Source: a phage
Length of the DNA: 64,000 bases
Reading direction: 5' to 3' (one strand)
Sequence record: PZ166176.1
Positions 1 through 64,000 of this stretch are shown here, one piece after another. How positions within the stretch are numbered: the first letter of the stretch is position 1; every line of letters begins with the position of its first letter. The translations under genes were made by a program, and so were the position numbers. Below the pieces are notes generated by a model. It searched no databases. It had not been told where the DNA came from and worked only from the letters and a program-made list of their open reading frames with translations.

Positions 1-258
1 ATTCGTTTAAGGTGGAACACTAGGGACGAGTCTTGGCAATGTCAGATGGGATTATCTGGAGATGATCCAAGTATAAGTTTCAAAGTTACAAATGGTTTAG
101 ATCTTCTTAAACCTTATAAATATCTTGAAAGTGTTCCAGATGGTCAATTGTATATAGTAGATACAGTTAAGATTAATGGTCGTCCTGGGTATACAACTAC
201 AGGTCGAGATAAACGTTTTGTATTGGTTTATATTGATAACAAACCTAATCAGGCGTAA
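1..258 (+). CDS. 3' end of a CDS that begins upstream of the window (probable virion structural protein)
   Basis: Frame of the 46..258 ORF stays open back to position 1; sits at the head of the baseplate module. Confidence 0.4.
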   Translation: MRLRWNTRDESWQCQMGLSGDDPSISFKVTNGLDLLKPYKYLESVPDGQLYIVDTVKINGRPGYTTTGRDKRFVLVYIDNKPNQA

Positions 259-267
259 GGAGATAAT

Positions 268-1278
268 ATGGCAGAAAGAGAGTATACAAAAGCTCCTGCC
301 CCTAATTTAAACAGGGCATACAAATTATTAATTGGTTCTGCCACAAACACAATACAGAAGAGAACTAAGAACTCGGCATTTAAATCTACAGTAGATTTGG
401 ATACCAAGTTAGGGACAACAGAAAAATCCTCTTCTAATTTGTATTTGTTGCAAGACCATCAAATAACCTTCAGCATTAAGAAAGATAATAACAAAGATCC
501 TAACCAAGCAGAGATTGTAGTTTATAACCTTTCGGATGATACTGTTAATTATATAAACCGTGGTATCCGAAATAACTTGGCTGTTGCTTTAGCGGTAGGA
601 TACGAAGGTGAAGAGTTGGTTATGATCTTCAAAGGAACTATCCAATGGGTTAGTGATACTTTTGACTCGGTAGACAGGAAAACCACTTTACACTGTTTGG
701 ATGGCGGTATTAACATTGCAGAAGCAAGAACAAGCCGCAGTTATCCAAAAGGAACTAAAATCAAACGTGTTGTGACAGATTTGGTAAAGGATTTAGGAAC
801 TACAGAAGGTAATATACACGTAGATAATGATCAAACCTTATCTTCAGCAACAGCTATGTGTGGAAACACTTCACATTACCTAGAACATATTTGTAAAAGT
901 ATTGATCACAATGTGTCAATACAAGATGGATCTGTTTATGTTACTCCTCGTTCACAAATGTCTAGTGCACGTAGCGCCTATATTAGCCCTGAAACTGGTC
1001 TGATAGGAAGTCCAGAACCATTCCACAACGATATAAAACCTACTAAAAAAGTTACCAAGTCCTCTAAGAAGGCAAAGAAACCTACAGATGGTGTTAAATT
1101 CAAATGCCAAATGAATGGTGCAATATTACCAGAAAAAACAATCTGGTTAAAAAGCCGAGATTATGACGGTCCATTTAAAGTTGTTTCTGTTTCTCACAAT
1201 GGTGATAAAGAGGGTAAAGAGTGGGTTACTGAAGTGGAGTGTGTATCCGTGTCTGAAATAATGACTAAGGAGAAATAA
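268..1278 (+). CDS. putative baseplate hub / tail structural protein
   Basis: 336 aa ORF with AGGAG RBS, immediately upstream of the spike gene; no diagnostic motif seen, function is from position only. Confidence 0.4.
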   Translation: MAEREYTKAPAPNLNRAYKLLIGSATNTIQKRTKNSAFKSTVDLDTKLGTTEKSSSNLYLLQDHQITFSIKKDNNKDPNQAEIVVYNLSDDTVNYINRGIRNNLAVALAVGYEGEELVMIFKGTIQWVSDTFDSVDRKTTLHCLDGGINIAEARTSRSYPKGTKIKRVVTDLVKDLGTTEGNIHVDNDQTLSSATAMCGNTSHYLEHICKSIDHNVSIQDGSVYVTPRSQMSSARSAYISPETGLIGSPEPFHNDIKPTKKVTKSSKKAKKPTDGVKFKCQMNGAILPEKTIWLKSRDYDGPFKVVSVSHNGDKEGKEWVTEVECVSVSEIMTKEK

Positions 1279-2012
1279 TGGATGCATTGAATTTTGTCAC
1301 AGCAATGCGTGGCTTAATGACAGAACAATTAGCAGAAGTCCATACAGCCTTGCCAGTCCGTGTGACTGGTGTTAATTATGGTGCTAAAACTGTCACTTTA
1401 GAATCTATTGTTAAAAACACACGATCTAGTGAAGATGAAATAGATTATCCAACTTTCGAAGATGTTCCTTTCATGGTTAATGGTGGTGGGACAGGAAGAA
1501 TCTCATTCCCTATTAAAGCTGGCGATTTAGGAACTGTTATATTTTCTGAAAGAGATCCTTCTAATGCACTGCAAACTAGTGGGGAAACCTCTTCATCATC
1601 CACTTTTATGCAGCCTTGTGGATTATACCCTATTTGTTTTATTCCCAAAATAGCTACAGGAACAGATTCAACAGAAGCTGTAGATTCTGAAAAGGTAGTT
1701 ATTTCTAATAACAAAAACACGTACGCTTCTTTCGACCCTACAGGTAATATTTCAATATGGAATAGTCAAGGGATGAAAATAGATATTACTACCTCCGGTA
1801 TTACTATTACAGATGGCACAGGAACTTTGGATCTAAAAGGTGGTAATTTAACTTTCAAAGGCGGCGTGGCAGATATCAATGGTCTTAAAATAGACCAGAA
1901 CGGTTTGATGACAGATGGTAATGGCATCGGATTCCATACTCACACGCACACGGTTCGTAACATTCAGAGCGGTAACTCAAGTGCCGAGTCCTTAAAACCA
2001 ACAGGAGCCTAA
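1278..2012 (+). CDS. baseplate central spike protein (P2 gpV / phi92 gp138-like) with His-rich tip
   Basis: 244 aa; TAATG overlap with the upstream gene; C-terminal GIGFHTHTHTVRN resembles the HxH metal-binding tip of membrane-piercing spikes. Confidence 0.55.
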   Translation: MDALNFVTAMRGLMTEQLAEVHTALPVRVTGVNYGAKTVTLESIVKNTRSSEDEIDYPTFEDVPFMVNGGGTGRISFPIKAGDLGTVIFSERDPSNALQTSGETSSSSTFMQPCGLYPICFIPKIATGTDSTEAVDSEKVVISNNKNTYASFDPTGNISIWNSQGMKIDITTSGITITDGTGTLDLKGGNLTFKGGVADINGLKIDQNGLMTDGNGIGFHTHTHTVRNIQSGNSSAESLKPTGA

Positions 2013-2013
2013 C

Positions 2014-2637
2014 ATGGGAATCCCTTTTGACTTAAAGCTTGGACCAAACAACGACCTCATCATGGACGATGGGGATTTGGTCCTCACCACAACCAGAACA
2101 GAAATTGCAGCACAAACTCTTGGGATAACTCTGAACACGTATCGTGGAGAGTGGTTTTTAAATACTAACTTCGGTGTTCCTTACTTACAAGAGATTATTG
2201 GTGTTGCTAGAAAGAAAGATATTGTAGACAGAATATTTTTAGCGGAGATTGCCAAAAACGTTTACATAGATACAATAAACAGTTATAAATCTGCTTACGA
2301 CATGGACCAACGTTATTACTCAATGACAGTTATGGTGACAGTTGGAGCAGATACAGTAACATCCATATTCAATACTCAACCTTCTGAAGAGTTTATTTAC
2401 CCTGAAGCTGGTGAAGACAATGCAGCGATCATTTGTGAAGCTTACAGTATTGTTGAGAATTCGAATAGACTTTATCGCTTTATCAACTTTGTTGGTTTGC
2501 CACGTGATACCTACTCTACTTGGTGGAATGAATGGTCTACAGAGTCAGCAGGGGAAAGAATCATGGTTAACGAAAAAGGTGATGCATTAGCTACAAACAA
2601 TAATTTCGGTATAACAGCTATGACAGGAGTAGAATAA
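2014..2637 (+). CDS. baseplate wedge protein (gp25 / gpW / XkdS-like)
   Basis: N-terminal FDLKLGPNNDLIMDDGDLVLTT...EIAAQTLGITLNTYRGEWFLNTNFGVPYLQEI fits the DL-x-GDL...GEW pattern of gp25/W-like baseplate proteins. Confidence 0.45.
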   Translation: MGIPFDLKLGPNNDLIMDDGDLVLTTTRTEIAAQTLGITLNTYRGEWFLNTNFGVPYLQEIIGVARKKDIVDRIFLAEIAKNVYIDTINSYKSAYDMDQRYYSMTVMVTVGADTVTSIFNTQPSEEFIYPEAGEDNAAIICEAYSIVENSNRLYRFINFVGLPRDTYSTWWNEWSTESAGERIMVNEKGDALATNNNFGITAMTGVE

Positions 2638-3110
2638 TGGCAGATTTAACTACGATCAAAGTTTCTGATCTTACACAAACAACCTCTGTATCTGATACAG
2701 ATTTCTTTGTAACAGATCAGGCTGGAATAACAAAGAAGACTTCTTTGAAAGTGCTGTTGAGTGGTGCAGGGGTAACTAGAAACCGTTTAAATGCACGTGG
2801 AACAGTAACTAGCACCTTGGCATTAGATATTAGTTCAGCAGAATATTTTTCGGCAACTTTATCTTCTGCAACATGCACAATTAGTTTTACTAATATTCCA
2901 GTAGCAACGAATGCAGTTTTAAACTTTACTTTAGCTTTGCGTCAAGGAAGTGGCGCAAATAAAGTCGTATGGCCTTCTTCTGTAAAATGGAGTTTTGGTC
3001 GTTCCCCAGTTTTGAGTTATCGTCAAGGTGCAACAGACACTTTTGAGTTTATCAGTTATGATAATGGTGCAACTTGGACAGGTAGCTTAGTTTTAGCAGG
3101 AGTTATTTAA
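2637..3110 (+). CDS. hypothetical virion protein
   Basis: 157 aa ORF with ATGA-type overlap inside the baseplate operon. Confidence 0.45.
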   Translation: MADLTTIKVSDLTQTTSVSDTDFFVTDQAGITKKTSLKVLLSGAGVTRNRLNARGTVTSTLALDISSAEYFSATLSSATCTISFTNIPVATNAVLNFTLALRQGSGANKVVWPSSVKWSFGRSPVLSYRQGATDTFEFISYDNGATWTGSLVLAGVI

Positions 3111-5986
3111 TGTCAAGAGTTAAGCACAATATTGACAACACGTTTCAGTTGATTGAAGGGTTGGTTCAGTTTTTGGAAAGAAATACTGGGCTTACCATAG
3201 ATCCTACGGTTCAGCATTACATTATCAACCCACAAAACGTATTGGCGAACAACAGACACTTTATTAACTGGACAGCGCAGGAAGGGCAACCAAACGGTGA
3301 CGCTACTACCGAAGGTCAATCTGTGCTTATCACTGGTTTTGCTTATGCATATTTGGCTACAGGGGATAAAAAATATCTTGAATCTGCCGAGAAGTATTGG
3401 CAAGCCTATATAGATCACTTCTTCGGGGGCCAACCTATTCCTGATCCTCCGGCTAAGTATCGTCCCAACTGGATCATCAATGGTAAAGAACCACGTTTAG
3501 CACATTACCCTCTCACAGATGATGGGTATCCTACGCACGGTGGGTTCAAAGGTAGCATGATGACTTGGATTAACGGAAGGACTGTTATTCCTAAAGGTGC
3601 ACCGCATTGGGGGGAATACTTAGATAAAGCTTGGTTTGCTTTCAATGGCAATCTTGGTTGGAACTCCGTTAACGCAACAGTTTATGCAACTAATCCAGAT
3701 GGTTCAACCAACTGGAAAGAATATGGAGATCAGTGGGACGTTGAATGGATTATAGATCGTCTAGGACGTAAAGTTGATTGGGATGGTAACATTTTATCTA
3801 CAGATCACAGCTTCGCAGAATATGGAACAGTGCAACTTAAAAATGCTTCTGTGAACGGTGATTATAAATTCAACTACGCTACATGCAACCCTGTAGAACA
3901 CGGTGGATATCTGCTTAAGCGTAATGAGATGTGGCATAACCGTCCTGTAAACGTTCCGGTAGAGTTAGGTTATCAAGATAATGCTTCCGATGCTGAAACG
4001 TGGTGGTGTGATGCAAACTACTTGATGTATCAGATCACAGGAGAGAGAAAATACTGGCTTTGCTGGCAATCTTCTTTATTGTTGTGTCAAGACTACTCAA
4101 ACATCGATATGTTTGATAAATTCTTCCGTAGATCTACGACAGCAATAATTCCTTTTACAGATGGTATCTCGTATGATTACTCATACCCATCTACAGCAAT
4201 ACCTAAATATTCTCGTGACGAATTAGGATACACAGTAATTCGCCAAGATGTTTCAGCACAAACAACTCTAGAACAACAGGCAGTTTGGTTCAGAGTAGAT
4301 CAGAATTCAAAACTGCGTATTGAGTTTCAAGGTGTAGATGATGCAGGGGAAGGTGTTCTTTTCCGTCCAGAGCTAGAATTAAGCAAAACTAAGAGTGAAA
4401 CAGACACAGTGACATATCGTTGTGGCTTACCTCTTGGTGCAGCTAATATGACTAAGATGGATATACCTTTATCTAGTTTTATGCGCACCGAACCTCCTGG
4501 AGGTGGTGTATATATTATTGCTGAACCCAGAATTATTGTTGACTGGGGAAGCAATACTGTGATACAATATAAATATGCAACTGGTATTGCTGGGACAAAT
4601 AGTGATCAGATAGTTTCTGCTAATATGGATTCAGATGGTGGTTTTACTGTTGGGTTTTGGTTAACACCAACTAAAACAGCCAATTTAAAATCTATTACAT
4701 ATCGTTCATACGCAGATGATTTTAACATCACTATTACGGATTCCGCAGGTTGGAGATGGTGGGCCATGTTAGAAAAAACAAATTCTGCATGGGTTACTAA
4801 AGCTTTAAGTCCTGCTGATTTCAAATTAAGCACTTGGCAACCCAATCATAACGACACAGAGACAAAACCTTCGTCAATAAACCTGACTGCTGTTGATCAG
4901 ATCAACATTGCATTGGATTCTGAACCTGCAAATGGCTTGACAGGGGCAATCGATTTTTATTGTGTTAACGATATCCCATCTTTGTATTCTTCAGCCGCTG
5001 GTGATGATTACACAATGTATTTCAGGGTTACAGTTTCATCTGAAAATCCTTATACAGCAAAACTTGGAGATTGTACAATACTGGACTATAAACTTGACAG
5101 TTTGAATTATACTCCAGGAATCATTCCATTTTCCAATATTAGTGATCCTAACACAGCATTATATGACGGTTGGCGTGGTATTCCTTACCCAGGTTATCAA
5201 TACCCATCCTTATATTGTTTTAAAGGGAGAGATATTGACTGGGTTCGTATGAACAACAGTATAGACTTTTTATATGATTCACAAATGTGGTTTTATAATA
5301 AGTTTGCCCCTGTAATGCCTGGGCCAATGGCACAAGCTTATGTTTGGGATCGTTGGGATGCTCATAAATATGGAAACAAAAATGAGTTCACAATGTATCA
5401 TTGGAACGATAAAGCTTGGGATGGTTATGAAGCACGAGCATTCTTCTGTGCGTGTCATACGGTATACGAACTAAAGCGACGAGGAGCCGAAGTTCCTGAA
5501 AAACTTTTAACAGTTTGTAAAAACTGGATCAACTACCTGAAGTGGTTCCAAGATAACAACGAAGGAAGAACACCAACAATATTTTATCCCAACGGAGAAG
5601 TGGCTGCGCCTGTAGATGACTTTACAAGTCACATGTCTGCGCTCTTTATGGCGGGATGTGCTATAATGGGGATGGCTGGATATGATTCAGAAATTCCTAA
5701 CATTAAAATAGTAGCAGACCGCTGTTTTGAACTTATTCAGGAAAACTATATTGTTCTTGGTCCTAATCACGTTATGAATGGTTGTTGGAGTGCTGCTCCT
5801 AGACCAGACAGTGATAACGGAGTCTTCTTTGGCTTCCACGCTGGAGAGTTGTTACGTGGTTTTGGGTTGTATGCTTTATACAAAAAACTTAATCCCCAAA
5901 ATGCATTACCTGTTTTGGATTCGAGCAATATTCCTGCACTTACTGTTTTGACAATGGCAAACATTAGTGTGGACGTTACCGAGTAA
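3110..5986 (+). CDS. large baseplate/tail structural protein
   Basis: 958 aa uninterrupted ORF, translationally coupled to neighbours; rich in Trp, Tyr and Asn as in phage fibre and wedge proteins. Confidence 0.55.
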   Translation: MSRVKHNIDNTFQLIEGLVQFLERNTGLTIDPTVQHYIINPQNVLANNRHFINWTAQEGQPNGDATTEGQSVLITGFAYAYLATGDKKYLESAEKYWQAYIDHFFGGQPIPDPPAKYRPNWIINGKEPRLAHYPLTDDGYPTHGGFKGSMMTWINGRTVIPKGAPHWGEYLDKAWFAFNGNLGWNSVNATVYATNPDGSTNWKEYGDQWDVEWIIDRLGRKVDWDGNILSTDHSFAEYGTVQLKNASVNGDYKFNYATCNPVEHGGYLLKRNEMWHNRPVNVPVELGYQDNASDAETWWCDANYLMYQITGERKYWLCWQSSLLLCQDYSNIDMFDKFFRRSTTAIIPFTDGISYDYSYPSTAIPKYSRDELGYTVIRQDVSAQTTLEQQAVWFRVDQNSKLRIEFQGVDDAGEGVLFRPELELSKTKSETDTVTYRCGLPLGAANMTKMDIPLSSFMRTEPPGGGVYIIAEPRIIVDWGSNTVIQYKYATGIAGTNSDQIVSANMDSDGGFTVGFWLTPTKTANLKSITYRSYADDFNITITDSAGWRWWAMLEKTNSAWVTKALSPADFKLSTWQPNHNDTETKPSSINLTAVDQINIALDSEPANGLTGAIDFYCVNDIPSLYSSAAGDDYTMYFRVTVSSENPYTAKLGDCTILDYKLDSLNYTPGIIPFSNISDPNTALYDGWRGIPYPGYQYPSLYCFKGRDIDWVRMNNSIDFLYDSQMWFYNKFAPVMPGPMAQAYVWDRWDAHKYGNKNEFTMYHWNDKAWDGYEARAFFCACHTVYELKRRGAEVPEKLLTVCKNWINYLKWFQDNNEGRTPTIFYPNGEVAAPVDDFTSHMSALFMAGCAIMGMAGYDSEIPNIKIVADRCFELIQENYIVLGPNHVMNGCWSAAPRPDSDNGVFFGFHAGELLRGFGLYALYKKLNPQNALPVLDSSNIPALTVLTMANISVDVTE

Positions 5987-5994
5987 GGGGTAAA

Positions 5995-8148
5995 ATGAAA
6001 CAAGCTATATTTACTGTCACGCGAGACAAGAGAGTAAATGCGAGTTCATTTAACTACACGACTGTTGACGGAACAGCAGTCGCTGGTAGAGATTATATTG
6101 CAAAATCGGGAACACTTGTGTTCCCTGATGATGCGGATTCTGCTACTATTGTGGTTGAAGTATTTGAACGACCAAAGAACTCAATAGATCTTAACTTCTC
6201 CCTCCAAGTTTCAGGGATTAGTCAAAATAACATGATGGTTGAAACGACCATTAATTGTATTATAACTACTATCCAAGAAAATACTACTCCAATAACTTGG
6301 ACTACAAAAGACGTTAAAATGTTCTCTCCTATGTATTGGACAATAGATTCTCAAGCAACGGAAAGTTGTTCTATTGTATCTCATGGAGACTCTTTTACTG
6401 CAAGATTTGTAAACAGAACAACAGCAGGTTTGGCAGGGGTTATCTGGAGCACAGTTGACAAATATGACCATAAAGGTGTTGGGTATTTGCCTCACACAGA
6501 TTTAAGTTCAGAGAAACTTTGGTTTAAAATGGAAATTAGTCAAAACATGCCAGGTTTTAAAGAAGAACCTTTGGTGCCGACTTTGACTGTAACTCTCCTG
6601 GATAAAAGTGTTCATTATGTCAGTTTAGGATTCTACGCTTCAGATATTTCAGAAGATGGTAAAACAGCCACAATAAAGTTAGATTTTGGTAATATCTTTT
6701 CTGGCCCTAATAATGATATTCCTTTGGATATGAGTGCTGTAGATAATATTTTCTTCTCTTTGATTACAGCAAGGTATGAAGAAATAGAAGAGATTATACC
6801 TATTGCCAGTCAAGAGGCTTGGTTTACTTTCACTCTTCTTGAACCTACTTCTGGTTACAGTATGATGAAAGTCAGCAACCTTGTCCAGCCTGAACATGAT
6901 ATTCGCATGTGCACATCTTATGATGATATGTATAACCTGACTCCAGAGAGAGTTATTTATAATACATATGCACTAGGTTATCGTGGAATGATTAACCATT
7001 ACAACGGAATGTCTCACTATTATGAGTTCTCATGGAACGGAACATCTTGGGCTTTAAATAGATCTGTTTTCCTGAATCCGGCTACAGAAGCTTGGCTTAA
7101 CAGTTTCCATTCTATAGCTAATGAAAATGGCTACACAATAATGAACTCTTTGAGTTTTGAGTTGATGAGCACAGTTTGTCCTGTTGAATGGGTCCAGCAT
7201 GATTGGAACGATGCTCTTGCAGCAACAGGGTATAAGCCTCCTAGTTACGTGTTGTCTCCAACTATTGACGAAGGCATGGAATATTTGCAAAATGTTATTA
7301 ACAAAATAGCATCTATTTCTCAAGCTAATAACATTCCAGTCGTAATTCAAATTGGTGAACCTTGGTGGTGGTATAATACAGCAAGTAAAATGCCTTGTAT
7401 ATATGATTACACTACCAAACTGGCATTCAATACAGAAACAGGCTTATTTGCACAAGACGCAGGAACAATAGATAATTATAAAACAGGAACACCATTTGAC
7501 GAATACTATGCATTTTTGTCTCGTAAACTAGGGTTAAGAGTTACAAAGTTTGCAACAGACACCAGAGCAACTTATCCTGGAGCTAAAGTAACATTGCTTC
7601 CGTTCTTACCGTCAATTATTGGCAACGGTTTGATGGAGAAAGTTAACTTCCCGTCTGATTACTACATTCCTGAAGCTTTTGATTTTTACTGTTCAGAGTG
7701 TTACGACTGGCTTCTGGAAGGTAAAATGATGAAAGCATTCGATGCAATTACCATACCACATGAAAAATTAGGTTTTGAATATTCTGATATTCACTATCTT
7801 TCGGGTTTTGTTCCAGATGCTACTCTTGCACCTTTGTATGGCTTCGATCCTGAATCAAACTACCGCACGTATCTTTGGAAAATGATTATAGGTAATATAG
7901 TGTTGAACGCCAATAAGTTCAATGGGCTTACACAATATATATGGGCCTATCCTCAAATAATGCATGATTCCATCACGGTAGTTAATTCTCAATCCCAAGT
8001 TTTCTATATGGGTAATGTGCCTTTGAATTGTTATTTGCAAGATATCACTCTTAAACAAGCAAATGTTGAGATTGCTACCATAAGTGGAATTACATTAGCT
8101 ACTAAATCTGGAGAAGATTTAGTAACAACACAAAAATTTTATATATAG
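5995..8148 (+). CDS. structural protein with N-terminal Calx-beta domain
   Basis: 717 aa; N-terminus TVTRDKRVNASSFNYTTVDGTAVAGRDYIAKSGTLVFPDDADSATIVVEVFERP matches the Calx-beta signature (T-x-DGTA-x-DY...G-x-L-x-F). Confidence 0.55.
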   Translation: MKQAIFTVTRDKRVNASSFNYTTVDGTAVAGRDYIAKSGTLVFPDDADSATIVVEVFERPKNSIDLNFSLQVSGISQNNMMVETTINCIITTIQENTTPITWTTKDVKMFSPMYWTIDSQATESCSIVSHGDSFTARFVNRTTAGLAGVIWSTVDKYDHKGVGYLPHTDLSSEKLWFKMEISQNMPGFKEEPLVPTLTVTLLDKSVHYVSLGFYASDISEDGKTATIKLDFGNIFSGPNNDIPLDMSAVDNIFFSLITARYEEIEEIIPIASQEAWFTFTLLEPTSGYSMMKVSNLVQPEHDIRMCTSYDDMYNLTPERVIYNTYALGYRGMINHYNGMSHYYEFSWNGTSWALNRSVFLNPATEAWLNSFHSIANENGYTIMNSLSFELMSTVCPVEWVQHDWNDALAATGYKPPSYVLSPTIDEGMEYLQNVINKIASISQANNIPVVIQIGEPWWWYNTASKMPCIYDYTTKLAFNTETGLFAQDAGTIDNYKTGTPFDEYYAFLSRKLGLRVTKFATDTRATYPGAKVTLLPFLPSIIGNGLMEKVNFPSDYYIPEAFDFYCSECYDWLLEGKMMKAFDAITIPHEKLGFEYSDIHYLSGFVPDATLAPLYGFDPESNYRTYLWKMIIGNIVLNANKFNGLTQYIWAYPQIMHDSITVVNSQSQVFYMGNVPLNCYLQDITLKQANVEIATISGITLATKSGEDLVTTQKFYI

Positions 8149-8156
8149 GAGTAAAA

Positions 8157-10103
8157 ATGTCAACTACAATTACTAATTTACCCGAAACATCAAAAGTTAA
8201 TGGTTCTGATTACCTAGTTTTAGACCAATCTGATAAGACCGTTAAAAGCACAGTTTCTAACTTTCTTGCTGACACTGGGGTGGTTTTAGCCACCCAGTTG
8301 AAAGATACAAATGGAGCAGATTTAATACAATCCTCAAATGGTAATACTGTTCAGGAAGAGTTGAATAACAATCTTCTTAATGATCGTGAACAGTGGTGTC
8401 GTAGTCTTGCTGAGGCAGGGTTAACCCTTGTCAACGGTAGCTTTGAAGAAGGCGCTACATTAAATAATAAGACCGATGCTGTTTGGTATATTGCAGGCGG
8501 TCAGTGTTATTCATGGGATGGTGCACTACCTAAAGAAGTTCCAAATGGCTCAACTCCAGAAACATCTGGTGGTGTTGGTCTGGGTGCGTGGGTTAGTGTT
8601 GGTGATGCATCGTTGCGCACTGAACTTTCCTCTTTATCAGGGGCTAATCTTGTTGGGTATAGCGTTTCCATGAGATATAATGAAGAGACTGTTGGGTGGA
8701 TGTTAGAAAATCTCACCGACAGAGCTTTATCATCAAGTGATTTCCCTGGAGACGATGCCGGAGAACAAATAAATAACGGTCTTGATTTTTTACGCTCCCA
8801 GAATGAGAAATATAGACAAGGGGGAACATTAAACCTACCCAGAGAAACACTGAATGTATCGACACCGATTACACTCGACAGAACTCCAAGCGGTGCGCCA
8901 GATGAAAATGATGAATATACAATATCTGGCTCTGGAAAAGGAGGGACAGTACTGATAGCGGGTAATAGCTTCCCACCAGATAAAGCGGTTTTAACAACTA
9001 ACTCTGCTAATGGTAATGCGGTTCAAGGTTTTAAATTAAAAGACTTTTCCATCAGGGGTGGCAAAAACGGACTTCGTATTGAAACCGCATCAAGAAGTAT
9101 AATAGACAGCATCAAAGTTTCGGGATCAGGTTCGGACGGTATTTATGTAGGTAATAGCTGGGTCAATCTTTATAGTCAGGTGCTTGTAGATTCAAGCGGT
9201 GGTAATGGAATTACGTTCGATAATAGTCTACAAAAAACAAGCACAACAGTACTTTCAGGATACCAGTTAAAAAACAAGGGGTCAGGTTGGGATTTTGGTT
9301 TTATGAACTATTCAGTGGCAATTGCCACTGCTTCAGATCAGAACTCACAACATGGCTATAAAATATCAAGGTCGGAAGGATTTGTTCTTATATCTCCGGG
9401 AGCGGAAAGCAACGGGGGTGCTGGTATATTAGCTGAGGCATCAACATCTTTAGGGGAAAACAAGAGCGTCCTAATTCAAGGAGCTTTTTGCCACAATAAT
9501 AATAAGATAGGTACTTACGCGAATCTTTTATATGCGGTGAGTACTGCTAACACAATAAACCGTGTAAAAATAACAGATAGCACAGCACATTCCAGCCCTG
9601 TAGGTTCTCCAGATGTTGTTGCTGATGGGAACGAATGCGTTGTCACAATAGATAACTGCGTACTACCTAACGGCTGGGAATCCAGAAATGGTGGATATAT
9701 TGACTGGGTTCATCATACCCTATATGTACAGAAACCAGGAATCACAGGGGCAACAGCCATATGCAACTTAAGAGGAACTCAGGGGCACGGTAGAAATGAA
9801 GCTTCTGCTTCTGATAGTTTTGCTGGGGAAGTAACCATAGTAGCAAGTCCATTAGCGCCTTCAACAGCGACAAGACGACTTGCTATCTATAAACTTTTTA
9901 TTTGCGTAGCAGCGGATACCGGCGTTCAATGCGAAGTGATAAAACAATTGGGTTACGTATCTGGAAATGTTCCAGGTTCGCCAAGTTTCACATGGAGCAT
10001 CGGTTCATCTCATGAATTGATAGCAACCCCAATAGGGTCTACAGCCGGAACGTTCTATTTTGAAATCACAACGGATTCGCAAGTTGTAGCCCTCAAAAGA
10101 TAA
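8157..10103 (+). CDS. tailspike/tail fibre protein with right-handed beta-helix (depolymerase-like)
   Basis: 648 aa; N-terminal fibre-attachment motif (PNGSTPETSGGVGLGAWVSVGD) shared with ORFs 14789 and 17904; Gly/Asn/Ser-rich beta-helix-like repeats; hairpin terminator follows. Confidence 0.6.
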   Translation: MSTTITNLPETSKVNGSDYLVLDQSDKTVKSTVSNFLADTGVVLATQLKDTNGADLIQSSNGNTVQEELNNNLLNDREQWCRSLAEAGLTLVNGSFEEGATLNNKTDAVWYIAGGQCYSWDGALPKEVPNGSTPETSGGVGLGAWVSVGDASLRTELSSLSGANLVGYSVSMRYNEETVGWMLENLTDRALSSSDFPGDDAGEQINNGLDFLRSQNEKYRQGGTLNLPRETLNVSTPITLDRTPSGAPDENDEYTISGSGKGGTVLIAGNSFPPDKAVLTTNSANGNAVQGFKLKDFSIRGGKNGLRIETASRSIIDSIKVSGSGSDGIYVGNSWVNLYSQVLVDSSGGNGITFDNSLQKTSTTVLSGYQLKNKGSGWDFGFMNYSVAIATASDQNSQHGYKISRSEGFVLISPGAESNGGAGILAEASTSLGENKSVLIQGAFCHNNNKIGTYANLLYAVSTANTINRVKITDSTAHSSPVGSPDVVADGNECVVTIDNCVLPNGWESRNGGYIDWVHHTLYVQKPGITGATAICNLRGTQGHGRNEASASDSFAGEVTIVASPLAPSTATRRLAIYKLFICVAADTGVQCEVIKQLGYVSGNVPGSPSFTWSIGSSHELIATPIGSTAGTFYFEITTDSQVVALKR

Positions 10104-10106
10104 AAA

Positions 10107-10133
10107 CAACCCCGCTTCGGCGGGGGGTTCTTA
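10107..10133 (+). terminator. rho-independent terminator candidate
   Basis: CCCCGC-TTCG-GCGGGG hairpin followed by TTCTT, just after the stop at 10103. Confidence 0.55.
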
Positions 10134-10152
10134 GAAAAACAAAGAGGTACTT

Positions 10153-10464
10153 ATGAACGAGATGTTCTCACAAGGTGGTAAAGGTTCAACTGGAATCTTA
10201 ACCAATAAACAAGCAGTAGCCCGTCACTTTGGAGTTAAACAATCTGAGGTTGTTTACTTCTCAGTTGGTGCACTGCTTGATGGGTACAAAGTTATCTATG
10301 ATAAGGAGACGCAAAGGGCGTATTCCCTACCTGCTGATATTGCCCCAGGTACTATTGCCATTAGTCTTAGTGCTGCCGGAGTATTAGTTCACTCTGCGGG
10401 TAATGTGGACCTTGGGGAATTAGCTGTATCTCGTGATTTAAAAAGTAATGAGAACGCACTATGA
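10153..10464 (+). CDS. hypothetical protein
   Basis: 103 aa ORF with RBS, between tailspike and baseplate genes. Confidence 0.4.
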   Translation: MNEMFSQGGKGSTGILTNKQAVARHFGVKQSEVVYFSVGALLDGYKVIYDKETQRAYSLPADIAPGTIAISLSAAGVLVHSAGNVDLGELAVSRDLKSNENAL

Positions 10465-10703
10465 GAAAATTTTTAATAGGTATGTTCTGTACATATCCTG
10501 ATAATAAAGTCAGTTCTACGAAAGTCTGGAACGCTGTAGGCATGTCGGTTATGACAGGCATGTTTATCTTTTTAGGAATAGAAAAAGAAATTCCTGAATG
10601 GATGGGTTGGGCTTTTGTTTTCATGATAACTCCTTCTCGCCTCATGAAAAATCTTATTGATTTACGCTGGGGCAGATCACAATCTACCAAAGAGGATGAC
10701 TAA
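10461..10703 (+). CDS. hypothetical small membrane protein
   Basis: 80 aa with a hydrophobic segment (GMSVMTGMFIFLGI); ATGA overlap with the upstream ORF. Confidence 0.4.
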   Translation: MRKFLIGMFCTYPDNKVSSTKVWNAVGMSVMTGMFIFLGIEKEIPEWMGWAFVFMITPSRLMKNLIDLRWGRSQSTKEDD

Positions 10704-12190
10704 TGGACGAATATGGTTTGACAGATGCGGGATTTGTAATCCCGACTTTTGACGATGTTTTAAACAACTACATGACAGCAGTAAAAAACACATTTGGTGC
10801 AGATGCAGCCACTTCGGAAGATACTGTGATCGGACAACTGTTTAGAATAATTGCATACACAGATTACACATTGTGGGAAGGTATGCAAGGTGTTTACAAT
10901 ACTCAAACACTGGATGGTGCAGAAGGTATTTATCTTGATGAAATCTTTTCTAAACGCGGTTTCTATCGAGCAGGGGCAGCAGCAAGTACAGGTTATGCAT
11001 ATGTTAAGAGTAATAACAAAGCAGCTTGGACTTATGAGCTAGGCACGGATATTTACTTCAACTCTGATAGTGATATGAACTACTATGTTAGCACACCAAC
11101 TATGTTGAATGCTAAGATTGCAGCTTATCAAATCTCTCGTGCTAATGCAACTGCTACAGGTGTTCCAAATATTACTTTTTATGCACAAAGTGCGGTGGAT
11201 GGAGGACTAAACAGTAAAACACTTGCACCTGGTTCTTCTACATTTATAACCGATCTTGAAACTTTTATCAAGGCGAATTTAACAGAAGCTGATCGTAGTC
11301 TTGTATTTTCTGATTCAGGTAACTTATCAATTGGTTTTACTTCTTTAACCAGCGATACTCCAGTGGGACTAGTAACTCCTATCAAATTTTATGCCAGTGT
11401 TCCAGTTGGAACCAAATGGAGTGAAATTCCAGTAGTTGCAGCAGAGAAAGGATACAATCCTGTTGGTGTGGAGTCTATTACAGGGATATCTTCTACCTTT
11501 ACAGGTTATCTTGACAGTGGTAACTTTTATTCATTTTCTCCTGGTCGGGATGTTGAGACAGATGCAGAATTCCGCTCTCGTTTCAATGACAACGTTGATG
11601 AAGCTAACGCAGGGACACGAGCAGCTATTGTGAAAGCTCTGTTACTTACAGATGGTGTTACTAAGGTGAAGATTTATGATAACCCTACGTTACATGATCA
11701 AGAACACGCTCCAGCTATGACTTTCCAGACTATAGTTTATGGTGGCAGTGCAGAAGAAATTGCAAATGTTATCTATAAAACCAAACCAATCAACACTTTG
11801 ACACACGGAACAACTAACATAACAGTTACAACAGAAGATGGAGGACAAGAAATTATTCGCTTCTCTCCTGGTGCTTCTGCTATGTATTCCGTAAAACTTG
11901 TTTATCAAACTGTCAACGGAACAACTTTAAGTGGAACAGAAAAACAAAACATCGTAGAAGCTTTACAAAACCTGCAAGCTTACTTTGAGTTAGGTTCTTC
12001 AGTAACGAACGATCAAATCAAAGGTGTTATTTATGCAGCACTTGCTTTTGGACGCTTGACTTCTCTTCGTGTTTATGTTAAACTTAATACTGAGGATGAC
12101 AGTAAATATACAGAGAATAATATAGTTCCTGCTTATAATGTTGTCCCTTCTTTTGACCTTGATAACATTTCTTACGAGTATGGAGTGTAA
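10703..12190 (+). CDS. baseplate wedge protein, gpJ / gp6-like
   Basis: 495 aa; N-terminal region and gene order (followed by a gpI-like protein and a fibre) resemble the baseplate J family. Confidence 0.45.
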   Translation: MDEYGLTDAGFVIPTFDDVLNNYMTAVKNTFGADAATSEDTVIGQLFRIIAYTDYTLWEGMQGVYNTQTLDGAEGIYLDEIFSKRGFYRAGAAASTGYAYVKSNNKAAWTYELGTDIYFNSDSDMNYYVSTPTMLNAKIAAYQISRANATATGVPNITFYAQSAVDGGLNSKTLAPGSSTFITDLETFIKANLTEADRSLVFSDSGNLSIGFTSLTSDTPVGLVTPIKFYASVPVGTKWSEIPVVAAEKGYNPVGVESITGISSTFTGYLDSGNFYSFSPGRDVETDAEFRSRFNDNVDEANAGTRAAIVKALLLTDGVTKVKIYDNPTLHDQEHAPAMTFQTIVYGGSAEEIANVIYKTKPINTLTHGTTNITVTTEDGGQEIIRFSPGASAMYSVKLVYQTVNGTTLSGTEKQNIVEALQNLQAYFELGSSVTNDQIKGVIYAALAFGRLTSLRVYVKLNTEDDSKYTENNIVPAYNVVPSFDLDNISYEYGV

Positions 12191-12192
12191 AA

Positions 12193-12822
12193 ATGGCAGT
12201 GAGTGTTGACCATGTAACAACTTGGGCCAGTATCAATGAAGATGTTAAAAACCTTCTGATTGAAGATTTTAAATCTTCTCCTAACATTGTCAAGCTCCTC
12301 TACATCGTATCCAGTGAAAAGCAAAAGATAGATCAGGCAATGATCTATCTTGCTAAACACCGCTTGATCTCTACAGCCACAGGCAAATACCTAGATATTC
12401 TAGGGGAAGAAATGGGGATCGAACGTAATGGCTCTGATGATGAAGAGTATAGAACAATATTAAAAATCAGGGCTTACCGCGTAGCCTCATCGGGGACTCG
12501 TGGTGACATAATTGATATCTTCGCCCGTTTCACAGGAACAGAGCGTGAAACGCTTAATACTTACGTAGGTTTGAATAAAACCTTTGATGTGTTTTTCTAC
12601 AACCTGTGTCTTCAATCTGATCAAGCTTTAGAGCAGTTGCTAAGTGTTTTCCCTATTATTAGTAGCTACCGTCTTGGAGCAAAAGCAGGATCAGCTTTTG
12701 GTTTTAGTTCTTATTATGCTACCAAACCGCCTCATGGTATTGGTGGTTTAGGTTCCCTGTACATGGAATCTACTGGGGATGAAACAGGACGCATGTGTAC
12801 GCTTCTCAAGCAAATAGATTAA
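12193..12822 (+). CDS. baseplate/tail protein, P2 gpI-like
   Basis: 209 aa; GKYLDILGEEMGIERNGSDDEEYRTILKIRAYRVASSGT resembles the conserved core of tail protein I family; sits directly after the J-like gene. Confidence 0.4.
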   Translation: MAVSVDHVTTWASINEDVKNLLIEDFKSSPNIVKLLYIVSSEKQKIDQAMIYLAKHRLISTATGKYLDILGEEMGIERNGSDDEEYRTILKIRAYRVASSGTRGDIIDIFARFTGTERETLNTYVGLNKTFDVFFYNLCLQSDQALEQLLSVFPIISSYRLGAKAGSAFGFSSYYATKPPHGIGGLGSLYMESTGDETGRMCTLLKQID

Positions 12823-12831
12823 GGAGTTTAA

Positions 12832-13893
12832 ATGGCGAAGCCAATATATTATCCTGACTGGGCTACACAAACTGTAACGCTCCCAGGAACTTTAAACACA
12901 AACAAAATTAGACCTAAAGAAACCATCCGCACAGTTGGTATGGATTATGGTCAAATCATGACTTGCGAAGAAATGAACTGGATTCTTAATAATATCGGTT
13001 TATGGATTCGCTATTTGGTGGATGACTTTCTTCCAACTTTGCCTGATACTTACTTGCCTTTAGTGGGAACTAAGATTACAATGGCTGGTGACGCTACTGG
13101 TGAGGCTACTTGGAATGGTAACAAAGAAGTTACTTTATCTATCCAGGTTCAAGATAACAGTCATAATCACTTGTCGGCAAACATTACAGATGCCACTAGT
13201 TCAACAGTAACACCAAACGTGCTGGTAAAACGTGATGCGGGTGGTGCTATTTATGGTGGCGATGTTTATGTTAACGGTACTTCCACAACAGATCCTGCAA
13301 CACTGTTCTTCAAAAACTTTGCAGGACAAACAAATGGTGAGATTTCTGCCGAGTATCAAAGCGGAGGTCAGCTTTATATTTATCGTAGAAATCCTAGCAC
13401 AGGTAGTGTATCGGCAGGTGTTCGTTTATATGATGCAGGTTATGTTCTAATAGATAATCCAAGATCAAACAGTGGACAAGATACTTCTAACGGAAATGCT
13501 TTAGTTCGTTTAGATTATCTGAACTCTCGTTTGACTTCCCTTCAGAACACATTGCAGACGAATATTAACACTGTTCAAAATAACTTGAATAATGTTAACA
13601 GCAACCTTTCTTCCCGTATAAACAATGTAGAAAGTAATCATCAAAGTCAGATTACAAATAACTACAATTATGCTAACGGAACCTTTGTAAGAGATATTCG
13701 TTATACTAGCCAAGGTGTGTATTATCCACCAGGGAACGAGGTTTCTTGGACTTATATCTGTTCTTCTGGTTATGTTCTTTCTGGTATTATCGTACAGGAA
13801 ACAGGACGTAGTTCTGCGGATAACATCGGTGGGGTTTATTTCAAACGCCTCCAGCGCAACGTTAACGGAAACTGGTACGATATCGGAGGCTAG
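12832..13893 (+). CDS. tail fibre protein with Asn-rich coiled-coil
   Basis: 353 aa; heptad-like segment LDYLNSRLTSLQNTLQTNINTVQNNLNNVNSNLSSRINNVESN. Confidence 0.5.
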   Translation: MAKPIYYPDWATQTVTLPGTLNTNKIRPKETIRTVGMDYGQIMTCEEMNWILNNIGLWIRYLVDDFLPTLPDTYLPLVGTKITMAGDATGEATWNGNKEVTLSIQVQDNSHNHLSANITDATSSTVTPNVLVKRDAGGAIYGGDVYVNGTSTTDPATLFFKNFAGQTNGEISAEYQSGGQLYIYRRNPSTGSVSAGVRLYDAGYVLIDNPRSNSGQDTSNGNALVRLDYLNSRLTSLQNTLQTNINTVQNNLNNVNSNLSSRINNVESNHQSQITNNYNYANGTFVRDIRYTSQGVYYPPGNEVSWTYICSSGYVLSGIIVQETGRSSADNIGGVYFKRLQRNVNGNWYDIGG

Positions 13894-13894
13894 A

Positions 13895-14440
13895 ATGAGA
13901 TTTACAAATTTTAAAAGATATATTCCCGAAGATCCCGAACTAAAAGAATTGGTAGAAGTAGAGAACATTCTTTTTCTTCGTTGCGATCAAGGTTACGATT
14001 GGTATGATTTACGTAGCACAGAATTCAATAACGATAAAATGAAAGTCGTTTTTGACGATCAAAATCGTATTGTGTTTTGGAATACTGATCCTACACTACT
14101 TTGCCCTGAAGATCTTTCTATAGCACAAGTAGACTTTAATATAGATACTTTTGAGGATATTAGGAACAAGGTTCTGGATTTAGAAACCTTAACTCTTAAG
14201 GATAAAGAGTATTCCCGTGAAGAGTTGATGACACAAGCTAGTGCAAAAATTCGCTCTTTACAAGAAACAGCGGTAGCACTTATAACACCTTTACAGTATG
14301 CTAAAGATTTAGAAATGGCTACTGAAGACGAATTAGCTTATCTTAAAAATCTTCAAGTTTATGTAGTTAAACTAAATCGTGTTCCGCTTCAAAAAGACTA
14401 TCCTTACGCTATAGATTGGCCTACATTACCGACAGAATAA
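13895..14440 (+). CDS. putative tail fibre assembly protein / chaperone
   Basis: Start moved to the ATG right after the upstream stop (track start 13715 overlaps the fibre gene); position and size fit a Tfa-like chaperone. Confidence 0.4.
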   Translation: MRFTNFKRYIPEDPELKELVEVENILFLRCDQGYDWYDLRSTEFNNDKMKVVFDDQNRIVFWNTDPTLLCPEDLSIAQVDFNIDTFEDIRNKVLDLETLTLKDKEYSREELMTQASAKIRSLQETAVALITPLQYAKDLEMATEDELAYLKNLQVYVVKLNRVPLQKDYPYAIDWPTLPTE

Positions 14441-14449
14441 GGGATCACT

Positions 14450-14785
14450 ATGGAATTTCAAGAAGCATGGGGACTTGCAAAGGATGCAATAATCCCTTTA
14501 ATCGGAGTCATCTGGTTCTTTTTCAAACAAAAAATGGATAAATTCGGCTCTGATCTTGAGGAAATGGAGGAGAAAAGTCGAGAGCTAGAGAAGAAGTTGG
14601 TCTTTGTTGAATCAACTTATGCAACTAAAGCCGAACTTACCCAGATGCTAAATCAAATTAACTCTACATTAATGGCAAATAATAACACCCTTGAGCAAAA
14701 AATTGAAAAGATTATGGACCTCAAGAATGCGACTATCCAAATGATGCTAGATGACATAGTTAAACGTACACAGAATAAGGGGTAA
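14450..14785 (+). CDS. membrane-anchored coiled-coil protein
   Basis: 111 aa; N-terminal hydrophobic helix (AIIPLIGVIWFFF) then a charged coiled-coil. Confidence 0.4.
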   Translation: MEFQEAWGLAKDAIIPLIGVIWFFFKQKMDKFGSDLEEMEEKSRELEKKLVFVESTYATKAELTQMLNQINSTLMANNNTLEQKIEKIMDLKNATIQMMLDDIVKRTQNKG

Positions 14786-14788
14786 TTA

Positions 14789-17700
14789 ATGGCAACATTC
14801 CCAACATATCCAGCAACGTCTCTCGAACAGGGCGTAGACCTGGTTATTTTCTCATCTAACCAACTCCATGATGTTATTAATGGAAGTGCTACAGAGAGTA
14901 TTGAAACAGAATCAGGGTTGATACCAACCCTGAGAAAAGCCCTTGTTGACAACTTTTTCTTTAAAAGCCCATTGGATTGGGCGCAAGGCACAAACGAAAC
15001 AGTTTTTAACCAACTTCGTTATTTCCAGAATGGAGTATTGAGCGGTTATTACTATGCCCCTAACGCTACATTGGTTAACCCAATCCCTATGCAAGGGACT
15101 CCAGTAGGAGATAACAACTGGGTATTGTGGGGACTGAAGACAGAACAATTGGCAACAGAAGTCACCCCTTGGGTATATTCTGGTGCAACTGGTTATGAAA
15201 CAGTAATTAGTCCTCCTTACATCTTTGATAGTGCTATTGTTACGATCAATGGTGTTATTCAGGTTCTGGGGGAAGCTTTCCGTATAGAAGACAGTAAGAT
15301 CATCTTATCTGAACCTTTGGGACACGATCCTGCAACAGGACTGCCAAACAAGCTTTTTGCTTATATTGGTAAAATCGTAGCTTCAGCAGATACAGATCCT
15401 AATCTAGAGAACCGTCTTGTTAGTTTAGAAACAAAAACGGAAGAACTAACAGAAAGCATGGATAAAGTCCCTCTGCAAGCTATTGCTCGTAAGTATGGTT
15501 TGTTAGATGATGAGGTGGCTTACGCAACAGCAGGTCAATCGTTAACAGGGATTAAAGCTCTGTATGATCCGGTAGCACAGTCTTCCTACACATTACCTCC
15601 TAACATCACAGGAACTTTAACATCCTTATCTGTTTCTGGAGTAATGACTTATTCTGGAGGATCTGTAGACCTTTCTGCACTGGCTGTTGAGCGTGGACAG
15701 TTTGTTCATTTGCCTACAAGCTTTGGTAATAACGTAACTCTGACAGCTAAAAATCAGACGATTGGACGTGGTGCTGGTCGTTATCGTTGGGCTGGAAGTT
15801 TACCAAAAAGTATTTTGGCCTCTGATACATTGGAGACAAGCGGAGGATTAGGTCCAAATGCATGGGTTCTGACTAATACAGAAGGACTGTTAACCCCTCG
15901 TGGTGGAACATACAACGATCTATTCGATGTTGTCTACTTGTCAGAATTTGCTAACAATACAACTACCTATACCACACCAGAAGCAGCTTTCCAGGCGGCA
16001 CTGTTAGCAGCAAAAGCTTCGAAAAGCAAGATTCTCGATGCTTACGGTTGCGACATGACTTTCACGACAAGCTCTTTTGATATTCAAGATATCACTTTGC
16101 GTGGTGGTGTGTTCCGTGGTCAACGCGACTATCGTGTGCAGAATGCTACAGTAGAAGGCACAACTTTCCGTAACTCTCGTGTTATGTATTGGGGTGGTGC
16201 TGTGCGCATGTTCGATTGTTTGTGGGACGGTGCTCCTCGCGCAGGTCAAGTTGGTAGCTTGGTATTCCAAGGCAACCCAATATCAGGTACTTTTGAAATT
16301 GATAATTGTACTTTTAAAAACGGGTTATATGGCATTCTTCAACAAGGAACAGGGGAACCAGTAACACGCGGTGTCTTCCGTAACCTTACCTTCATGGACA
16401 TGCAAGGTGATGCAATAGAACTGAACGTCATCAATAAACATTATGACGATGGTTGTGTGATTGAGAATATTTACCTGTCTAATATCGATGGGACTAACGC
16501 TCCTATTCCTCTGTCCAACTGGGGTATCGGTATCGGTGTAGCTGGTAAAGGACCATATGGTTACGGAATCCCTGATGATCAATATTGTAAGAACATTACA
16601 ATTCGTAACGTTTTTGCAAAACGTTGTCGTCAGATTGTCCACGTAGAAGTTGGTCGTAATATCTCTATCGAAAACATTCATGGCGATCCAGATCAAACCG
16701 TATCTGTTGGGACAGGTTTGGCAACTGGCGCAGTTGTAATGTATGGAAGTAAAGACTTTACGATTGATGGTGTTTATGGAGAGCCTAAAACAGACGGTAG
16801 CACACTTGCAAGTAATATCCGTATGATTTACTTGGAGTGGGGAACTAACGCAGTTCTGGATGAAGAGGGTAATCCGGTAGTTCCGGCACAGGGCAGACCT
16901 TCAAACCCATGCTTTAACTATTCTGTTCGTAACATTCACACCAAAACTGGGCGTGTTTTTGCGGGAGTTTCCGCTGGGCCAGGTTATGAAAACAGAGTTA
17001 GCTTTGAAAATATTCGTTGCGCTGCCTTGCAGTTGTTCGGTATAGCTTCTTGGCTTTCAATGTCTAACATCACCTGTAATATCTTCGATTGTGTTGGTCA
17101 ACCTGAATCTGGTCCAGGGACATTTTATGATGGATTCTTCCGTAGAGAAAAATCTGTTCTTGAAATGGTTAACGTAAACTGTTACCCAGATGGCAAGACG
17201 ATGGTTACTGGTCGTCCACAGTGGAGCCGTTGCCGTTACTCGGATATTCATCGTGTCAACTGTAATGTTGAAGCTAATATGTATACCAATATCGCAGGTG
17301 GTATTGGAGCTATTGTAGGGACAACGGGCAAAGTTTATTACTTAGAGCCTAATCCTAGTCGAAACATTGATGGAATGCATTTCCCAACAGGGAAAGAGTT
17401 TGACAAAGGGGATATGATAGTCAAGGCGGATAATACGTTCTTCCTTGTAACAACAAGTGGGGCATATATTCCAGATATCCCAGCTTTCGGTATTCGAGCT
17501 ACACAGGCAGGAGATACCTTCCTGACACAGAACTTGACTCCTAACGGGACAGCAACAAATGCTTCTTGGTTGTATCATTACCCTCTGTCAGCAGGGACAC
17601 GTATCCGTATTCCTGGCGCTGGTGTAGGTGGAGCAGATTTGGACACAGTTATTACTCGTGCACCTTATCAAGATAATGATACGTGGACTAACCCAGTTAA

Positions 17701-17842
17701 AATAGACATTGCAGATCCAATTGTAACGCCTACAAGTGCTGGAGTTAGAATTAAAACCATACCTAATGATTCCAGTAATGTTTCTGTAGGTAATACTGCG
17801 GTTATTCGCCCAACGCCAGTAGTAGATGTGCCAACAACCTAA
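14789..17842 (+). CDS. tailspike protein with beta-helix (candidate polysaccharide depolymerase)
   Basis: 1017 aa; shares the SDTLETSGGLGPNAWV motif with the other fibre genes; long Gly/Asn/Val-rich repeats typical of pectate-lyase-like folds. Confidence 0.6.
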   Translation: MATFPTYPATSLEQGVDLVIFSSNQLHDVINGSATESIETESGLIPTLRKALVDNFFFKSPLDWAQGTNETVFNQLRYFQNGVLSGYYYAPNATLVNPIPMQGTPVGDNNWVLWGLKTEQLATEVTPWVYSGATGYETVISPPYIFDSAIVTINGVIQVLGEAFRIEDSKIILSEPLGHDPATGLPNKLFAYIGKIVASADTDPNLENRLVSLETKTEELTESMDKVPLQAIARKYGLLDDEVAYATAGQSLTGIKALYDPVAQSSYTLPPNITGTLTSLSVSGVMTYSGGSVDLSALAVERGQFVHLPTSFGNNVTLTAKNQTIGRGAGRYRWAGSLPKSILASDTLETSGGLGPNAWVLTNTEGLLTPRGGTYNDLFDVVYLSEFANNTTTYTTPEAAFQAALLAAKASKSKILDAYGCDMTFTTSSFDIQDITLRGGVFRGQRDYRVQNATVEGTTFRNSRVMYWGGAVRMFDCLWDGAPRAGQVGSLVFQGNPISGTFEIDNCTFKNGLYGILQQGTGEPVTRGVFRNLTFMDMQGDAIELNVINKHYDDGCVIENIYLSNIDGTNAPIPLSNWGIGIGVAGKGPYGYGIPDDQYCKNITIRNVFAKRCRQIVHVEVGRNISIENIHGDPDQTVSVGTGLATGAVVMYGSKDFTIDGVYGEPKTDGSTLASNIRMIYLEWGTNAVLDEEGNPVVPAQGRPSNPCFNYSVRNIHTKTGRVFAGVSAGPGYENRVSFENIRCAALQLFGIASWLSMSNITCNIFDCVGQPESGPGTFYDGFFRREKSVLEMVNVNCYPDGKTMVTGRPQWSRCRYSDIHRVNCNVEANMYTNIAGGIGAIVGTTGKVYYLEPNPSRNIDGMHFPTGKEFDKGDMIVKADNTFFLVTTSGAYIPDIPAFGIRATQAGDTFLTQNLTPNGTATNASWLYHYPLSAGTRIRIPGAGVGGADLDTVITRAPYQDNDTWTNPVKIDIADPIVTPTSAGVRIKTIPNDSSNVSVGNTAVIRPTPVVDVPTT

Positions 17843-17848
17843 TGGAAT

Positions 17849-17873
17849 AGAGGGGGATTCCCCCTCTTCTTCC
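17849..17873 (+). terminator. rho-independent terminator candidate
   Basis: AGAGGGGG-ATT-CCCCCTCT hairpin followed by TCTTCC, after the stop at 17842. Confidence 0.5.
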
Positions 17874-17903
17874 AATAGAATGGTCTAATGATAGGAGAGA
17901 TAA

Positions 17904-19928
17904 ATGAATTTAACAAGACCTAATAGTGCGATAGCCGATCTGGTAGAAGCTACTTATCGAAAACGTCGCAGCTTTGAGGCAGGTTTTACATTACGTAATT
18001 CCCGTGAAGTTTTGCTGTTAGCAGCAGAAGGGAATTATTACCAATGGAAAGGAACTTTTCCTAAAGTTGTTCCAGCAAACTCTACGCCAGCCACCACAGG
18101 TGGTATTTCTTCCCTTGCATGGCAAAGTGTTGGGACCGCTGATGATATAGCAATTATCAATGCCAAGTTTACGGCAATGCAGCAACAGATTGATGATCTG
18201 TCGGAAACAATACCTGAAGCTGGTAAATCGGCTTATCAGATCGCACTTGATAATGGTTTTGTTGGAACAGAAGCACAATGGCTTGCTTCTTTGAAAGGGG
18301 ATACTGGTGCTCAACTTAATATTAAAGGATCATTAGCAAACACTAGTGAACTACCATCCACAGGTAACGTTGCAGGGGATGGTTATATCGTAGGTGATGT
18401 AATCTACGCTTGGGATGGTTCTGTTTGGAAACTTATTTCTTCTCTTGGGCCAGAAGGTAAATCAGCTTACGAGGTATGGTTGGCAGATGGTAATACAGGA
18501 TCTGTTTATGATTTTCTTACCTCTATAAAAGGTGATAAAGGTGATGTTGGTCCTACAGGGCCACAGGGAGCACCTGGTGTTAACGCCAACGGTTTTGATT
18601 ATCGTGGGGATTTGCCTTCTACAAGTAACTTACCACAACCAAACTCTGAAAACGTAAGTCAAGCTTATTCTATCAATGGTAATCTTTATGTCTCTAATGG
18701 GACAGCTTGGGTCAACATGGGTAATATTGTTGGTCCTCAAGGTCCACAAGGTGAGGCAGGTAAAGACGGTCTTGATGGAACAGATGGAGATGAAGGGAAG
18801 TCTGCATATCAAAGTTGGCTGGATGCTGGTAATGAAGGGACAGAAGTAGATTTTATTGCCTCACTTAAAGGTCCAAAAGGAGACAAAGGTGATCAAGGAG
18901 AGCGAGGTCCACAAGGTGAACTAGGTCCACAAGGACCAGTGGGTGCAACAGGATCAGGCTTAGATATTATCGGGGTTCTGAACAGTGAAGCTGAACTTCC
19001 TCCTACCGGAGAAGTAGGTGATGCATATAAAATTAATAATGATTTATATGTTTGGGTTCAAGATGCTACGGAATGGATGAATGTTGGCAGTCTTGGAGGA
19101 ACATCAATTACAGCTAAAGGTCATGTTCCGAACAGTGAAGCTCTCCCTGTTTATAATAACTATGGCGATGCCTACTTAACTGAAGACACTAGTAATCTTT
19201 ACATCTATACCTACGATCAAGACACCAATTCCGCATCTTTTGTTGACATGGGAAGTATTAAAGGCGACAAAGGTGAAAAAGGGGATAAAGGAGATAAGGG
19301 TGATCCTGGAACAAACGGAACCAACGGTACTGATGGGACCAACGGTAAGGACGGCGCACAGTGGTTTGTAGCAACAACTAATCCAGTCGCAGGAGACGGT
19401 GTTATCAATGATTACGCCTTCAATACTACCACTGGAGCAGTGTTCAAGAAAACAGATTCTTCTACTTGGACACTTATAGGAACTCTTCCTAGTATACCAG
19501 AAGCACCTCAAGACGGCTTGACGTATGGTCGTTCTGATGGGAACTGGATTGAAATATCAGGATCAGATCCTACGGAAGCTATAACACCAACTAGAGTTAC
19601 AGCAGGTTTCATGGAACTTGAAACAACTACTGCCAACTCTGGAGCATCTTGGACCCCTTCTGGAACTTCCAATATGTATGTTGTTACAGTAACTGACGCT
19701 CTGACAGTTGGAGCATGGCCTGGTGTCACTGGCTCTACAAAGCCTAAAGCGTTTTCAGCAATGATTTATTTGATTCAAGATACAACGGGACACACGGTTA
19801 CACTAGATGCGTCTTATGGAGCACTGAATGATACAGAAATAGCAACTACTGCTAACGCAGTAACAATTTTGCAATTAACGTATCCTGGTGTGGGTAATGT
19901 CGTGGACATGGTTGTTGTAACACGATAA
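17904..19928 (+). CDS. tail fibre protein with phage tail-fibre repeats and collagen-like Gly-X-Y tracts
   Basis: 674 aa; three copies of GKSAY-x-WL-x-GN-x-G...SLKG-x-KGD and Gly-X-Y runs (GPQGPQGEAGKDGLDGTDGDEG; GDKGEKGDKGDKGDPGTNGTNGTDGTNGKDG). Confidence 0.7.
   Translation: MNLTRPNSAIADLVEATYRKRRSFEAGFTLRNSREVLLLAAEGNYYQWKGTFPKVVPANSTPATTGGISSLAWQSVGTADDIAIINAKFTAMQQQIDDLSETIPEAGKSAYQIALDNGFVGTEAQWLASLKGDTGAQLNIKGSLANTSELPSTGNVAGDGYIVGDVIYAWDGSVWKLISSLGPEGKSAYEVWLADGNTGSVYDFLTSIKGDKGDVGPTGPQGAPGVNANGFDYRGDLPSTSNLPQPNSENVSQAYSINGNLYVSNGTAWVNMGNIVGPQGPQGEAGKDGLDGTDGDEGKSAYQSWLDAGNEGTEVDFIASLKGPKGDKGDQGERGPQGELGPQGPVGATGSGLDIIGVLNSEAELPPTGEVGDAYKINNDLYVWVQDATEWMNVGSLGGTSITAKGHVPNSEALPVYNNYGDAYLTEDTSNLYIYTYDQDTNSASFVDMGSIKGDKGEKGDKGDKGDPGTNGTNGTDGTNGKDGAQWFVATTNPVAGDGVINDYAFNTTTGAVFKKTDSSTWTLIGTLPSIPEAPQDGLTYGRSDGNWIEISGSDPTEAITPTRVTAGFMELETTTANSGASWTPSGTSNMYVVTVTDALTVGAWPGVTGSTKPKAFSAMIYLIQDTTGHTVTLDASYGALNDTEIATTANAVTILQLTYPGVGNVVDMVVVTR
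18213..19352 (+). repeat. in-frame coding repeats (tail-fibre repeat units and collagen-like triplets)
   Basis: Repeated peptide units seen in the translation of 17904..19928; the antisense ORF 19217..19408 is an artefact of this repeat. Confidence 0.6.
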
Positions 19929-19930
19929 CA

Positions 19931-19958
19931 GAAGCCCCGAAAGGGGCTTTCTTTTTAT
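19931..19958 (+). terminator. rho-independent terminator
   Basis: AAGCCCC-GAAA-GGGGCTT hairpin followed by TCTTTTTAT. Confidence 0.7.
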
Positions 19959-19969
19959 GGAGGGTTTAA

Positions 19970-22642
19970 ATGTTTCCAATTCCAATATTTACTATTATGA
20001 CCAGCACTGGTGTCGTTCCTCTGCCAGCAGGTATTGTTAAAAAAGTAATTACTTTAGATTACCCAGATAATGCTGGTAATTCTAACAGCAGTTTAGCAAT
20101 TTTGCTTAATGATGGTAGATTGTTTACTCAAGGCGCAAACCTCTTTGGTGAGATTGCAGATGGAACTCGTAGTGCACGATTCAATAATTTCCACTTAGCT
20201 TCTACTGTAGTAGCGGATGTGTTTACCGCAGATCGTTGTTTTGTTATTAAAACTAACAGTGGGGGATGGCAATATTCAGGATTGACAGCAGGGTTAGTAG
20301 GATCTATAGCAGCAGGTGGTACGGATGCATGTGTAACTACTTGGACCAGCTTTCCATCTGTAATAACAGGGACTATCTCTTTAGCCAATCTTAAAGAGGT
20401 TAAGGGAGGATATAACAACACTCTCTGGTTAATGAATAGTGGTGTTCTTTATGGATCGGGTCAAAACACAGTAGGTAGTTTAGGTGCAAGCACTACTAAC
20501 GAAGTTTCTACTCCTCGTCAGATAACAAGTTCAGCAGTTGCTTTTGATGCAGGTTACAACCAATGCTCTTATGTCAACAATGTGGGAACCTTGCGTGTTT
20601 GTGGAGCTAGTAAAGGTTTAGCAGGTAATAATAACACAACAACAGCTTTTGTCAATGCCAAGATATCCGCTACTGAAACAGTGTATGTCAAAGATTACAT
20701 CAATACAGTTTCCCAGACAATAGTTGTAGGAGATACCTCCGGTGGCACGGGTACAGTAAACTACTTATATGTCAGGTCTAATACAGAAACAACCTACACT
20801 AAACTGGATACCTTTGCAGCAGGTTTCTCAACATGGAAATTTCCACCAAGCCGCCACTCTTTTTTCGTTGGGATCAACAATTCCTTGTGGGCTATTGGTA
20901 AGAACTACACTGCAAACTTAGGTTTGGGGTATGATTCTGCGAGCGGAGATCCACTCCAAGTGGGAAAACCAGTTAAACCTGAAGGAGTGGGTTCTTGGGA
21001 TATAAACAAGCTCACAAGCGTTCATACGCTGAATATGGATATTACTAACCAATTAGGTTATCAAGGAACCTTTTTCGTTTATAACGGGGATATGTATTAT
21101 TCCGGTATTTGGAAAGATGGGAAAGCCTCGTATCTGTTCAACAGTGGTCTAAATTATAATAAATTCACACCGATAGCAAGCTCTGTGATTACGGGTGATA
21201 TTCTGGCAACTGGTTTAACTACAGATTCTTTAGGAATTTGTATTGTAGGTGGAACTAAACAGTTGACACATTCTGTTAGCCCAGAAGGAGGTAAACTTTT
21301 CAATATTAAATACACTTCTTCTGCCCCTGCAAACATGACAATATCATCCACTGGTTTAATGACTTTCCATGCAGAAGGTGGTTTTGATGCAGGTATGACA
21401 GCCTTAAACGCTGAAGGAACAACTTTATCAGATACCTCTGGAGGATATGCTTCAACATTGAGTGTTTACACCCCTAGCTTATCTGCGATGGATGTAGGAA
21501 CAACACAAACAATGGTAGCAGAAATAACGCCAACAGGAGCAGCAAGCTTACCTGGTATGGTTGTTGAGTATACAACTACAGATCCTAATGTTGCTACAGT
21601 AGATCCTACAACTGGTGTAATAACTGGTGTTGGTGATGGTGGTTGTAGAATTGGTTGCACAGCTACGTATCAAGGTGTTGTTACCGCTTCTGATAGTTCT
21701 TATTTAACGGTGAACGCTGTTGCGGGAAAGGAGTTAGCTCCATCTCCGAGTAGTAGTTTAACGGTTCTAAACGGATATTTCAACCACTCGGCAGATGGGG
21801 CAATTACGTTCCCAATTTTATCGGGTACTGTCACACCAGCTAACTTTGTAGTTAAGGTGGATGACGTTGTAATACCTTCAAATAAAGTAATATTTAGAAA
21901 TAAAGCTTTCTCTACAGTGGATAGTTATCCAGCAGGAGAATATAGACTGGCTATTGAATTTGCAAGTGCTTCAGTAGTGAATAGTGTTGATGTGTCTATG
22001 GAAGCAAATCCAGATCTTTTAGAATTATGGGGCGGCAACAGAATTGGTTATTCTACAAGCCCAGCCTCACAATTCTTAAAAGGTTGTGCTAACTTAAGAC
22101 GAATAACTTCTGATTGTTTTAGTAACACATCTTACACCGGAACATCTATAAGTGGTATCTTCTCTGGCTGTACAAGTTTGACAGCTATCCCTGAAGGATT
22201 ATTCAGTGATGCTTTATTTCCTTCAATGACAACAATGTCAAGCACGTTTGAAGGTTGTACATCTTTAACATCTATTCCTTCAGATTTATTTAAGAATCTA
22301 TCAAAAGTTACAAGATATTCTTACACCTTTAAAGATTGCACCTCTCTTGCAGAAGTTCCAGCAGGAATGTTTGATAATATTCCAACGAAAGTGACCTCTT
22401 TAACAGCTACATTCCAAGGTTGTTTAGCACTTACAGATTTTAATAAAATCTTTAATGACAACCCAGGGTTAACGGTTTGTGGTCAACGTGGAGCATTATC
22501 TTCTTTCTTTAGTGGATGCACAAATCTTACAGGAACAGGAGTAACATTAACAAGCACATTAGGTGGAGCAGCTAATAGTTACCTATTCAGGTATTGCACA
22601 AAACTTTCTGATTATAACAATATTCCTTCGGGTTATAAATAA
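19970..22642 (+). CDS. distal tail fibre / receptor-binding protein with Big_2-like domain and BspA-type leucine-rich repeats
   Basis: 890 aa; Big_2-like segment (MDVGTTQTMVAEITPTGAASLPGMVVEYTTTDPNVATVDPTTGVITGVGDGG); C-terminal repeats of F-x-GCTSLT-x-IP-x-x-LF. Confidence 0.55.
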   Translation: MFPIPIFTIMTSTGVVPLPAGIVKKVITLDYPDNAGNSNSSLAILLNDGRLFTQGANLFGEIADGTRSARFNNFHLASTVVADVFTADRCFVIKTNSGGWQYSGLTAGLVGSIAAGGTDACVTTWTSFPSVITGTISLANLKEVKGGYNNTLWLMNSGVLYGSGQNTVGSLGASTTNEVSTPRQITSSAVAFDAGYNQCSYVNNVGTLRVCGASKGLAGNNNTTTAFVNAKISATETVYVKDYINTVSQTIVVGDTSGGTGTVNYLYVRSNTETTYTKLDTFAAGFSTWKFPPSRHSFFVGINNSLWAIGKNYTANLGLGYDSASGDPLQVGKPVKPEGVGSWDINKLTSVHTLNMDITNQLGYQGTFFVYNGDMYYSGIWKDGKASYLFNSGLNYNKFTPIASSVITGDILATGLTTDSLGICIVGGTKQLTHSVSPEGGKLFNIKYTSSAPANMTISSTGLMTFHAEGGFDAGMTALNAEGTTLSDTSGGYASTLSVYTPSLSAMDVGTTQTMVAEITPTGAASLPGMVVEYTTTDPNVATVDPTTGVITGVGDGGCRIGCTATYQGVVTASDSSYLTVNAVAGKELAPSPSSSLTVLNGYFNHSADGAITFPILSGTVTPANFVVKVDDVVIPSNKVIFRNKAFSTVDSYPAGEYRLAIEFASASVVNSVDVSMEANPDLLELWGGNRIGYSTSPASQFLKGCANLRRITSDCFSNTSYTGTSISGIFSGCTSLTAIPEGLFSDALFPSMTTMSSTFEGCTSLTSIPSDLFKNLSKVTRYSYTFKDCTSLAEVPAGMFDNIPTKVTSLTATFQGCLALTDFNKIFNDNPGLTVCGQRGALSSFFSGCTNLTGTGVTLTSTLGGAANSYLFRYCTKLSDYNNIPSGYK

Positions 22643-22643
22643 G

Positions 22644-22668
22644 AAAAGGAGCCAAATGGCTCCTTTCT
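22644..22668. terminator. bidirectional terminator at the convergence of the + and - blocks
   Basis: AAAGGAGCC-AAAT-GGCTCCTTT hairpin with T-rich flank on the + strand, between convergent genes ending at 22642 and 22670. Confidence 0.65.
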
Positions 22669-22669
22669 T

Positions 22670-23164
22670 TTATTCAGCGTTCAACCCTTCCCCATGTTCT
22701 TGATGCCAAGCTTCATGGTGCAGAGGACACAGCCATAGAACATCTAACGGTTTATCATAATCACAATGATGAGCATGAACATCAACAGACCCACACACTT
22801 GGCAAGGTTGTTTTACTAACTTTCCATCTCGGAGTGCGTTACCTACAGCTATATGAGCAGAACGTTTTTTCGGATTCTTTTCGATGTAACGTTTCTTAGC
22901 TTCATTAGCCTTATCTTTACCTTTCCCTTTTGCGTAAGCCTCTTTCAAAGCTTTGCGCTCTGGGGTCTGATCTCTGCTTTTATCATACTCTTTGTAATAT
23001 TCAGATTTATCTTTACGATTCTGTTTAACATCTTTCTTATTACATTCCTTGCATTTATTGACGTGACCGTCAGCCATAGCTTTATGTTTGTAAAATTCAG
23101 TGAGGGGCTTTAACACCCCACACTTGAAACAAACCTTAGAAGCAATGCAGGAAGTTTCGACCAT
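22670..23164 (-). CDS. HNH homing endonuclease
   Basis: C-terminal CQVCGSVDVHAHHCDYDKPLDVLWLCPLHHEAWH is an HNH motif; N-terminal Cys pairs (CFKCG...CKEC). Start moved to the internal ATG (MVETS) because the track start runs far into the SSB gene. Confidence 0.6.
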   Translation of the reverse strand: MVETSCIASKVCFKCGVLKPLTEFYKHKAMADGHVNKCKECNKKDVKQNRKDKSEYYKEYDKSRDQTPERKALKEAYAKGKGKDKANEAKKRYIEKNPKKRSAHIAVGNALRDGKLVKQPCQVCGSVDVHAHHCDYDKPLDVLWLCPLHHEAWHQEHGEGLNAE

Positions 23165-24068
23165 ATTGCAGTCCAATAGGGGCAAATGGAATATCATCAT
23201 CGAAGTCCATTGGAGGTTCTTCTTGATTACTTGGAGTTGGTTCTGGTTGTGGTTCAGGCTTCTTAACTTCTTTCTTCTCTTCTTTCTTAGGTTGTTCTGC
23301 GGAACCACGGATGGCAGCAGCAACTTTATCAGACAGAGCCAGAACTTTACGAGCAGAGTCAATCAGATCTTCTACAGATACAGTCTTAATGGTATGGTCT
23401 TTACAAGCATTGAGGATAGCGTGACCAACAGATGCCCCAAGATCATAATCATTAATATCAACGCCACGAGATTCAGCAATTTCCGATTTCAGTGTGACAG
23501 TTGCAGATTGAACAACCCCAGCGATATCGAAAGCATCGCCTTTAACACCATTACGAATCAGTTCCAGTGCACCATTTACTGCGTGACCAGTTTCCAGACC
23601 TACAGTATCACGTTTTTTATAGGATTGCTTAGGAGCAGCATCGTTGGAACCTTTATTGCCAGAAGATTTGTTAGACTTCTGAACACCATCGGTAGACAAT
23701 ACTGTAATACGAGATTTTTTAGTATTGTAGTAAGTTTTACCGCCTTTATTATCAACGCGATCAATATCAATACTTACTTCTACACCTTTTTCAATAGTGA
23801 TCCAATTATCACCTTCTTTGACTTGCAGGTTTTCATAACCTTCTTTCAGTTCAATGTCACCAAGAGAAATCCAAACACCTTTCTCATCTGGTTTAGCACC
23901 TTTCTCTTTCAGAACAAGAGAAGCTCGGTGAGTTGAAACAATCGTTTTTCCTTCCCAATGAAAAGTTTTAGGTTCAGCGAATTTATCCAGTTTAACGTAG
24001 TCTACGATACCAGTTGCATAAGTTACGGTTTTGCCTTTACGATCAGTTTCAGTATTAATTACGGACAT
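23136..24068 (-). CDS. ssb: single-stranded DNA-binding protein (SSB-like), C-terminally extended
   Basis: 310 aa; Pro/Glu/Lys-rich linker then MDFDDDIPF, the acidic tip of bacterial-type SSB, followed here by 15 extra residues (APIGLQYGRNFLHCF). Confidence 0.55.
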   Translation of the reverse strand: MSVINTETDRKGKTVTYATGIVDYVKLDKFAEPKTFHWEGKTIVSTHRASLVLKEKGAKPDEKGVWISLGDIELKEGYENLQVKEGDNWITIEKGVEVSIDIDRVDNKGGKTYYNTKKSRITVLSTDGVQKSNKSSGNKGSNDAAPKQSYKKRDTVGLETGHAVNGALELIRNGVKGDAFDIAGVVQSATVTLKSEIAESRGVDINDYDLGASVGHAILNACKDHTIKTVSVEDLIDSARKVLALSDKVAAAIRGSAEQPKKEEKKEVKKPEPQPEPTPSNQEEPPMDFDDDIPFAPIGLQYGRNFLHCF

Positions 24069-24084
24069 TATTATCTCCTCTACA

Positions 24085-24477
24085 TTACATTAATTTTGCA
24101 CAGAAAGAGCGGAGTCTTTCCATATCATCTTGCTCTAACAGGTATTTACCTTTACCTATTCCAACTCCAATTTCACCATTAGGGAAATGAACTATTTGCA
24201 CTGGAAAACCTCCGAGTTTAATTGTGGCAGCTTTGCCTTCTTCGTCTATAACGTTTCGGATTGTATCTTGCAGTGAAATGAATTCTTTGTTTGTAACAGT
24301 GGTTTCAATTATTTCAGATGTTTCAACACGAGCAGTTAGCTTCTTGTTTCCACCTTGAATAACCAAAATTTGAAAATAAAAAGAGTTGTCAAGACCTATA
24401 ACATTTTTCTCAACTAGTGTCAAACTGGTATAGTTTCCATAAACAGTTTCAACAGCTATCTTAGAACGTTCAGTCAT
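24085..24477 (-). CDS. hypothetical protein
   Basis: 130 aa ORF with RBS in the co-directional early block. Confidence 0.45.
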   Translation of the reverse strand: MTERSKIAVETVYGNYTSLTLVEKNVIGLDNSFYFQILVIQGGNKKLTARVETSEIIETTVTNKEFISLQDTIRNVIDEEGKAATIKLGGFPVQIVHFPNGEIGVGIGKGKYLLEQDDMERLRSFCAKLM

Positions 24478-24522
24478 TGAATGCTATCCTATCATAAAAT
24501 GTTTAATATTGTCAAGCTTTAA

Positions 24523-25116
24523 TTACCAAGGAATATCATCTTCTTCCAATCTGGCATCTACTTTAGGTGGACGTGGAACCTTAACCTCTTTCACAAAACG
24601 AAGATATGGGAAACGTGTAGCAATTTTAATAACATGTTTGGCATCTTCTCTAACATCTTTGTGCAAGAAGCAGATCCCTGTTTCCAAGGTTGTTTCAAAA
24701 TCTTTAGAATAATAACAGTCCTTCCCATCAAATGCAGCCTGGCAGATGGACAGATCGAACTCATTTAGAAAGGTTGTCATTACGCTTGGTTCCATAATCA
24801 TAAGGTTGCAAAGCTGACCATCACGTTCAAACTCAAAAACGTGTTTAAGACCAGTAACACCTTCATAATTGTCAGAAGCCTCTTTGTTTCCTAGTTTACG
24901 AATATTGGTTCCCATTAAAGCAGATGCAATTAATCCTTGTATTTGTTCTTCAGTCTGATGTGCAGGAAGGGATGTATAGAAATCCAGATCACGTCCAGCA
25001 ATATCAAGAATACGCCAATCACGAACAGCACCGCCAGCCAAGACAGAATTAGGATCAGCGATCTTTAATACGGTAAGAATCTCTTTGGCAATATTGATTT
25101 GTTTTGATTTAGTCAT
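24523..25116 (-). CDS. minimal Pol-beta superfamily nucleotidyltransferase (tRNA-NT head-like)
   Basis: LAGGAVRDW then DLD 13 residues later gives the GG-x(13)-DxD nucleotidyltransferase signature; GGAVRD matches the CCA-adding / poly(A) polymerase head. C-terminus ends EEDDIPW. Confidence 0.5.
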   Translation of the reverse strand: MTKSKQINIAKEILTVLKIADPNSVLAGGAVRDWRILDIAGRDLDFYTSLPAHQTEEQIQGLIASALMGTNIRKLGNKEASDNYEGVTGLKHVFEFERDGQLCNLMIMEPSVMTTFLNEFDLSICQAAFDGKDCYYSKDFETTLETGICFLHKDVREDAKHVIKIATRFPYLRFVKEVKVPRPPKVDARLEEDDIPW

Positions 25117-25327
25117 TGATACGCTCCACAGTTACTTTTACAACATCGTCCATATTAATCTCATCCCCCAAGACCTCAATAACACCTTCCTCATAAAGTC
25201 GAGCACATTCTTCCCACACTTCAGCTTCCGTCATTCCACCTGCAATCTTATTTGCAAGACCTTTAATAACATCTTCATTTTGTTCATCAACAAGAATTGA
25301 AACATTAAAGCTCACTAATTTACGCAT
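25109..25327 (-). CDS. hypothetical small acidic protein
   Basis: 72 aa ORF; RBS GGAGAAAACA upstream of the ATG. Confidence 0.45.
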   Translation of the reverse strand: MRKLVSFNVSILVDEQNEDVIKGLANKIAGGMTEAEVWEECARLYEEGVIEVLGDEINMDDVVKVTVERIND

Positions 25328-25337
25328 TGTTTTCTCC

Positions 25338-25505
25338 TTATACTTCTAAACGGAAAGTTTCTTTAGATACAAAATCGTATCCACCTTTTTCAAGCCAGTT
25401 ATTGTAAACCTCATCGGCTTGAGACTCTATCATAAAATACCGAGTGGTAACTTCGTCTCCGACAATACGCACAATTTTATAGCAAATCATGATACCATTT
25501 CCCAT
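25338..25505 (-). CDS. hypothetical small protein (55 aa, not in ORF track)
   Basis: My translation of the gap: MGNGIMICYKIVRIVGDEVTTRYFMIESQADEVYNNWLEKGGYDFVSKETFRLEV; GGAGGAAG RBS; TAATG overlap with the upstream gene; fills the gap exactly. Confidence 0.4.
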   Translation of the reverse strand: MGNGIMICYKIVRIVGDEVTTRYFMIESQADEVYNNWLEKGGYDFVSKETFRLEV

Positions 25506-25696
25506 TAATCTTCCTCCAGATCAATTTCATTGTAACAATGTATGCAGAAACCATCATTGTGCATATGTTGTTCATAAGACATATCTTTACCACAAGACCA
25601 ACAACGGATATCCCCATCGTCCCATTCACGTTCTTCTTCACCTTCAAATTCATCTGGTAGGTAAGGCATACCAAGACAATCTAAATCGTAATGCAT
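25505..25696 (-). CDS. small zinc-ribbon protein
   Basis: 63 aa with CWSCG...CIHC cysteine pairs; AGGAGG RBS. Confidence 0.5.
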   Translation of the reverse strand: MHYDLDCLGMPYLPDEFEGEEEREWDDGDIRCWSCGKDMSYEQHMHNDGFCIHCYNEIDLEED

Positions 25697-25703
25697 ATCT
25701 CCT

Positions 25704-25728
25704 CCTATAAAGGGGCAGAAGCCCCTTA
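25704..25728 (-). terminator. terminator candidate downstream of the DNA polymerase gene
   Basis: AGGGGC-AGAA-GCCCCT hairpin between 25745 and 25696; T-tract is weak. Confidence 0.4.
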
Positions 25729-25744
25729 TAAAACAATGAGTTAA

Positions 25745-28700
25745 CTAGTGACAGGACGCCCAGGAATTACCCACATCATACCCAGCAGTAAGCTGAACAT
25801 TAAGATTGTAAAATTCTCCAGCCTTAGTAACAGCTAAAGCAGCAAGTTCACCTGCCCGACTATAAGCTGTAAACCATCCACCTTTGGGAGATTCATGAAT
25901 GTTAGCCCAAATTTGCCCTGTCTCTTTTTCCTTATTATGCTTCCATTCTTCGACTTTAGCAAGGCATTCTTTATCAATTTTCTTTTGTTCTTCAGGATCG
26001 TCTACTTTCTTCCAACCTAATGATTCAGGTGAAAACCATTTAAATTCTACAAGGTTACGAGAAACTTCAAGCTGGGCTTCATCGTGATATGCAATCATTT
26101 GTTGCACGAAATCTTTATTCTTCCAGTCATCTTTAAAGAAGTCAACACTTAGCCCTTCTTCTTCGATCATGTCATCATAAATAACCATTGCACGTTTAGC
26201 ACAGATAACCCCACCGCTTTGGAACAGAGAGTTAAGAATCGCGTGAGCAGAACGAGTAGGAACCTTACGACCGTCAATACCCAAAACATATTGTTTACCA
26301 GTCTTAACCCAGAAATCGTTTAAACGTTCTTTAAGACGCGCCAATGGGAATGCAGCTTCCCAGAAAGCATCGAACACCAATTGCCCTGTAAACTTGTCGC
26401 TACCAATTGTTTTAGCAACCTTGTCGGCTTGTGCACCATAGGTAATACCATACTTAACAGATTTAGCAGGACTACGTTCAAATTTACGTCCAATAGTTTC
26501 AGTGATACGTTTTGCCATCATTGTGTGAACATCATTAGGTTTCTCTAACAACAGAGCGTTACAATATTCGTGTGGCTCCGGCTCGTACCGCCAACAGTTT
26601 CCTGTGATGGTAATGCAGTCTTTCTGACGCATGACCCACGTACCAAGTTCTGTTTGTGGACACCAAACATCCTCTACACCCCACTCTTCAATAGTCAAAC
26701 TTTGAACAGGAATGTGAGAGCGGTTAGTCAATGTTGCCACTTTTACTTTCTGCTCTTTTGTATTGAAAGCTACAGAGATATTGCCTCCATGCACCAGGTA
26801 CGAGGCAGTTAAAGCTGCTTCAAAAAGTTCACCTGGGTTCTGCGCCCAACGCCAAACAGGTTTTTGTTTATGTTCGTGCCAGTAACCATCTGCAATCAAG
26901 AAACCTTCCAAGAAAGCTACACGCTCGGCATGAGACATATTAACTACACGTTCTACCCACGGAACATCCCATTTACCTTGTTGAACAGAAGTTAAACTAT
27001 TTACCTGATCTTGTTCCATGTTAAATGGAGCATTACAAATAATGTTATCTCCTGTGCAAAGCTCGGCAGTTGTTCTGACTTTAGGCACATAAGTATTCCC
27101 TTTACTACGGGTATTAACATACCAACGGTGATCTGCTGTTGCACGGTAAGTGTGTGATTTCCCTTTAATCTCAAACGTCTTACTATTTTTATAGAAGACC
27201 TTACCTTTTACTTTAGTCCATTCTTTCAGACCTGTTTCAGCATTGTACCCTAAAATCTCATCCCCTTCCTTCAGGTCGTGATATCCTACCCAACCTTTAC
27301 GAGTCAAAGCTTGAGCATCCATCGGCACACAGTAATGCGATTCAATTTTTGCTTCCAAAGAGTCGAAGTCGTAGCCAATCTGGAAGTATTTAGGAACTTC
27401 TACACCAAACAAGTTACGCATCTCCCATCCAAACAAAGATGTGACACGAGGAATATTAGCTACAGATCTATGCTTCATACGAGAGGTTGCAGCATCACAT
27501 GTAGCGGCTGGGGTAGGAATACGCCCATCCGCCCTTACTGCGGCTAAGAAACCTTTATCGTATTCTTGATCTTCTTCATCTTCTTCCCAATCGGCACCGC
27601 CACCTAAAATAGAGTTCCTACGATGCTTATACGTTAAGTATTCTACAATCTGTGTAGCATAAGGAAACTTCTCACCCAAAGCTTGCAGGTTAGGACAAAT
27701 TTCTTTTTCCTGACCTTTGGTAAAACACGGGTTAGTCAATACTTTAAGACCGCGACCTTTACCTTTTGCTATACGCTCTTGAATCTTCCTTTCCAGGGTT
27801 TCCGGTGTGCACTCCAGATGATCACAACGATCCTGACAAAAATTAGAAGATAGGGTTTGCTCAACGTAAGCTCGAATACCTTTCTGAAGTTCTTCCTCGC
27901 TCTTTTTAATTTTGGTGCCAGATTTAAGCGTCAAGTCTTTATCTTTATATTCAGACGGTACCCAACCTAATCCTACGAGCCAGTTTTTAATATGGGTTGT
28001 ATCGTTCAATGTTGCAGGGATGTTAGGATCACATAGAGGCTCATCTGCTGCAACTGGTAGTTTCCACTCTTTCCCCAACATAACTAACCACCAATCGCCA
28101 TCCCTCTCTTCCAAATGACCATCATGTTTCTTAGCAAAATTGATCATATGGTTAGTTGGCTCTAAGTTCTTTTTAATTTGCAACTTAGGTGGAATAAAAG
28201 CCTTAAGATAACCTTTTGTTGCTGGTTTAGGTGGCAAAATAGGCTCAACGAGTAAACGAAGACGCTCCATTTCTGCATCCAAAAAAGCAAGGTTCTCTTC
28301 TGCTTGCTTCATGTTAAAAGCAAACCCACGGTGTTCCTGGCGTGTAATAATGTCTGCTACACGTTGTTCAAGTTCAAACGGACCTTCCCATTTATCATAA
28401 TCACCCCATTCTTCCATAAGGTAATTATATACGCTCGTATTGGCTTTGTTGTCATAGATACAGTAATAAAGCATGTCCGCAGCAAAAGTCTTAAATCGAT
28501 CCTCTTCTGGAATCTCTTTACGGAAATCTATTTTTACATCACCACCTGCCTTTCGAGAAAGTGCTGCCAAACTATGTCCTGATTTGCCCTCAATCTTTCG
28601 ATCTGGGTTTAACACTTTACTCAAAATCAAGGAGTCAATAAGTTTTACCTTATTTTTGCCCCACGTGTTATATTTAACACTGTAATCTAAGCCATAAAAC

Positions 28701-29077
28701 AGTTTTGTAGCCAACCAGTCGTAGTTGATACCGTTGTGAGCCACAGCCATTTCAACCAGATATTCAGGCTTATCTTTAAAATAACCTTCATGATTAATAA
28801 AGTCTGGGAAATCTTTTAGTTGAAAATGTGTGTAATCTTGCGCCACATACTCTTTAAGAACATATGTGTATTTGCCATCTGACTCTTCATAAGGACGCCC
28901 ATCAAAGATGTATTTAGGACCATCGTGGAAAGCTACTATTTCTCCTGTTTCATGGTTCTCTAAGACAATACAGTGCATTTGAAATGTGTCTTTGAGACGA
29001 TAAGGACTAGCTAAATAATCAATAGTGTCATTATTCAACAATCCGTTTGCTTCAATATCCCATGTAAACTTACTCAC
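25745..29077 (-). CDS. family A DNA polymerase (T7/Pol I-like) interrupted by an intein
   Basis: 1110 aa; exonuclease motif WDIEANGL; motif A YDFDSLEAKIESHY; motif B RSPAKSVKYGITYG; motif C YHDEAQLE; about 245 extra residues lie between motifs A and B. Confidence 0.85.
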   Translation of the reverse strand: MSKFTWDIEANGLLNNDTIDYLASPYRLKDTFQMHCIVLENHETGEIVAFHDGPKYIFDGRPYEESDGKYTYVLKEYVAQDYTHFQLKDFPDFINHEGYFKDKPEYLVEMAVAHNGINYDWLATKLFYGLDYSVKYNTWGKNKVKLIDSLILSKVLNPDRKIEGKSGHSLAALSRKAGGDVKIDFRKEIPEEDRFKTFAADMLYYCIYDNKANTSVYNYLMEEWGDYDKWEGPFELEQRVADIITRQEHRGFAFNMKQAEENLAFLDAEMERLRLLVEPILPPKPATKGYLKAFIPPKLQIKKNLEPTNHMINFAKKHDGHLEERDGDWWLVMLGKEWKLPVAADEPLCDPNIPATLNDTTHIKNWLVGLGWVPSEYKDKDLTLKSGTKIKKSEEELQKGIRAYVEQTLSSNFCQDRCDHLECTPETLERKIQERIAKGKGRGLKVLTNPCFTKGQEKEICPNLQALGEKFPYATQIVEYLTYKHRRNSILGGGADWEEDEEDQEYDKGFLAAVRADGRIPTPAATCDAATSRMKHRSVANIPRVTSLFGWEMRNLFGVEVPKYFQIGYDFDSLEAKIESHYCVPMDAQALTRKGWVGYHDLKEGDEILGYNAETGLKEWTKVKGKVFYKNSKTFEIKGKSHTYRATADHRWYVNTRSKGNTYVPKVRTTAELCTGDNIICNAPFNMEQDQVNSLTSVQQGKWDVPWVERVVNMSHAERVAFLEGFLIADGYWHEHKQKPVWRWAQNPGELFEAALTASYLVHGGNISVAFNTKEQKVKVATLTNRSHIPVQSLTIEEWGVEDVWCPQTELGTWVMRQKDCITITGNCWRYEPEPHEYCNALLLEKPNDVHTMMAKRITETIGRKFERSPAKSVKYGITYGAQADKVAKTIGSDKFTGQLVFDAFWEAAFPLARLKERLNDFWVKTGKQYVLGIDGRKVPTRSAHAILNSLFQSGGVICAKRAMVIYDDMIEEEGLSVDFFKDDWKNKDFVQQMIAYHDEAQLEVSRNLVEFKWFSPESLGWKKVDDPEEQKKIDKECLAKVEEWKHNKEKETGQIWANIHESPKGGWFTAYSRAGELAALAVTKAGEFYNLNVQLTAGYDVGNSWASCH
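26597..27331 (-). mobile_element. intein (Hint domain with LAGLIDADG-like motif) inside the DNA polymerase gene
   Basis: Residues 583-827: begins with Cys right after motif A, block-B-like TADH, FLEGFLIADGY (LAGLIDADG-like), ends ITGN followed by Cys +1; flanking sequence restores normal motif A to motif B spacing. Confidence 0.6.
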
Positions 29078-29871
29078 TATTCCTCCTTTCTAATGTTCTC
29101 CAGAACCCACTGAAGTTCTTTTAAACTTAAACTTCTTACTCCCGCAGTTTTACTAGCTTCAGCTTTAAGTAACGGGTAAGCCTCAATGATACGCGTTTTA
29201 AGATCAGAAGTCAAGGCTTTTAAAAAATAGGTAGATGCTTCAGATAAAGAATCTTCTTCTGATAACACTTTACCTGCACTTGCTCCCGCTCTCCTAACAG
29301 CTATATCGTAGTCTTTACTGTTACCTAATACGAACAGTCGATTCTCTCCTAAAACAACGGGAGAACGCTTCTCGTTGCGTTTAATCCATACTTGGAATAC
29401 ACAAGGAACATCCCAAGGTTCTCCATGAAGAATAAAAGATCCTTTTGGACATTCTTCTTCGTAAAGAAGATGCATATGGGGATTTAGTTTGTGTGCAAAA
29501 AAGATTTTTTGAAATGTGCGAGGCAAGATAAAACAAATACCACCTTCGTTATCCAGCATTTCAGCACAATGGTTAAAGAATTTAATGGCAAGACTAGCAT
29601 TTTTTCCAAATGGAGGATTACCGACAAAAGCAGTTACACTACCAACAGACTCAACAGATTGAGCTAAAAAATCTGCCTCAATACAATCTTCAAACTTAGG
29701 GTCAATATCAAAAGAAGTTATGTTTTTAAAACAAGAAGAGAAAGCTCCTTCTCCCGCAGATGGTTCTACGTAGTTAGCTTCCTCTCCAAAAATTTCTTTG
29801 ATCTTATCACATAAGAACCCCGCATAAGCGGGGTTAGTGTAATATTGATCAAGTGTGTTCAACTTGCTCAA
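29077..29871 (-). CDS. N6-adenine DNA methyltransferase (gamma-class, TaqI-like)
   Basis: DQYYTNP (target-base motif), VEPSAGEGAF (SAM-binding motif I) then NPPFG (motif IV) in gamma-class order. Confidence 0.75.
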   Translation of the reverse strand: MSKLNTLDQYYTNPAYAGFLCDKIKEIFGEEANYVEPSAGEGAFSSCFKNITSFDIDPKFEDCIEADFLAQSVESVGSVTAFVGNPPFGKNASLAIKFFNHCAEMLDNEGGICFILPRTFQKIFFAHKLNPHMHLLYEEECPKGSFILHGEPWDVPCVFQVWIKRNEKRSPVVLGENRLFVLGNSKDYDIAVRRAGASAGKVLSEEDSLSEASTYFLKALTSDLKTRIIEAYPLLKAEASKTAGVRSLSLKELQWVLENIRKEE

Positions 29872-29880
29872 TAGTCCTCC

Positions 29881-30312
29881 TTAGTTGTTAGCGAACTCAA
29901 TAGTGAGGTCAACTTTACCATCATCAGAAATAACCATGTTTTTAGTATTTTTAAAGATGATATCTACTTTACCTTCACTTACACGACAAAATGCAACACC
30001 ATCTGCAACTTTATCGATATAATATTTGTAAGAAAGAATACCCACTTTACTACGACCAGCACCTTTTGTGAAAGAAGGGCTTACATCGAAACGGAAACCT
30101 TTAGAAGAAACAACACGGTAAGAACGTCCAGTTGGGATATGTTCAATAACAGAAACATTGTTCTCAACAACTTTTACAGCAAACTCTTCAGGATGATCCT
30201 CAACAATCATATGTGGGATGGCAAATGCCAACGCTTGTTTGTGTTTAATAACACCAGCACCCAGAGCACCAGCAGCTTTAACTTTTGCATTCAGATCGAT
30301 TGTCATACGCAT
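29881..30312 (-). CDS. hypothetical protein
   Basis: 143 aa ORF with AGGAG RBS downstream of a sigma70-like promoter. Confidence 0.45.
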   Translation of the reverse strand: MRMTIDLNAKVKAAGALGAGVIKHKQALAFAIPHMIVEDHPEEFAVKVVENNVSVIEHIPTGRSYRVVSSKGFRFDVSPSFTKGAGRSKVGILSYKYYIDKVADGVAFCRVSEGKVDIIFKNTKNMVISDDGKVDLTIEFANN

Positions 30313-30345
30313 TTTTACTTCTCCTCTTGTTTGGTTGATGAGACA

Positions 30346-30374
30346 AGTATAAGTCCCTTCCGCAAAGTTGTCAA
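30346..30374 (-). promoter_or_regulatory. sigma70-like promoter (TTGACA-17 nt-TATACT)
   Basis: On the - strand: TTGACA, 17 nt spacer, TATACT, then AGGAG RBS and the ATG at 30312. Confidence 0.55.
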
Positions 30375-30380
30375 CAGGTA

Positions 30381-30406
30381 TTTTTAATAAAAGGGCCGAA
30401 GCCCTT
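30381..30406 (-). terminator. rho-independent terminator after primase-helicase
   Basis: GGGCTTCGGCCC hairpin overlapping the stop codon, followed on the - strand by TTTTATTAAAAAT. Confidence 0.6.
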
Positions 30407-32183
30407 AATAGTTGCTATCCGTAGGCAAATTAGCAGGATTGTTGAAATACTGCTCTTTGTCATGCAGAGTTGCAGTTCTAATGTCATAGTAAAACTGCCC
30501 TGCCGGACCAGTTTCCGAGAACTCACGGTTTTTTAGGATAAAGCAATGAGTCGTATTGCGTTCTACAGGGTCTTCAGCGGCTTTATCTCGTTCCAAAGCC
30601 AAGGTAATACCAGCACCTTTAGCCAAGAAACTACTACCCATTGCATCGTCCTCTGTTAAGTGTTCATTGCCACCATTAGCCGATTTCTTAACGTGTGAGA
30701 TGACGATAATAGTTATAGCATACTCTTTCATGATGCGCTTCAACCATGTTGCTAACTCTTCCTGGGCTTGAACATCCATACCAGAAAGCAAATCAGAATA
30801 AGGGTCGATAACAAGAATTGTTACTCCAAAATAGATGATCATCTCCAAAACTTTTTCTTTGATAGACTCCACATCTGCTCCACGATCATCACACACATAA
30901 AAACGTGGTGATCCATCTTCTCTTTCGTAAAAATCTAGGATTTTTTCTTTATTCTCTTCCAAGATTTGAAATTTCTCTTCCGGTGTTTTCCTGTGCAGAG
31001 GAATATGCAGGAACGAGGACAACAGGTTACGAGAGTATTTCTTATAAGTTGCTTCCAAGGACAGAATGCCGAGGGTATGTTCTGGGTGCGCAACAATAAT
31101 ATGTTTTGTGATCTCGTTCACCATCAAAGTTTTACCGATACTGGTCTTTGCTAGGATGACTGTAATCTCTTCCTCTACTAAACCACCACCCAGCATATTT
31201 GCAGCAACACGCATAAAAGGGGGCAAGGTAATCATCTTGGATTCCAAGCATTCTAATGCAGCTTCATACAAGACATTAGAAGCATAAACACCTGCTGGGG
31301 TGTATAGACGAGCACTCCAAAAAGCCTTTACGAAATCCTTTGCACGACCTTCTTCCAGATACTGATTGGCATCCTTAAGATCCATCTGCATACGGTAGAC
31401 TTTGTTACGAGGTAGCACCTTAACAATATTTTCAAATGCCTCATTACCTGCTTTGTCATTATCCATGCAAACAATAATCTTCTTAAATTTTTCAAAGAAA
31501 GGATATTGTGCCTGAACTTGTTTATACATACTGGTTTCACCAGTTGTGCCACTAACTACTGCTGGAAGTTCATATTTGTTGTCCAAGTTTTCAGACAGCA
31601 TTTGATAAGCTGCCAGAGCATCGTGTTCACCACCTGTAATTACCACAGTATGAGAACGGTCTGCAAAACGAATTTGTCCAAAAAGATCTACATCTTTACC
31701 TACTTGACCAATAGGTTTACTGAAATCTTTAGGATGAATACGACGCTTAAAACCAACCAATTCTTTACCGATGGTAGTTGGATATAAACAACTTTCTACT
31801 ACCATCTGATCCCCTTCCTGACGGTATTCATAACGAACACCATAGAAAGATGAAACTTTTTCTTTAATGCCTCGATAACCACGTGGGTTGGCTGATGTTT
31901 CTTGAACAATTTTACGATGAATCTGTTTATTAAATTCCGAACCCACAATCTCCTCCTCTTCTTCTAAAACTTCACCATTTTCTCGTAACCATTCTACGCT
32001 AGGAATAGTGTATTCACACGCAAAGCACTTAGCACCTTTATGCTCTCCATTAGAATCTAATCCATAAACCATCAGGTTATTACGAGAGCGATCCTTGCCA
32101 TTTTTCATGCAGCGCGGACAACCTGTATGCCCTTCCTTGCTAAGATCAACATCAAATCCATATTTAGTTATAATGTGCGACAC
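30405..32183 (-). CDS. bifunctional DNA primase/helicase (T7 gp4-like)
   Basis: N-terminal zinc finger (CPRC...CFAC), TOPRIM-like IVCMDNDKAGNEAF, DnaB-type Walker A (ILAKTSIGKT) and Walker B (LVIDPYSDL). Confidence 0.8.
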   Translation of the reverse strand: MSHIITKYGFDVDLSKEGHTGCPRCMKNGKDRSRNNLMVYGLDSNGEHKGAKCFACEYTIPSVEWLRENGEVLEEEEEIVGSEFNKQIHRKIVQETSANPRGYRGIKEKVSSFYGVRYEYRQEGDQMVVESCLYPTTIGKELVGFKRRIHPKDFSKPIGQVGKDVDLFGQIRFADRSHTVVITGGEHDALAAYQMLSENLDNKYELPAVVSGTTGETSMYKQVQAQYPFFEKFKKIIVCMDNDKAGNEAFENIVKVLPRNKVYRMQMDLKDANQYLEEGRAKDFVKAFWSARLYTPAGVYASNVLYEAALECLESKMITLPPFMRVAANMLGGGLVEEEITVILAKTSIGKTLMVNEITKHIIVAHPEHTLGILSLEATYKKYSRNLLSSFLHIPLHRKTPEEKFQILEENKEKILDFYEREDGSPRFYVCDDRGADVESIKEKVLEMIIYFGVTILVIDPYSDLLSGMDVQAQEELATWLKRIMKEYAITIIVISHVKKSANGGNEHLTEDDAMGSSFLAKGAGITLALERDKAAEDPVERNTTHCFILKNREFSETGPAGQFYYDIRTATLHDKEQYFNNPANLPTDSNY

Positions 32184-32195
32184 TTTGTTCTCCTG

Positions 32196-32474
32196 TTAAA
32201 ATGGTTCGTTAGTCTCCATCATATATTCTGCTTCTAGTTCTTCCATATGCTTTCTAAATTGGAAAGCAATTTCTGCTACAGTTACATTTAAATCTTTTTC
32301 AAAAACTTCTGTAGAGCCTTCATAAAAACGAATACCGTCAATTAAAAGCCCTCCGTGGTAATCCCAATCACTTTCACGAGAAAGCGGGTTAGGCTCTTCA
32401 TAATAGTAATCCACCTCCACAACTAAGGCTTTCCCGTTACGAGTGGTGTATTCAAAATCAAAAGTGTTAATCAT
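32196..32474 (-). CDS. hypothetical protein
   Basis: 92 aa acidic ORF. Confidence 0.4.
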   Translation of the reverse strand: MINTFDFEYTTRNGKALVVEVDYYYEEPNPLSRESDWDYHGGLLIDGIRFYEGSTEVFEKDLNVTVAEIAFQFRKHMEELEAEYMMETNEPF

Positions 32475-33418
32475 TATAGCTCCTCAAATAAAAGTCTACG
32501 ACGCTCATTCAACACATCAATGTGATAATGAGTCCTGACATACTTAGCTAATGCTAATCCTTTCTCCATGCAAACATCGGGAGCACTTAATAAGTATTCC
32601 GTAATATCTTTCCACTCGGAAGGTGTTTCAGCAAAGAATAACAAATCTTTAAACTCTTGTGTATGATAATTCTCACGAGGAGAACAGATCAAAGGTAAAC
32701 CCTTAGCACCTGCCTCAAGAATTTTAAGATTGCTTTTTGCATTATTAAACACGTTATCAATCAATGGCGCAAGACTGATTTGATGACCATCGTAAGATTC
32801 CATGTAGTTGGCATATGGTCTTACACCTTCATAAACACAAGTTGGTGCTACATTTTCTCTGATTACAGACCATTCACGACTACTTAAAACTTCAGAATCC
32901 CTACGAAAACCACATATTGTAAGATCTTTACCAAAATCGGGCAAGATAGCCAAATCTTGTTTATGTGTTTCACTTCCAGCCCAGACTAATGGAGTTTTGG
33001 AGTAGCGATCACGGGTCAACACAAATTGACCTTCATCATAAGGAAGTCCATTAGGGATTATGTGCACATTATCATTGTATTGTGAAAGTTCAACTTGCAA
33101 GGCAGGTGTCGTAGTTGTAACAAGATCACTGTGCTCTAAAAACCATTTTAAATGTTCACGAATACCTGATTCAAAAATACCTTCTAACATGTGTCCTTTT
33201 GGAATAACTAAAGAGTCATCCAAATCCATAACCATTTTAAAGCCTAGGTTTTTAAGGGCTAAAAAGCCCTCTTTACCTTTTGTTGGCACTCCGTTAAAAA
33301 CGAAAACGTTGTATTTAGGTTGTGAAGAGAACTGCCTTGAGTAAGGCAGCACTACCCTATGGAAATCGCAGACACTATAATTGATTCCGTTACGATTGTC
33401 AAGAATTATTTGTCCCAT
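32474..33418 (-). CDS. glycosyltransferase, GT-B-like (paralogue 1)
   Basis: 314 aa; paralogue of 33426..34373 (shared VWAG...SNLKILEAGAKG-x-P-x-CS); the LEAGAKG-P motif resembles the GT-B C-terminal motif. Confidence 0.45.
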   Translation of the reverse strand: MGQIILDNRNGINYSVCDFHRVVLPYSRQFSSQPKYNVFVFNGVPTKGKEGFLALKNLGFKMVMDLDDSLVIPKGHMLEGIFESGIREHLKWFLEHSDLVTTTTPALQVELSQYNDNVHIIPNGLPYDEGQFVLTRDRYSKTPLVWAGSETHKQDLAILPDFGKDLTICGFRRDSEVLSSREWSVIRENVAPTCVYEGVRPYANYMESYDGHQISLAPLIDNVFNNAKSNLKILEAGAKGLPLICSPRENYHTQEFKDLLFFAETPSEWKDITEYLLSAPDVCMEKGLALAKYVRTHYHIDVLNERRRLLFEEL

Positions 33419-33425
33419 ACTTCAC

Positions 33426-34373
33426 CTACAAACTTTCAATAACCTGGCGTCGCAACTCATTTGCATCTGCCAGATTATAATGTGTTCGAACATGTTCAGC
33501 CAAGAACAAGCCACGATCTTCCCGATAGTTTGGATTGCGAAGAAGCTTAACAATTTCGTAATGCCATTCTGCTTTGTTCTCTGCGTAAGCAACAGCACGA
33601 GCATCTACAGGGTTAAAATAAGGTAATACCTTAGAACAAACAATCGGAATACCCTTTGCTCCAGCTTCTAGGATTTTGAGATTACTTTTACAATTATTAA
33701 AATCATTATCTACCAAAGGAGCTATAGCAATAGCATGACTTTCGTAAACACTCATGTAATTATCTAAATCTTTTACAGCAGCTTTATATTTAGCATTTGG
33801 TAAATTTCTGCGAATCTTAATCCACTCTTGTCCCGTGATGCTCTGCGATGCTTCATATCCCGCAATAGTAAGAAGTTCATCATCGAAAGTATTAGAGACT
33901 AGTCGTAAATCGGGTTCGTGACTAGCACCGCCAGCCCATACAACAGGGGTACCGGATGAACGATCATTTGACAAAGTGAATTGTCCACTATCAAAAGGAA
34001 GTGCATTTCGGATCACAACAACATTCCTATTTAAGTGACGGATCTTATATGCCAAGTATTCCGTAGTCACAATAACCACATCAGCAAGCTTAACCATAGC
34101 CACAATAGCATGAGTGTTTGACTCGTATAAACTTGCTAAATAATGCTCTGGATTAAGTTGGTAAAAATCATCTAAATCTACAACAACCTTAACACCTTGA
34201 CGTTTCAAAGATAAAACGTATTCTGCACCTTTAGAGTGGATACGGTTAAACACAACAATATCTTTCTTAGGTTGAAAATTATTGTTGTTAAATGGCATAA
34301 CAATACGATGATAGTCACAACCGCTATGAGGTTTTGCATCAATTTTTAGTTTAGACCATTTTTTATTTGACAT
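33426..34373 (-). CDS. glycosyltransferase, GT-B-like (paralogue 2)
   Basis: 315 aa; co-linear similarity to 32474..33418 (HRIVMPFNN, VVDLDD, VWAGGASHEPDL, KSNLKILEAGAKGIPIVCS). Confidence 0.45.
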   Translation of the reverse strand: MSNKKWSKLKIDAKPHSGCDYHRIVMPFNNNNFQPKKDIVVFNRIHSKGAEYVLSLKRQGVKVVVDLDDFYQLNPEHYLASLYESNTHAIVAMVKLADVVIVTTEYLAYKIRHLNRNVVVIRNALPFDSGQFTLSNDRSSGTPVVWAGGASHEPDLRLVSNTFDDELLTIAGYEASQSITGQEWIKIRRNLPNAKYKAAVKDLDNYMSVYESHAIAIAPLVDNDFNNCKSNLKILEAGAKGIPIVCSKVLPYFNPVDARAVAYAENKAEWHYEIVKLLRNPNYREDRGLFLAEHVRTHYNLADANELRRQVIESL

Positions 34374-35046
34374 GTGCTAGTGCCTCCTCATAGGAAATTC
34401 GGATTTTCCCATTTTTAATATCCTCTAAAGATGCTTTATATTCTTCCCAGTTAATCCCGATAGCAGCTTCTTTCTCTTCTTTTGTCAGATTAGCAAAAGG
34501 CATAGGGTTGTTTCCAAAAACATCGTCTGGGTGGATATAAGCCATGATACGAAGTGGACAAGGTGTTGCCTGAATACCATGATTCAAACCAGCAGCTTTC
34601 AAACGGTGTCCCCATTCGGCATCTTCAAAACCATAACCGTGAGTGTAAGGGCGGAAATAACCCATCTTCTCAACAACGGCACGAGAATACATTGCAAATT
34701 GACACATTGCAAGTTCCCAGAGAATAACTTCTCCTTTGCTTCCAACAACTTTATCTTTGAAGTACTCCGGCATACCAAAGAAATCCCATCCTCCAGAAAC
34801 AGCTTGATCTACAAAGTATGTTTCCCATCCTTCCATGACTGGGTAGCAATCGTCGTCAAAAATAAACCAATAATCATAACCTTCTTCATAAAACTGGTGC
34901 ATAAGTTCATTCCTGGCATAAGCTACACCTTTACGGTCTGGATCGTTGAATACTCGAAAATCTGCACGTGGATCTGTTACAAGGTAGTCTTTAAGTGGGC
35001 GGACACCTACAGTGATAACACCCACTCCGATTTTAATATTTTCCAT
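34363..35046 (-). CDS. glycosyltransferase, GT-A-like
   Basis: 227 aa; acidic DxD-type region WFIFDDDCYP and YGFEDAEW. Confidence 0.4.
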   Translation of the reverse strand: MENIKIGVGVITVGVRPLKDYLVTDPRADFRVFNDPDRKGVAYARNELMHQFYEEGYDYWFIFDDDCYPVMEGWETYFVDQAVSGGWDFFGMPEYFKDKVVGSKGEVILWELAMCQFAMYSRAVVEKMGYFRPYTHGYGFEDAEWGHRLKAAGLNHGIQATPCPLRIMAYIHPDDVFGNNPMPFANLTKEEKEAAIGINWEEYKASLEDIKNGKIRISYEEALAHVK

Positions 35047-35054
35047 TTTCTCTC

Positions 35055-35618
35055 CTAAATAGTTTTACTGTGATCGTGACAGTGTAATAAATGATGTATA
35101 GACCGTTGAGGATTTGTTTGACCTAATCTGTAAATGTGAAACAGATACATTCCCCGCATCAATCCTAACCTCTTTCCTTTTTCATGTAAAGTGCGAGAGA
35201 AAATTAAGTCGAATTGGATAGATTTTTCTTCGAAATGAATTTCATTCCACAATGATTTTCTAAAAAGCAAAAAGAAACCTGCCAAAGGTGTTCCGAAAGG
35301 AACTTCTTCAACACTCACTTTATGATATTCTCTTGCAATCTTAGCATATTCTATATGGTTTAGAATATCTGGATCATCGTTAATTTGGTTAGAGAAAAGC
35401 TGATAACCACTGCCTAACCTGTTACAAGTTGCACCTATTACATCAAAAGGCGGGTTTGACATAACAAGCTCTTCAAGCATAGATGGTTGATCAGGTAGGA
35501 GGAACATTGTATCGGTATCTCTTAAACACACCCAACTATCATCTGGAAGAACGGCAATGGCTTCATTGATAGCCTTGCCGATATTTCCTGTCAGATAGGG
35601 AGTAATATAATAAATCAT
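35055..35618 (-). CDS. putative glycosyltransferase, GT-A-like
   Basis: 187 aa; LRDTDTMF DxD-like motif after a Rossmann-like N-terminus; weak. Confidence 0.3.
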   Translation of the reverse strand: MIYYITPYLTGNIGKAINEAIAVLPDDSWVCLRDTDTMFLLPDQPSMLEELVMSNPPFDVIGATCNRLGSGYQLFSNQINDDPDILNHIEYAKIAREYHKVSVEEVPFGTPLAGFFLLFRKSLWNEIHFEEKSIQFDLIFSRTLHEKGKRLGLMRGMYLFHIYRLGQTNPQRSIHHLLHCHDHSKTI

Positions 35619-35634
35619 TCTCCCCTCCGTTATA

Positions 35635-35826
35635 TTAACTGTCGGCTACAATCCCGCGTTTAATCATTTCCTGTTGGATTTGGATGACACGATCTCGTGC
35701 TTCCATGTATTCTTTAAAAGATTCTTGAAGATGGTCACGAGCTACGTCTCGTAGCTTAATCAGCTTGTCGTTTGTCACTTCTTGAAGAGAGATTTCGCCA
35801 GTTTCATTGGTCCCAAGCGTTTTCAT
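35635..35826 (-). CDS. hypothetical small protein
   Basis: 63 aa charged helical ORF. Confidence 0.4.
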   Translation of the reverse strand: MKTLGTNETGEISLQEVTNDKLIKLRDVARDHLQESFKEYMEARDRVIQIQQEMIKRGIVADS

Positions 35827-36034
35827 TTACAACCTCCTTAATAGCTACTGCACAGTTCTTACAAATACATTGACCTTTGTTCTTAGAAATTTCAATGTAA
35901 GGTTCATTTTCGTTTTCTCCGCGTCGTGAGTCGTATATTACTGTATTGAAGCAGACAACGCAAATGTTTTTAATAACGACATATTTTTGCACTTTCTGTT
36001 TAGTGCGAAAATTGACTTCAATGACTTCTCCCAT
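35804..36034 (-). CDS. small zinc-ribbon protein
   Basis: Start moved to the ATG overlapping the upstream stop (TGATG); CVVCF...CICKNC cysteine pairs. Confidence 0.4.
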   Translation of the reverse strand: MGEVIEVNFRTKQKVQKYVVIKNICVVCFNTVIYDSRRGENENEPYIEISKNKGQCICKNCAVAIKEVVNENAWDQ

Positions 36035-36318
36035 CAGTGAATCTCCCCTAAAATATTGTTTTGAGACATTACTGCGGAGCATTCTACAGCATCATGAGTC
36101 CTTGCAAAACGCTCCCACAACACAGCATCTACTTTAAGAACCATACAAGGATAAATACTGTCGTTGATCATGTCAATGCTATATTTATCTACATCCTTTT
36201 CATCTTCCATAAACAAAGTAGCGTATGCTTCTAAATGCTTACGGGTGTAGTATACATCCTCTTCAGTAAGACCGACAACCAGGTAACTTGCTACAACAAC
36301 AGTATTATCTTCTTGCAT
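36034..36318 (-). CDS. hypothetical protein
   Basis: Start moved to the internal ATG (MQEDNTVVV) one nt after the SleB-like stop, with an AGGGGAG RBS. Confidence 0.4.
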   Translation of the reverse strand: MQEDNTVVVASYLVVGLTEEDVYYTRKHLEAYATLFMEDEKDVDKYSIDMINDSIYPCMVLKVDAVLWERFARTHDAVECSAVMSQNNILGEIH

Positions 36319-36319
36319 T

Positions 36320-36841
36320 TTAACTCCCCTTTGGTAGATAGAAACCATGCACTTTATCTCGATAAACAAGACGCATATCACGTTCCCAGTGTGTCCTTAT
36401 ATTCCGTTTCTTGAAGTATAGAGCACCTTTAGTAACATCTAAAACAGACCGCAATTCAGGAAAATGTTTCTCTAAATAAAGTAAACGCTCCGCTATTGCT
36501 TTTGCTTCCTGCCACTTATCTTTCTCTGTTACGTTAAAAGTTTTCGCATATGAGAATTGTCCTTTCTGGAACAAGACTCCTCTGACTGTGTTAGGGAAGT
36601 AGGTATCATTTCTTCTGTTGATTACCACGTTCCCAACGGCATTCATTCCTTTTTTACCCAGACCGCGACCTTCTGCGTAAATTGCACAAGCTAATAGAAT
36701 TTTATCATTATATTGCTTTGTACATTTGTGAACTACTTTAGCGGTTTTTACGTTTGCAGCTTCGGCTTTCGCCACAACAGGTGTAAATGTAAAAGCAGTT
36801 AAGGATAGTAACGCAACTGTTACAAAGTTTTTTATCAGCAA
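36320..36841 (-). CDS. secreted cell-wall hydrolase, SleB / Hydrolase_2-like
   Basis: Signal peptide (LLSLTAFTFTPVVAKA) then LACAIYAEGRGLGKKGMNAVGNVVINRRNDTYFPNTVRGVLFQKGQFSY; apparent TTG start 7 nt after AAAGGAGG. Confidence 0.6.
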   Translation of the reverse strand: MLIKNFVTVALLSLTAFTFTPVVAKAEAANVKTAKVVHKCTKQYNDKILLACAIYAEGRGLGKKGMNAVGNVVINRRNDTYFPNTVRGVLFQKGQFSYAKTFNVTEKDKWQEAKAIAERLLYLEKHFPELRSVLDVTKGALYFKKRNIRTHWERDMRLVYRDKVHGFYLPKGS

Positions 36842-36873
36842 ATTTTGCCTCCTTTTTAAGTTAACGAATTTCT

Positions 36874-36902
36874 AGTATAGCACGATAGAGGCTTTATTGC
36901 AA
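36874..36902 (-). promoter_or_regulatory. sigma70-like promoter (TTGCAA-17 nt-TATACT)
   Basis: On the - strand: TTGCAA, 17 nt, TATACT, about 25 nt before the AAAGGAGG RBS; same -10 as the promoter at 30346. Confidence 0.5.
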
Positions 36903-36922
36903 GAGGGGTATTTCTCCCCCTC
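36903..36922 (-). terminator. hairpin downstream of the TerD gene (weak terminator candidate)
   Basis: GAGGGG-N8-CCCCTC hairpin between the TerD stop and the promoter; no clear T-tract. Confidence 0.3.
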
Positions 36923-36940
36923 AAAATCATTTGTTAATTA

Positions 36941-37543
36941 TTATGGACATTCATACCATTCTTTTTTACCACCGAAGGCCATCACCACATCACAAATATC
37001 CAGACCAGCTTTACCTACACCATATGCTTTCAGCTTCCATTCCCCATCTTCACGGACCAAGGAAGCCACGTGGCAGATTGTGTTGCCAGCTACTTCAGGA
37101 GCCAGGAAGTCAAAATCCAGAATTTCCACATTGCGCTCGGAGTCGAAGATTTTAAGCATACCTTCAGAAGCATGACCAAAACGTTTCAGACCTGTATCAT
37201 CATCAATGGTCAGAACAAAGGCAATCTCTTGTGCATCAGGAGAGATTTTAGCTAGAGTAATATCAATCTGCTCCATGCTGCCAGTTCCATCACGAACATC
37301 GTCACCAGCGAAGGTAGAACGTTCAGGATCAAACTTGTTAGCATAGCAAACCAGATGACGTGCAGACAGCATTTCAGGATTGCCAGCGGCATTGTGACGA
37401 CAAACCAGTGCACTTACATCCAGATCCAGTTTAGAATCAGATTTCCAAGAGAATTCAAGGCGCAGTTCTTTCAGAGCCGGAGCAACTTTCTTCAGGGAAA
37501 TTTTTTCGCTAGAGCCTTTTTTCAGGGAAATTTTATCAGTCAT
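36941..37543 (-). CDS. terD: TerD-domain protein (tellurite resistance TerD/TerE/TerZ family)
   Basis: 200 aa; co-linear with E. coli TerD as recalled from memory: ISLKKG...ISLKK vs VSLSKGGNVSLSK; LDLDVSAL vs FDLDASAF; GDDVRDGTG...IAFVLTI vs GDNRTGEGDG...IIFVVTI; EDGEWKLKAYGVG vs HNGEWKFRAVGQG. Confidence 0.85.
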   Translation of the reverse strand: MTDKISLKKGSSEKISLKKVAPALKELRLEFSWKSDSKLDLDVSALVCRHNAAGNPEMLSARHLVCYANKFDPERSTFAGDDVRDGTGSMEQIDITLAKISPDAQEIAFVLTIDDDTGLKRFGHASEGMLKIFDSERNVEILDFDFLAPEVAGNTICHVASLVREDGEWKLKAYGVGKAGLDICDVVMAFGGKKEWYECP

Positions 37544-37558
37544 CTTTTGTCTCCTCTA

Positions 37559-37828
37559 TTATTTAAGTGTAATACCAGTTACAGTCAATTCTACTTCCAA
37601 AAGCTTAGATGTGTTTTGGATTGATACTAATTGTGCATGATGGTTTAGTTCTACAGCAGAACAATCATTTTCCCCATCATCTACTTTTAAATAAACAATG
37701 ATTTCACTAAGGTCTAAACCATTTTCGTCAAATGCATTTTCATAGACGAAAGTATCTCCTACATCCAAATCTTTAATGGTAAGGCATCGTTTATTTACTT
37801 TTTGCTCATCAATTTCGAAGTTTAACAC
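37559..37828 (-). CDS. hypothetical protein (paralogue of 38850..39194)
   Basis: 89 aa; shares DLDVGDTFVYENAFDENGLD and a C-terminal LEVELTVTGITLK with the 114 aa ORF. Confidence 0.45.
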   Translation of the reverse strand: MLNFEIDEQKVNKRCLTIKDLDVGDTFVYENAFDENGLDLSEIIVYLKVDDGENDCSAVELNHHAQLVSIQNTSKLLEVELTVTGITLK

Positions 37829-38057
37829 TTCTTCCTCCTAATGTTATCTCCGGTTTGTATATACGAAGAATTATAGCATTTTCATTTTCTTTGTCAACCC
37901 ATTCTTCATAATCGGGCCATACATGAATCTCTACTCTACTTACAATATCTTCCATTCGCACAGTCCCAATGAAATACTCTTTGAGACTGCGCATAATGAA
38001 AGCTTCTCTCTCGCGCCAATAATTTTCTATGACTTGAGAGGCAAGCTCGTCGATCAT
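37809..38057 (-). CDS. hypothetical protein
   Basis: 82 aa ORF, ATGA-coupled. Confidence 0.4.
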   Translation of the reverse strand: MIDELASQVIENYWREREAFIMRSLKEYFIGTVRMEDIVSRVEIHVWPDYEEWVDKENENAIILRIYKPEITLGGRSVKLRN

Positions 38058-38848
38058 TTTTTAGCACCTACTTTAACAACCCACTCTCCGAACTCTTCAG
38101 ATAAGAGTTTGTCATAAAGCTCTGAATCTGTCAAGTCTAAATCTTTAATGCCAATAAAACCAACATTATCATAAGCATTTGCCAGTTCTTTCAGGAAGCC
38201 GAACTTCTCATTACCAACGCCAACCATGAACCAATAAATAGGTTTATTCTTATTCTCTTCGATAAGACGACGAACAGCACTAGGATCACCATTCTCACCA
38301 TCCGTCTGGAAGAATACAACACCAGGGGTAACGTCAGCACCTGGTTCAGATACAGCTACAACTTTTTCACGCTCTACAGACACTGTTTCAGTTTTACCAA
38401 GCAGACGATTAAAGAAGCCTTTCTTTGGAGCCTCCTCTTGTACCACTTGTTTAGTGGTAATATATTTAGTAACAGTGCCAAAATACTCATCGTAGATATC
38501 CGCCATTACAGGGGCGTAATTTGTTCCACCTCCGATACGAACATTACGCATACATTTGCCAACATAGTCATCGTAAACATCTGCTGTTGCTGGAGTAAGC
38601 TCTTGGGAACTCGTATTGAAGGCCCACATATCAATTTGTTGATTATCGTCGAACAGCATACCAAAAGGAAGCAGTTTACCTACAAAATCACTCACTACCC
38701 CACTAGAATATAGACCATGCATACTACCAGAAATATCTAGAGCACATGCTACACGAAGAACAATCTTACCTTCATTCAGGTTCTTATTCTTTTTCAGAGA
38801 GAAAGCAAGGTTTTCTTGACGTTTTTTCAGGCTGATTTTCTCGGACAT
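38054..38848 (-). CDS. von Willebrand factor A domain protein (TerY-like)
   Basis: 264 aa; MIDAS motif ACALDISGSM and FFQTDGENGD; N-terminus MSEKISLKK echoes the TerD N-terminus. Confidence 0.6.
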   Translation of the reverse strand: MSEKISLKKRQENLAFSLKKNKNLNEGKIVLRVACALDISGSMHGLYSSGVVSDFVGKLLPFGMLFDDNQQIDMWAFNTSSQELTPATADVYDDYVGKCMRNVRIGGGTNYAPVMADIYDEYFGTVTKYITTKQVVQEEAPKKGFFNRLLGKTETVSVEREKVVAVSEPGADVTPGVVFFQTDGENGDPSAVRRLIEENKNKPIYWFMVGVGNEKFGFLKELANAYDNVGFIGIKDLDLTDSELYDKLLSEEFGEWVVKVGAKK

Positions 38849-38849
38849 A

Positions 38850-39194
38850 TTATTTCTCCTTCTTAAGTGTAATATTGGTAACTTCTAAATCTACTTCCAC
38901 CATATTTGTATCTGGTGGGATGCAATGAGTATAGCCTCGTTGTGCTAGTGATCCATTAATACAAATCGCACTGTTTGTGGAATTTTTAATGAACACCAAG
39001 TTACGGTAGGTATCCAACCCTGCGTCTTCATAGGCATCATAATACATGAATGTGGCCCCTACGTCAAGATCTTCGAAAGCAATAGGTAAATCCTGACTTT
39101 TTTCTTCTTGAATATTGAATCTAAACACGCATACCTCCTCTACCAATTTTGAAGCCCAAATCGTAAGCTTCCTTAGTGATCTTTTGTAACTCAC
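38850..39194 (-). CDS. hypothetical protein (paralogue of 37559..37828)
   Basis: 114 aa; DLDVGATFMYYDAYEDAGLD and VDLEVTNITLKKEK; start uncertain (overlaps the upstream ORF). Confidence 0.4.
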   Translation of the reverse strand: MSYKRSLRKLTIWASKLVEEVCVFRFNIQEEKSQDLPIAFEDLDVGATFMYYDAYEDAGLDTYRNLVFIKNSTNSAICINGSLAQRGYTHCIPPDTNMVEVDLEVTNITLKKEK

Positions 39195-39684
39195 TTATAG
39201 GAAGTGTTACAAGAGGATCATCTTCTTCAATTTCCATCTTGTCATCTTCTGTTTCAATGAGAGTATTATGCACTTTGTGATAAGGGTTGTCAACACGTTT
39301 AAACTTATTCTTTTCTGTGCTGAAAAAACAATCTGGATCTTCTTCACCATCACCCCAACCTTGGTTAGGATCTCCGTCAGATTGTTCTGTAGGGATTTCA
39401 CCTGTAAAGTACTCTTCCAGCACCATAGCAATACCGTCCCTTGGATTTGAGGAATGCATTAAATCACAAACCTTACCCCAATCCATAGCCCATTCGAACC
39501 GTTCACGAACGCCATTTTCATCCTCCTTTCCAGAGAAAACACAACCATAACTATCATAGTTGCCATACATCTCTTCAATAACAACACCGTCCTTCAAAAG
39601 AAAGAGGTAGCAAGGTGATCCGTCGAAAGAAGTAGAAAGGGCAGCTTTGCCCGATTCTTTGCACAAAAAGCTAAAACAACCCAT
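39121..39684 (-). CDS. hypothetical protein
   Basis: 187 aa acidic ORF. Confidence 0.45.
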   Translation of the reverse strand: MGCFSFLCKESGKAALSTSFDGSPCYLFLLKDGVVIEEMYGNYDSYGCVFSGKEDENGVRERFEWAMDWGKVCDLMHSSNPRDGIAMVLEEYFTGEIPTEQSDGDPNQGWGDGEEDPDCFFSTEKNKFKRVDNPYHKVHNTLIETEDDKMEIEEDDPLVTLPISELQKITKEAYDLGFKIGRGGMRV

Positions 39685-39887
39685 TACAAACCCTCCTTCA
39701 GATTATCAAGAGCTACAGTGGTTTCACAAGAGTCTCCATAAGTTTTATGATGTTCCAGAAAAGCTTCGGGTCCACCCCAGTCATTATCTTGTGTATTCCA
39801 GCCATCAATAAAAGCATCTTCAATGATTGTGATCAGTTCTTGTCGGGTTAACTGGATAATATTAGGATCGTTATCGTAGTTAAACAT
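39684..39887 (-). CDS. hypothetical small protein
   Basis: 67 aa ORF. Confidence 0.4.
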   Translation of the reverse strand: MFNYDNDPNIIQLTRQELITIIEDAFIDGWNTQDNDWGGPEAFLEHHKTYGDSCETTVALDNLKEGL

Positions 39888-40053
39888 CTTCTTCCTCCTC
39901 TAAAATATGGAACCCGTAATTACAATAATCCTGAAAGGTTTCGTGCGCAAGATCTTCTATATCCTCTTGAGACATATCATCTTCAATTTCGATATCCACA
40001 ACCTCATTGCATCCACACCAAGCAGTTTCAATATTCACTCGTAATGTTTTCAT
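39880..40053 (-). CDS. hypothetical small acidic protein (57 aa, not in ORF track)
   Basis: My translation: MKTLRVNIETAWCGCNEVVDIEIEDDMSQEDIEDLAHETFQDYCNYGFHILEEEEDV; GGAGGAGGAG RBS; ATG overlaps the upstream stop; fills the gap. Confidence 0.4.
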   Translation of the reverse strand: MKTLRVNIETAWCGCNEVVDIEIEDDMSQEDIEDLAHETFQDYCNYGFHILEEEEDV

Positions 40054-40250
40054 TACTCCTCCTCCTCATTGAAGTCAATATCTGCAAGGAGTTCGAATTT
40101 ACGGAAGTTACGACAACCTTCATAAATATAACAATCACGACAAACTGCTAGAACACTTGCGGGATATATACCTCCCATCGGTGCGAATCGTTTTTCGTCA
40201 TCATAACGGACACCAATGTCTTCATCAATTATATAGATACGGATTCTCAT
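40053..40250 (-). CDS. hypothetical small protein
   Basis: 65 aa with Cys pair CRDC...C. Confidence 0.4.
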   Translation of the reverse strand: MRIRIYIIDEDIGVRYDDEKRFAPMGGIYPASVLAVCRDCYIYEGCRNFRKFELLADIDFNEEEE

Positions 40251-41359
40251 TTACCAAGCCCTCGTTTCACAGCAGCTACCATCCCGTCTTCCAGAGATTG
40301 AACTTCATTAATATAATCAACACGAGCAGCACGGGCTTCCGTATTGATGCGGTTAGTTTCTTCCAACATCTTAACCAAGTTTTCCTGATCGTGACGCAGA
40401 GTTTCAATATCCAACACTTGACGGTTAGCCAGTGCTGCTGCTTCGATCTGATTCTGTGTGGCAAGATCGCTACCCAGTTTAATTGCCAGGTTAAATTCAT
40501 CAAGAACGTTATTCTGCGTCTCTGCTGCTTTCATTTGACGTAAGCTCTCGATATACATTGAGAAGTTAGCAGAGTAAGCAGGAATAACATTATTTACTAT
40601 GTTACGCGCAGATCGCATTAAGCTTGCAGAAACTTTTTGCATACCTTGTACACGCGGTCCCATTTGGACACACAGTAGGCGCAATGCTTTTAAATCTGCA
40701 ATACGAATCTCCAGAAGATCCAAAGTATCTCGGATCACTTGTCGCTGTTCTACTGCATCTTCTGGAAGAGCAGCCAAAGCTTGTTCTTCTTTTTCATAGG
40801 TTGCTGTTAGAAGCTGCATATCTCGGTTCAAACTTGCAGCATATTGTCCAATAGCTTGATGCAGCTTTTCAAGATATACCAAGGAATCTTCTTCTTTGCG
40901 AATATCCATTTGAAGGTTCTTTACCAACTCTTCAATACGGTTATTAACATTATCAAACTCCCCGAACAGGTCTTCTTTCATACCCATAACTTTTTTAATG
41001 AGTTTAGTAATACCCTTGCTTTGTTTAATAGAGTTTGGATCAAGTTGTTTTGCCTGTTTAATCAAAGCTGTGAGTCGTTCACTCATCTGATCGCCTTGAT
41101 TACTACGTTGATGTTTTAACACCTCGGCATTCAAGGAACGCAAGGTTGTTCCTGCCTCTGCCCCAATCTCTTCAATCTCTTGTCGGGTCATAGAAGGCAA
41201 AACTGGAACTTCTTGCGGTGCCGCTGGTGCATAAACAGGACTGGCATCTAACACGCTTGGAGCGAATACAGATTTACTTGCATCTGTTGTTGCAGCGAAT
41301 ACACTCATTTCAGACTTCTTCTGACCACCAGTAGCTGCTTTTAAAAATGGACTTGTCAT
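40247..41359 (-). CDS. TelA-like toxic anion resistance family protein (candidate)
   Basis: 370 aa all-helical protein; segments LIKQAKQLDPNS, QMGPRVQGMQ...NVIPAYSANFSMYI and LDIETLRHDQENL resemble TelA/KlaB as I recall them; same strand as TerC and TerD. Confidence 0.45.
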   Translation of the reverse strand: MTSPFLKAATGGQKKSEMSVFAATTDASKSVFAPSVLDASPVYAPAAPQEVPVLPSMTRQEIEEIGAEAGTTLRSLNAEVLKHQRSNQGDQMSERLTALIKQAKQLDPNSIKQSKGITKLIKKVMGMKEDLFGEFDNVNNRIEELVKNLQMDIRKEEDSLVYLEKLHQAIGQYAASLNRDMQLLTATYEKEEQALAALPEDAVEQRQVIRDTLDLLEIRIADLKALRLLCVQMGPRVQGMQKVSASLMRSARNIVNNVIPAYSANFSMYIESLRQMKAAETQNNVLDEFNLAIKLGSDLATQNQIEAAALANRQVLDIETLRHDQENLVKMLEETNRINTEARAARVDYINEVQSLEDGMVAAVKRGLGK

Positions 41360-41946
41360 TCTTCATTCTCCTCTTCTGCATCTCTTATATATGGTGAAAC
41401 ACCGTACTCTTTAGCTACTTTAACCCAATCATCCCATTTATACAACCATAATTTTCCTTCAGTTCCTTCTTTATCTGATTTCAACCACATGTTAGGTTGC
41501 TTGCCTGGGTACATGCGATTAGGTTTACGATTATAACCTCTAACACATCTTGTCGCAAACCTATCTACCAGAACAAGAACATATTTATATTCGTGGTTCA
41601 ACGGCTCTTTGGAAGTGGCTTTAGGATTAGCCCCTAACTCTGCTGCCAGTTTTTGCCAATGAGCACCGTGTCTACTAAACTTACCCATACAACCATCAAT
41701 AGCATGAGCAATTTCGTGCTTCATTGTATCCACGATCATATCTCTTGTGGAGTTCTTATGCAAGTGCCAATTTACAACAACAATTTTATCTCGGTAGTTG
41801 CACCAACCGAAAGAGTTATTCACTTTGTTTCTAACACAAGCTTTATATCCTGCTTCACGTAACATGTTGTAGTAAACAGGAAAATCTTCTTTTATTTCCT
41901 GCATCACTTCCCACCACAAGAGTTGCAAGTCTCTCTCGGTATGCAT
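41356..41946 (-). CDS. SprT-like zinc metallopeptidase domain protein
   Basis: 196 aa; HEIAHAIDG...HGAHW zinc-binding motif after an N-terminal helical region. Confidence 0.5.
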   Translation of the reverse strand: MHTERDLQLLWWEVMQEIKEDFPVYYNMLREAGYKACVRNKVNNSFGWCNYRDKIVVVNWHLHKNSTRDMIVDTMKHEIAHAIDGCMGKFSRHGAHWQKLAAELGANPKATSKEPLNHEYKYVLVLVDRFATRCVRGYNRKPNRMYPGKQPNMWLKSDKEGTEGKLWLYKWDDWVKVAKEYGVSPYIRDAEEENEE

Positions 41947-41949
41947 AAC

Positions 41950-42543
41950 TTACACCTTAAAAGCGAAATGCGTGGTCGTGGCTTCAAAATCAGGGCCAGA
42001 TAAACTTGCACTGAAATCTGAAATATTTGTAATTAAAAAGCTTTTATGCATACCTAACACAGCCACGCTTTCAATATCTTCTACTAACATTTCAATCATG
42101 TTAGAAACATGGCTGAACGTATAGTTTTGTTTTTTGATGGTGTAGAAAGAAAGACTCCCACCTGCTGTATAAGATACCTCTTCAAAATCTTTAATCGTAT
42201 ATTGTGTGCCATCAGTAAAGAAAATGGTAGCTTTATTAGTAGCACGTTTCTTGTTTTTTGGTCCTTTTTTACGTTTACTGCGAGTAGGCAAACCGTTTGG
42301 AAATACTGTAGCTACAAATTCTTCAGGAGAAACCTCCTTACCGAAATCATAACCGTAAGAAACAGCGTCTATAAACTCGTCGTCTTCATTTTTAAAATAA
42401 TGAAAATAGGGCCAATTTGAGAGATTATCGAGCATCTTATGCTCATCCACAGCAGAGAACGTATCCCTCAAAGCACGTGTGATTTGCAAAGCATTAGGCA
42501 AACTTTTAACACCTGTAATGGAAGTACGAATAGAAATTGTCAT
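41950..42543 (-). CDS. hypothetical protein
   Basis: 197 aa with a basic Lys/Arg patch (RSKRKKGPKNKKR). Confidence 0.45.
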   Translation of the reverse strand: MTISIRTSITGVKSLPNALQITRALRDTFSAVDEHKMLDNLSNWPYFHYFKNEDDEFIDAVSYGYDFGKEVSPEEFVATVFPNGLPTRSKRKKGPKNKKRATNKATIFFTDGTQYTIKDFEEVSYTAGGSLSFYTIKKQNYTFSHVSNMIEMLVEDIESVAVLGMHKSFLITNISDFSASLSGPDFEATTTHFAFKV

Positions 42544-42557
42544 TGTTTTTCTCCTTA

Positions 42558-42995
42558 TTAACGTCGCTTGCTACGAGATGAACTCTTTTTACTTAAAGGG
42601 CTATTGTAAGATTTACGAGTTGTATAGCTACTATTTGTTTTAAAAGTTTGTCTCGGCTTTTCATAAGTTTTTATCTCTTGTTTAGGCTTACCATAAAAAT
42701 TAGTTTTCGGTTTAGGTGTATTATAATGCTTATTAATAATCGTTCTGTTATCGTTATAATCCCCACTGTTACGATTACTACCACCACTCATCATATGCCC
42801 TAACAACATACCTGTAGCAAACTCACCAACACCGCTACTACTAGAACCGCCACCATTGTTGATAATAGTTGTATCTCCGTCAGATCCTTGTTGAGCGTAT
42901 TGTTGAGGAGGTTGTTGGTATTGTGCAGGATTTGTTTCATCCTCGCAAGCTGTTAAAAAGATACAACCAATTAAAATCAGGGCTAGTTTTTTCAT
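42558..42995 (-). CDS. putative lipoprotein with Gly/Ser-rich region
   Basis: MKKLALILIGCIFLTAC gives signal peptide plus lipobox (LTAC); start moved to that ATG (alternative ATG at 43010). Confidence 0.5.
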   Translation of the reverse strand: MKKLALILIGCIFLTACEDETNPAQYQQPPQQYAQQGSDGDTTIINNGGGSSSSGVGEFATGMLLGHMMSGGSNRNSGDYNDNRTIINKHYNTPKPKTNFYGKPKQEIKTYEKPRQTFKTNSSYTTRKSYNSPLSKKSSSRSKRR

Positions 42996-43182
42996 ATTTG
43001 CTTTCCTCATTTTGACTATTAATACATCTGTGTTTGAAATCTCCAGAGAAGCAATAAAGTTGCTCTCCATCTCGGTATAAACTCACTTTACTGCCGTTGA
43101 TTACGCTTGTCAATACAAAAATTACAACAAACAACCCTATTGCAAAACAAATATTTTCAAACACAATCAACAAGTATTTCAT
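42937..43182 (-). CDS. small membrane protein
   Basis: 81 aa; N-terminal TM helix (LLIVFENICFAIGLFVVIFVLTSVI); 3' end overlaps the lipoprotein start in another frame. Confidence 0.4.
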   Translation of the reverse strand: MKYLLIVFENICFAIGLFVVIFVLTSVINGSKVSLYRDGEQLYCFSGDFKHRCINSQNEESKYEKTSPDFNWLYLFNSLRG

Positions 43183-43529
43183 TTTAAAAATACCTCATCA
43201 TCAGTTTCATTATCCCAGAAGAACAAATCCCAACCATTCGGATCATTCCATTTGGCTGCTGGAGAAGTCCATATTTGTTCGATATCAATATTCAAAACTT
43301 CACCGTTTCGTTTTGAAACAGCTTTAGTTAATTCCCAACGAGATACAGGCTCTACTTCCCCTGAACCACTCCCACAACAAGCTACCACGTTAGGAGGCAA
43401 ATTAATTGGATCTTTGGTCACGATCATAACGCTTACCCCAGGGTAAACTTTTGAAAGATAATCTAAAACGTAATCCACATCACCAGATAAATCCCAAACA
43501 AGTTCTTGAATTTCATCAAAATTATTCAT
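43179..43529 (-). CDS. hypothetical protein
   Basis: 116 aa acidic ORF with GGAGAG RBS. Confidence 0.45.
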   Translation of the reverse strand: MNNFDEIQELVWDLSGDVDYVLDYLSKVYPGVSVMIVTKDPINLPPNVVACCGSGSGEVEPVSRWELTKAVSKRNGEVLNIDIEQIWTSPAAKWNDPNGWDLFFWDNETDDEVFLK

Positions 43530-43536
43530 AAGTCTC

Positions 43537-43566
43537 TCCTATAAAATAGCCTCCCGAAGGAGGCTC
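43537..43566 (-). terminator. rho-independent terminator after the TerC gene
   Basis: GCCTCC-TTCG-GGAGGC hairpin followed on the - strand by TATTTTATA. Confidence 0.55.
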
Positions 43567-43571
43567 ATCTA

Positions 43572-44546
43572 TTAAACAGCAGCTTCTTCTTTTTCAGGGA
43601 AGATAAAGCTTGCAATAACACCAAGAGCTAATGTGCTTAGAACAATCATCAGACTTACGTTAGGGGAAATATCATGCGGGAGGAATGACCATTTGGCATG
43701 AAGTGTTTCACCGAACGGGTGATACATAAGTTTAGCACCGACAAACACCAGAACCACAGCAACAGCTTTCTCTAAGTGAACCAGATATTTCACAGCTACA
43801 CTTAACACAAAGAAAAGTGCACGTAAACCAAGAACAGCCATCAGCATTGCAGAATAAACTAGCAGAGGTTCTTGTGTCACACCGATCACAGCCGGAACTG
43901 AATCAAAAGAGAAGACAATATCTGTAAGCTCAATAACAAACACACAAAGAAGAGCAGGAGTTGCATATTTAATACCATTCTTAATGGTGATGAACTTTTC
44001 ACCATCCAGTGCATTGTGCACAGGCAGAACTTTACCTACTAAACGAACAGCCCAATGCTTAGAGTAATCAATATCCTCTTCTTCGTCACCACCTTTGATG
44101 ATAGCCACGGCAGACCAAGCTACAATCAAACCGAACAACACTTGGACCGACCAATGAAGGTTAAACAAAGCGGTCCCTGCTGCAACAAAAATACCTCGGA
44201 AGACAATGGCTCCTGCAATCCCCCAAAGTAAAATCTTATGTTGGAGATGTGTGCTCTTAATTCCAAAGCTTGCAAAAATTGCCATGAACACCATCAGGTT
44301 ATCTACAGAAAGACTCTTTTCCAACACATAGCCACTTAGGAAAAGCGCGGCAAACTCTTTACCATGTTCTACCCAAATGAATGCGTAATATCCTAAAGCT
44401 AAAGCAATCCAAAAAACAGACCAAAGCAAAGCAGATTTAATTCCAATTTCTTTATTCTCTTTATGACCAAAGAAATCGATACCAATAGACAATGCCAAAA
44501 TACCAACTAAAACAACTACATCAATAATTGGGAAACCAAGTTGCAT
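43572..44546 (-). CDS. terC: TerC family integral membrane protein
   Basis: 324 aa, multiple TM helices; LEKSLSVDNLMVFMAIF and ELTDIVFSFDSVPAVIGVT...LGLRALFFVL match the two TerC-family signature blocks. Confidence 0.8.
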   Translation of the reverse strand: MQLGFPIIDVVVLVGILALSIGIDFFGHKENKEIGIKSALLWSVFWIALALGYYAFIWVEHGKEFAALFLSGYVLEKSLSVDNLMVFMAIFASFGIKSTHLQHKILLWGIAGAIVFRGIFVAAGTALFNLHWSVQVLFGLIVAWSAVAIIKGGDEEEDIDYSKHWAVRLVGKVLPVHNALDGEKFITIKNGIKYATPALLCVFVIELTDIVFSFDSVPAVIGVTQEPLLVYSAMLMAVLGLRALFFVLSVAVKYLVHLEKAVAVVLVFVGAKLMYHPFGETLHAKWSFLPHDISPNVSLMIVLSTLALGVIASFIFPEKEEAAV

Positions 44547-44563
44547 TCTTTTCTCCTCTCTTT

Positions 44564-44582
44564 GCGGGGAACTATTCCCCGC
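44564..44582 (-). promoter_or_regulatory. 5' UTR stem-loop upstream of the TerC gene
   Basis: GCGGGGA-ACTAT-TCCCCGC hairpin between a putative promoter and the TerC RBS; no T-tract follows. Confidence 0.35.
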
Positions 44583-44594
44583 TTCATGTGATAC

Positions 44595-44622
44595 ATCTTA
44601 CTCTTTTTAAGAACTATGTCAA
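44595..44622 (-). promoter_or_regulatory. sigma70-like promoter candidate (TTGACA-16 nt-TAAGAT)
   Basis: On the - strand: TTGACA, 16 nt, TAAGAT, just after the stop of the 73 aa ORF and before the TerC gene. Confidence 0.4.
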
Positions 44623-44625
44623 CAC

Positions 44626-44847
44626 TTATTTTGTTGAATGAGAGGAAAAGATTCCTCGTAATACAGCCAGAATAAACGAAACACAAACCACGGTCCAGAA
44701 GGTTACTGGGACAGTGATATCTGCATGACCCATAACTTCAGCAACATAGTTGTAAGCCAGCAACAGTAACCAAGCTGGAATCAAACTAAGCATAAAAGCA
44801 ATAACAAAAAAGCTTACCACTGCAACAATACCTGCAAAAACACCCAT
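44626..44847 (-). CDS. small membrane protein
   Basis: 73 aa with two hydrophobic helices. Confidence 0.45.
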   Translation of the reverse strand: MGVFAGIVAVVSFFVIAFMLSLIPAWLLLLAYNYVAEVMGHADITVPVTFWTVVCVSFILAVLRGIFSSHSTK

Positions 44848-44859
44848 ACTAATCTCCTC

Positions 44860-45333
44860 TTAAAGTTTATAAATAGTCACATCGTGACCTGTTTTTACTA
44901 AAGTTTCTTCAATCATCACTTGGATGATAGCCCAATTACCTCCAGCATATCCAGCGCCAATCATAGGTAAGCCGATCTTACATTTTTTGTCACGGAGAAG
45001 CAAATCGTTAGCCATAGCTATTAGTGCATCGTAAAGTGCATCATAGTCCAACTGACGACCTTTAGCATTATATCCGTAACGGTATTGCCCGTATAGATTA
45101 TATACCAAAGGGTCTGATTGTTCGTCTGGCACCCCTAAACTAAAAGAACCTAACTTACTTTGATCACCAGCCATTGTGTCTAAATCTGCCGCATATGCAT
45201 AAGGGAATGCTCGTTTAATTTGCGGAGCAATTCCTGCTCCCATATTACACATACAATTGCAACAATGAGCAATAACAGTTACTTCACCTGCTTTAGCGGC
45301 ATCAATAAGATTACCTGTTTTCATTTTAAGCAT
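44860..45333 (-). CDS. macro domain protein (ADP-ribose binding/processing)
   Basis: Start moved to the ATG 6 nt after AAGGAG; GNLIDAAKAGEVTVIAHCCNCMCNMGAGIA and IGLPMIGAGYAGGNW match the macro domain Gly-rich blocks. Confidence 0.6.
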   Translation of the reverse strand: MLKMKTGNLIDAAKAGEVTVIAHCCNCMCNMGAGIAPQIKRAFPYAYAADLDTMAGDQSKLGSFSLGVPDEQSDPLVYNLYGQYRYGYNAKGRQLDYDALYDALIAMANDLLLRDKKCKIGLPMIGAGYAGGNWAIIQVMIEETLVKTGHDVTIYKL

Positions 45334-45346
45334 TTTTAGCTCCTTA

Positions 45347-46174
45347 TTACAGAATGTGTTGTTTTGTGTAACGATCCAAGAATTCAAAGTTTTCAGCATA
45401 CTTTGAAATTCGGTTGTAACCTTCTCCCAAACATCCGAAGAAAAGTTGCTCTACATAGTAGTGTGGCAATTGGCTAAGAATGATTTTGAAGTCTTCGTGA
45501 TTTTGGCCCATAAGATACTTAATAGGACGAACAAGGCACTGTGCATCACGTTCTTCATTAATCATTTTAACAAACGCTTCTGGTGTATTAATGTAGTTAA
45601 AATTCAGTTTAGCTTCTGTATCTGCTTGATTACCTTCATATTTTGCAAAATATAAGAAGTAAACATCATTTTTAACTTGATTTTCATCAAGGATCTCAAT
45701 CAGTTTGTCTTCATGAGTTCCAGTGATATTTACATCATCAATAAACACAAGCTTCTTATCACCCCAGAATTCTTTGTTGCAGTAGAATGTATCCCCATCA
45801 ATAAGTTTCTTACGACTAGCTTTATCCAAGAAACCATAATCGTTGATATAGCTAACTTTACGATGAATAATATCCAGTTCTGCTGAACGACCTTGATCAT
45901 ATTGTGATTGCAACATATTAAAGTAATTAATAAAATGATCTGTCATCATTGTTGCAGCATTATGCACATGGTTGTAAGGAGAAGGGATGATAACAAATTG
46001 TTCCCCAATATGTTTCATTGCCACTTGAGCAAAAAACTGAAGTGCCAATTCTTTACCCATACGACGCGCAGCCTGGTTACTACCAAATTTCAATTTTGAA
46101 TAATCTTTGATATCAAAAGTAGCAGTTTCCAGGTCATCAAATTTATTTGCAAAAATTTGAGTTTGATTACGCAT
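45347..46174 (-). CDS. phosphoribosyltransferase-domain protein (type I PRTase fold)
   Basis: 275 aa; KKLVFIDDVNITGTHEDK matches the type I PRT motif (hydrophobic x4-DD-x3-TGxT). Confidence 0.55.
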   Translation of the reverse strand: MRNQTQIFANKFDDLETATFDIKDYSKLKFGSNQAARRMGKELALQFFAQVAMKHIGEQFVIIPSPYNHVHNAATMMTDHFINYFNMLQSQYDQGRSAELDIIHRKVSYINDYGFLDKASRKKLIDGDTFYCNKEFWGDKKLVFIDDVNITGTHEDKLIEILDENQVKNDVYFLYFAKYEGNQADTEAKLNFNYINTPEAFVKMINEERDAQCLVRPIKYLMGQNHEDFKIILSQLPHYYVEQLFFGCLGEGYNRISKYAENFEFLDRYTKQHIL

Positions 46175-46823
46175 TTACAATTTCTCCTTTTTTAAGTTTC
46201 TCTAGTAAGTCGTTAGGGTTCTTAATATGACAGAAGTTAAATCCTAAGTCAACACATTTTCCATCATATTCTTCACTATCGCCTACGTGCAATACTTCGT
46301 GCCCTAACAGAGGGATCGGAGAATACGTGAGCGTGCGAGCAAAGAATCGCGGATCTGGTTTACAAAGTAAAGCTTCATCCGAGAAATGGGTGAACTCAAA
46401 ACAATTCCAACTATCAAACTTACAAGCACGACGCAGGATATCCCCTGATATGAAGTTGGTATTGCTCTTAATACTCAAATCATAACGCCCCGAAAGATAC
46501 AGCAAGTACATCGGCAGATCCACGGCTACGTGTGGTGGAAACTTAAGGAACCACTGTTCACACTCGAAACGAAGCTTTGCAGACTTCCAAGGCGTTATCC
46601 CAAGTTCAGAACCAAGTCTTTCCCAGGCGTATGCTGCACACTCGGCTTTGCCTTGAAGTGCTGCATTATCCAGTTCCTTTTTGATCTTCTTATAAGCTGC
46701 TCTTGCTTCCACTTCCGTAATATCTCCATATTTTGCGATAGTCCAGGCTCGCATATCTGCGTAATTGGAGTTTGCTGTGATCAGTGTGTTCCATACATCA
46801 AAAGAGATATGTTTAATAGTCAT
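46167..46823 (-). CDS. HAD-superfamily hydrolase (phosphatase-like)
   Basis: 218 aa; motif I ISFDVWNTL, KPDP motif and motif IV HVGDSEEYD. Confidence 0.5.
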   Translation of the reverse strand: MTIKHISFDVWNTLITANSNYADMRAWTIAKYGDITEVEARAAYKKIKKELDNAALQGKAECAAYAWERLGSELGITPWKSAKLRFECEQWFLKFPPHVAVDLPMYLLYLSGRYDLSIKSNTNFISGDILRRACKFDSWNCFEFTHFSDEALLCKPDPRFFARTLTYSPIPLLGHEVLHVGDSEEYDGKCVDLGFNFCHIKNPNDLLEKLKKGEIVNA

Positions 46824-46824
46824 A

Positions 46825-47430
46825 TTAAGCCCACCATGCGTCTAAGTTAAGATTACTGTCCACTACCACTTGTTCTATGTGGTAGCCTTTTATCTGTATC
46901 CCACTGTTCAAGAGCATATCATACGCTTCATTGAAACGCAACTTATCTTCTGCGGAATATAAGCGAGCATTATAAAATCGGTAATCAATTTCTTCAGCAT
47001 TAGAAGAAATACGGAAGAAGTTTGTTTCTACTTCGGGATCACTTGCTGAAGTCTTAATGTGAACTTCTCCGTAATTTTCTTTACTTAGATCCATGAAAAG
47101 AACACAGGCAACATGTTTAAACATTCGTTCCAGTTTGTAACGAACAACATTGAAACCTGCATTCTCAAGTTTTTCTACACACTGCAACATTAAAGTAGTG
47201 TCGAGATCGCTTTGATACTTTGTTAACATACGATCACGTTGAGACTTTGTATCCCGATATAAATCAATTGTTGTGCATTTGGCACCAATAATCTTAGCTG
47301 CTTTCATCAACTCTTCAGAACTAACGTTAGATAAAGTAAGATGAAAATGGGCTTTCCACACTTTTTTAGCAGGGACACCAAAAGAGTTATCTCCGCTGTT
47401 CGGCATGTTGACTACTACACTATGTTGCAT
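46825..47430 (-). CDS. hypothetical protein
   Basis: 201 aa ORF translationally coupled to the HAD gene; no motif assigned. Confidence 0.45.
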   Translation of the reverse strand: MQHSVVVNMPNSGDNSFGVPAKKVWKAHFHLTLSNVSSEELMKAAKIIGAKCTTIDLYRDTKSQRDRMLTKYQSDLDTTLMLQCVEKLENAGFNVVRYKLERMFKHVACVLFMDLSKENYGEVHIKTSASDPEVETNFFRISSNAEEIDYRFYNARLYSAEDKLRFNEAYDMLLNSGIQIKGYHIEQVVVDSNLNLDAWWA

Positions 47431-47445
47431 TACTTATCTCCTCAC

Positions 47446-47637
47446 TTAAAATGGAAGTCTTTGAAGTTCATCTCCTCCGATATCAAGTAATTTAGCAACA
47501 TCTCGATCAGAAAGCAACTCTTTTCTTTGTAAAATATCCACAAGGGTTGCAAGAATCTCCTTAACGTCCCGATCACTGTTCTTCAACAGTTCTCCTGCCG
47601 TCCCTACTCTATCTCCTACAGCAAAATATGTAACCAT
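47446..47637 (-). CDS. hypothetical small protein
   Basis: Start moved to the ATG 4 nt after AGGAGG (track start overlaps nrdG). Confidence 0.4.
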   Translation of the reverse strand: MVTYFAVGDRVGTAGELLKNSDRDVKEILATLVDILQRKELLSDRDVAKLLDIGGDELQRLPF

Positions 47638-47650
47638 GAAACCTCCTAAG

Positions 47651-48121
47651 TTAATCTGATTGCCAACCACTTGCCGTTTTGGTCCATAATCTTTGATTAT
47701 CTGACCCTCTGAAAGGTTTTGTAGTTGGATTGTTTATTTCGTACTTTCCGTCTACAATAATGTCAACAAGATTTTTAATATACAAAGGCACTTCCTCAAA
47801 AGTATATCCTGTATACACCATTATATCTTTGCTTGACCCATAAACATCTCTAACCTTTTCTATAAGGCTTTTAACATTGTGAATATTCTGTGGATCTAAT
47901 GGTTCTCCTCCTAAAATTGTTAAACCTTTTACAAATGGTCTTGACAAATCTTTTAAAACTTGCTCTACATTTTCATCAGTAAACGGTTTCCCATAAGAAT
48001 AAGACCAGGCTTTCTGGTTAAAACAGCCACGACAACCGTGGCTACAACCGCTAACCCAGAGGGAGCACCTAACTCCCTCGCCATTAATAAGATCTACAGG
48101 TTCATATCCTGCAAAATTCAA
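47651..48121 (-). CDS. nrdG: anaerobic ribonucleotide reductase activating protein (radical SAM)
   Basis: 156 aa; CSHGCRGC radical-SAM cluster motif; directly downstream of nrdD. Confidence 0.8.
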   Translation of the reverse strand: MNFAGYEPVDLINGEGVRCSLWVSGCSHGCRGCFNQKAWSYSYGKPFTDENVEQVLKDLSRPFVKGLTILGGEPLDPQNIHNVKSLIEKVRDVYGSSKDIMVYTGYTFEEVPLYIKNLVDIIVDGKYEINNPTTKPFRGSDNQRLWTKTASGWQSD

Positions 48122-49932
48122 AGATGTTTCTCCCTTTGCAAAACTTCCTGCATTTTACCTTTGTTGTAAGGGCGTGAATTGGGGGCAGAAAGATACCCTG
48201 ACACACGTCTAACTACAGAAATAGTTTCTTCTTCATGGTTGCCACAATCAGGACACTCAAACCCTTTAGCCGTTGCCTTAAATTCTCCATGAAAACCACA
48301 CTTAAAGCATTGATCCACGGGCTGATTAATACCAAAATAGTGAATATGTTCATAAGCGTAGTCTACTAAAGTCTCCAAAGCTTCTAAGTTATTCTTTAAG
48401 TTTGGTGTTTCGACATAACTTATGTTACCGCCATTACTAATCTGTGCAAAACCTGCTTCATAATCCCATTTTTCAAAAGGATTTGTTACCAACCATACAG
48501 GTTGATGAAAAGAGTTAGTAAGATAATCTCTTTCTACCAGACCTGGATATTTTTCATTTAAAGCTGTTGCAAACTTATAGCACAAGGATTCTGCCGGAGT
48601 TCCATAGAGACTAAATGCCAGCTTAGATCGCTCTTTAAACACAGCACACACATCTTTCATATGTTGCAGAATGTTTTTACCTAGCTCCTTTTTATCTTTT
48701 TCTTCTGGATAAAGGATTTCCAAAGCTTCAGCAAGACCTACATAACCAATACTAATAGAAGCATAACCATCTTCAAACAAAACACCAATTTCATCGTTGG
48801 TATTTAAACGCGCTAAAGCCCCTTCCATGAAAAGAATAGGGTTTTCAGATGCTTTGGTATGTTTAATACGGTTTACACGTAACATGTGAGCATCGTAGGC
48901 TATCTCCATATGTTTATTAAGGAGGTCGGTGAAAGATTCTCCTTTACTTCTCGCTTCCGCAGCAATCAGAGGCAAGTTGATAGAAACTACTCCAAGGTTG
49001 AATCGTCCATCATATTTTTCTCCTTGTTCGGTGGCATAGTACGACAAAAAGGAGCGACAACCCATACTCGTAACAGTACCATCTGCTGATCCCGTAACTT
49101 CTTTGTTCAAAGGAACAGAAATAAAATCTGGATAAATGCGATCAGCACAACATGCCAAAGCTTGTTGCTTAAGGTCATAGTTAGGATCACTAGGTTTCAT
49201 GTTAACACCTTCTTGTAAAAAGAAAATAACTTTAGGAAATACAGGTGTTACATGATCTTTGCCTAGACCATTACTATGCACTTTAAGATAGTTAGCTGTG
49301 ATCATTCTGCCAAAAACAGAGGTATCCAGACCCATACTGATTGTAATAAAAGGAGATTGTCCATTTACACTCATTAAAGTATTAACCTGATACAAGAGAG
49401 TTTGCATAGCATCATATACATCTTGTTCGGTCATTTCTAGGGCTTCTTTCCTTGCATAACAACCGTAGCGACGTTTAGTTATCTCCATGTTTTTAAGGAA
49501 ACTAGCTTCAACATAAGGACTAAGACCTTTATCAATGTGCGCACACGTCTGACCTCCATACTGACTGGAGGCAACAGCTTGAATGATTTGAGTTAGCACT
49601 GTAGTAGCTACCCCAATAGATTTTGGTTTTTCTATTTGTGCGGCTCCGATCTTAAAACCATTCTCTAGCATATCTTGATAATTAACAAGACAACAGTTTG
49701 TAAGAGGAGAGAGTAGATAATCCAAGTCGTGAATATGTCCAAAACCTTCTGTATGCCATTCTGACAAGTTTTTTGGCAGTATCTGTGTCATTGCCATATG
49801 TTTGCTTAAAATCCCCGCCAAGAGATCCCTGTGCGTGTTAACGAGGTGGGAAGGTTTGTTTGCATTCTCTCTAGTGTATGTTTCTGAAGTGCGATCTAAA
49901 AAAGAAAAAACATCTTGGTACAAATCTTTCAT
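48118..49932 (-). CDS. nrdD: anaerobic ribonucleoside-triphosphate reductase
   Basis: 604 aa; C-terminal zinc ribbon (CFKCGFHGEF...CPDCGN) and glycyl-radical motif RRVSGYLS. Confidence 0.85.
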   Translation of the reverse strand: MKDLYQDVFSFLDRTSETYTRENANKPSHLVNTHRDLLAGILSKHMAMTQILPKNLSEWHTEGFGHIHDLDYLLSPLTNCCLVNYQDMLENGFKIGAAQIEKPKSIGVATTVLTQIIQAVASSQYGGQTCAHIDKGLSPYVEASFLKNMEITKRRYGCYARKEALEMTEQDVYDAMQTLLYQVNTLMSVNGQSPFITISMGLDTSVFGRMITANYLKVHSNGLGKDHVTPVFPKVIFFLQEGVNMKPSDPNYDLKQQALACCADRIYPDFISVPLNKEVTGSADGTVTSMGCRSFLSYYATEQGEKYDGRFNLGVVSINLPLIAAEARSKGESFTDLLNKHMEIAYDAHMLRVNRIKHTKASENPILFMEGALARLNTNDEIGVLFEDGYASISIGYVGLAEALEILYPEEKDKKELGKNILQHMKDVCAVFKERSKLAFSLYGTPAESLCYKFATALNEKYPGLVERDYLTNSFHQPVWLVTNPFEKWDYEAGFAQISNGGNISYVETPNLKNNLEALETLVDYAYEHIHYFGINQPVDQCFKCGFHGEFKATAKGFECPDCGNHEEETISVVRRVSGYLSAPNSRPYNKGKMQEVLQREKHL

Positions 49933-49994
49933 TATTAATCCTTATTTTGTGAGTAGAACTATTATTCTACCTCTTCCAACCGAAAAAAGCTTTG

Positions 49995-50028
49995 AGGAAA
50001 ATCAAAAAAGGCGCAAAGTGCGCCTTTA
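49995..50028 (-). terminator. rho-independent terminator
   Basis: AAAGGCGCA-CTTT-GCGCCTTT hairpin followed on the - strand by TTTTTTGATTTT, between the stop at 50033 and nrdD. Confidence 0.65.
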
Positions 50029-50032
50029 AGTT

Positions 50033-51382
50033 TTATTGTTTGGAGAGGAATTGTCTTCCCATGATCTTACCGTTCTTTACAGCGGTCCCATCATGTCCAT
50101 TATAATCCCAAGTTCCATCGATATTACGCAAGAAGCTATCACGAACAGTGTAGGCTTTACCGTTCTCTATTTTACTTTCTTCCACAATGATCGCCATAAC
50201 AAGCTTATTTTCAATTTCGGTAGTAACCGATTCTTTGATACCCTCTGTAACTTCACGATCATATTGGATATAAACTCGCTCCTCAGTCACTTGCACGTCT
50301 ACCACATTTTTAAATGTGTAGGTCTGTTGTGTAGTGTAGAGGACACGAACGACACTCTTCTTACCTACTGGCGGCTTCTGACGACGTTTGCGGTAACGTG
50401 GAGACGGGTTAAGTTTAATATAACCTACAATGTCTGATCCATCTCCAGAGTGGCTCCAATAAAGTGTCTCTGCCGACAAACCTTTTCCTTGGTCCCCATT
50501 TCGAAAAAGAACATCAACAGGACCATCACAAGGGCGTTTACCTCCGATGTGGGCTTGGTATTTTGCTGTTCTTGGGAGAACAAAATATTCTTCAATCTGC
50601 CATTCACTATCGTATTTCTCCCATTCAAAGTGGTTGGCTTTGCATACTTCTAAAACACCATTTTTGTAACGGACTTGAACAAAGTCCTCACAAGGTTGAA
50701 TACCTGTATTAGGAATATAGGTAGGCTCTGTGTCTTCTGGTTCAAAAGTCTCTTTTTGTTGTTCCACATCTTCCACTTTTCTTACATGTTTAGTATAAAA
50801 CATATCTTTAAACTCCTGTGCTTCAACCTCAACTGCAAATTCATGTTCTCTGACAGCCGGAGGCACAAGGCTTCCACACTCAAGATGTAGGGCATCCAGA
50901 CCTGCCATTTTATCGTAAAAGATAACTTTTCGATACTTCTTACCGTCTTCTGGGATAGCAGGGTCTACTCGTTTAAGACGGGAAGCATCGTTTTTAGTCC
51001 AAAAACTCTTCCCTGTTGTATTATTGAAAGTAGTAATCATTTCTCCAATTTCTTCTTCAGAAAGGTTACTAGTGTCTGTGTAAACATCTTCAATTTTTAG
51101 CATTTTAGTTTTCTTAAAAATTAAATCTAGCATTGCATCTCCTGTAAAACGTAGTTCATTATCTCCTACTGTCGGCTCTCCAGAAAATTCATCGGTCCCG
51201 ACTGTGTGACAGATGTATGGAAAATTTGTGCAACCGTGTAAAAGAGCATATTGTCCTGTAAGTTTAGGATCTGTCTCTTTAGTCCAACCATATGCAATCT
51301 CAATAGCTTTGCAAAGCCTATCGAACAAGCCCCGATTGTTTGCCGCTGTTACCAAATCTTGCTTATGTGCATATACATTCAT
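50033..51382 (-). CDS. hypothetical protein
   Basis: 449 aa ORF; no confident motif. Confidence 0.5.
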   Translation of the reverse strand: MNVYAHKQDLVTAANNRGLFDRLCKAIEIAYGWTKETDPKLTGQYALLHGCTNFPYICHTVGTDEFSGEPTVGDNELRFTGDAMLDLIFKKTKMLKIEDVYTDTSNLSEEEIGEMITTFNNTTGKSFWTKNDASRLKRVDPAIPEDGKKYRKVIFYDKMAGLDALHLECGSLVPPAVREHEFAVEVEAQEFKDMFYTKHVRKVEDVEQQKETFEPEDTEPTYIPNTGIQPCEDFVQVRYKNGVLEVCKANHFEWEKYDSEWQIEEYFVLPRTAKYQAHIGGKRPCDGPVDVLFRNGDQGKGLSAETLYWSHSGDGSDIVGYIKLNPSPRYRKRRQKPPVGKKSVVRVLYTTQQTYTFKNVVDVQVTEERVYIQYDREVTEGIKESVTTEIENKLVMAIIVEESKIENGKAYTVRDSFLRNIDGTWDYNGHDGTAVKNGKIMGRQFLSKQ

Positions 51383-51933
51383 AATAACCCTCCTCGTTTT
51401 ATTGCAATAGATGCCCTAGGCTCTGCGATACCAGTGGCGTATAAATATGGATGACCTTGTGGAGAAGTTCTCATCCCAAACGAACCTAATTCTAACCCAT
51501 ACATATCTTCCACGTCAAGACCAATATCTGTCTCTATGATTTGAGTTTGAACTTTGTAATACGTCCAAAAGAAATAGCGCATAGTTTCGGCATATTCTTT
51601 GACGGACGCTCCTGGATAAAACTCAATAATTTCCAACTTTAAGAAAATGTTAAAATGAGCATCATCTAACTCTTCTTCTGTTCGGTAGCAAGGTGTTAGA
51701 GCCATATAAGGATGATCTGTTGAAAATTCAAACCCATCTTTCTCCATCTGGAGGAAAGACTGCTCTGCACTGGCTACGTAGAACTTACCATTAGGATGCC
51801 CCAAGGGGCGATCCTCTTTACCTTCTGGTAATGTATATGCAAGGATATCCGCATCTACAAGATAAGGGACTTCCAACATCTCCGCAAATCGCCCGTAGTA
51901 ATCAATAGCTTGAGCAATAACAGCTACGTTCAT
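51379..51933 (-). CDS. hypothetical protein
   Basis: 184 aa ORF, ATGA-coupled. Confidence 0.45.
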   Translation of the reverse strand: MNVAVIAQAIDYYGRFAEMLEVPYLVDADILAYTLPEGKEDRPLGHPNGKFYVASAEQSFLQMEKDGFEFSTDHPYMALTPCYRTEEELDDAHFNIFLKLEIIEFYPGASVKEYAETMRYFFWTYYKVQTQIIETDIGLDVEDMYGLELGSFGMRTSPQGHPYLYATGIAEPRASIAIKRGGLL

Positions 51934-52181
51934 GATCTTCCTCCTGTGCGGAAAGCGCGTTTAGTAATGTTGGACATAATGATTAAGTCTTGTAAAGTCA
52001 TATCTGGGAACTGTTGTTCTAAAACTCCCTCGACAGCACCTATAATATCTGATAATTCCACAAGTTGCATTATTTTGCAATCCTGTTCAACAGCATCAAA
52101 AAGTTCTTCTACTTCCTCTTTAATCTTTTCTATGCTGCCATAAGGTTGTTTCTTAATGTCTGTTATGTGATACCCCGCCAT
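51930..52181 (-). CDS. hypothetical protein
   Basis: 83 aa acidic helical ORF. Confidence 0.4.
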   Translation of the reverse strand: MAGYHITDIKKQPYGSIEKIKEEVEELFDAVEQDCKIMQLVELSDIIGAVEGVLEQQFPDMTLQDLIIMSNITKRAFRTGGRS

Positions 52182-53774
52182 TTAACGATCCTCTCTGATT
52201 TGATTAATCTTACGAGCAAGGGCAGCTATAAGCTTATCTTCTTCGGATACAGGAGCCGTGCTCTTACCTAAACGATGCATGTCTAGAATCTCTTGAACAG
52301 TCCGGTTCCATTGTAGACATTTAATACAACGTGTATGTGCAACATACAGAAGATTTCGTTCTGATTCTTCAAGACCTACCCATTCACCCTTCTTATCATA
52401 ATTAGAAGGGAAGTCATTTGCAACAATAACCTGATCCCATTCCAAACCTTTTGATTTGTGGGCTGTAGTTAAAGTAACTTTAGCCGTTGGAGAGTTACGG
52501 TGCATACGTAAAGTGTATGCAATATTATTAGCTTTACCAGAAACAACAATGTTTAAAAGTCGTTTTGCATCAGGATCTGATTCTGCACACTCTACAAATT
52601 CTTCCCAAGAAGTGTAAGGTAGAACTGTCTCATGCTTAACTTTGTCCAAATCACCTCTACGTAAAGCATTAACACTATCAACCATAGAAATGAAATCTTT
52701 GGTATCTACGTTAATAATAATCTCTTCTCCGTTAGCGATTCGATCCATAGCTTCGAGCAACAGGGTCAAATTCTTACGGAAAATAATGGTGTAAGGTTTA
52801 CTATAATCTACCACATCAGAATGAAAACTTCCAGTGACAGTATCATAACCTTTGCCTACCAGCGGATGCTTCAGAGGTGAGCGATCAGAAAGGATCGCAT
52901 TAGCAATGTCCGCAACTTTAGGACCAAAGCGAAAACAAGCTGTCAGAGGCAACTCAACCCCATATGTAGCCGTTTGCTTCATCATGTTCTGGCTTCCACG
53001 GAACTGATAAATACTCTGAAATTCATCACCCACAACAACAATACGTTTAGCCGATTTAGCATTGCGAAGGATAGACAGGAATGCAGGGTTAACATCCTGG
53101 AATTCATCTCCAAAAATAATATCGTATCCTAAATCTTCTTTACTCAATTCAAAGAGTTTCACATAGGTGTCATGAGTCATAATGGTTTCTGATTTAGGAT
53201 CAATACGCTCACGCCAAAGTTGCTTCGCATATTTAACAACTTCGTTAATAAGTTTTTGTTCGTTGATGTTCTTACGTTTAAGATCTGACATATACACTTT
53301 AGGAAAATGTTTATGTCCAATATGTTCATCGTCAGAAAACTCATATTTAGCTAAAGTTTGTTTTACCATTAACCCGATCATTGCACGAGTCAGTAGCACT
53401 TTACCATTCTTATCAATCAAATTCTGAATCTTGAATTTTTTGGCAATCTCACTACCAGTTCCAGCTACGTTAACATATTGACCTTCTGGACGAGACAATT
53501 TGTGTCGAAGGTTTTGTGGAAGACGCTGGTAACAGATTGAATGTAGCGTTCGGCACATAACGTTAGGCGGCATTTTACGTCGAGCTTCCTCTGCCATACT
53601 TTTGTTAAACGCCAAATATAGAATACTATCATTTGTGCCATTAGCCAACATATATAGTGTTGACGTTTTACCTGATCCAGATTTAGCTTGAATTGTAACG
53701 AAACGATTTTCTTTATACCCGCTTTCAATAGCGTATTGTTCCTCGGTAGGTGTAAAACTCAATTGTGTAGACAC
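52182..53774 (-). CDS. UvrD/Rep-family (SF1) DNA helicase
   Basis: 530 aa; Walker A AKSGSGKTST and motif II IIFGDEFQDVN. Confidence 0.7.
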   Translation of the reverse strand: MSTQLSFTPTEEQYAIESGYKENRFVTIQAKSGSGKTSTLYMLANGTNDSILYLAFNKSMAEEARRKMPPNVMCRTLHSICYQRLPQNLRHKLSRPEGQYVNVAGTGSEIAKKFKIQNLIDKNGKVLLTRAMIGLMVKQTLAKYEFSDDEHIGHKHFPKVYMSDLKRKNINEQKLINEVVKYAKQLWRERIDPKSETIMTHDTYVKLFELSKEDLGYDIIFGDEFQDVNPAFLSILRNAKSAKRIVVVGDEFQSIYQFRGSQNMMKQTATYGVELPLTACFRFGPKVADIANAILSDRSPLKHPLVGKGYDTVTGSFHSDVVDYSKPYTIIFRKNLTLLLEAMDRIANGEEIIINVDTKDFISMVDSVNALRRGDLDKVKHETVLPYTSWEEFVECAESDPDAKRLLNIVVSGKANNIAYTLRMHRNSPTAKVTLTTAHKSKGLEWDQVIVANDFPSNYDKKGEWVGLEESERNLLYVAHTRCIKCLQWNRTVQEILDMHRLGKSTAPVSEEDKLIAALARKINQIREDR

Positions 53775-53788
53775 GTATTTCTCCTCTC

Positions 53789-54304
53789 TTAATAAAAACT
53801 CTTGACAATCCTCATCATTTCCTTAGCTCTGCTGGCATAAGGTTCTTTTAGATTAGGTGGCAAATGTGCATTAATGTACCCCATTTGTTTTTCCCATGTC
53901 CACTTATCTTTAAATCTTGGCATGGTGTCTCCTGCTAAACTGTTTTCTTTTCGTGTTTGAATGATCCAATTACATGGAAAATGCACACCACCTTTACGGA
54001 AGGGAATATAATGTCCCAATGTGAATGCCTTATTGTTCTTTAAACGTCCAGCTAAATTAAGATTAACAATAAGACTACGAAACACGTAGTATTGATAAAG
54101 ATTGTCAACAGTATATACAGAGTAGTATGCTCTAAGTGCATTATCTCTACTAAGATTACCAACATCCAAACTGCACCAGTTTAAATTACTTGGATCGTAG
54201 TTGTGATTATCAATCCATTCTTCTCTTTCCTCAAATTCTGCATTAACAGCAGACTGCCCTGCTGTAGATACAAAAAGAGAATTTGCATCAAAGAACATAC
54301 TCAC
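53789..54304 (-). CDS. hypothetical protein
   Basis: 171 aa ORF. Confidence 0.45.
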   Translation of the reverse strand: MSMFFDANSLFVSTAGQSAVNAEFEEREEWIDNHNYDPSNLNWCSLDVGNLSRDNALRAYYSVYTVDNLYQYYVFRSLIVNLNLAGRLKNNKAFTLGHYIPFRKGGVHFPCNWIIQTRKENSLAGDTMPRFKDKWTWEKQMGYINAHLPPNLKEPYASRAKEMMRIVKSFY

Positions 54305-54311
54305 TCCCCCT

Positions 54312-54722
54312 TTAGTTTACATCGTTTAGAGCATTACCAATCTTTAAGATAATAACATCATTAAGAGCTTCTTCTCCATTAAGACCAGAGAAAGCAGGAG
54401 TAACGAAAGTTACCATATAATAATGGTCTTCTTGTAGGATTGCGATAACGCCGTCTAGTTTAACATCTCCTGTGAAACGAAAAACTTTCAACTTTTGTTC
54501 TAAAGGAAGATCTCCTTCAACATTTAAAACCATATCTCCGACACCAAACTTTTCTGCCCCGATGTAGATGTAAGCTTGGTCATCTTTTTTATGATAATAC
54601 AATGTTGCTTGTTTGTCTTGTAGTGTTGTGATACCAAACACATCTACATCAATAATATTTTTCAAAAATTCTCCTCCCAAATCCAATAATTGTCTACATA
54701 AGTAGGATGCCTTTTGTCCCAC
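54312..54722 (-). CDS. hypothetical protein
   Basis: 136 aa ORF; start uncertain (track start overlaps the upstream gene by 61 nt). Confidence 0.4.
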   Translation of the reverse strand: MGQKASYLCRQLLDLGGEFLKNIIDVDVFGITTLQDKQATLYYHKKDDQAYIYIGAEKFGVGDMVLNVEGDLPLEQKLKVFRFTGDVKLDGVIAILQEDHYYMVTFVTPAFSGLNGEEALNDVIILKIGNALNDVN

Positions 54723-55030
54723 TCTTTTCTAGCCCAAGCTACGGCTGCTACCAATACATCTCCATGACAAGGTTGAGGCGAGCAGAAGCAAACTAAATCT
54801 TTTCCTTCTAACTCTAATAAATCTTCAAGAGTGATCTTACCACAACGAATTTGCTCCCACAACCACTCTTTATACCTTTGTATGGTTGATCCTCGTGGTT
54901 CATCATCTTTTAACTTAAAAGGATTTGCAAACTTAGAGGCTTTTAGTCCCATATGTGGCATTGCTCTACCAATATAAACAGCACCCTCTGGGATTGTTTT
55001 GCCTAAATGGTAAAAGTTTAATACCTTCAT
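54662..55030 (-). CDS. conserved small protein with Cys/His motif (possibly DUF4326-like)
   Basis: 122 aa; KFANPF...YKEWLWEQI...GKDLVCFCSPQPCHGDVL. Confidence 0.45.
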   Translation of the reverse strand: MKVLNFYHLGKTIPEGAVYIGRAMPHMGLKASKFANPFKLKDDEPRGSTIQRYKEWLWEQIRCGKITLEDLLELEGKDLVCFCSPQPCHGDVLVAAVAWARKEWDKRHPTYVDNYWIWEENF

Positions 55031-55031
55031 A

Positions 55032-55394
55032 TTAACCTAAACACATACGTGCGATCAGACCCTGGATGAGTTTATCTGCTTCTTCGCGATCATAGTCGGT
55101 ATCTTCTATACCACCATCTTCGTCACGATAAACTTTACCTTCTAGGTACCCAGCATCGATCAAACCAATAATCAAATCGAACTGCCAGCAAGAGTTACCG
55201 AAAGGGCGTTTTCCACTGAAGCTATCTTCTTCTTCCCAAAGTGTAGAGAGCAGTCGTCTGAAATATTCACGCACAGTAACAGTGCCAAGATCATCGTCTT
55301 CAAAAACAACATCTAAAGCATCCGGTTCAGCTTTCTCTACAACAGGCACATAACGTTGACCATTAATAACAACATCTACGATTGTTTCTCTCAT
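55032..55394 (-). CDS. hypothetical acidic protein
   Basis: 120 aa ORF. Confidence 0.45.
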   Translation of the reverse strand: MRETIVDVVINGQRYVPVVEKAEPDALDVVFEDDDLGTVTVREYFRRLLSTLWEEEDSFSGKRPFGNSCWQFDLIIGLIDAGYLEGKVYRDEDGGIEDTDYDREEADKLIQGLIARMCLG

Positions 55395-55753
55395 TTTTCC
55401 TCCTTTTTGTATTCAATGAACATATCTGCATAGTAAGCTTTACGTTCTTCAAATTTAGCAGGGTTTACCACAATGAACAACACCTTTCTATTGTCTTGTG
55501 GTTCTTTGACTGTAATATATAAATCTTTTGTGCAATAGAAACCTGTGGCTTTGTAAGCGTCACCCCAATTATCCACTCCACGATCTATACGATCAAACTT
55601 GCAGTTATACTTTTTATCATCCGCCTGGTAGACAGCTTCACCACCATACCAAGTGAAGAATTGGCTACCTTCCACCCCAATCTTGAAACCATCACGAGCG
55701 GCTGTAGCATTGGTGGCAATCATCAACATCAGGACACAAAGTAGCTTTTTCAT
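55391..55753 (-). CDS. secreted/periplasmic protein
   Basis: 120 aa; N-terminal signal peptide MKKLLCVLMLMIATNATAA. Confidence 0.5.
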   Translation of the reverse strand: MKKLLCVLMLMIATNATAARDGFKIGVEGSQFFTWYGGEAVYQADDKKYNCKFDRIDRGVDNWGDAYKATGFYCTKDLYITVKEPQDNRKVLFIVVNPAKFEERKAYYADMFIEYKKEEK

Positions 55754-56059
55754 TTAGAATTCCTCTTCAGTCTTCTGTCGGTTTTTGAAGAATACTACGT
55801 CATATACCTCTCCGTAACCATCGTTTACACAGAACATAATAAAACGATCATCTTCTGCTGTTGGTGCGCGATGTTCAAGTTCAAAACTTTCAATAAAACC
55901 GCGTGAATTTACGTAGTAGATTTCATCCTCACCAGAGAACATCCAATCCCTGTCTATCAGATAGAAAGCTAAACTCACAGGCGACAACTCATCCTTCACA
56001 GAATCATTGTACAGCATGTGGGCTGCAACTGCCAAACTTAAAGTCGTATTGTGCTGCAT
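55754..56059 (-). CDS. hypothetical protein (tandem paralogue A)
   Basis: 101 aa; shares LSLAV, YELEYRAP-x-EDD, IMF/YxVN-GxGE-x-VVF with 56059..56370. Confidence 0.45.
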   Translation of the reverse strand: MQHNTTLSLAVAAHMLYNDSVKDELSPVSLAFYLIDRDWMFSGEDEIYYVNSRGFIESFELEHRAPTAEDDRFIMFCVNDGYGEVYDVVFFKNRQKTEEEF

Positions 56060-56370
56060 TACATCTCCTCGTCGGACTTCAAGGCTTTAGAGAATACTAC
56101 ATTAAACGTTTCACCGCAACCATTATTAACATAATACATGATGTAATTGTCATCTTCGTCTACAGGCGCACGATACTCCAGTTCATAACTGTATAAATTA
56201 GAGTCACTTGTGCAACCCTGTGGATACCAAAAGTAAAGTTCACCACAAGATTCTACCCACTTAAGACCAGTTCTATCTTCAAACACCAATGTAGAAGGAT
56301 TTTCTGAATCTTTCACAGCTTCTTCATACTGTTGATGTACCATGACTGCTAATGATAATGTACTCATCAC
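56059..56370 (-). CDS. hypothetical protein (tandem paralogue B)
   Basis: 103 aa; paralogue of 55754..56059. Confidence 0.45.
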   Translation of the reverse strand: MMSTLSLAVMVHQQYEEAVKDSENPSTLVFEDRTGLKWVESCGELYFWYPQGCTSDSNLYSYELEYRAPVDEDDNYIMYYVNNGCGETFNVVFSKALKSDEEM

Positions 56371-56570
56371 GCCTCCAAATAGTGTTTACAAATGACAAAA
56401 CGCCATGTTTGTTTATAATAGTCTCTTTTTTCAAGAGCCTCTTTGTAAGAGGGTATACGTTGCGACAGAAGCATCCATTCACAATCTGCACCCATTCTTC
56501 CATAAAGCGCGTAACGGATGTTACTTTGTTTATCTCCCATAAATGCCTCCTTAATCTTGTTTACAAGCAT
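56367..56570 (-). CDS. hypothetical small protein
   Basis: 67 aa ORF. Confidence 0.4.
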   Translation of the reverse strand: MLVNKIKEAFMGDKQSNIRYALYGRMGADCEWMLLSQRIPSYKEALEKRDYYKQTWRFVICKHYLEA

Positions 56571-56583
56571 ACCCTCTAATTAG

Positions 56584-56781
56584 TTACACTTTTTCCCAAG
56601 TACCAAAAGCACAGGAAGGGTAGATTCCAACTTGAGGGTTTCCGTTATCATCTTTGAAAGTAAAACTGTTGTTGTCTTTATCAAGAACTGTAGAATAAAT
56701 CTTACCAACAGTAACGCAGTTGGAAGCTTGACCCAGTTCAGTGAGAGTAAGACATTTCATTTTCTGTTTCTTTGTAGCCAT
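56584..56781 (-). CDS. hypothetical small protein
   Basis: 65 aa ORF with AAGGAG RBS, downstream of a promoter candidate. Confidence 0.45.
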   Translation of the reverse strand: MATKKQKMKCLTLTELGQASNCVTVGKIYSTVLDKDNNSFTFKDDNGNPQVGIYPSCAFGTWEKV

Positions 56782-56811
56782 TTATAAAATCTCCTTAGTA
56801 AGTGAATCTTT

Positions 56812-56841
56812 ATTCTACACAAAGAGCTTTGCACATGTCAA
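56812..56841 (-). promoter_or_regulatory. sigma70-like promoter candidate (TTGACA-18 nt-TAGAAT)
   Basis: On the - strand: TTGACA, 18 nt, TAGAAT, about 30 nt upstream of the ATG at 56781. Confidence 0.45.
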
Positions 56842-56863
56842 GTAACTCTTTGTCAGATTAGTC

Positions 56864-57133
56864 TTAATGATTAGTGATGTTGATGACAATCTTAGTTTCA
56901 ACCTTAGCCCAACAGTAATCTGCTTCATTAAAACGACTAGTCACAATGTATTCTCCTGCACGAGAACCTGTTAAGCACACTGCACCTGTATCTGTAGCTA
57001 AGTAGTAGTCCCGTTCTTGTTCACTTACTTCTGAATCGTAGTAGTAGAAAACAGACATAGGTTCAATTTCAGATAAACGGTATAACTTTGGAACAGGGGA
57101 TTTCTCGATAAACTCAACAGAAGTTTTACTCAT
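56864..57133 (-). CDS. hypothetical small protein
   Basis: 89 aa ORF. Confidence 0.4.
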   Translation of the reverse strand: MSKTSVEFIEKSPVPKLYRLSEIEPMSVFYYYDSEVSEQERDYYLATDTGAVCLTGSRAGEYIVTSRFNEADYCWAKVETKIVINITNH

Positions 57134-57366
57134 TTGTTTTCTCCTAGATCTAAACTAATTAAGAAGTCACGAAGGATGATCATTTGTTCTGTAGACAATG
57201 ATAATACACCTTCTCCATAAATATCACCAGACCATTCAGCAGTTAGATCTAGTGTACCAGTACCAGGAAACCAATCAACAGTGATCTGATTACCATTAGA
57301 GTCAGGTAGTATTTCACTGACTAACATAACACACTCTCCTATTATTGTTCTTGATCTTACGATCAT
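57130..57366 (-). CDS. hypothetical small protein
   Basis: 78 aa ORF. Confidence 0.4.
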   Translation of the reverse strand: MIVRSRTIIGECVMLVSEILPDSNGNQITVDWFPGTGTLDLTAEWSGDIYGEGVLSLSTEQMIILRDFLISLDLGENK

Positions 57367-57503
57367 CTACCGATAAGAACAAGTACTTAAATCTCTGTTC
57401 TTCGAACATCTAACGATAGAGATTAATCTATTACATAATCTATACTCGCTATCGCTCGACCCTTCGGGGTTAGGGTAGCATATTTTTTGAAAAAAGTCAA
57501 CAC
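57367..57503 (-). promoter_or_regulatory. longest intergenic region of the early block, with dyad and direct repeats
   Basis: About 137 nt non-coding; repeated GATCATCTACCG / GAACATCTAACG, inverted GATAAGAAC / GTTCTTCGA, TTGACT-like -35 and a small CCC-TTCG-GGG hairpin. Confidence 0.4.
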
Positions 57504-57821
57504 TTATTTTTTGGTAAGTAGATAAATCAATTGTTCACCTGCTTCTGGTGCATATAGTGCTTTAGTATCGAAGTCAAAGAAGTGAGTGACTCCTGTTACT
57601 TTGGATGCATGAATAGATAATCGTGCAAGCTTAAGCAGATTATCCATTTCCGCAATCTTTGCACGAAATACTGCACGTGTAGTGTCAAAAGCTGCATGTG
57701 GCATGTATTTACGATTTAGACTACTACGTTTAAATTTACGATAATCTGCAATGATCCTGTTACGTTCTTTGTTCAAATGTTTTACCAGTGCAGTATATAC
57801 ATGTGGTTCTTTGTTAGCCAT
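57504..57821 (-). CDS. hypothetical basic protein
   Basis: Start moved to the internal ATG (MANKEPHVY); Lys/Arg-rich. Confidence 0.4.
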   Translation of the reverse strand: MANKEPHVYTALVKHLNKERNRIIADYRKFKRSSLNRKYMPHAAFDTTRAVFRAKIAEMDNLLKLARLSIHASKVTGVTHFFDFDTKALYAPEAGEQLIYLLTKK

Positions 57822-58026
57822 TGTTAATCTCCTCTTCATATGTTGGTAGTGCATGGTATGCGATCACAGGTGCCAAGTCAAAATAAAAATGACCATTGAT
57901 AACAGCTATCGTGCCATTGCGTGTTTTGTTAACTTCACAGAATCCCTTCTTGCCGTTTGCCATGATTACAAGCCACTCTCCGATAGGAACATCCTCGGTA
58001 CCAGATACTTTAATCCATCCACTCAC
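57814..58026 (-). CDS. hypothetical small protein
   Basis: 70 aa ORF. Confidence 0.4.
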   Translation of the reverse strand: MSGWIKVSGTEDVPIGEWLVIMANGKKGFCEVNKTRNGTIAVINGHFYFDLAPVIAYHALPTYEEEINNG

Positions 58027-58283
58027 TTTACTTCCCCTTTGTAATCGGACACTATACCAGGTCTTACTTTTGCCTTAAGATGTTTCAACTCTGCCATAGG
58101 AGTTGCCACTTGTATAAGGTTAATAATTTCAACCTCGTAGATAGTATACTCATAACCCGCATACTTCCCGATGGAATGCAGGTATTTGATAGCATGTTCA
58201 GGTGAATCTGCTTCAACATACCCCAAATCTTTTGTAGTGCGGCCTTCACAGTCGCCTTCTGTAGTTACGTGATAAAGTGTCAT
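58023..58283 (-). CDS. hypothetical small protein
   Basis: 86 aa ORF. Confidence 0.4.
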   Translation of the reverse strand: MTLYHVTTEGDCEGRTTKDLGYVEADSPEHAIKYLHSIGKYAGYEYTIYEVEIINLIQVATPMAELKHLKAKVRPGIVSDYKGEVK

Positions 58284-58429
58284 AAAACCTCCTCATAGTA
58301 AGGTAAAGCCTTGATCAGTTGTTCTGAAGTGCCATTTTGCACCCACGTAACACCCTTGTCAAGAGAAACATACCCTTTCTTATTGATAAATTTACGGAGA
58401 CAACCAGTGAACTTGTTTTTGTAGATCAT
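58280..58429 (-). CDS. hypothetical small protein (49 aa, not in ORF track)
   Basis: My translation: MIYKNKFTGCLRKFINKKGYVSLDKGVTWVQNGTSEQLIKALPYYEEVL; ATGA overlaps at both ends. Confidence 0.4.
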   Translation of the reverse strand: MIYKNKFTGCLRKFINKKGYVSLDKGVTWVQNGTSEQLIKALPYYEEVL

Positions 58430-58869
58430 TTCTTCTTTCCTTTCTTTAATTTGTTGTGACCTTTACCCTTATAAAGCTTGTGATTACGAGCAGACGGGTT
58501 ATTTTGGTTCTCCAGTCGGCTAACAGGTGTATTCCAAAGGTTTCCTGCTACAAAAGATGCTGCCACAAGTTCTTCCAGGTATACAAAATCCAAAGCAGGT
58601 ATCTTTGTTTCCCTCATCTCGCGTTCTACATTAGACAACACGCCTTCTTCCTTACTGTCTTCTTTTTCAATTACAGACCAACCCTCTTCCTGCCAAGCTT
58701 CCCCTCTGAACCAAGTTTCCATGTTATAACCTTGTTCGTCGAGAATAACACCATCTCGCATCTCAAACCATTCGCCACCACAAAAATGGCGGTGCTCAAC
58801 ACGTCTACCTTCCTTCATTGCTTCTTTAGCTTCGGGCCAAGTCAGTTTGATGTTTTGGATGTTTTGCAT
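58426..58869 (-). CDS. hypothetical early protein with Lys-rich C-terminal tail
   Basis: 147 aa; first gene after the divergent promoter region; ends KGKGHNKLKKGKKK. Confidence 0.45.
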   Translation of the reverse strand: MQNIQNIKLTWPEAKEAMKEGRRVEHRHFCGGEWFEMRDGVILDEQGYNMETWFRGEAWQEEGWSVIEKEDSKEEGVLSNVEREMRETKIPALDFVYLEELVAASFVAGNLWNTPVSRLENQNNPSARNHKLYKGKGHNKLKKGKKK

Positions 58870-58983
58870 TTGTTTTCTCCTTTTGTTTGGTAGGAGTTGA
58901 TCTTAACAAGATTAAAAAGTATGTCAATACTTGATCTGAAATTATTTTCAGGTATCATGTATGAACATTAACAAGAGAGGTAG
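58870..58983. promoter_or_regulatory. divergent promoter region between the - strand early block and the + strand block
   Basis: - strand TTGACA-16 nt-TAAGAT; + strand TTGATC-16 nt-TATCAT about 25 nt before the ATG at 58984. Confidence 0.45.
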
Positions 58984-59277
58984 ATGATGAACATTACTTT
59001 AGCAACTAAGAATATTTCTGAAACAATTAACGGTTTTGGTGTGATTGTAGCCTTGCACGGTAACAATGAGAAATGGTTGGCTTCTTTTGAAGAGGATCGT
59101 CAACACAACATTATTTTAGATGCCCCTATAAAAGTTATGCATATCGTTGGTGAAAGCAAAGTGCTCACTTCCTCCCGTTCAAAAGAACAAATTACAAATG
59201 AATTAGTAAAACTGCTTGACAATGTTCTTAACATGTTTGATAATGCACCCATCGATACAAAACGTGTCTTAATGTGA
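58984..59277 (+). CDS. hypothetical protein
   Basis: 97 aa ORF with GAGAGG RBS. Confidence 0.45.
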   Translation: MMNITLATKNISETINGFGVIVALHGNNEKWLASFEEDRQHNIILDAPIKVMHIVGESKVLTSSRSKEQITNELVKLLDNVLNMFDNAPIDTKRVLM

Positions 59278-59289
59278 GAGGAGAACAAA

Positions 59290-59577
59290 ATGTACTATTC
59301 ACAAGACGAAGTAGCAAACATTAAACTGGCAGTGGGCGATCTTATTGTGTCACCTAACTACTATTGGGATAACACAGATTTGGTTGAAGTAGTAACCTAT
59401 GTTGGAGTTGAAGGTATTGTGCTCTACACACTAGGTGGAGGTGTTGTTGGGGAAATGGAACGTTATACGACAACGAAGAAACTGGTAAGCTCTTATCACA
59501 TGTTTTTACACCAAGGTTCGGAAGAGTATACAGCTTTCTTGTTGAAATTAGATGCAGATCGGGAGAAGGCACGATGA
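59290..59577 (+). CDS. hypothetical protein
   Basis: 95 aa ORF with GAGAGGAG RBS. Confidence 0.45.
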   Translation: MYYSQDEVANIKLAVGDLIVSPNYYWDNTDLVEVVTYVGVEGIVLYTLGGGVVGEMERYTTTKKLVSSYHMFLHQGSEEYTAFLLKLDADREKAR

Positions 59578-59930
59578 AAATTGTACACGATGAAATTCAA
59601 ATAGAAGAAAGTGACCTGATGGATTTGGATGCAGCTTTGGGGAAGGTAATCTATGCAGGAATTAAAGCCTTCCGTGAGAAGGCAAACAATAGCACGTTTG
59701 TCATGATCCCCACTAAACTGATGCGTGTTTTGTATCCAAATAGAAGTGCGCCGTATACAGATGAAGAAGAGGAGACAGGTAGAAGAGAGTGGTTAAATAT
59801 TTTAGAAAAGATGGAGAATGCTTTTATTGATAGTGGTAATCCAGAAATCGTGTATGCTGAAGATCAAAGGAAGGCACGATTAGAAGGCCGTCTTTTATTC
59901 GCTAGTTATTTTGATAATCTTTGGAGCTAA
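59574..59930 (+). CDS. hypothetical protein
   Basis: 118 aa ORF, ATGA-coupled. Confidence 0.45.
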   Translation: MKIVHDEIQIEESDLMDLDAALGKVIYAGIKAFREKANNSTFVMIPTKLMRVLYPNRSAPYTDEEEETGRREWLNILEKMENAFIDSGNPEIVYAEDQRKARLEGRLLFASYFDNLWS

Positions 59931-59932
59931 AT

Positions 59933-60109
59933 ATGTCTGAATTCTTCACAATGGCTTTCTTAGGGATCTATCTGATTATTAGTGCTGTTGGCTTAATCAT
60001 GTCTCTAATAGAGGAAATGGGAATTAAGTGGAATTGTGCATTTGGTATAGCTCTTATGCTCACTCCGGTTTGGATCTACATCTGCAAAGCAGTTGAACTC
60101 ATTGGTTAA
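59933..60109 (+). CDS. small two-helix membrane protein
   Basis: Start moved to the ATG after the GGAG RBS (track uses upstream TTG); two hydrophobic segments. Confidence 0.4.
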   Translation: MSEFFTMAFLGIYLIISAVGLIMSLIEEMGIKWNCAFGIALMLTPVWIYICKAVELIG

Positions 60110-60119
60110 TGGAGGTAAT

Positions 60120-60458
60120 ATGTTTAGTAAAGAAATGAGAGAGGTGATCGCTACTCTGGTAGTAGATCATGGTGTTGAAGTTGAGCGTCACGTTTGGAAA
60201 GATGAGCCTCCTTTCTTTGATTTGGCATCACGGGCTAAAAGTCACATGTATCTCCTTGAAGATGATAAGGATTTTATTCTGCGTATGCGTTATGATCGAG
60301 AGTTTAGAATTCCTCTTGACACAGATCCTGATGATGTAGTATTGTGGTTGGCAGAGCATTTCGCATTTAACGCTCTACATGGAAGAAGTTTTGGTAATGA
60401 ACGTTGGGATACCATTTGTCGTAAACATAATATTGAACCAGAATACGGGAGTATGTAA
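60120..60458 (+). CDS. hypothetical protein
   Basis: Start moved to the ATG 4 nt after GGAGG. Confidence 0.45.
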   Translation: MFSKEMREVIATLVVDHGVEVERHVWKDEPPFFDLASRAKSHMYLLEDDKDFILRMRYDREFRIPLDTDPDDVVLWLAEHFAFNALHGRSFGNERWDTICRKHNIEPEYGSM

Positions 60459-60709
60459 TGTTAAGCGTTAAGCCTAAGATGATCAGTGAAGACCAGAAAG
60501 ATTTCATTTACAAGTGTGGACGAATCTGGAGAGAGTATACCAAGGGTAACAAGGTCGTGGTGGTTACTGAACACCAGATTGAAATCTCTGATCTTTTCGG
60601 TGATTATTTGCAAGTGATCAAATTAGGCATTGACAGAGGTTTGGTGCAGGTGTTAACATTATCCCAAGTTGAAGCAGAACACTTAGACAAAATCATTGTC
60701 GAGTTCTAA
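60458..60709 (+). CDS. hypothetical protein
   Basis: 83 aa ORF. Confidence 0.4.
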   Translation: MLSVKPKMISEDQKDFIYKCGRIWREYTKGNKVVVVTEHQIEISDLFGDYLQVIKLGIDRGLVQVLTLSQVEAEHLDKIIVEF

Positions 60710-60887
60710 GAGGAGAAAGAATATGATCTCTTTAGAATCAATAGCTTTTAAGAAAGGGTATACCGCAGGGTTCAAGTTTGGTATGTTTAATAAAGTAAAT
60801 CCATACTGTCCAATGACACACAAAAAGGAATTCGAAGAATGGGAAGATGGATTTTCTAAAGGCTACCAGGCAAAGGGTTGGTTGTAA
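60696..60887 (+). CDS. hypothetical small protein
   Basis: 63 aa ORF with GAGGAGAAAG RBS. Confidence 0.4.
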   Translation: MSSSKRRKNMISLESIAFKKGYTAGFKFGMFNKVNPYCPMTHKKEFEEWEDGFSKGYQAKGWL

Positions 60888-60896
60888 GGAGAGAAT

Positions 60897-61061
60897 ATGA
60901 TTTTAAACTTCATCATCAACTTGTGTTTGACATTGGGATTACTCTGTGCAATAGTATCCCCTCTGGTTGGTGAATATTGTTCTGAACTGGCGATGTTTAT
61001 AGTTCTTGGTGCGGCTATTGCTAATATGTTTGTCGCTGCGATTTGTATGTTGTGGGAATAG
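60897..61061 (+). CDS. small hydrophobic membrane protein (54 aa, not in ORF track)
   Basis: My translation: MILNFIINLCLTLGLLCAIVSPLVGEYCSELAMFIVLGAAIANMFVAAICMLWE; AAGGAGAG RBS. Confidence 0.4.
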   Translation: MILNFIINLCLTLGLLCAIVSPLVGEYCSELAMFIVLGAAIANMFVAAICMLWE

Positions 61062-61072
61062 GAGGGAAGTTT

Positions 61073-61429
61073 ATGAAAAAACTAATCTTAGCCACATTGC
61101 TGGCTACCGTAAGCTTCACCACTTACGCTCAAAAATTTGTAGCAGTTAAAACAGATATTGGTAAAGATGTTGTGATCACAGGCAACAAGTTTTACTATAC
61201 ACCTGGGAATGGTGTTCTAGAAGAGTGCAAAGATGTTGAGGCATATACAGGAAAAGAAGATAACACGGAACGTCCTTTTTATTCGATTATAGCTACTTGC
61301 AAAAATGAAATAGTAGCTATTAAACAATACAAAGATGCCCCTGGAGGAGAATACTTATTAGTCAAGAATATTAAGAGTGAAAAAACTGCAAAGTTTACAG
61401 TAATTATTTTAAAAGGAGAAACGTTCTAA
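61073..61429 (+). CDS. secreted protein
   Basis: Start moved to the ATG after GGAGGG; signal peptide MKKLILATLLATVSFTTYAQ. Confidence 0.5.
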   Translation: MKKLILATLLATVSFTTYAQKFVAVKTDIGKDVVITGNKFYYTPGNGVLEECKDVEAYTGKEDNTERPFYSIIATCKNEIVAIKQYKDAPGGEYLLVKNIKSEKTAKFTVIILKGETF

Positions 61430-62568
61430 TGAAATACACTATTTTTGGAGATGTGGCTGTTGTAAATAAGGAATATGGTGTTGAAGCTAATAAACTTCCT
61501 GCTGGAGTTTGGGTTGTCAACTGCGATCCGCACGGTAACTACTCTTTAGTGCGTGGCGAAAGTTTCTCTCTTCCGAACACTCTTTATGGGGAAACTAAAG
61601 ATCGCGCCGCACATGTTATTAAAACATTTGCTCGTCGTAGTAAAGAAGGTAAAAATACTGGGGTGTTACTGACAGGCACAAAAGGCAGTGGTAAGACGAT
61701 GTTAGCTAAACTAATTAGCATGTCCCTAATGTCCACAGAAGGTTTAGGTATTCCAACCATTTTGGTTACACAGCCTTACACAGATGCTGGATTCTTAGAG
61801 TTTATGAGTAAAATTACAGATCGTGCTGTTGTTTTATTTGACGAATTTGATAAAGTGTATGCTAAGAAAGAAGATCAGGAAGCACTGTTGACCTTGTTGG
61901 ATGGAACAGGAAGTGGGAATAAACTTTACATCCTCACTAAAAATAGTGGTTATATCTCGGAATATTTTGTAAACCGTCCTAGTCGTATCTATTACAGTTT
62001 CAATTACGATAAACTGTCTAGTGAAACTATGTTAGATTACTTGGATAAGAACTTGGTAAATAAAAAGCACGTAGATAACTTCCAACGTTTATGGGATGTT
62101 AGTACAGAGTTGTCTTTTGATGTTATTCAAGGTATTGTAGAAGAATTGAATTTCTATCCAAAAATGACTTTTAAAGAATGTCTGGAAATGATGGGTATTT
62201 CTTTAGGCAACGATGCTAAATGGAATGTGGCTTCTATCGTAGCTAATGGCAAAACGCTGAAGGTGAATTGGATCAATAACTGGCACGACTTCACCCCTAC
62301 TAAGTTTTTGTCGGGTGCTTGTTCCCTGAACATCTATCTGCAAAGCTTGAAAGATGATGAAGTTGAAGCAATGGAAACCAACAGTTATGTTATCCTGGAT
62401 GAAGATGGTGATCCACATATTGATCTATGTGCAACGGCGGATGGTCTAACTTGTGATCTGATTGAAGGTGGTAAGATTCTGGTTATGAGCACTACACCAG
62501 GAAACACTCTGCGAGTGGTGCTGGAGCCTGTAACACAACGTTCCACCACACTGGGTAGCGTGTTCTGA
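61429..62568 (+). CDS. AAA+ family ATPase
   Basis: 379 aa; Walker A GTKGSGKT and Walker B VVLFDEFD. Confidence 0.6.
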   Translation: MKYTIFGDVAVVNKEYGVEANKLPAGVWVVNCDPHGNYSLVRGESFSLPNTLYGETKDRAAHVIKTFARRSKEGKNTGVLLTGTKGSGKTMLAKLISMSLMSTEGLGIPTILVTQPYTDAGFLEFMSKITDRAVVLFDEFDKVYAKKEDQEALLTLLDGTGSGNKLYILTKNSGYISEYFVNRPSRIYYSFNYDKLSSETMLDYLDKNLVNKKHVDNFQRLWDVSTELSFDVIQGIVEELNFYPKMTFKECLEMMGISLGNDAKWNVASIVANGKTLKVNWINNWHDFTPTKFLSGACSLNIYLQSLKDDEVEAMETNSYVILDEDGDPHIDLCATADGLTCDLIEGGKILVMSTTPGNTLRVVLEPVTQRSTTLGSVF

Positions 62569-62584
62569 TACAGCACAAATAACT

Positions 62585-62612
62585 AAACCCGCTTCGGCGG
62601 GTTTTGTTATAT
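62585..62612 (+). terminator. rho-independent terminator
   Basis: AAACCCGC-TTCG-GCGGGTTT hairpin followed by TGTTATATT. Confidence 0.65.
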
Positions 62613-62650
62613 TGACTTCAGACTTGTAGGGAGAGAGAGGATAGATAAAG

Positions 62651-63853
62651 ATGGCGAAGACGTTAGAACAGTATATAGGAGAATGTAAACCAATAGCGGA
62701 AGCTAAAGGATATGAGATTATAGGGATTGTAGAGCCATTTAAAGGTGTGCACACGAAGATGATCAACTTCTGCCCTAATCATGGGGAGTGGAGAACATCC
62801 ACATTTGCCAATTTTAAACGTGGTAAATCTGGTTGCCCTGGGTGCAAAAATGAGAAAGCAAGACAAGACAACAGTAAAAACCTAGATTATTACCTTTCGG
62901 AATGTAAGCCCATTGCTGAAGCTAAGGGAATCGAGATTTTAGGCATTAATGGAGAGTTTATAGGTGTACATACAAAGATGATCAACCTTTGTCCTGAGCA
63001 CGGGGAATGGCGAACATTAACATTTCATAATCTTAAGGGTGGTAGTGGTTGTCCTAAATGCGGTAACAAAAGATCTAGGAATTCTAAAATACTCCCAGAC
63101 GATCAGCACATACAAGACTTCATTAATACAGGAAAGTTTAAAGAGGGTACAATCTTCACTAAAACAGATAAAAAACGAGGCCGCGATTCTTTATGGTGTG
63201 TAGAGTGTCCTGCCTGCTCTCACGATGAGTATGTGCAAGCTGGGGTGTGTGATGGTAAGTTTTATGTCGCAGGGAATGACCTTAAACAAGGGAAGATTCC
63301 TTGCCGTTGTGCAACTAACTGTCATTACACAGAAGCACAGATTACCTATAGGGTAAAAAAGGCAGTAGAAAGGAAAGGGTATATCTGGGTAGGTTGGATC
63401 GGGAAACCGTCTGTAAGATTAGGTAAGTTTAAATATGGATGTAAGAAACATGGGGTACAAATAGGACGTGCCAGTGGTTTGTTAAATCATGGCACTGGTT
63501 GTCCGCAATGTGCTAACCAGACACAACAACAATGTTACATTAACCACATTCATGATGAACAAGGTATTCTCTGTGCTTTGAAATTTGGAATTGCCAATAA
63601 TAGTGATCGCCGTATCAAAAAACAAAATAGTCGTAATGTGTTTACTATGAAACAGGTCCAAGTGTGGCACTTCCCTACTGTGAAGCAATGCAAAGATGCA
63701 GAGAAGCGTTGTAAGCGTGTCCTTCACACGGAAGCAGTGAGCAAATATGCTATGCCAGATGGCTACACAGAAACAGTAGAGTTATCTTGCATGGCCTCAA
63801 TACAAAACATTTATAAACTTTATGGTGGAACATTACAGGAGGAAACATGTTAG
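62651..63853 (+). CDS. zinc-ribbon repeat protein with internal tandem duplication (possible nuclease-associated DNA-binding protein)
   Basis: 400 aa; two near-identical modules (ECKPIAEAKG-x-EI-x-G...GVHTKMIN-x-CP-x-HGEWRT-x-TF...GCP-x-CGN) plus further CxxC pairs. Confidence 0.5.
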   Translation: MAKTLEQYIGECKPIAEAKGYEIIGIVEPFKGVHTKMINFCPNHGEWRTSTFANFKRGKSGCPGCKNEKARQDNSKNLDYYLSECKPIAEAKGIEILGINGEFIGVHTKMINLCPEHGEWRTLTFHNLKGGSGCPKCGNKRSRNSKILPDDQHIQDFINTGKFKEGTIFTKTDKKRGRDSLWCVECPACSHDEYVQAGVCDGKFYVAGNDLKQGKIPCRCATNCHYTEAQITYRVKKAVERKGYIWVGWIGKPSVRLGKFKYGCKKHGVQIGRASGLLNHGTGCPQCANQTQQQCYINHIHDEQGILCALKFGIANNSDRRIKKQNSRNVFTMKQVQVWHFPTVKQCKDAEKRCKRVLHTEAVSKYAMPDGYTETVELSCMASIQNIYKLYGGTLQEETC

Positions 63854-64000
63854 TTGACGTTCAAATTATGCGCAATGAAAGGATGGACTTCTTTGAAGCA
63901 GTAGAGAAACATCTGATTCGATGGGACTATGAATTTGTTCCTGCTGGATGTGGACCAGTAGAGCATTTAGCGGAAGACGACGATGTATACATGATCATTC
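63847..64000 (+). CDS. 5' part of a CDS running off the window end
   Basis: ATG at 63847 (MLVDVQIMRNERMDFFEAVEKH...) open to the window edge; overlaps the upstream stop. Confidence 0.3.
   Translation, partial: MLVDVQIMRNERMDFFEAVEKHLIRWDYEFVPAGCGPVEHLAEDDDVYMII

Follow-up and report, generated by a model that had tools for sequence, protein, structure and literature searches.

Two pairs of diverged paralogous small genes in a Phapecoctavirus genome, one in a hypervariable island and one in a Ter-type module

Two adjoining small genes in a phage sequence raise the questions of whether they arose by duplication, what their products might do and whether they mark a locus of conflict with the host, as had been proposed for them and for a second, similar pair. 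The window analyzed here comprises 64,000 nucleotides of sequence record PZ166176.1; the genes of pair 1 are called A and B, those of pair 2 C and D, and both pairs and their neighbors discussed below are encoded on the minus strand. A 4-kb stretch around pair 1 was 99.4% identical to Escherichia phage anhysbys and 94-99% identical to about 50 other Phapecoctavirus records, and the stretch around pair 2 showed the same pattern of matches. The window is thus a segment of a Phapecoctavirus genome (Stephanstirmvirinae; phAPEC8-like E. coli myophages of about 150 kb). Near-identical genomes have also been deposited as Campylobacter, Acinetobacter, Pseudomonas, Klebsiella or 'Dompiswa' phages, host labels that look doubtful for a genus of coliphages.

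Copy A occupies positions 55754..56059 (minus strand) and encodes a protein of 101 amino acids with a pI of 4.4. The maximal open reading frame of copy B, 56059..56370, encodes 103 amino acids from a GTG codon; since a GGAGG motif precedes the ATG at 56367 and orthologues are 102 amino acids long, B most likely extends from 56059 to 56367 (minus strand; 102 amino acids, pI 4.1). In BLASTP analyses A and B aligned over their full lengths with 44 identities in 103 positions (43%; E = 1e-21), and both gave full-length matches to the phrog_7812 profile, with E = 9.7e-17 for A (residues 4-100) and E = 3.6e-40 for B (residues 2-103). Similarity of the two therefore holds in formal alignment, as it does for pair 2 (see below), and the motifs first quoted as shared within each pair were recovered with small deviations. 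TLSLAV is common to A and B; B carries YELEYRAPVDEDD where the counterpart in A is FELEHRAPTAEDD, with FELEHRAP in A in place of YELEYRAP in B, and the C-terminal motif reads VNNGCGETFNVVF in B and VNDGYGEVYDVVF in A. Proteins of phi92-type phages, jumbo phages and metagenomes likewise match phrog_7812, and the signature of the family, V(D/N)NGCG(D/E)xYxVVFxK near the C-terminus, is kept by B, whereas A has a tyrosine in place of the near-invariant cysteine of the NGCG motif and a shortened loop. Profile searches among the 296 open reading frames of the window revealed no third member of either family and no cross-match between phrog_7812 and phrog_11278, the family of pair 2.

Are these genes expressed and maintained as functional units? 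All four are preceded by good ribosome-binding sites, their orthologues are annotated as coding sequences in many GenBank records, and their products have pI values of 4.1-4.4, with neither a signal peptide nor a hydrophobic segment evident in the sequence. Pair 1 is enclosed by two further small genes, up57 (56367..56540, minus strand; 57 amino acids, basic with pI 9.0, phrog_2381) and sec120 (55391..55753, minus strand; 120 amino acids, phrog_5474, with an N-terminal signal-peptide-like segment). The stop codon of up57 overlaps the start codon of B in a TGATG junction, B and A are joined by TAATG, A and sec120 by TAAATG, and in each of these genes the codons for the C-terminal glutamates double as the ribosome-binding site for the gene that follows. 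Judging from the overlapping stop/start junctions, up57, B, A and sec120 are probably translationally coupled. Pairwise dN/dS values, calculated over whole genes for pair 1 only, were 0.07-0.20 for orthologues (B against phAPEC8, ZCKP1 and nepoznato; A against ZCKP1), which marks A and B as genuine genes on which purifying selection acts. The ratio between the two paralogues is uninformative, as dS is saturated (dN 0.49).

In order to see how pair 1 is distributed, 50,697 phage records were searched by tblastn, with at least 60% identity required for B-type genes and at least 95% for A. B-type genes were present in about 71 Phapecoctavirus records, of which 36 also contained A (GenBank and RefSeq duplicates were counted in both cases). 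Where present, A is 96-100% conserved, and the B alleles of the genus range from 64 to 99% identity. Phages phAPEC8, ESCO5, ESCO13, ukendt, Schickermooser and nepoznato possess B without A; in phAPEC8 and nepoznato A is cleanly missing, and the junction of B with the gene that follows is again GACGAGGAGATGT(A/G)ATG. In all Stephanstirmvirinae examined the counterpart of B is a single-copy gene, with one syntenic copy each in phi92-like Justusliebigvirus, Citrobacter phage Tr1 and Klebsiella phage KP13-26, and jumbo phages of the Eneladusvirus type have a single gene for a distant phrog_7812 member. B is the gene that the subfamily retains in a single copy, and A is an extra, lineage-specific and optional one.

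The family itself is small. When 1.84 billion representative proteins were scanned in full with HMMER, 17 matches were obtained at E of 1e-3 or below; several long matches (P0015 and others), repeat proteins resembling the family only in an NGCG-like motif, were set aside as spurious. A word-indexed protein search returned 5-11 relatives only, and a scan of IMG/VR a single locus, from a near relative. Every match whose source could be identified came from a phage record or a phage-like contig, and the family therefore appears to be confined to phages. One metagenomic protein of 138 amino acids (P0021) combines a fragment of an HNH endonuclease (phrog_953) with the C-terminal half of the phrog_7812 domain, which suggests that, in some relative, a homing endonuclease was inserted or the gene call is chimeric.

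The nucleotide identity profile of the window against phAPEC8, ZCKP1 and nepoznato places pair 1 inside a hypervariable island (about 55398..56600) that holds up57, B, A and sec120. Identity in the flanks was 96-100% and dropped at sharp borders to 52-91% within the island, parts of which were missing altogether; no other hypervariable island was seen in the surrounding region, which is otherwise 96-100% identical between these phages. At the protein level, up57 of the window was 67, 72 and 89% identical to its counterparts in phAPEC8, ZCKP1 and nepoznato, respectively, while the corresponding values were 94, 80 and 65% for B and 56, 98 and 59% for sec120. Per-gene identities that differ in this way from genome to genome indicate that the modules of the island assort independently. 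Synonymous divergence between B alleles (dS from 0.4 to more than 1.3) lies far above that of the nearly identical flanks, so the diversity of the island is old and was brought in by recombination rather than generated recently. The sec120 gene is dimorphic, with the allele of the window in about 37 records and an alternative allele 55-60% identical to it; given that A was found in 36 records, A and the window-type sec120 allele form one cassette. The homologue of sec120 in phi92, gp204, is annotated with a signal peptide predicted by SignalP, and sec120 could be an envelope-acting factor, for example one of superinfection exclusion. Upstream of the row formed by orf65, up57, B, A and sec120, a consensus match to a sigma-70-like promoter is found on the minus strand at 56812..56841 (TTGACA-18-TAGAAT, 11 of 12 positions), and further minus-strand matches of this type lie at 58927..58900 and 58362..58334. 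The location of pair 1 in a leftward block of small open reading frames with such consensus matches makes early expression by the host polymerase plausible. A second indel was observed near the island, where a DUF4326 gene (54662..55030; 'NrdA-like' in relatives) is missing in nepoznato between flanks of 97-100% identity.

How did the second copy arise? In a neighbor-joining tree based on about 100 columns, in which the branch of A is long, A and all B alleles grouped together with 82% bootstrap support, to the exclusion of the members from phi92, Tr1, KP13-26 and the jumbo phages. This grouping favors a duplication inside the Phapecoctavirus lineage, and pair 1 would then represent a whole-gene tandem duplication specific for Phapecoctavirus that took place after the split from phi92-like phages. 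A different origin, possible although in our estimation rather unlikely, is that A came in by recombination, in one cassette with its sec120 allele, from some related phage outside the sample, the tandem appearance being due to juxtaposed homologues. Such an import would fit the all-or-none occurrence of a highly conserved A in linkage with one of two very different sec120 alleles, the clear recombination of island modules and the closeness of the identities between A and B (43%), B and the phi92 protein (42%) and A and the phi92 protein (35%). However, all other sampled lineages fall outside the group formed by A and the B alleles, the homology of A and B extends to their 5' (TLSLAV) and 3' (EE-stop-ATG) ends, as duplication of a unit would predict, and among the 1.84 billion representative proteins we encountered no lineage with an A-type gene as its only copy that might have served as donor. 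Import would in any case be compatible with duplication, as an old duplication within the lineage could have been followed by exchange of the cassette. Tandem duplication is the origin of pair 1 that we prefer.

An arrangement in phi92 suggests a partner for B. There, gp205 (160 amino acids; 2321..2803 of phi92 locus L006) is a fusion of an up57 homologue with a B homologue, its N-terminus matching phrog_2381 (E = 8e-18) and its C-terminus phrog_7812 (E = 3e-42), whereas in the window the two are separate cistrons that meet at the TGATG junction. Fusions of the gp205 type form a cluster of 142 sequences (P0008). The fusion hints that up57 and B may act together. Taken further, it could mean that B, and hence A, functions only as the partner of the basic up57 in a two-subunit complex, such as a regulator with its modulator, in which A would be an alternative subunit. 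Besides the in-frame fusion, the coupling of the two genes and the opposite charges of their products (pI 9.0 versus 4.1) would agree with such a complex, as would the presence of N-terminal extensions in other phrog_7812 members (P0018, P0019, P0020 and P0024). These extensions, however, are unrelated to up57; those of P0018 and P0019 were also compared with the protein encoded upstream in KP13-26, and no match was obtained. Moreover, up57 and B alleles do not co-vary but reassort independently, and the gene upstream of the family member belongs to other families elsewhere, namely DUF7296 in Tr1 and in two metagenomic relatives (Logan contigs), DUF7244 in KP13-26 and an unrelated protein in Yersinia phage fHe-Yen9-04. 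The differing neighbors exclude a universal partner gene for the family, and we consider an obligatory up57-B complex unlikely. Together with the unrelated extensions and the reassortment of up57 and B, they indicate that the phrog_7812 domain behaves as an independent module, frequently joined to partners that vary.

Pair 2 lies in a quite different setting. Copy C spans 37559..37828, as originally given (minus strand; 89 amino acids, pI 4.3), and copy D spans 38850..39128 (minus strand; 92 amino acids, pI 4.4). For D an end at 39194 had been proposed, as the list of open reading frames extends it by 22 codons (39121..39194) into an upstream gene for a protein of 187 amino acids; the shorter version is preferred since relatives annotate 279 bp, the PHROG match begins at residue 24 and a GTG codon with an AGGAGG motif is located at 39128. 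C and D aligned in BLASTP without gaps with 30 identities in 89 positions (34%; E = 3e-15), and the phrog_11278 profile matched both over their full lengths, with E = 2.6e-45 for C (residues 1-89) and E = 4.8e-50 for D (residues 24-114 of the maximal open reading frame). Of the shared blocks, C carries DLDVGDTFVYENAFDENGLD where the counterpart in D is DLDVGATFMYYDAYEDAGLD, and VTGITLK, which ends C, reads VTNITLK in D. Although both pairs had been described as tandem, only the genes of pair 1 are adjacent, whereas C and D are separated by a gene for a vWA-TerF-like protein (38054..38848, minus strand; PF10138, E = 1.6e-37) and by orf82 (37809..38057, minus strand; 82 amino acids, phrog_22387). 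The pair does flank the vWA gene, as had been noted, with D immediately upstream and orf82 and C downstream of it.

C is followed directly by a gene for a TerD-domain protein (36941..37543, minus strand; PF02342, E = 3e-28), and farther upstream of D, all on the minus strand, genes for TelA (40247..41359), an SprT-like protein (41356..41946), TerC (43572..44546), a Macro-domain protein (44860..45399), a PRTase_3 protein (45347..46174) and a HAD-like protein (46167..46823) are encountered. In the direction of transcription the order is HAD-like, PRTase_3, Macro, TerC, SprT-like, TelA, several small open reading frames, D, vWA-TerF-like, orf82, C and TerD. Based on Pfam matches to vWA-TerF, TerD, TelA, TerC, PRTase_3, HAD and Macro, the segment 36941..46823 constitutes a near-complete phage Ter-type (tellurite-resistance-like) module, which most relatives in GenBank have annotated only in part.

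Phage phi92 possesses one member of the pair 2 family, gp174, encoded upstream of the vWA gene, while TerD follows directly after vWA and orf82 is absent. As D occupies the same position and is more similar to gp174 (65-67% identity) than C is (37-38%), D is the ancestral copy, and C together with orf82, a combination present only in Phapecoctavirus, is a genus-level insertion between vWA and TerD. Two matching places per record were found in nearly every Phapecoctavirus record examined; the duplication of pair 2 is an older one and a fixed feature of the genus. Copy number across relatives, which had been named as a point to check, is thus variable for pair 1, with A in about half of the genus, but fixed at the genus level for pair 2. 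Phage phiWec179 (locus L015, 907..3100) has the same architecture in a divergent haplotype, in which amino acid identities to the window amount to 51% for D, 73% for vWA, 59% for orf82, 41% for C and 91% for TerD, the upstream gene for the 187-residue protein is missing, and no genes of the module evolve faster than C and D. D is always located upstream of vWA-TerF in Phapecoctavirus, phiWec179 and phi92. As phrog_11278 was found only within Stephanstirmvirinae, the co-occurrence of C and D with Ter genes could also be due to mere shared descent.

Structure prediction was employed in the search for functional relatives. The AlphaFold2 model for pair 1, based on an alignment of 13 sequences, reached a pLDDT of 82 and a pTM of 0.74 and consists of an N-terminal helix followed by a five-stranded antiparallel sheet (helix-plus-beta-meander). 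Foldseek comparison with viral models returned only members of the family and uncharacterized proteins of GAP32, phiPMW and nt-1, and the predicted fold of pair 1 appears to be an orphan. For pair 2 the AlphaFold2 model (pLDDT about 82) gave weak scores, at 4-15% identity, with SH3-like small beta-barrels such as the C-domain of ribosomal protein L2, KOW, FeoA and Tudor; such a generic predicted SH3-like small barrel would be uninformative about function or family membership. Scans of the four proteins and their neighbors with Pfam, NCBIfam and PADLOC gave no informative match for A, B, C or D, and sequence-profile searches of the PDB with both family alignments yielded only noise at E above 0.1. 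None of the four products contains a catalytic motif, and sequence, profile and fold searches detected no link of either family to a known counter-defense or host-takeover protein.

That the pairs are unimportant drifting ORFan duplicates, variable through relaxed constraint and neutral recombination and unconnected with any host conflict, might be thought from the dispensability of A in about half of the genus, the family size of 17 cluster representatives among 1.84 billion proteins, the lack of a known domain or fold relative and the loss of the conserved cysteine in A, but is improbable in view of the purifying selection on A and B, the syntenic single-copy conservation of B across Stephanstirmvirinae with further family members in jumbo phages, the confidently predicted compact folds, and the conserved ribosome-binding sites and translational coupling.

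Paralogous genes are in themselves nothing unusual in the genome to which the window belongs. All-against-all BLASTP, together with the adjoining pair 1, gave five sets of paralogues in the 64 kb, and duplicated small genes are ordinary for large phage genomes, many small paralogous ORFans being found in large lytic phages. Among these sets are a tandem pair of glycosyltransferase genes (32474..33418 and 33426..34373; 41% identity, E = 3e-75) and two sets of tail-fiber-like segment repeats on the plus strand, in which 10153..10464 resembles 14789..17842 and 8157..10103 resembles 17904..19928. Pairs 1 and 2 are true diverged paralogues that arose by gene duplication within Stephanstirmvirinae.

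Do these duplicates then mark an arms race, as the original prediction held? Part of that reading stands. The optional copy A, the hypervariable island and the fast evolution of C and D in phiWec179 are population-level marks often seen at conflict loci. The low pairwise dN/dS of 0.07-0.20, however, argues against strong ongoing positive selection across the whole pair 1 genes, and a homology link to conflict proteins was not obtained. The arms-race interpretation is therefore partly supported, in the form of old alleles shuffled by recombination and without raised dN/dS.

The explanation that we favor, and to which we attach moderate confidence as a whole, combines genuine duplications with functions that we infer, namely a host-takeover or counter-defense binder for pair 1 and Ter adaptors for pair 2. 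All four products would act stoichiometrically by binding another protein, which is the most likely role for proteins that lack catalytic motifs and are predicted to adopt compact, binding-type folds. Pair 1 would provide an early accessory binder for host takeover or counter-defense. This best guess, made with low confidence, draws on the size, charge and fold of the proteins, on where the genes lie and on their pattern in the population, above all on the early position, the allelic island and the fact that one copy is optional. Its allelic variants and second copy might widen or change target specificity, and up57, whether fused to it or encoded next to it, may take part in its action. For pair 2 our best guess is that both proteins would serve as small adaptors within the Ter module of the phage, in contact with its vWA or TerD protein. 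A bolder version, which we put forward as unlikely, takes up57-B-A-sec120 as an unrecognized specificity cassette of Stephanstirmvirinae, with phrog_7812 proteins as a new family of early inhibitors, of orphan fold, that act on a variable host target, and C and D as new SH3-like adaptors that tune the Ter system. If it were true, the target would be a defense system or a takeover target, and the exchange of alleles together with the optional A would determine the range of hosts that the phage is able to overcome. A 1.2-kb island with an optional duplicate, in otherwise near-identical E. coli phages that are candidates for therapy, offers a compact candidate for determinants of host range or counter-defense; the phi92 fusion suggests a partner protein for B, and with pair 2 a phage operon of the Ter type gains two small proteins that had gone unannotated.

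Deposited records already contain all four genes as hypothetical proteins, and PHROGs assigns them to families. Phi92 gp205 and gp174 and many 'hypothetical protein' coding sequences of Phapecoctavirus and Justusliebigvirus are orthologues of pairs 1 and 2, and each pair matches one family of 'unknown function', phrog_7812 or phrog_11278, over its full length and with strong E-values. A literature search on early genes, anti-defense and paralogues of Phapecoctavirus and Stephanstirmvirinae found nothing on A-D and no account of paralogy within one genome, of the polymorphic copy number, of the fusion in phi92 or of the hypervariable island. The island, the optional A, the phi92 fusion and the embedding of pair 2 among Ter genes are testable leads rather than discoveries.

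Two known systems offer themselves for comparison. Small acidic early phage proteins are known to inhibit host proteins, among them the DNA mimics Ocr and ArdA and other anti-restriction or anti-defense proteins. A-D show no sequence or structural similarity to characterized inhibitors of the Ocr/ArdA type, and their charge density is moderate; they resemble such inhibitors in their length of about 90-100 amino acids, their pI of 4.1-4.4, the early-type promoters nearby, the presence/absence polymorphism and the high allelic diversity. For pair 2, the closer comparison is with the Ter systems described for jumbo and related phages, for which a role in competition with superinfecting phages has been proposed (Iyer et al., 2021; PMC7824862). 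C and D are not among the Ter components of that study, are restricted to Stephanstirmvirinae and gave no profile match in Pfam, NCBIfam or the PDB to the Ter families (TerB, TerC, TerD, TelA, vWA-TerF/TerY), whereas the component list of the module in which they are embedded matches that of the phage Ter systems described there.

Follow-up and report, generated by a model that had tools for sequence, protein, structure and literature searches.

A T5orf172-type putative homing endonuclease with an array of CapR/DUF723-type modules, encoded in a variable slot downstream of an AAA ATPase gene in a Phapecoctavirus

The stretch of DNA analysed in this study, 64,000 nt of sequence record PZ166176.1 and hereafter the window, derives from a Phapecoctavirus, a phAPEC8-like coliphage of the lineage Stephanstirmvirinae with E. 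coli as its host, and from position 61400 to 64000 it is 98.8% identical in DNA to phage vB_EcoM_DE16. An earlier note, made from the sequence alone, had placed an open reading frame at 62651-63853, and this placement was exact, with a + strand frame of 400 aa. The frame and the features that surround it are as follows:

61429-62568, AAA ATPase gene, upstream of the endonuclease gene
62585..62614, + strand, terminator-like hairpin with a T-rich tail, 3' of the AAA ATPase gene, stem-loop AAACCCGC-TTCG-GCGGGTTT
62651..63853, + strand, endonuclease ORF, complete with an ATG start, 400 aa, zinc-finger-array T5orf172-type putative homing endonuclease
63837..63853, + strand, overlap junction, holding the AGGAGG Shine-Dalgarno sequence (63837-63842) and the ATG (63847) of a downstream 121-aa ORF within the Q-E-E-T-C-stop codons

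The 400-aa protein shares 99.8% identity with WAX24837.1 of vB_EcoM_DE16, which is annotated as 'putative endonuclease', and it matches PHROG 681 'endonuclease' at 1e-77; an NCBIfam search gave no informative match. Homologs are numerous (n=216 at E<=1e-5) and the ORF is intact and conserved across dozens of phages. No paralog of the gene was found within the 64-kb window by tblastn or with an HMM of the family.

The strong terminator that had been suspected upstream of the gene is indeed represented by a terminator-like hairpin at 62585-62604, with 8 bp and a UUCG loop, that in its RNA form reads AAACCCGC-UUCG-GCGGGUUU followed by a U-rich tail, and the 49-nt stretch containing it (62572-62620) has a folding energy of −18.2 kcal/mol, with z = −4.8 against shuffles. 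The identical hairpin is present in the vB_Ec-G1, tuntematon and phAPEC8 alleles, and in ESCO5 and nieznany another hairpin is found in the equivalent position. The hairpin (62585..62614) marks the 5' border region of what proves to be a variable cassette. The earlier note had raised the possibility that the gene is transcribed separately. A sigma-70 consensus scan of the interval between the hairpin and the endonuclease start codon reported no promoter; by eye, a possible extended −10 element, TGnTATATT (TG-T-TATATT), can be read on the + strand of this interval at 62605..62613, and this candidate string is kept in the intergenic regions of vB_Ec-G1 and tuntematon and absent from that of phAPEC8.

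Directly past the hairpin, the endonuclease gene heads a series of small co-oriented ORFs, and the order downstream of it in vB_EcoM_DE16 is the 121-aa ORF, a 59-aa ORF and a NADAR-domain protein. The final 7 nt of the endonuclease gene are shared with the start of the 121-aa ORF; with this overlap, and with the Shine-Dalgarno sequence of the next ORF inside the coding region, the 3' end of the endonuclease gene does not stand apart from what follows. The EETC ending is common to all alleles found in this slot, including one that is only 34% identical in protein.

Inspection of the protein revealed four tandem N-terminal modules followed by a C-terminal domain, the fold of the latter being taken from a structural model:

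62660..62851, + strand, module 1 (aa 4-67), CapR/DUF723-type, putative ligands C41-x2-H44 and C62-x2-C65
62879..63067, + strand, module 2 (aa 77-139), tandem copy of module 1, putative ligands C114-x2-H117 and C134-x2-C137
63098..63319, + strand, module 3 (aa 150-223), canonical CapR homology domain, CxxC...CxC as C186-x2-C189 ... C218-x-C220
63326..63520, + strand, module 4 (aa 226-290), more divergent CapR/DUF723-type, C259-x2-H262 ... C279-x2-C282
63521..63850, + strand, C-terminal T5orf172/MUG113-like domain with a predicted GIY-YIG fold (aa 291-400), in which Y296, K311, G313, R321, E351, D370, G371, E374 and T375 are invariant among 64 homologs

The Pfam CapR homology domain (PF21817) matches the protein with 98.3 bits against a cut-off of 24.2, in four stretches at aa 12-66, 84-137, 155-221 and 230-288, and DUF723 (PF05265) matches the whole protein with 45 bits against a cut-off of 20.9. 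Searched individually, modules 1 (aa 12-66; CapR 30.9 bits, DUF723 27.1 bits), 2 (aa 84-137; CapR 28.5 bits, DUF723 25.0 bits) and 3 (aa 155-221; CapR 55.5 bits) are above the CapR cut-off, whereas module 4 (aa 230-288) falls just under it at 21.5 bits; module 4 aligns with module 1 at 30% identity (E=0.002). The earlier note had described two modules followed by more CxxC pairs; these pairs are present, but they belong to two further homologous modules, 3 and 4. Modules 1, 2 and 4 carry the CxxH...CxxC, DUF723-like variant, and module 3 alone has the canonical CapR CxxC...CxC arrangement, with its cysteine pairs 28 residues apart compared with about 24-26 in CapR.

Conservation was assessed on an alignment of 64 homologs with identities of 26-73%, in which C186 and C220 of module 3 are invariant and C189 and C218 at least 90% conserved, as are C114, C134 and C137 of module 2. 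In an AlphaFold2 model built from the 64-sequence alignment, with a mean pLDDT of 94.4, the four modules share one pattern, namely a helix, strands (three in module 1), a short helix and a knuckle. The cysteine and histidine pairs of modules 1-4 are putative zinc ligands. The modules are most likely zinc fingers of the DNA-binding kind found in phage homing-type nucleases, and the CapR homology domain and DUF723 matches bear out the original impression of DNA-binding modules from phage homing or nuclease-associated proteins, as such modules are described in PMC8096241 and PMC10448857. Sequence-specific, cysteine-dependent DNA binding has been demonstrated by gel shift for CapR only (PMC8096241).

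An internal tandem duplication had been claimed for the first two modules, and formal alignment detects the repeat both in the protein, where aa 5-76 and aa 77-146 are identical at 48 of 72 positions (67%, E=2e-30), and in the DNA, where nt 31-175 and 250-394 of the ORF (62681-62825 and 62900-63044 of the window) match over 147 nt with 76% identity (E=4e-17). The copies recur with a period of 219 nt (73 aa). The two copies were also said to be near-identical and the product of recent domain amplification, and neither description holds. Their 63-aa cores share 44 of 63 residues (70%), the 63 aligned codons are 67% identical in nucleotides, and 72% of the synonymous sites differ (pS 0.72, saturated; pN 0.23; dN/dS ∼0.1), a divergence that rules out a recent duplication. 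Either module compared with the single equivalent module of tuntematon or vB_Ec-G1 gives 67% nucleotide identity, equal to that within the pair. Because pS is saturated and the distance within the pair equals the distance to other alleles, the pair is either old or was built from already diverged alleles. The sequences thus point to an old duplication or to unequal recombination between alleles, with both copies under purifying selection. We also considered whether module 1 or 2 was derived from a tuntematon-like or vB_Ec-G1-like allele via unequal crossover, but all pairs are about equidistant (62-67% in nucleotides) and no preferred source is apparent. Among 60 multi-module homologs, modules 1 and 2 of the window/DE16-type allele are the most similar pair of modules, at 68.8% against a median of 37.5%.

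The remainder of the protein, aa 291-400, had been taken for a basic C-terminal region. Its pI is 8.8, but in the AlphaFold2 model it is a folded domain of nuclease type rather than a basic tail, and aa 294-390 are predicted to adopt a beta-beta-alpha-beta-alpha-alpha arrangement, which is the complete topology of the GIY-YIG fold, with helices flanking a three-stranded sheet. Eight residues separate the conserved Gly from the Arg (G313-R321) and 53 separate the Arg from the Glu (R321-E374); based on this spacing and on the modelled fold, we infer that Y296, K311-x-G313, R321 and E374 correspond to the GIY, YIG, Arg and Glu catalytic positions, respectively. A comparison of the C-terminus with GIY-YIG/T5orf172-like profiles had been suggested as a check, and here the evidence is divided: on its own, aa 291-400 matches T5orf172 with 18.4 bits against a cut-off of 20, and MUG113 with 20.0 against 22.3, both sub-threshold, but at the level of the family 28 of the 64 homologs match T5orf172 at E<=0.01 and the counterpart from phi92 (gp222) scores 20.2 bits, above the cut-off. 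That both matches of the 400-aa protein lie below the curated Pfam cut-offs is a point against a homing endonuclease.

A Foldseek search with the whole model gave no match in the PDB, and against predicted viral structures it gave 195 matches at E<=0.001, mostly annotated as 'CapR homology domain-containing protein' and some as GIY-YIG or T5orf172. A profile of the 64 homologs, compared with the sequences of all PDB chains, returned the zinc ribbon of ribosomal protein L31 and nothing else; with an E of 0.15 this match is at chance level and was discarded.

In related phages the same slot, downstream of the AAA ATPase gene, is filled by alleles that differ in length and in number of modules:

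vB_Ec-G1, 330 aa, 3 modules
tuntematon (gp053), 332 aa, 3 modules
window and vB_EcoM_DE16, 400 aa, 4 modules
phAPEC8 (phAPEC8_00253), 394 aa, 4 modules
ESCO5 (gp152), 402 aa, 4 modules
nieznany (gp136), 486 aa, 5 modules, 34% identity to the 400-aa protein

Across 63 phage records the ATPase protein keeps an identity of 99% or more, whereas the endonuclease ranges from 34 to 100% in the same set, and ATPase proteins that are 100% identical accompany differing endonuclease alleles. The clearest case is the nieznany-type locus, which is 97.9% identical to the window in DNA until 5 nt past the ATPase stop codon and 97.6% identical beyond a point some 10 nt ahead of the next ORF, and between these flanks the whole endonuclease cassette is replaced. 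Since the flanks are 97.6-97.9% identical while the encoded protein is 34% identical, the cassette has had a history independent of its flanks.

The other alleles show a finer structure. Synonymous divergence of the gene from the four alleles of vB_Ec-G1, tuntematon, phAPEC8 and ESCO5 is graded along its length, with pS of 0.07-0.14 over the last 70 codons (95-97% identical in DNA to all four), 0.52-0.66 across modules 3-4 and roughly 0.7 across modules 1-2; this gradient argues for recombination breakpoints inside the endonuclease gene, and the ESCO5 allele is a visible mosaic. The order of ATPase, nuclease and NADAR genes is the same in phi92, a phage of another genus, and Mt1B1_P17 also has an allele downstream of the ATPase gene.

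We also looked for loci that lack the gene. The slot is filled by an intact allele in every credible Phapecoctavirus and Justusliebigvirus record examined, and no credible allele-less site was found at the DNA level within the genus among these records. One candidate for a true empty site in the genus, vB_EcoM_EP57, was set aside as a probable assembly drop-out, for its junctions fall exactly at the borders of the cassette, a second deletion lies nearby and the genome is 20 kb too short. Outside the genus, Klebsiella phage phi1_175008, of the same subfamily, has the ATPase gene, a hairpin and a homolog of the downstream ORF without the nuclease gene, although it is a distant relative with an ATPase that is 64% identical. 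The comparison of presence and absence therefore gives a mixed answer, since the gene is absent from this distant phage but always present within the genus, where EP57 is the likely artefact. The idea of a mobile cassette put forward in the earlier note fits these observations, as alleles of 34-74% protein identity replace the whole gene between flanks of about 98%, next to an ATPase that is at least 99% identical in 63 records, and one related locus lacks the gene. Occupancy of the slot by intact ORFs throughout the genus suits a useful, domesticated function equally well as homing.

Taken together these data suggest that the gene product is probably a homing-type endonuclease that is free-standing and belongs to the T5orf172 branch of the GIY-YIG superfamily. 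In such a protein the four tandem N-terminal zinc-finger modules would most likely read an extended DNA site, the pair formed by modules 1 and 2 would add one reading unit to the array, and the C-terminal domain, with its predicted GIY-YIG fold and the invariant Tyr296, Arg321 and Glu374, would most likely cut the DNA beside that site. The gene lies like a cassette with the terminator hairpin of the highly conserved ATPase gene on one side and the ribosome-binding site of the following ORF on the other, and we propose that in a mixed infection a genome with a different allele, or with none, may be cut and then repaired from the genome carrying this allele. Replacement driven by repair would account for the presence of very different alleles of three to five modules between nearly identical flanks.

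The intact alleles in every Phapecoctavirus and Justusliebigvirus record examined, together with invariant residues of catalytic type and a dN/dS of about 0.1 between modules 1 and 2, resemble the outcome of long-term selection for function, and could also be explained by a domesticated or weaponised nuclease, a gene that the phage keeps in order to cut the DNA of competitors, whether phages infecting the same cell (marker exclusion) or, in the manner of ICP1 Odn, parasitic satellites. We regard this as rather unlikely. The variable zinc-finger array would then follow changing targets, which the contrast between a hypervariable DNA-reading part and a conserved nuclease end would fit. Odn-like T5orf172 genes have been reported in phages of this group (Mt1B1_P17) and an anti-satellite role proposed for them (PMC10448857), but those genes bear a RepA_N domain rather than a zinc-finger array. 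A search of 5,426 complete E. coli genomes for a relative in a satellite or prophage found no similar DNA, so there is no sign of the exchange of domains between phage and satellite seen for CapR or Odn, and turnover of alleles between identical flanks is likewise what competing homing endonucleases would yield. A more specific form of this idea, to which we attach only a small probability, is that the slot downstream of the ATPase gene is a fixed, fast-evolving 'specificity cassette' for a nuclease whose modular array of three to five units, swapped and duplicated between alleles, evolves under selection for cutting rival phages or parasitic elements; if true, it would represent a programmable inter-virus weapon kept across a whole phage subfamily.

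A regulator that binds DNA sequence-specifically and no longer cuts it is very improbable. Its array would bind phage DNA and hold down or adjust transcription, much like CapR of the satellite or I-TevI acting on its own promoter, and its C-terminal domain would be an inactive relic. CapR is a repressor derived from the same family of modules, the T5orf172 match is sub-threshold and the gene heads a run of small co-oriented ORFs past a terminator, all of which a regulator could explain, but the Tyr, Arg and Glu expected for GIY-YIG catalysis do not vary across 64 homologs, some with as little as 26% identity, a complete GIY-YIG fold is modelled at very high confidence, and CapR is entirely without a nuclease domain. 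Finally, the view that the repeat reflects no more than chance or low complexity, or that the ORF is not a real gene, found nothing in its favour and is refuted by the E values of the repeat (2e-30 in protein, 4e-17 in DNA), the intact ORF in dozens of phages, the 216 homologs at E<=1e-5 and a model with a pLDDT of 94.

A homing-type endonuclease is thus the reading we prefer, and in this respect the gene is mostly an already described kind of phage selfish nuclease, with little that is new beyond its series of alleles. That series has a modest value of its own, as it provides a clean natural set in which arrays of three, four and five modules occur in the same slot, with a near-constant nuclease end and almost identical flanks. 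It could be used to decode how arrays of CapR/DUF723 modules encode DNA specificity, and also to test whether T5orf172 nucleases home, cleavage by the members with a zinc-finger array being so far putative.

The closest published systems are those of the Vibrio phage ICP1 and its satellite PLE. The CapR zinc-finger domain was defined by Netter et al. 2021 (PMC8096241), who found its four cysteines to be needed for DNA binding and described ICP1 Gp174, Gp165, Gp121, Gp53 and Gp130 as putative homing endonucleases in which a CapR domain is joined to T5orf172 at the C-terminus. Barth et al. 2023 (PMC10448857) found CapR, DUF723 or DUF4397 modules, often repeated, in 87% of 229 T5orf172 endonucleases, and described recombination between module repeats that alters the number of repeats in ICP1 gp174. 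In the supplements of PMC10448857 we searched for six phage names and only Mt1B1_P17 was found, discussed there for a different T5orf172 gene that bears RepA_N; among the papers listed on phAPEC8 and homing endonucleases, none appears to address the gene studied here.

The PLE satellite protein CapR, a repressor of the capsid operon, gave its name to the zinc-finger domain PF21817 and has the same CxxC...CxC motif as module 3, but it is a satellite-encoded, single-domain repressor without a nuclease domain, whereas the 400-aa protein retains a complete nuclease domain, as predicted, with conserved residues of catalytic type. ICP1 Odn shares the T5orf172 nuclease domain family with the 400-aa protein and is the only T5orf172 protein with demonstrated, glutamate-dependent nuclease activity (PMC10448857); unlike the protein described here, it has RepA_N as its DNA-binding domain in place of a zinc-finger array, and it has been proven to act in defence against satellites, not in homing. 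The classical GIY-YIG homing endonucleases differ as well: I-TevI and the T4 Seg proteins have no detectable sequence similarity to the 400-aa protein, the nuclease domain of I-TevI is N-terminal whereas that of the 400-aa protein is C-terminal, and I-TevI binds through a zinc-finger linker, a minor-groove helix and a helix-turn-helix, unlike the array of modules found here.

Among the ICP1 proteins, Gp165 is collinear with the 400-aa protein along 351 aa, at 26% identity (E=2e-31), and shares its layout, with four CapR stretches followed by T5orf172 (18 bits). Because of this collinearity and shared four-plus-one layout, the gene belongs to the published class of ICP1-type CapR/T5orf172 putative homing endonucleases, in keeping with its existing annotation as an endonuclease in public records. 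It differs from the ICP1 genes in host and phage lineage (E. coli and Stephanstirmvirinae), with an identity of only 26%, and in its modules, three of four being of the CxxH...CxxC, DUF723-like variant. The ICP1 genes are also present or absent among isolates, whereas within the genus studied here the slot is never empty and what differs is the allele. The counterparts of the gene at this locus are phi92 gp222, annotated as 'endonuclease', and the other Stephanstirmvirinae alleles phAPEC8_00253, ESCO5 gp152, tuntematon gp053 and nieznany gp136, which likewise lie downstream of the AAA ATPase gene and share the architecture but differ in having 3, 4 or 5 modules and protein identities of 34% to 74%.

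Among the loci examined, the sole credible version of the nuclease slot, the position between the AAA ATPase gene and a small ORF, that lacks the nuclease gene is that of Klebsiella phage phi1_175008, whose ATPase is 64% identical to the ATPase of the window. Its ATPase gene is followed by a 41-nt spacer that contains the hairpin AAGCCCCGAAAGGGGCTT, and directly past this spacer lies an ORF homologous to the one immediately downstream of the nuclease gene in the window (30% identity, E=2e-14).

2501-4008 of locus L010 (phi1_175008, PP357458): slot without nuclease gene
63837-63853, window: overlap of the nuclease 3' end with the start of the next ORF

At the 3' border, every nuclease allele, including the one with 34% identity, terminates in E-E-T-C-stop, and the codons for this ending also supply the next ORF with its Shine-Dalgarno sequence and start codon. 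A similar GGAGGA-N5-ATG stands at the corresponding point in the Klebsiella phage that lacks the gene, and therefore, as judged from sequence, the cassette appears to end at a pre-existing ribosome-binding site. At the 5' border, a candidate extended -10-like string directly follows the terminator hairpin and is kept in two other alleles; a consensus scan reported no promoter at this position.

62605-62613, window: TG-T-TATATT, candidate extended -10-like string

The vB_EcoM_EP57 record (130.7 kb) was also considered as a natural gene-less slot, with its ATPase joined to the downstream ORF, but this reading is disfavoured, since the deletion junctions fall at the same positions as the borders of the variable cassette and another deletion lies close by; the absence of the nuclease is probably a drop-out of reference-guided assembly and not a natural deletion.

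1501-3363 of locus L007 (vB_EcoM_EP57, OR544956): fusion of ATPase and downstream ORF
1640-2890 of locus L005 (ESCO5): nuclease-slot allele

The allele of ESCO5, set against those of nieznany and the window, is a mosaic in its sequence: its intergenic hairpin resembles the nieznany type, modules 1-2 are of its own type, and modules 3-4 with the nuclease are window-like (86.6% nucleotide identity from ORF nt 446 onward), which indicates module-level recombination.

Three records with 89-98% DNA identity to the coliphage locus of the window (MG065650, OP562383 and OR584014) carry the labels Campylobacter phage B15, Acinetobacter phage ABPW7 and Pseudomonas phage PsgM04F among them, and these host labels look doubtful. 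The third gene downstream of the nuclease in vB_EcoM_DE16, just past the window end, encodes a NADAR-domain protein that several records call 'GTP cyclohydrolase II', probably a misannotation.

9001-9543 of locus L001 (vB_EcoM_DE16): NADAR-domain protein, 180 aa (Pfam 1.8e-35)
61429-62568, + strand, window: AAA ATPase gene adjoining the nuclease gene

The ATPase of the window is at least 99% identical at the protein level across 63 phage records, and its relatives can be recognised in large phages that infect Bacillus, Enterococcus, Staphylococcus and Lactococcus. Homing endonucleases tend to adjoin conserved genes, and the AAA ATPase gene is the type of conserved neighbour that they favour.
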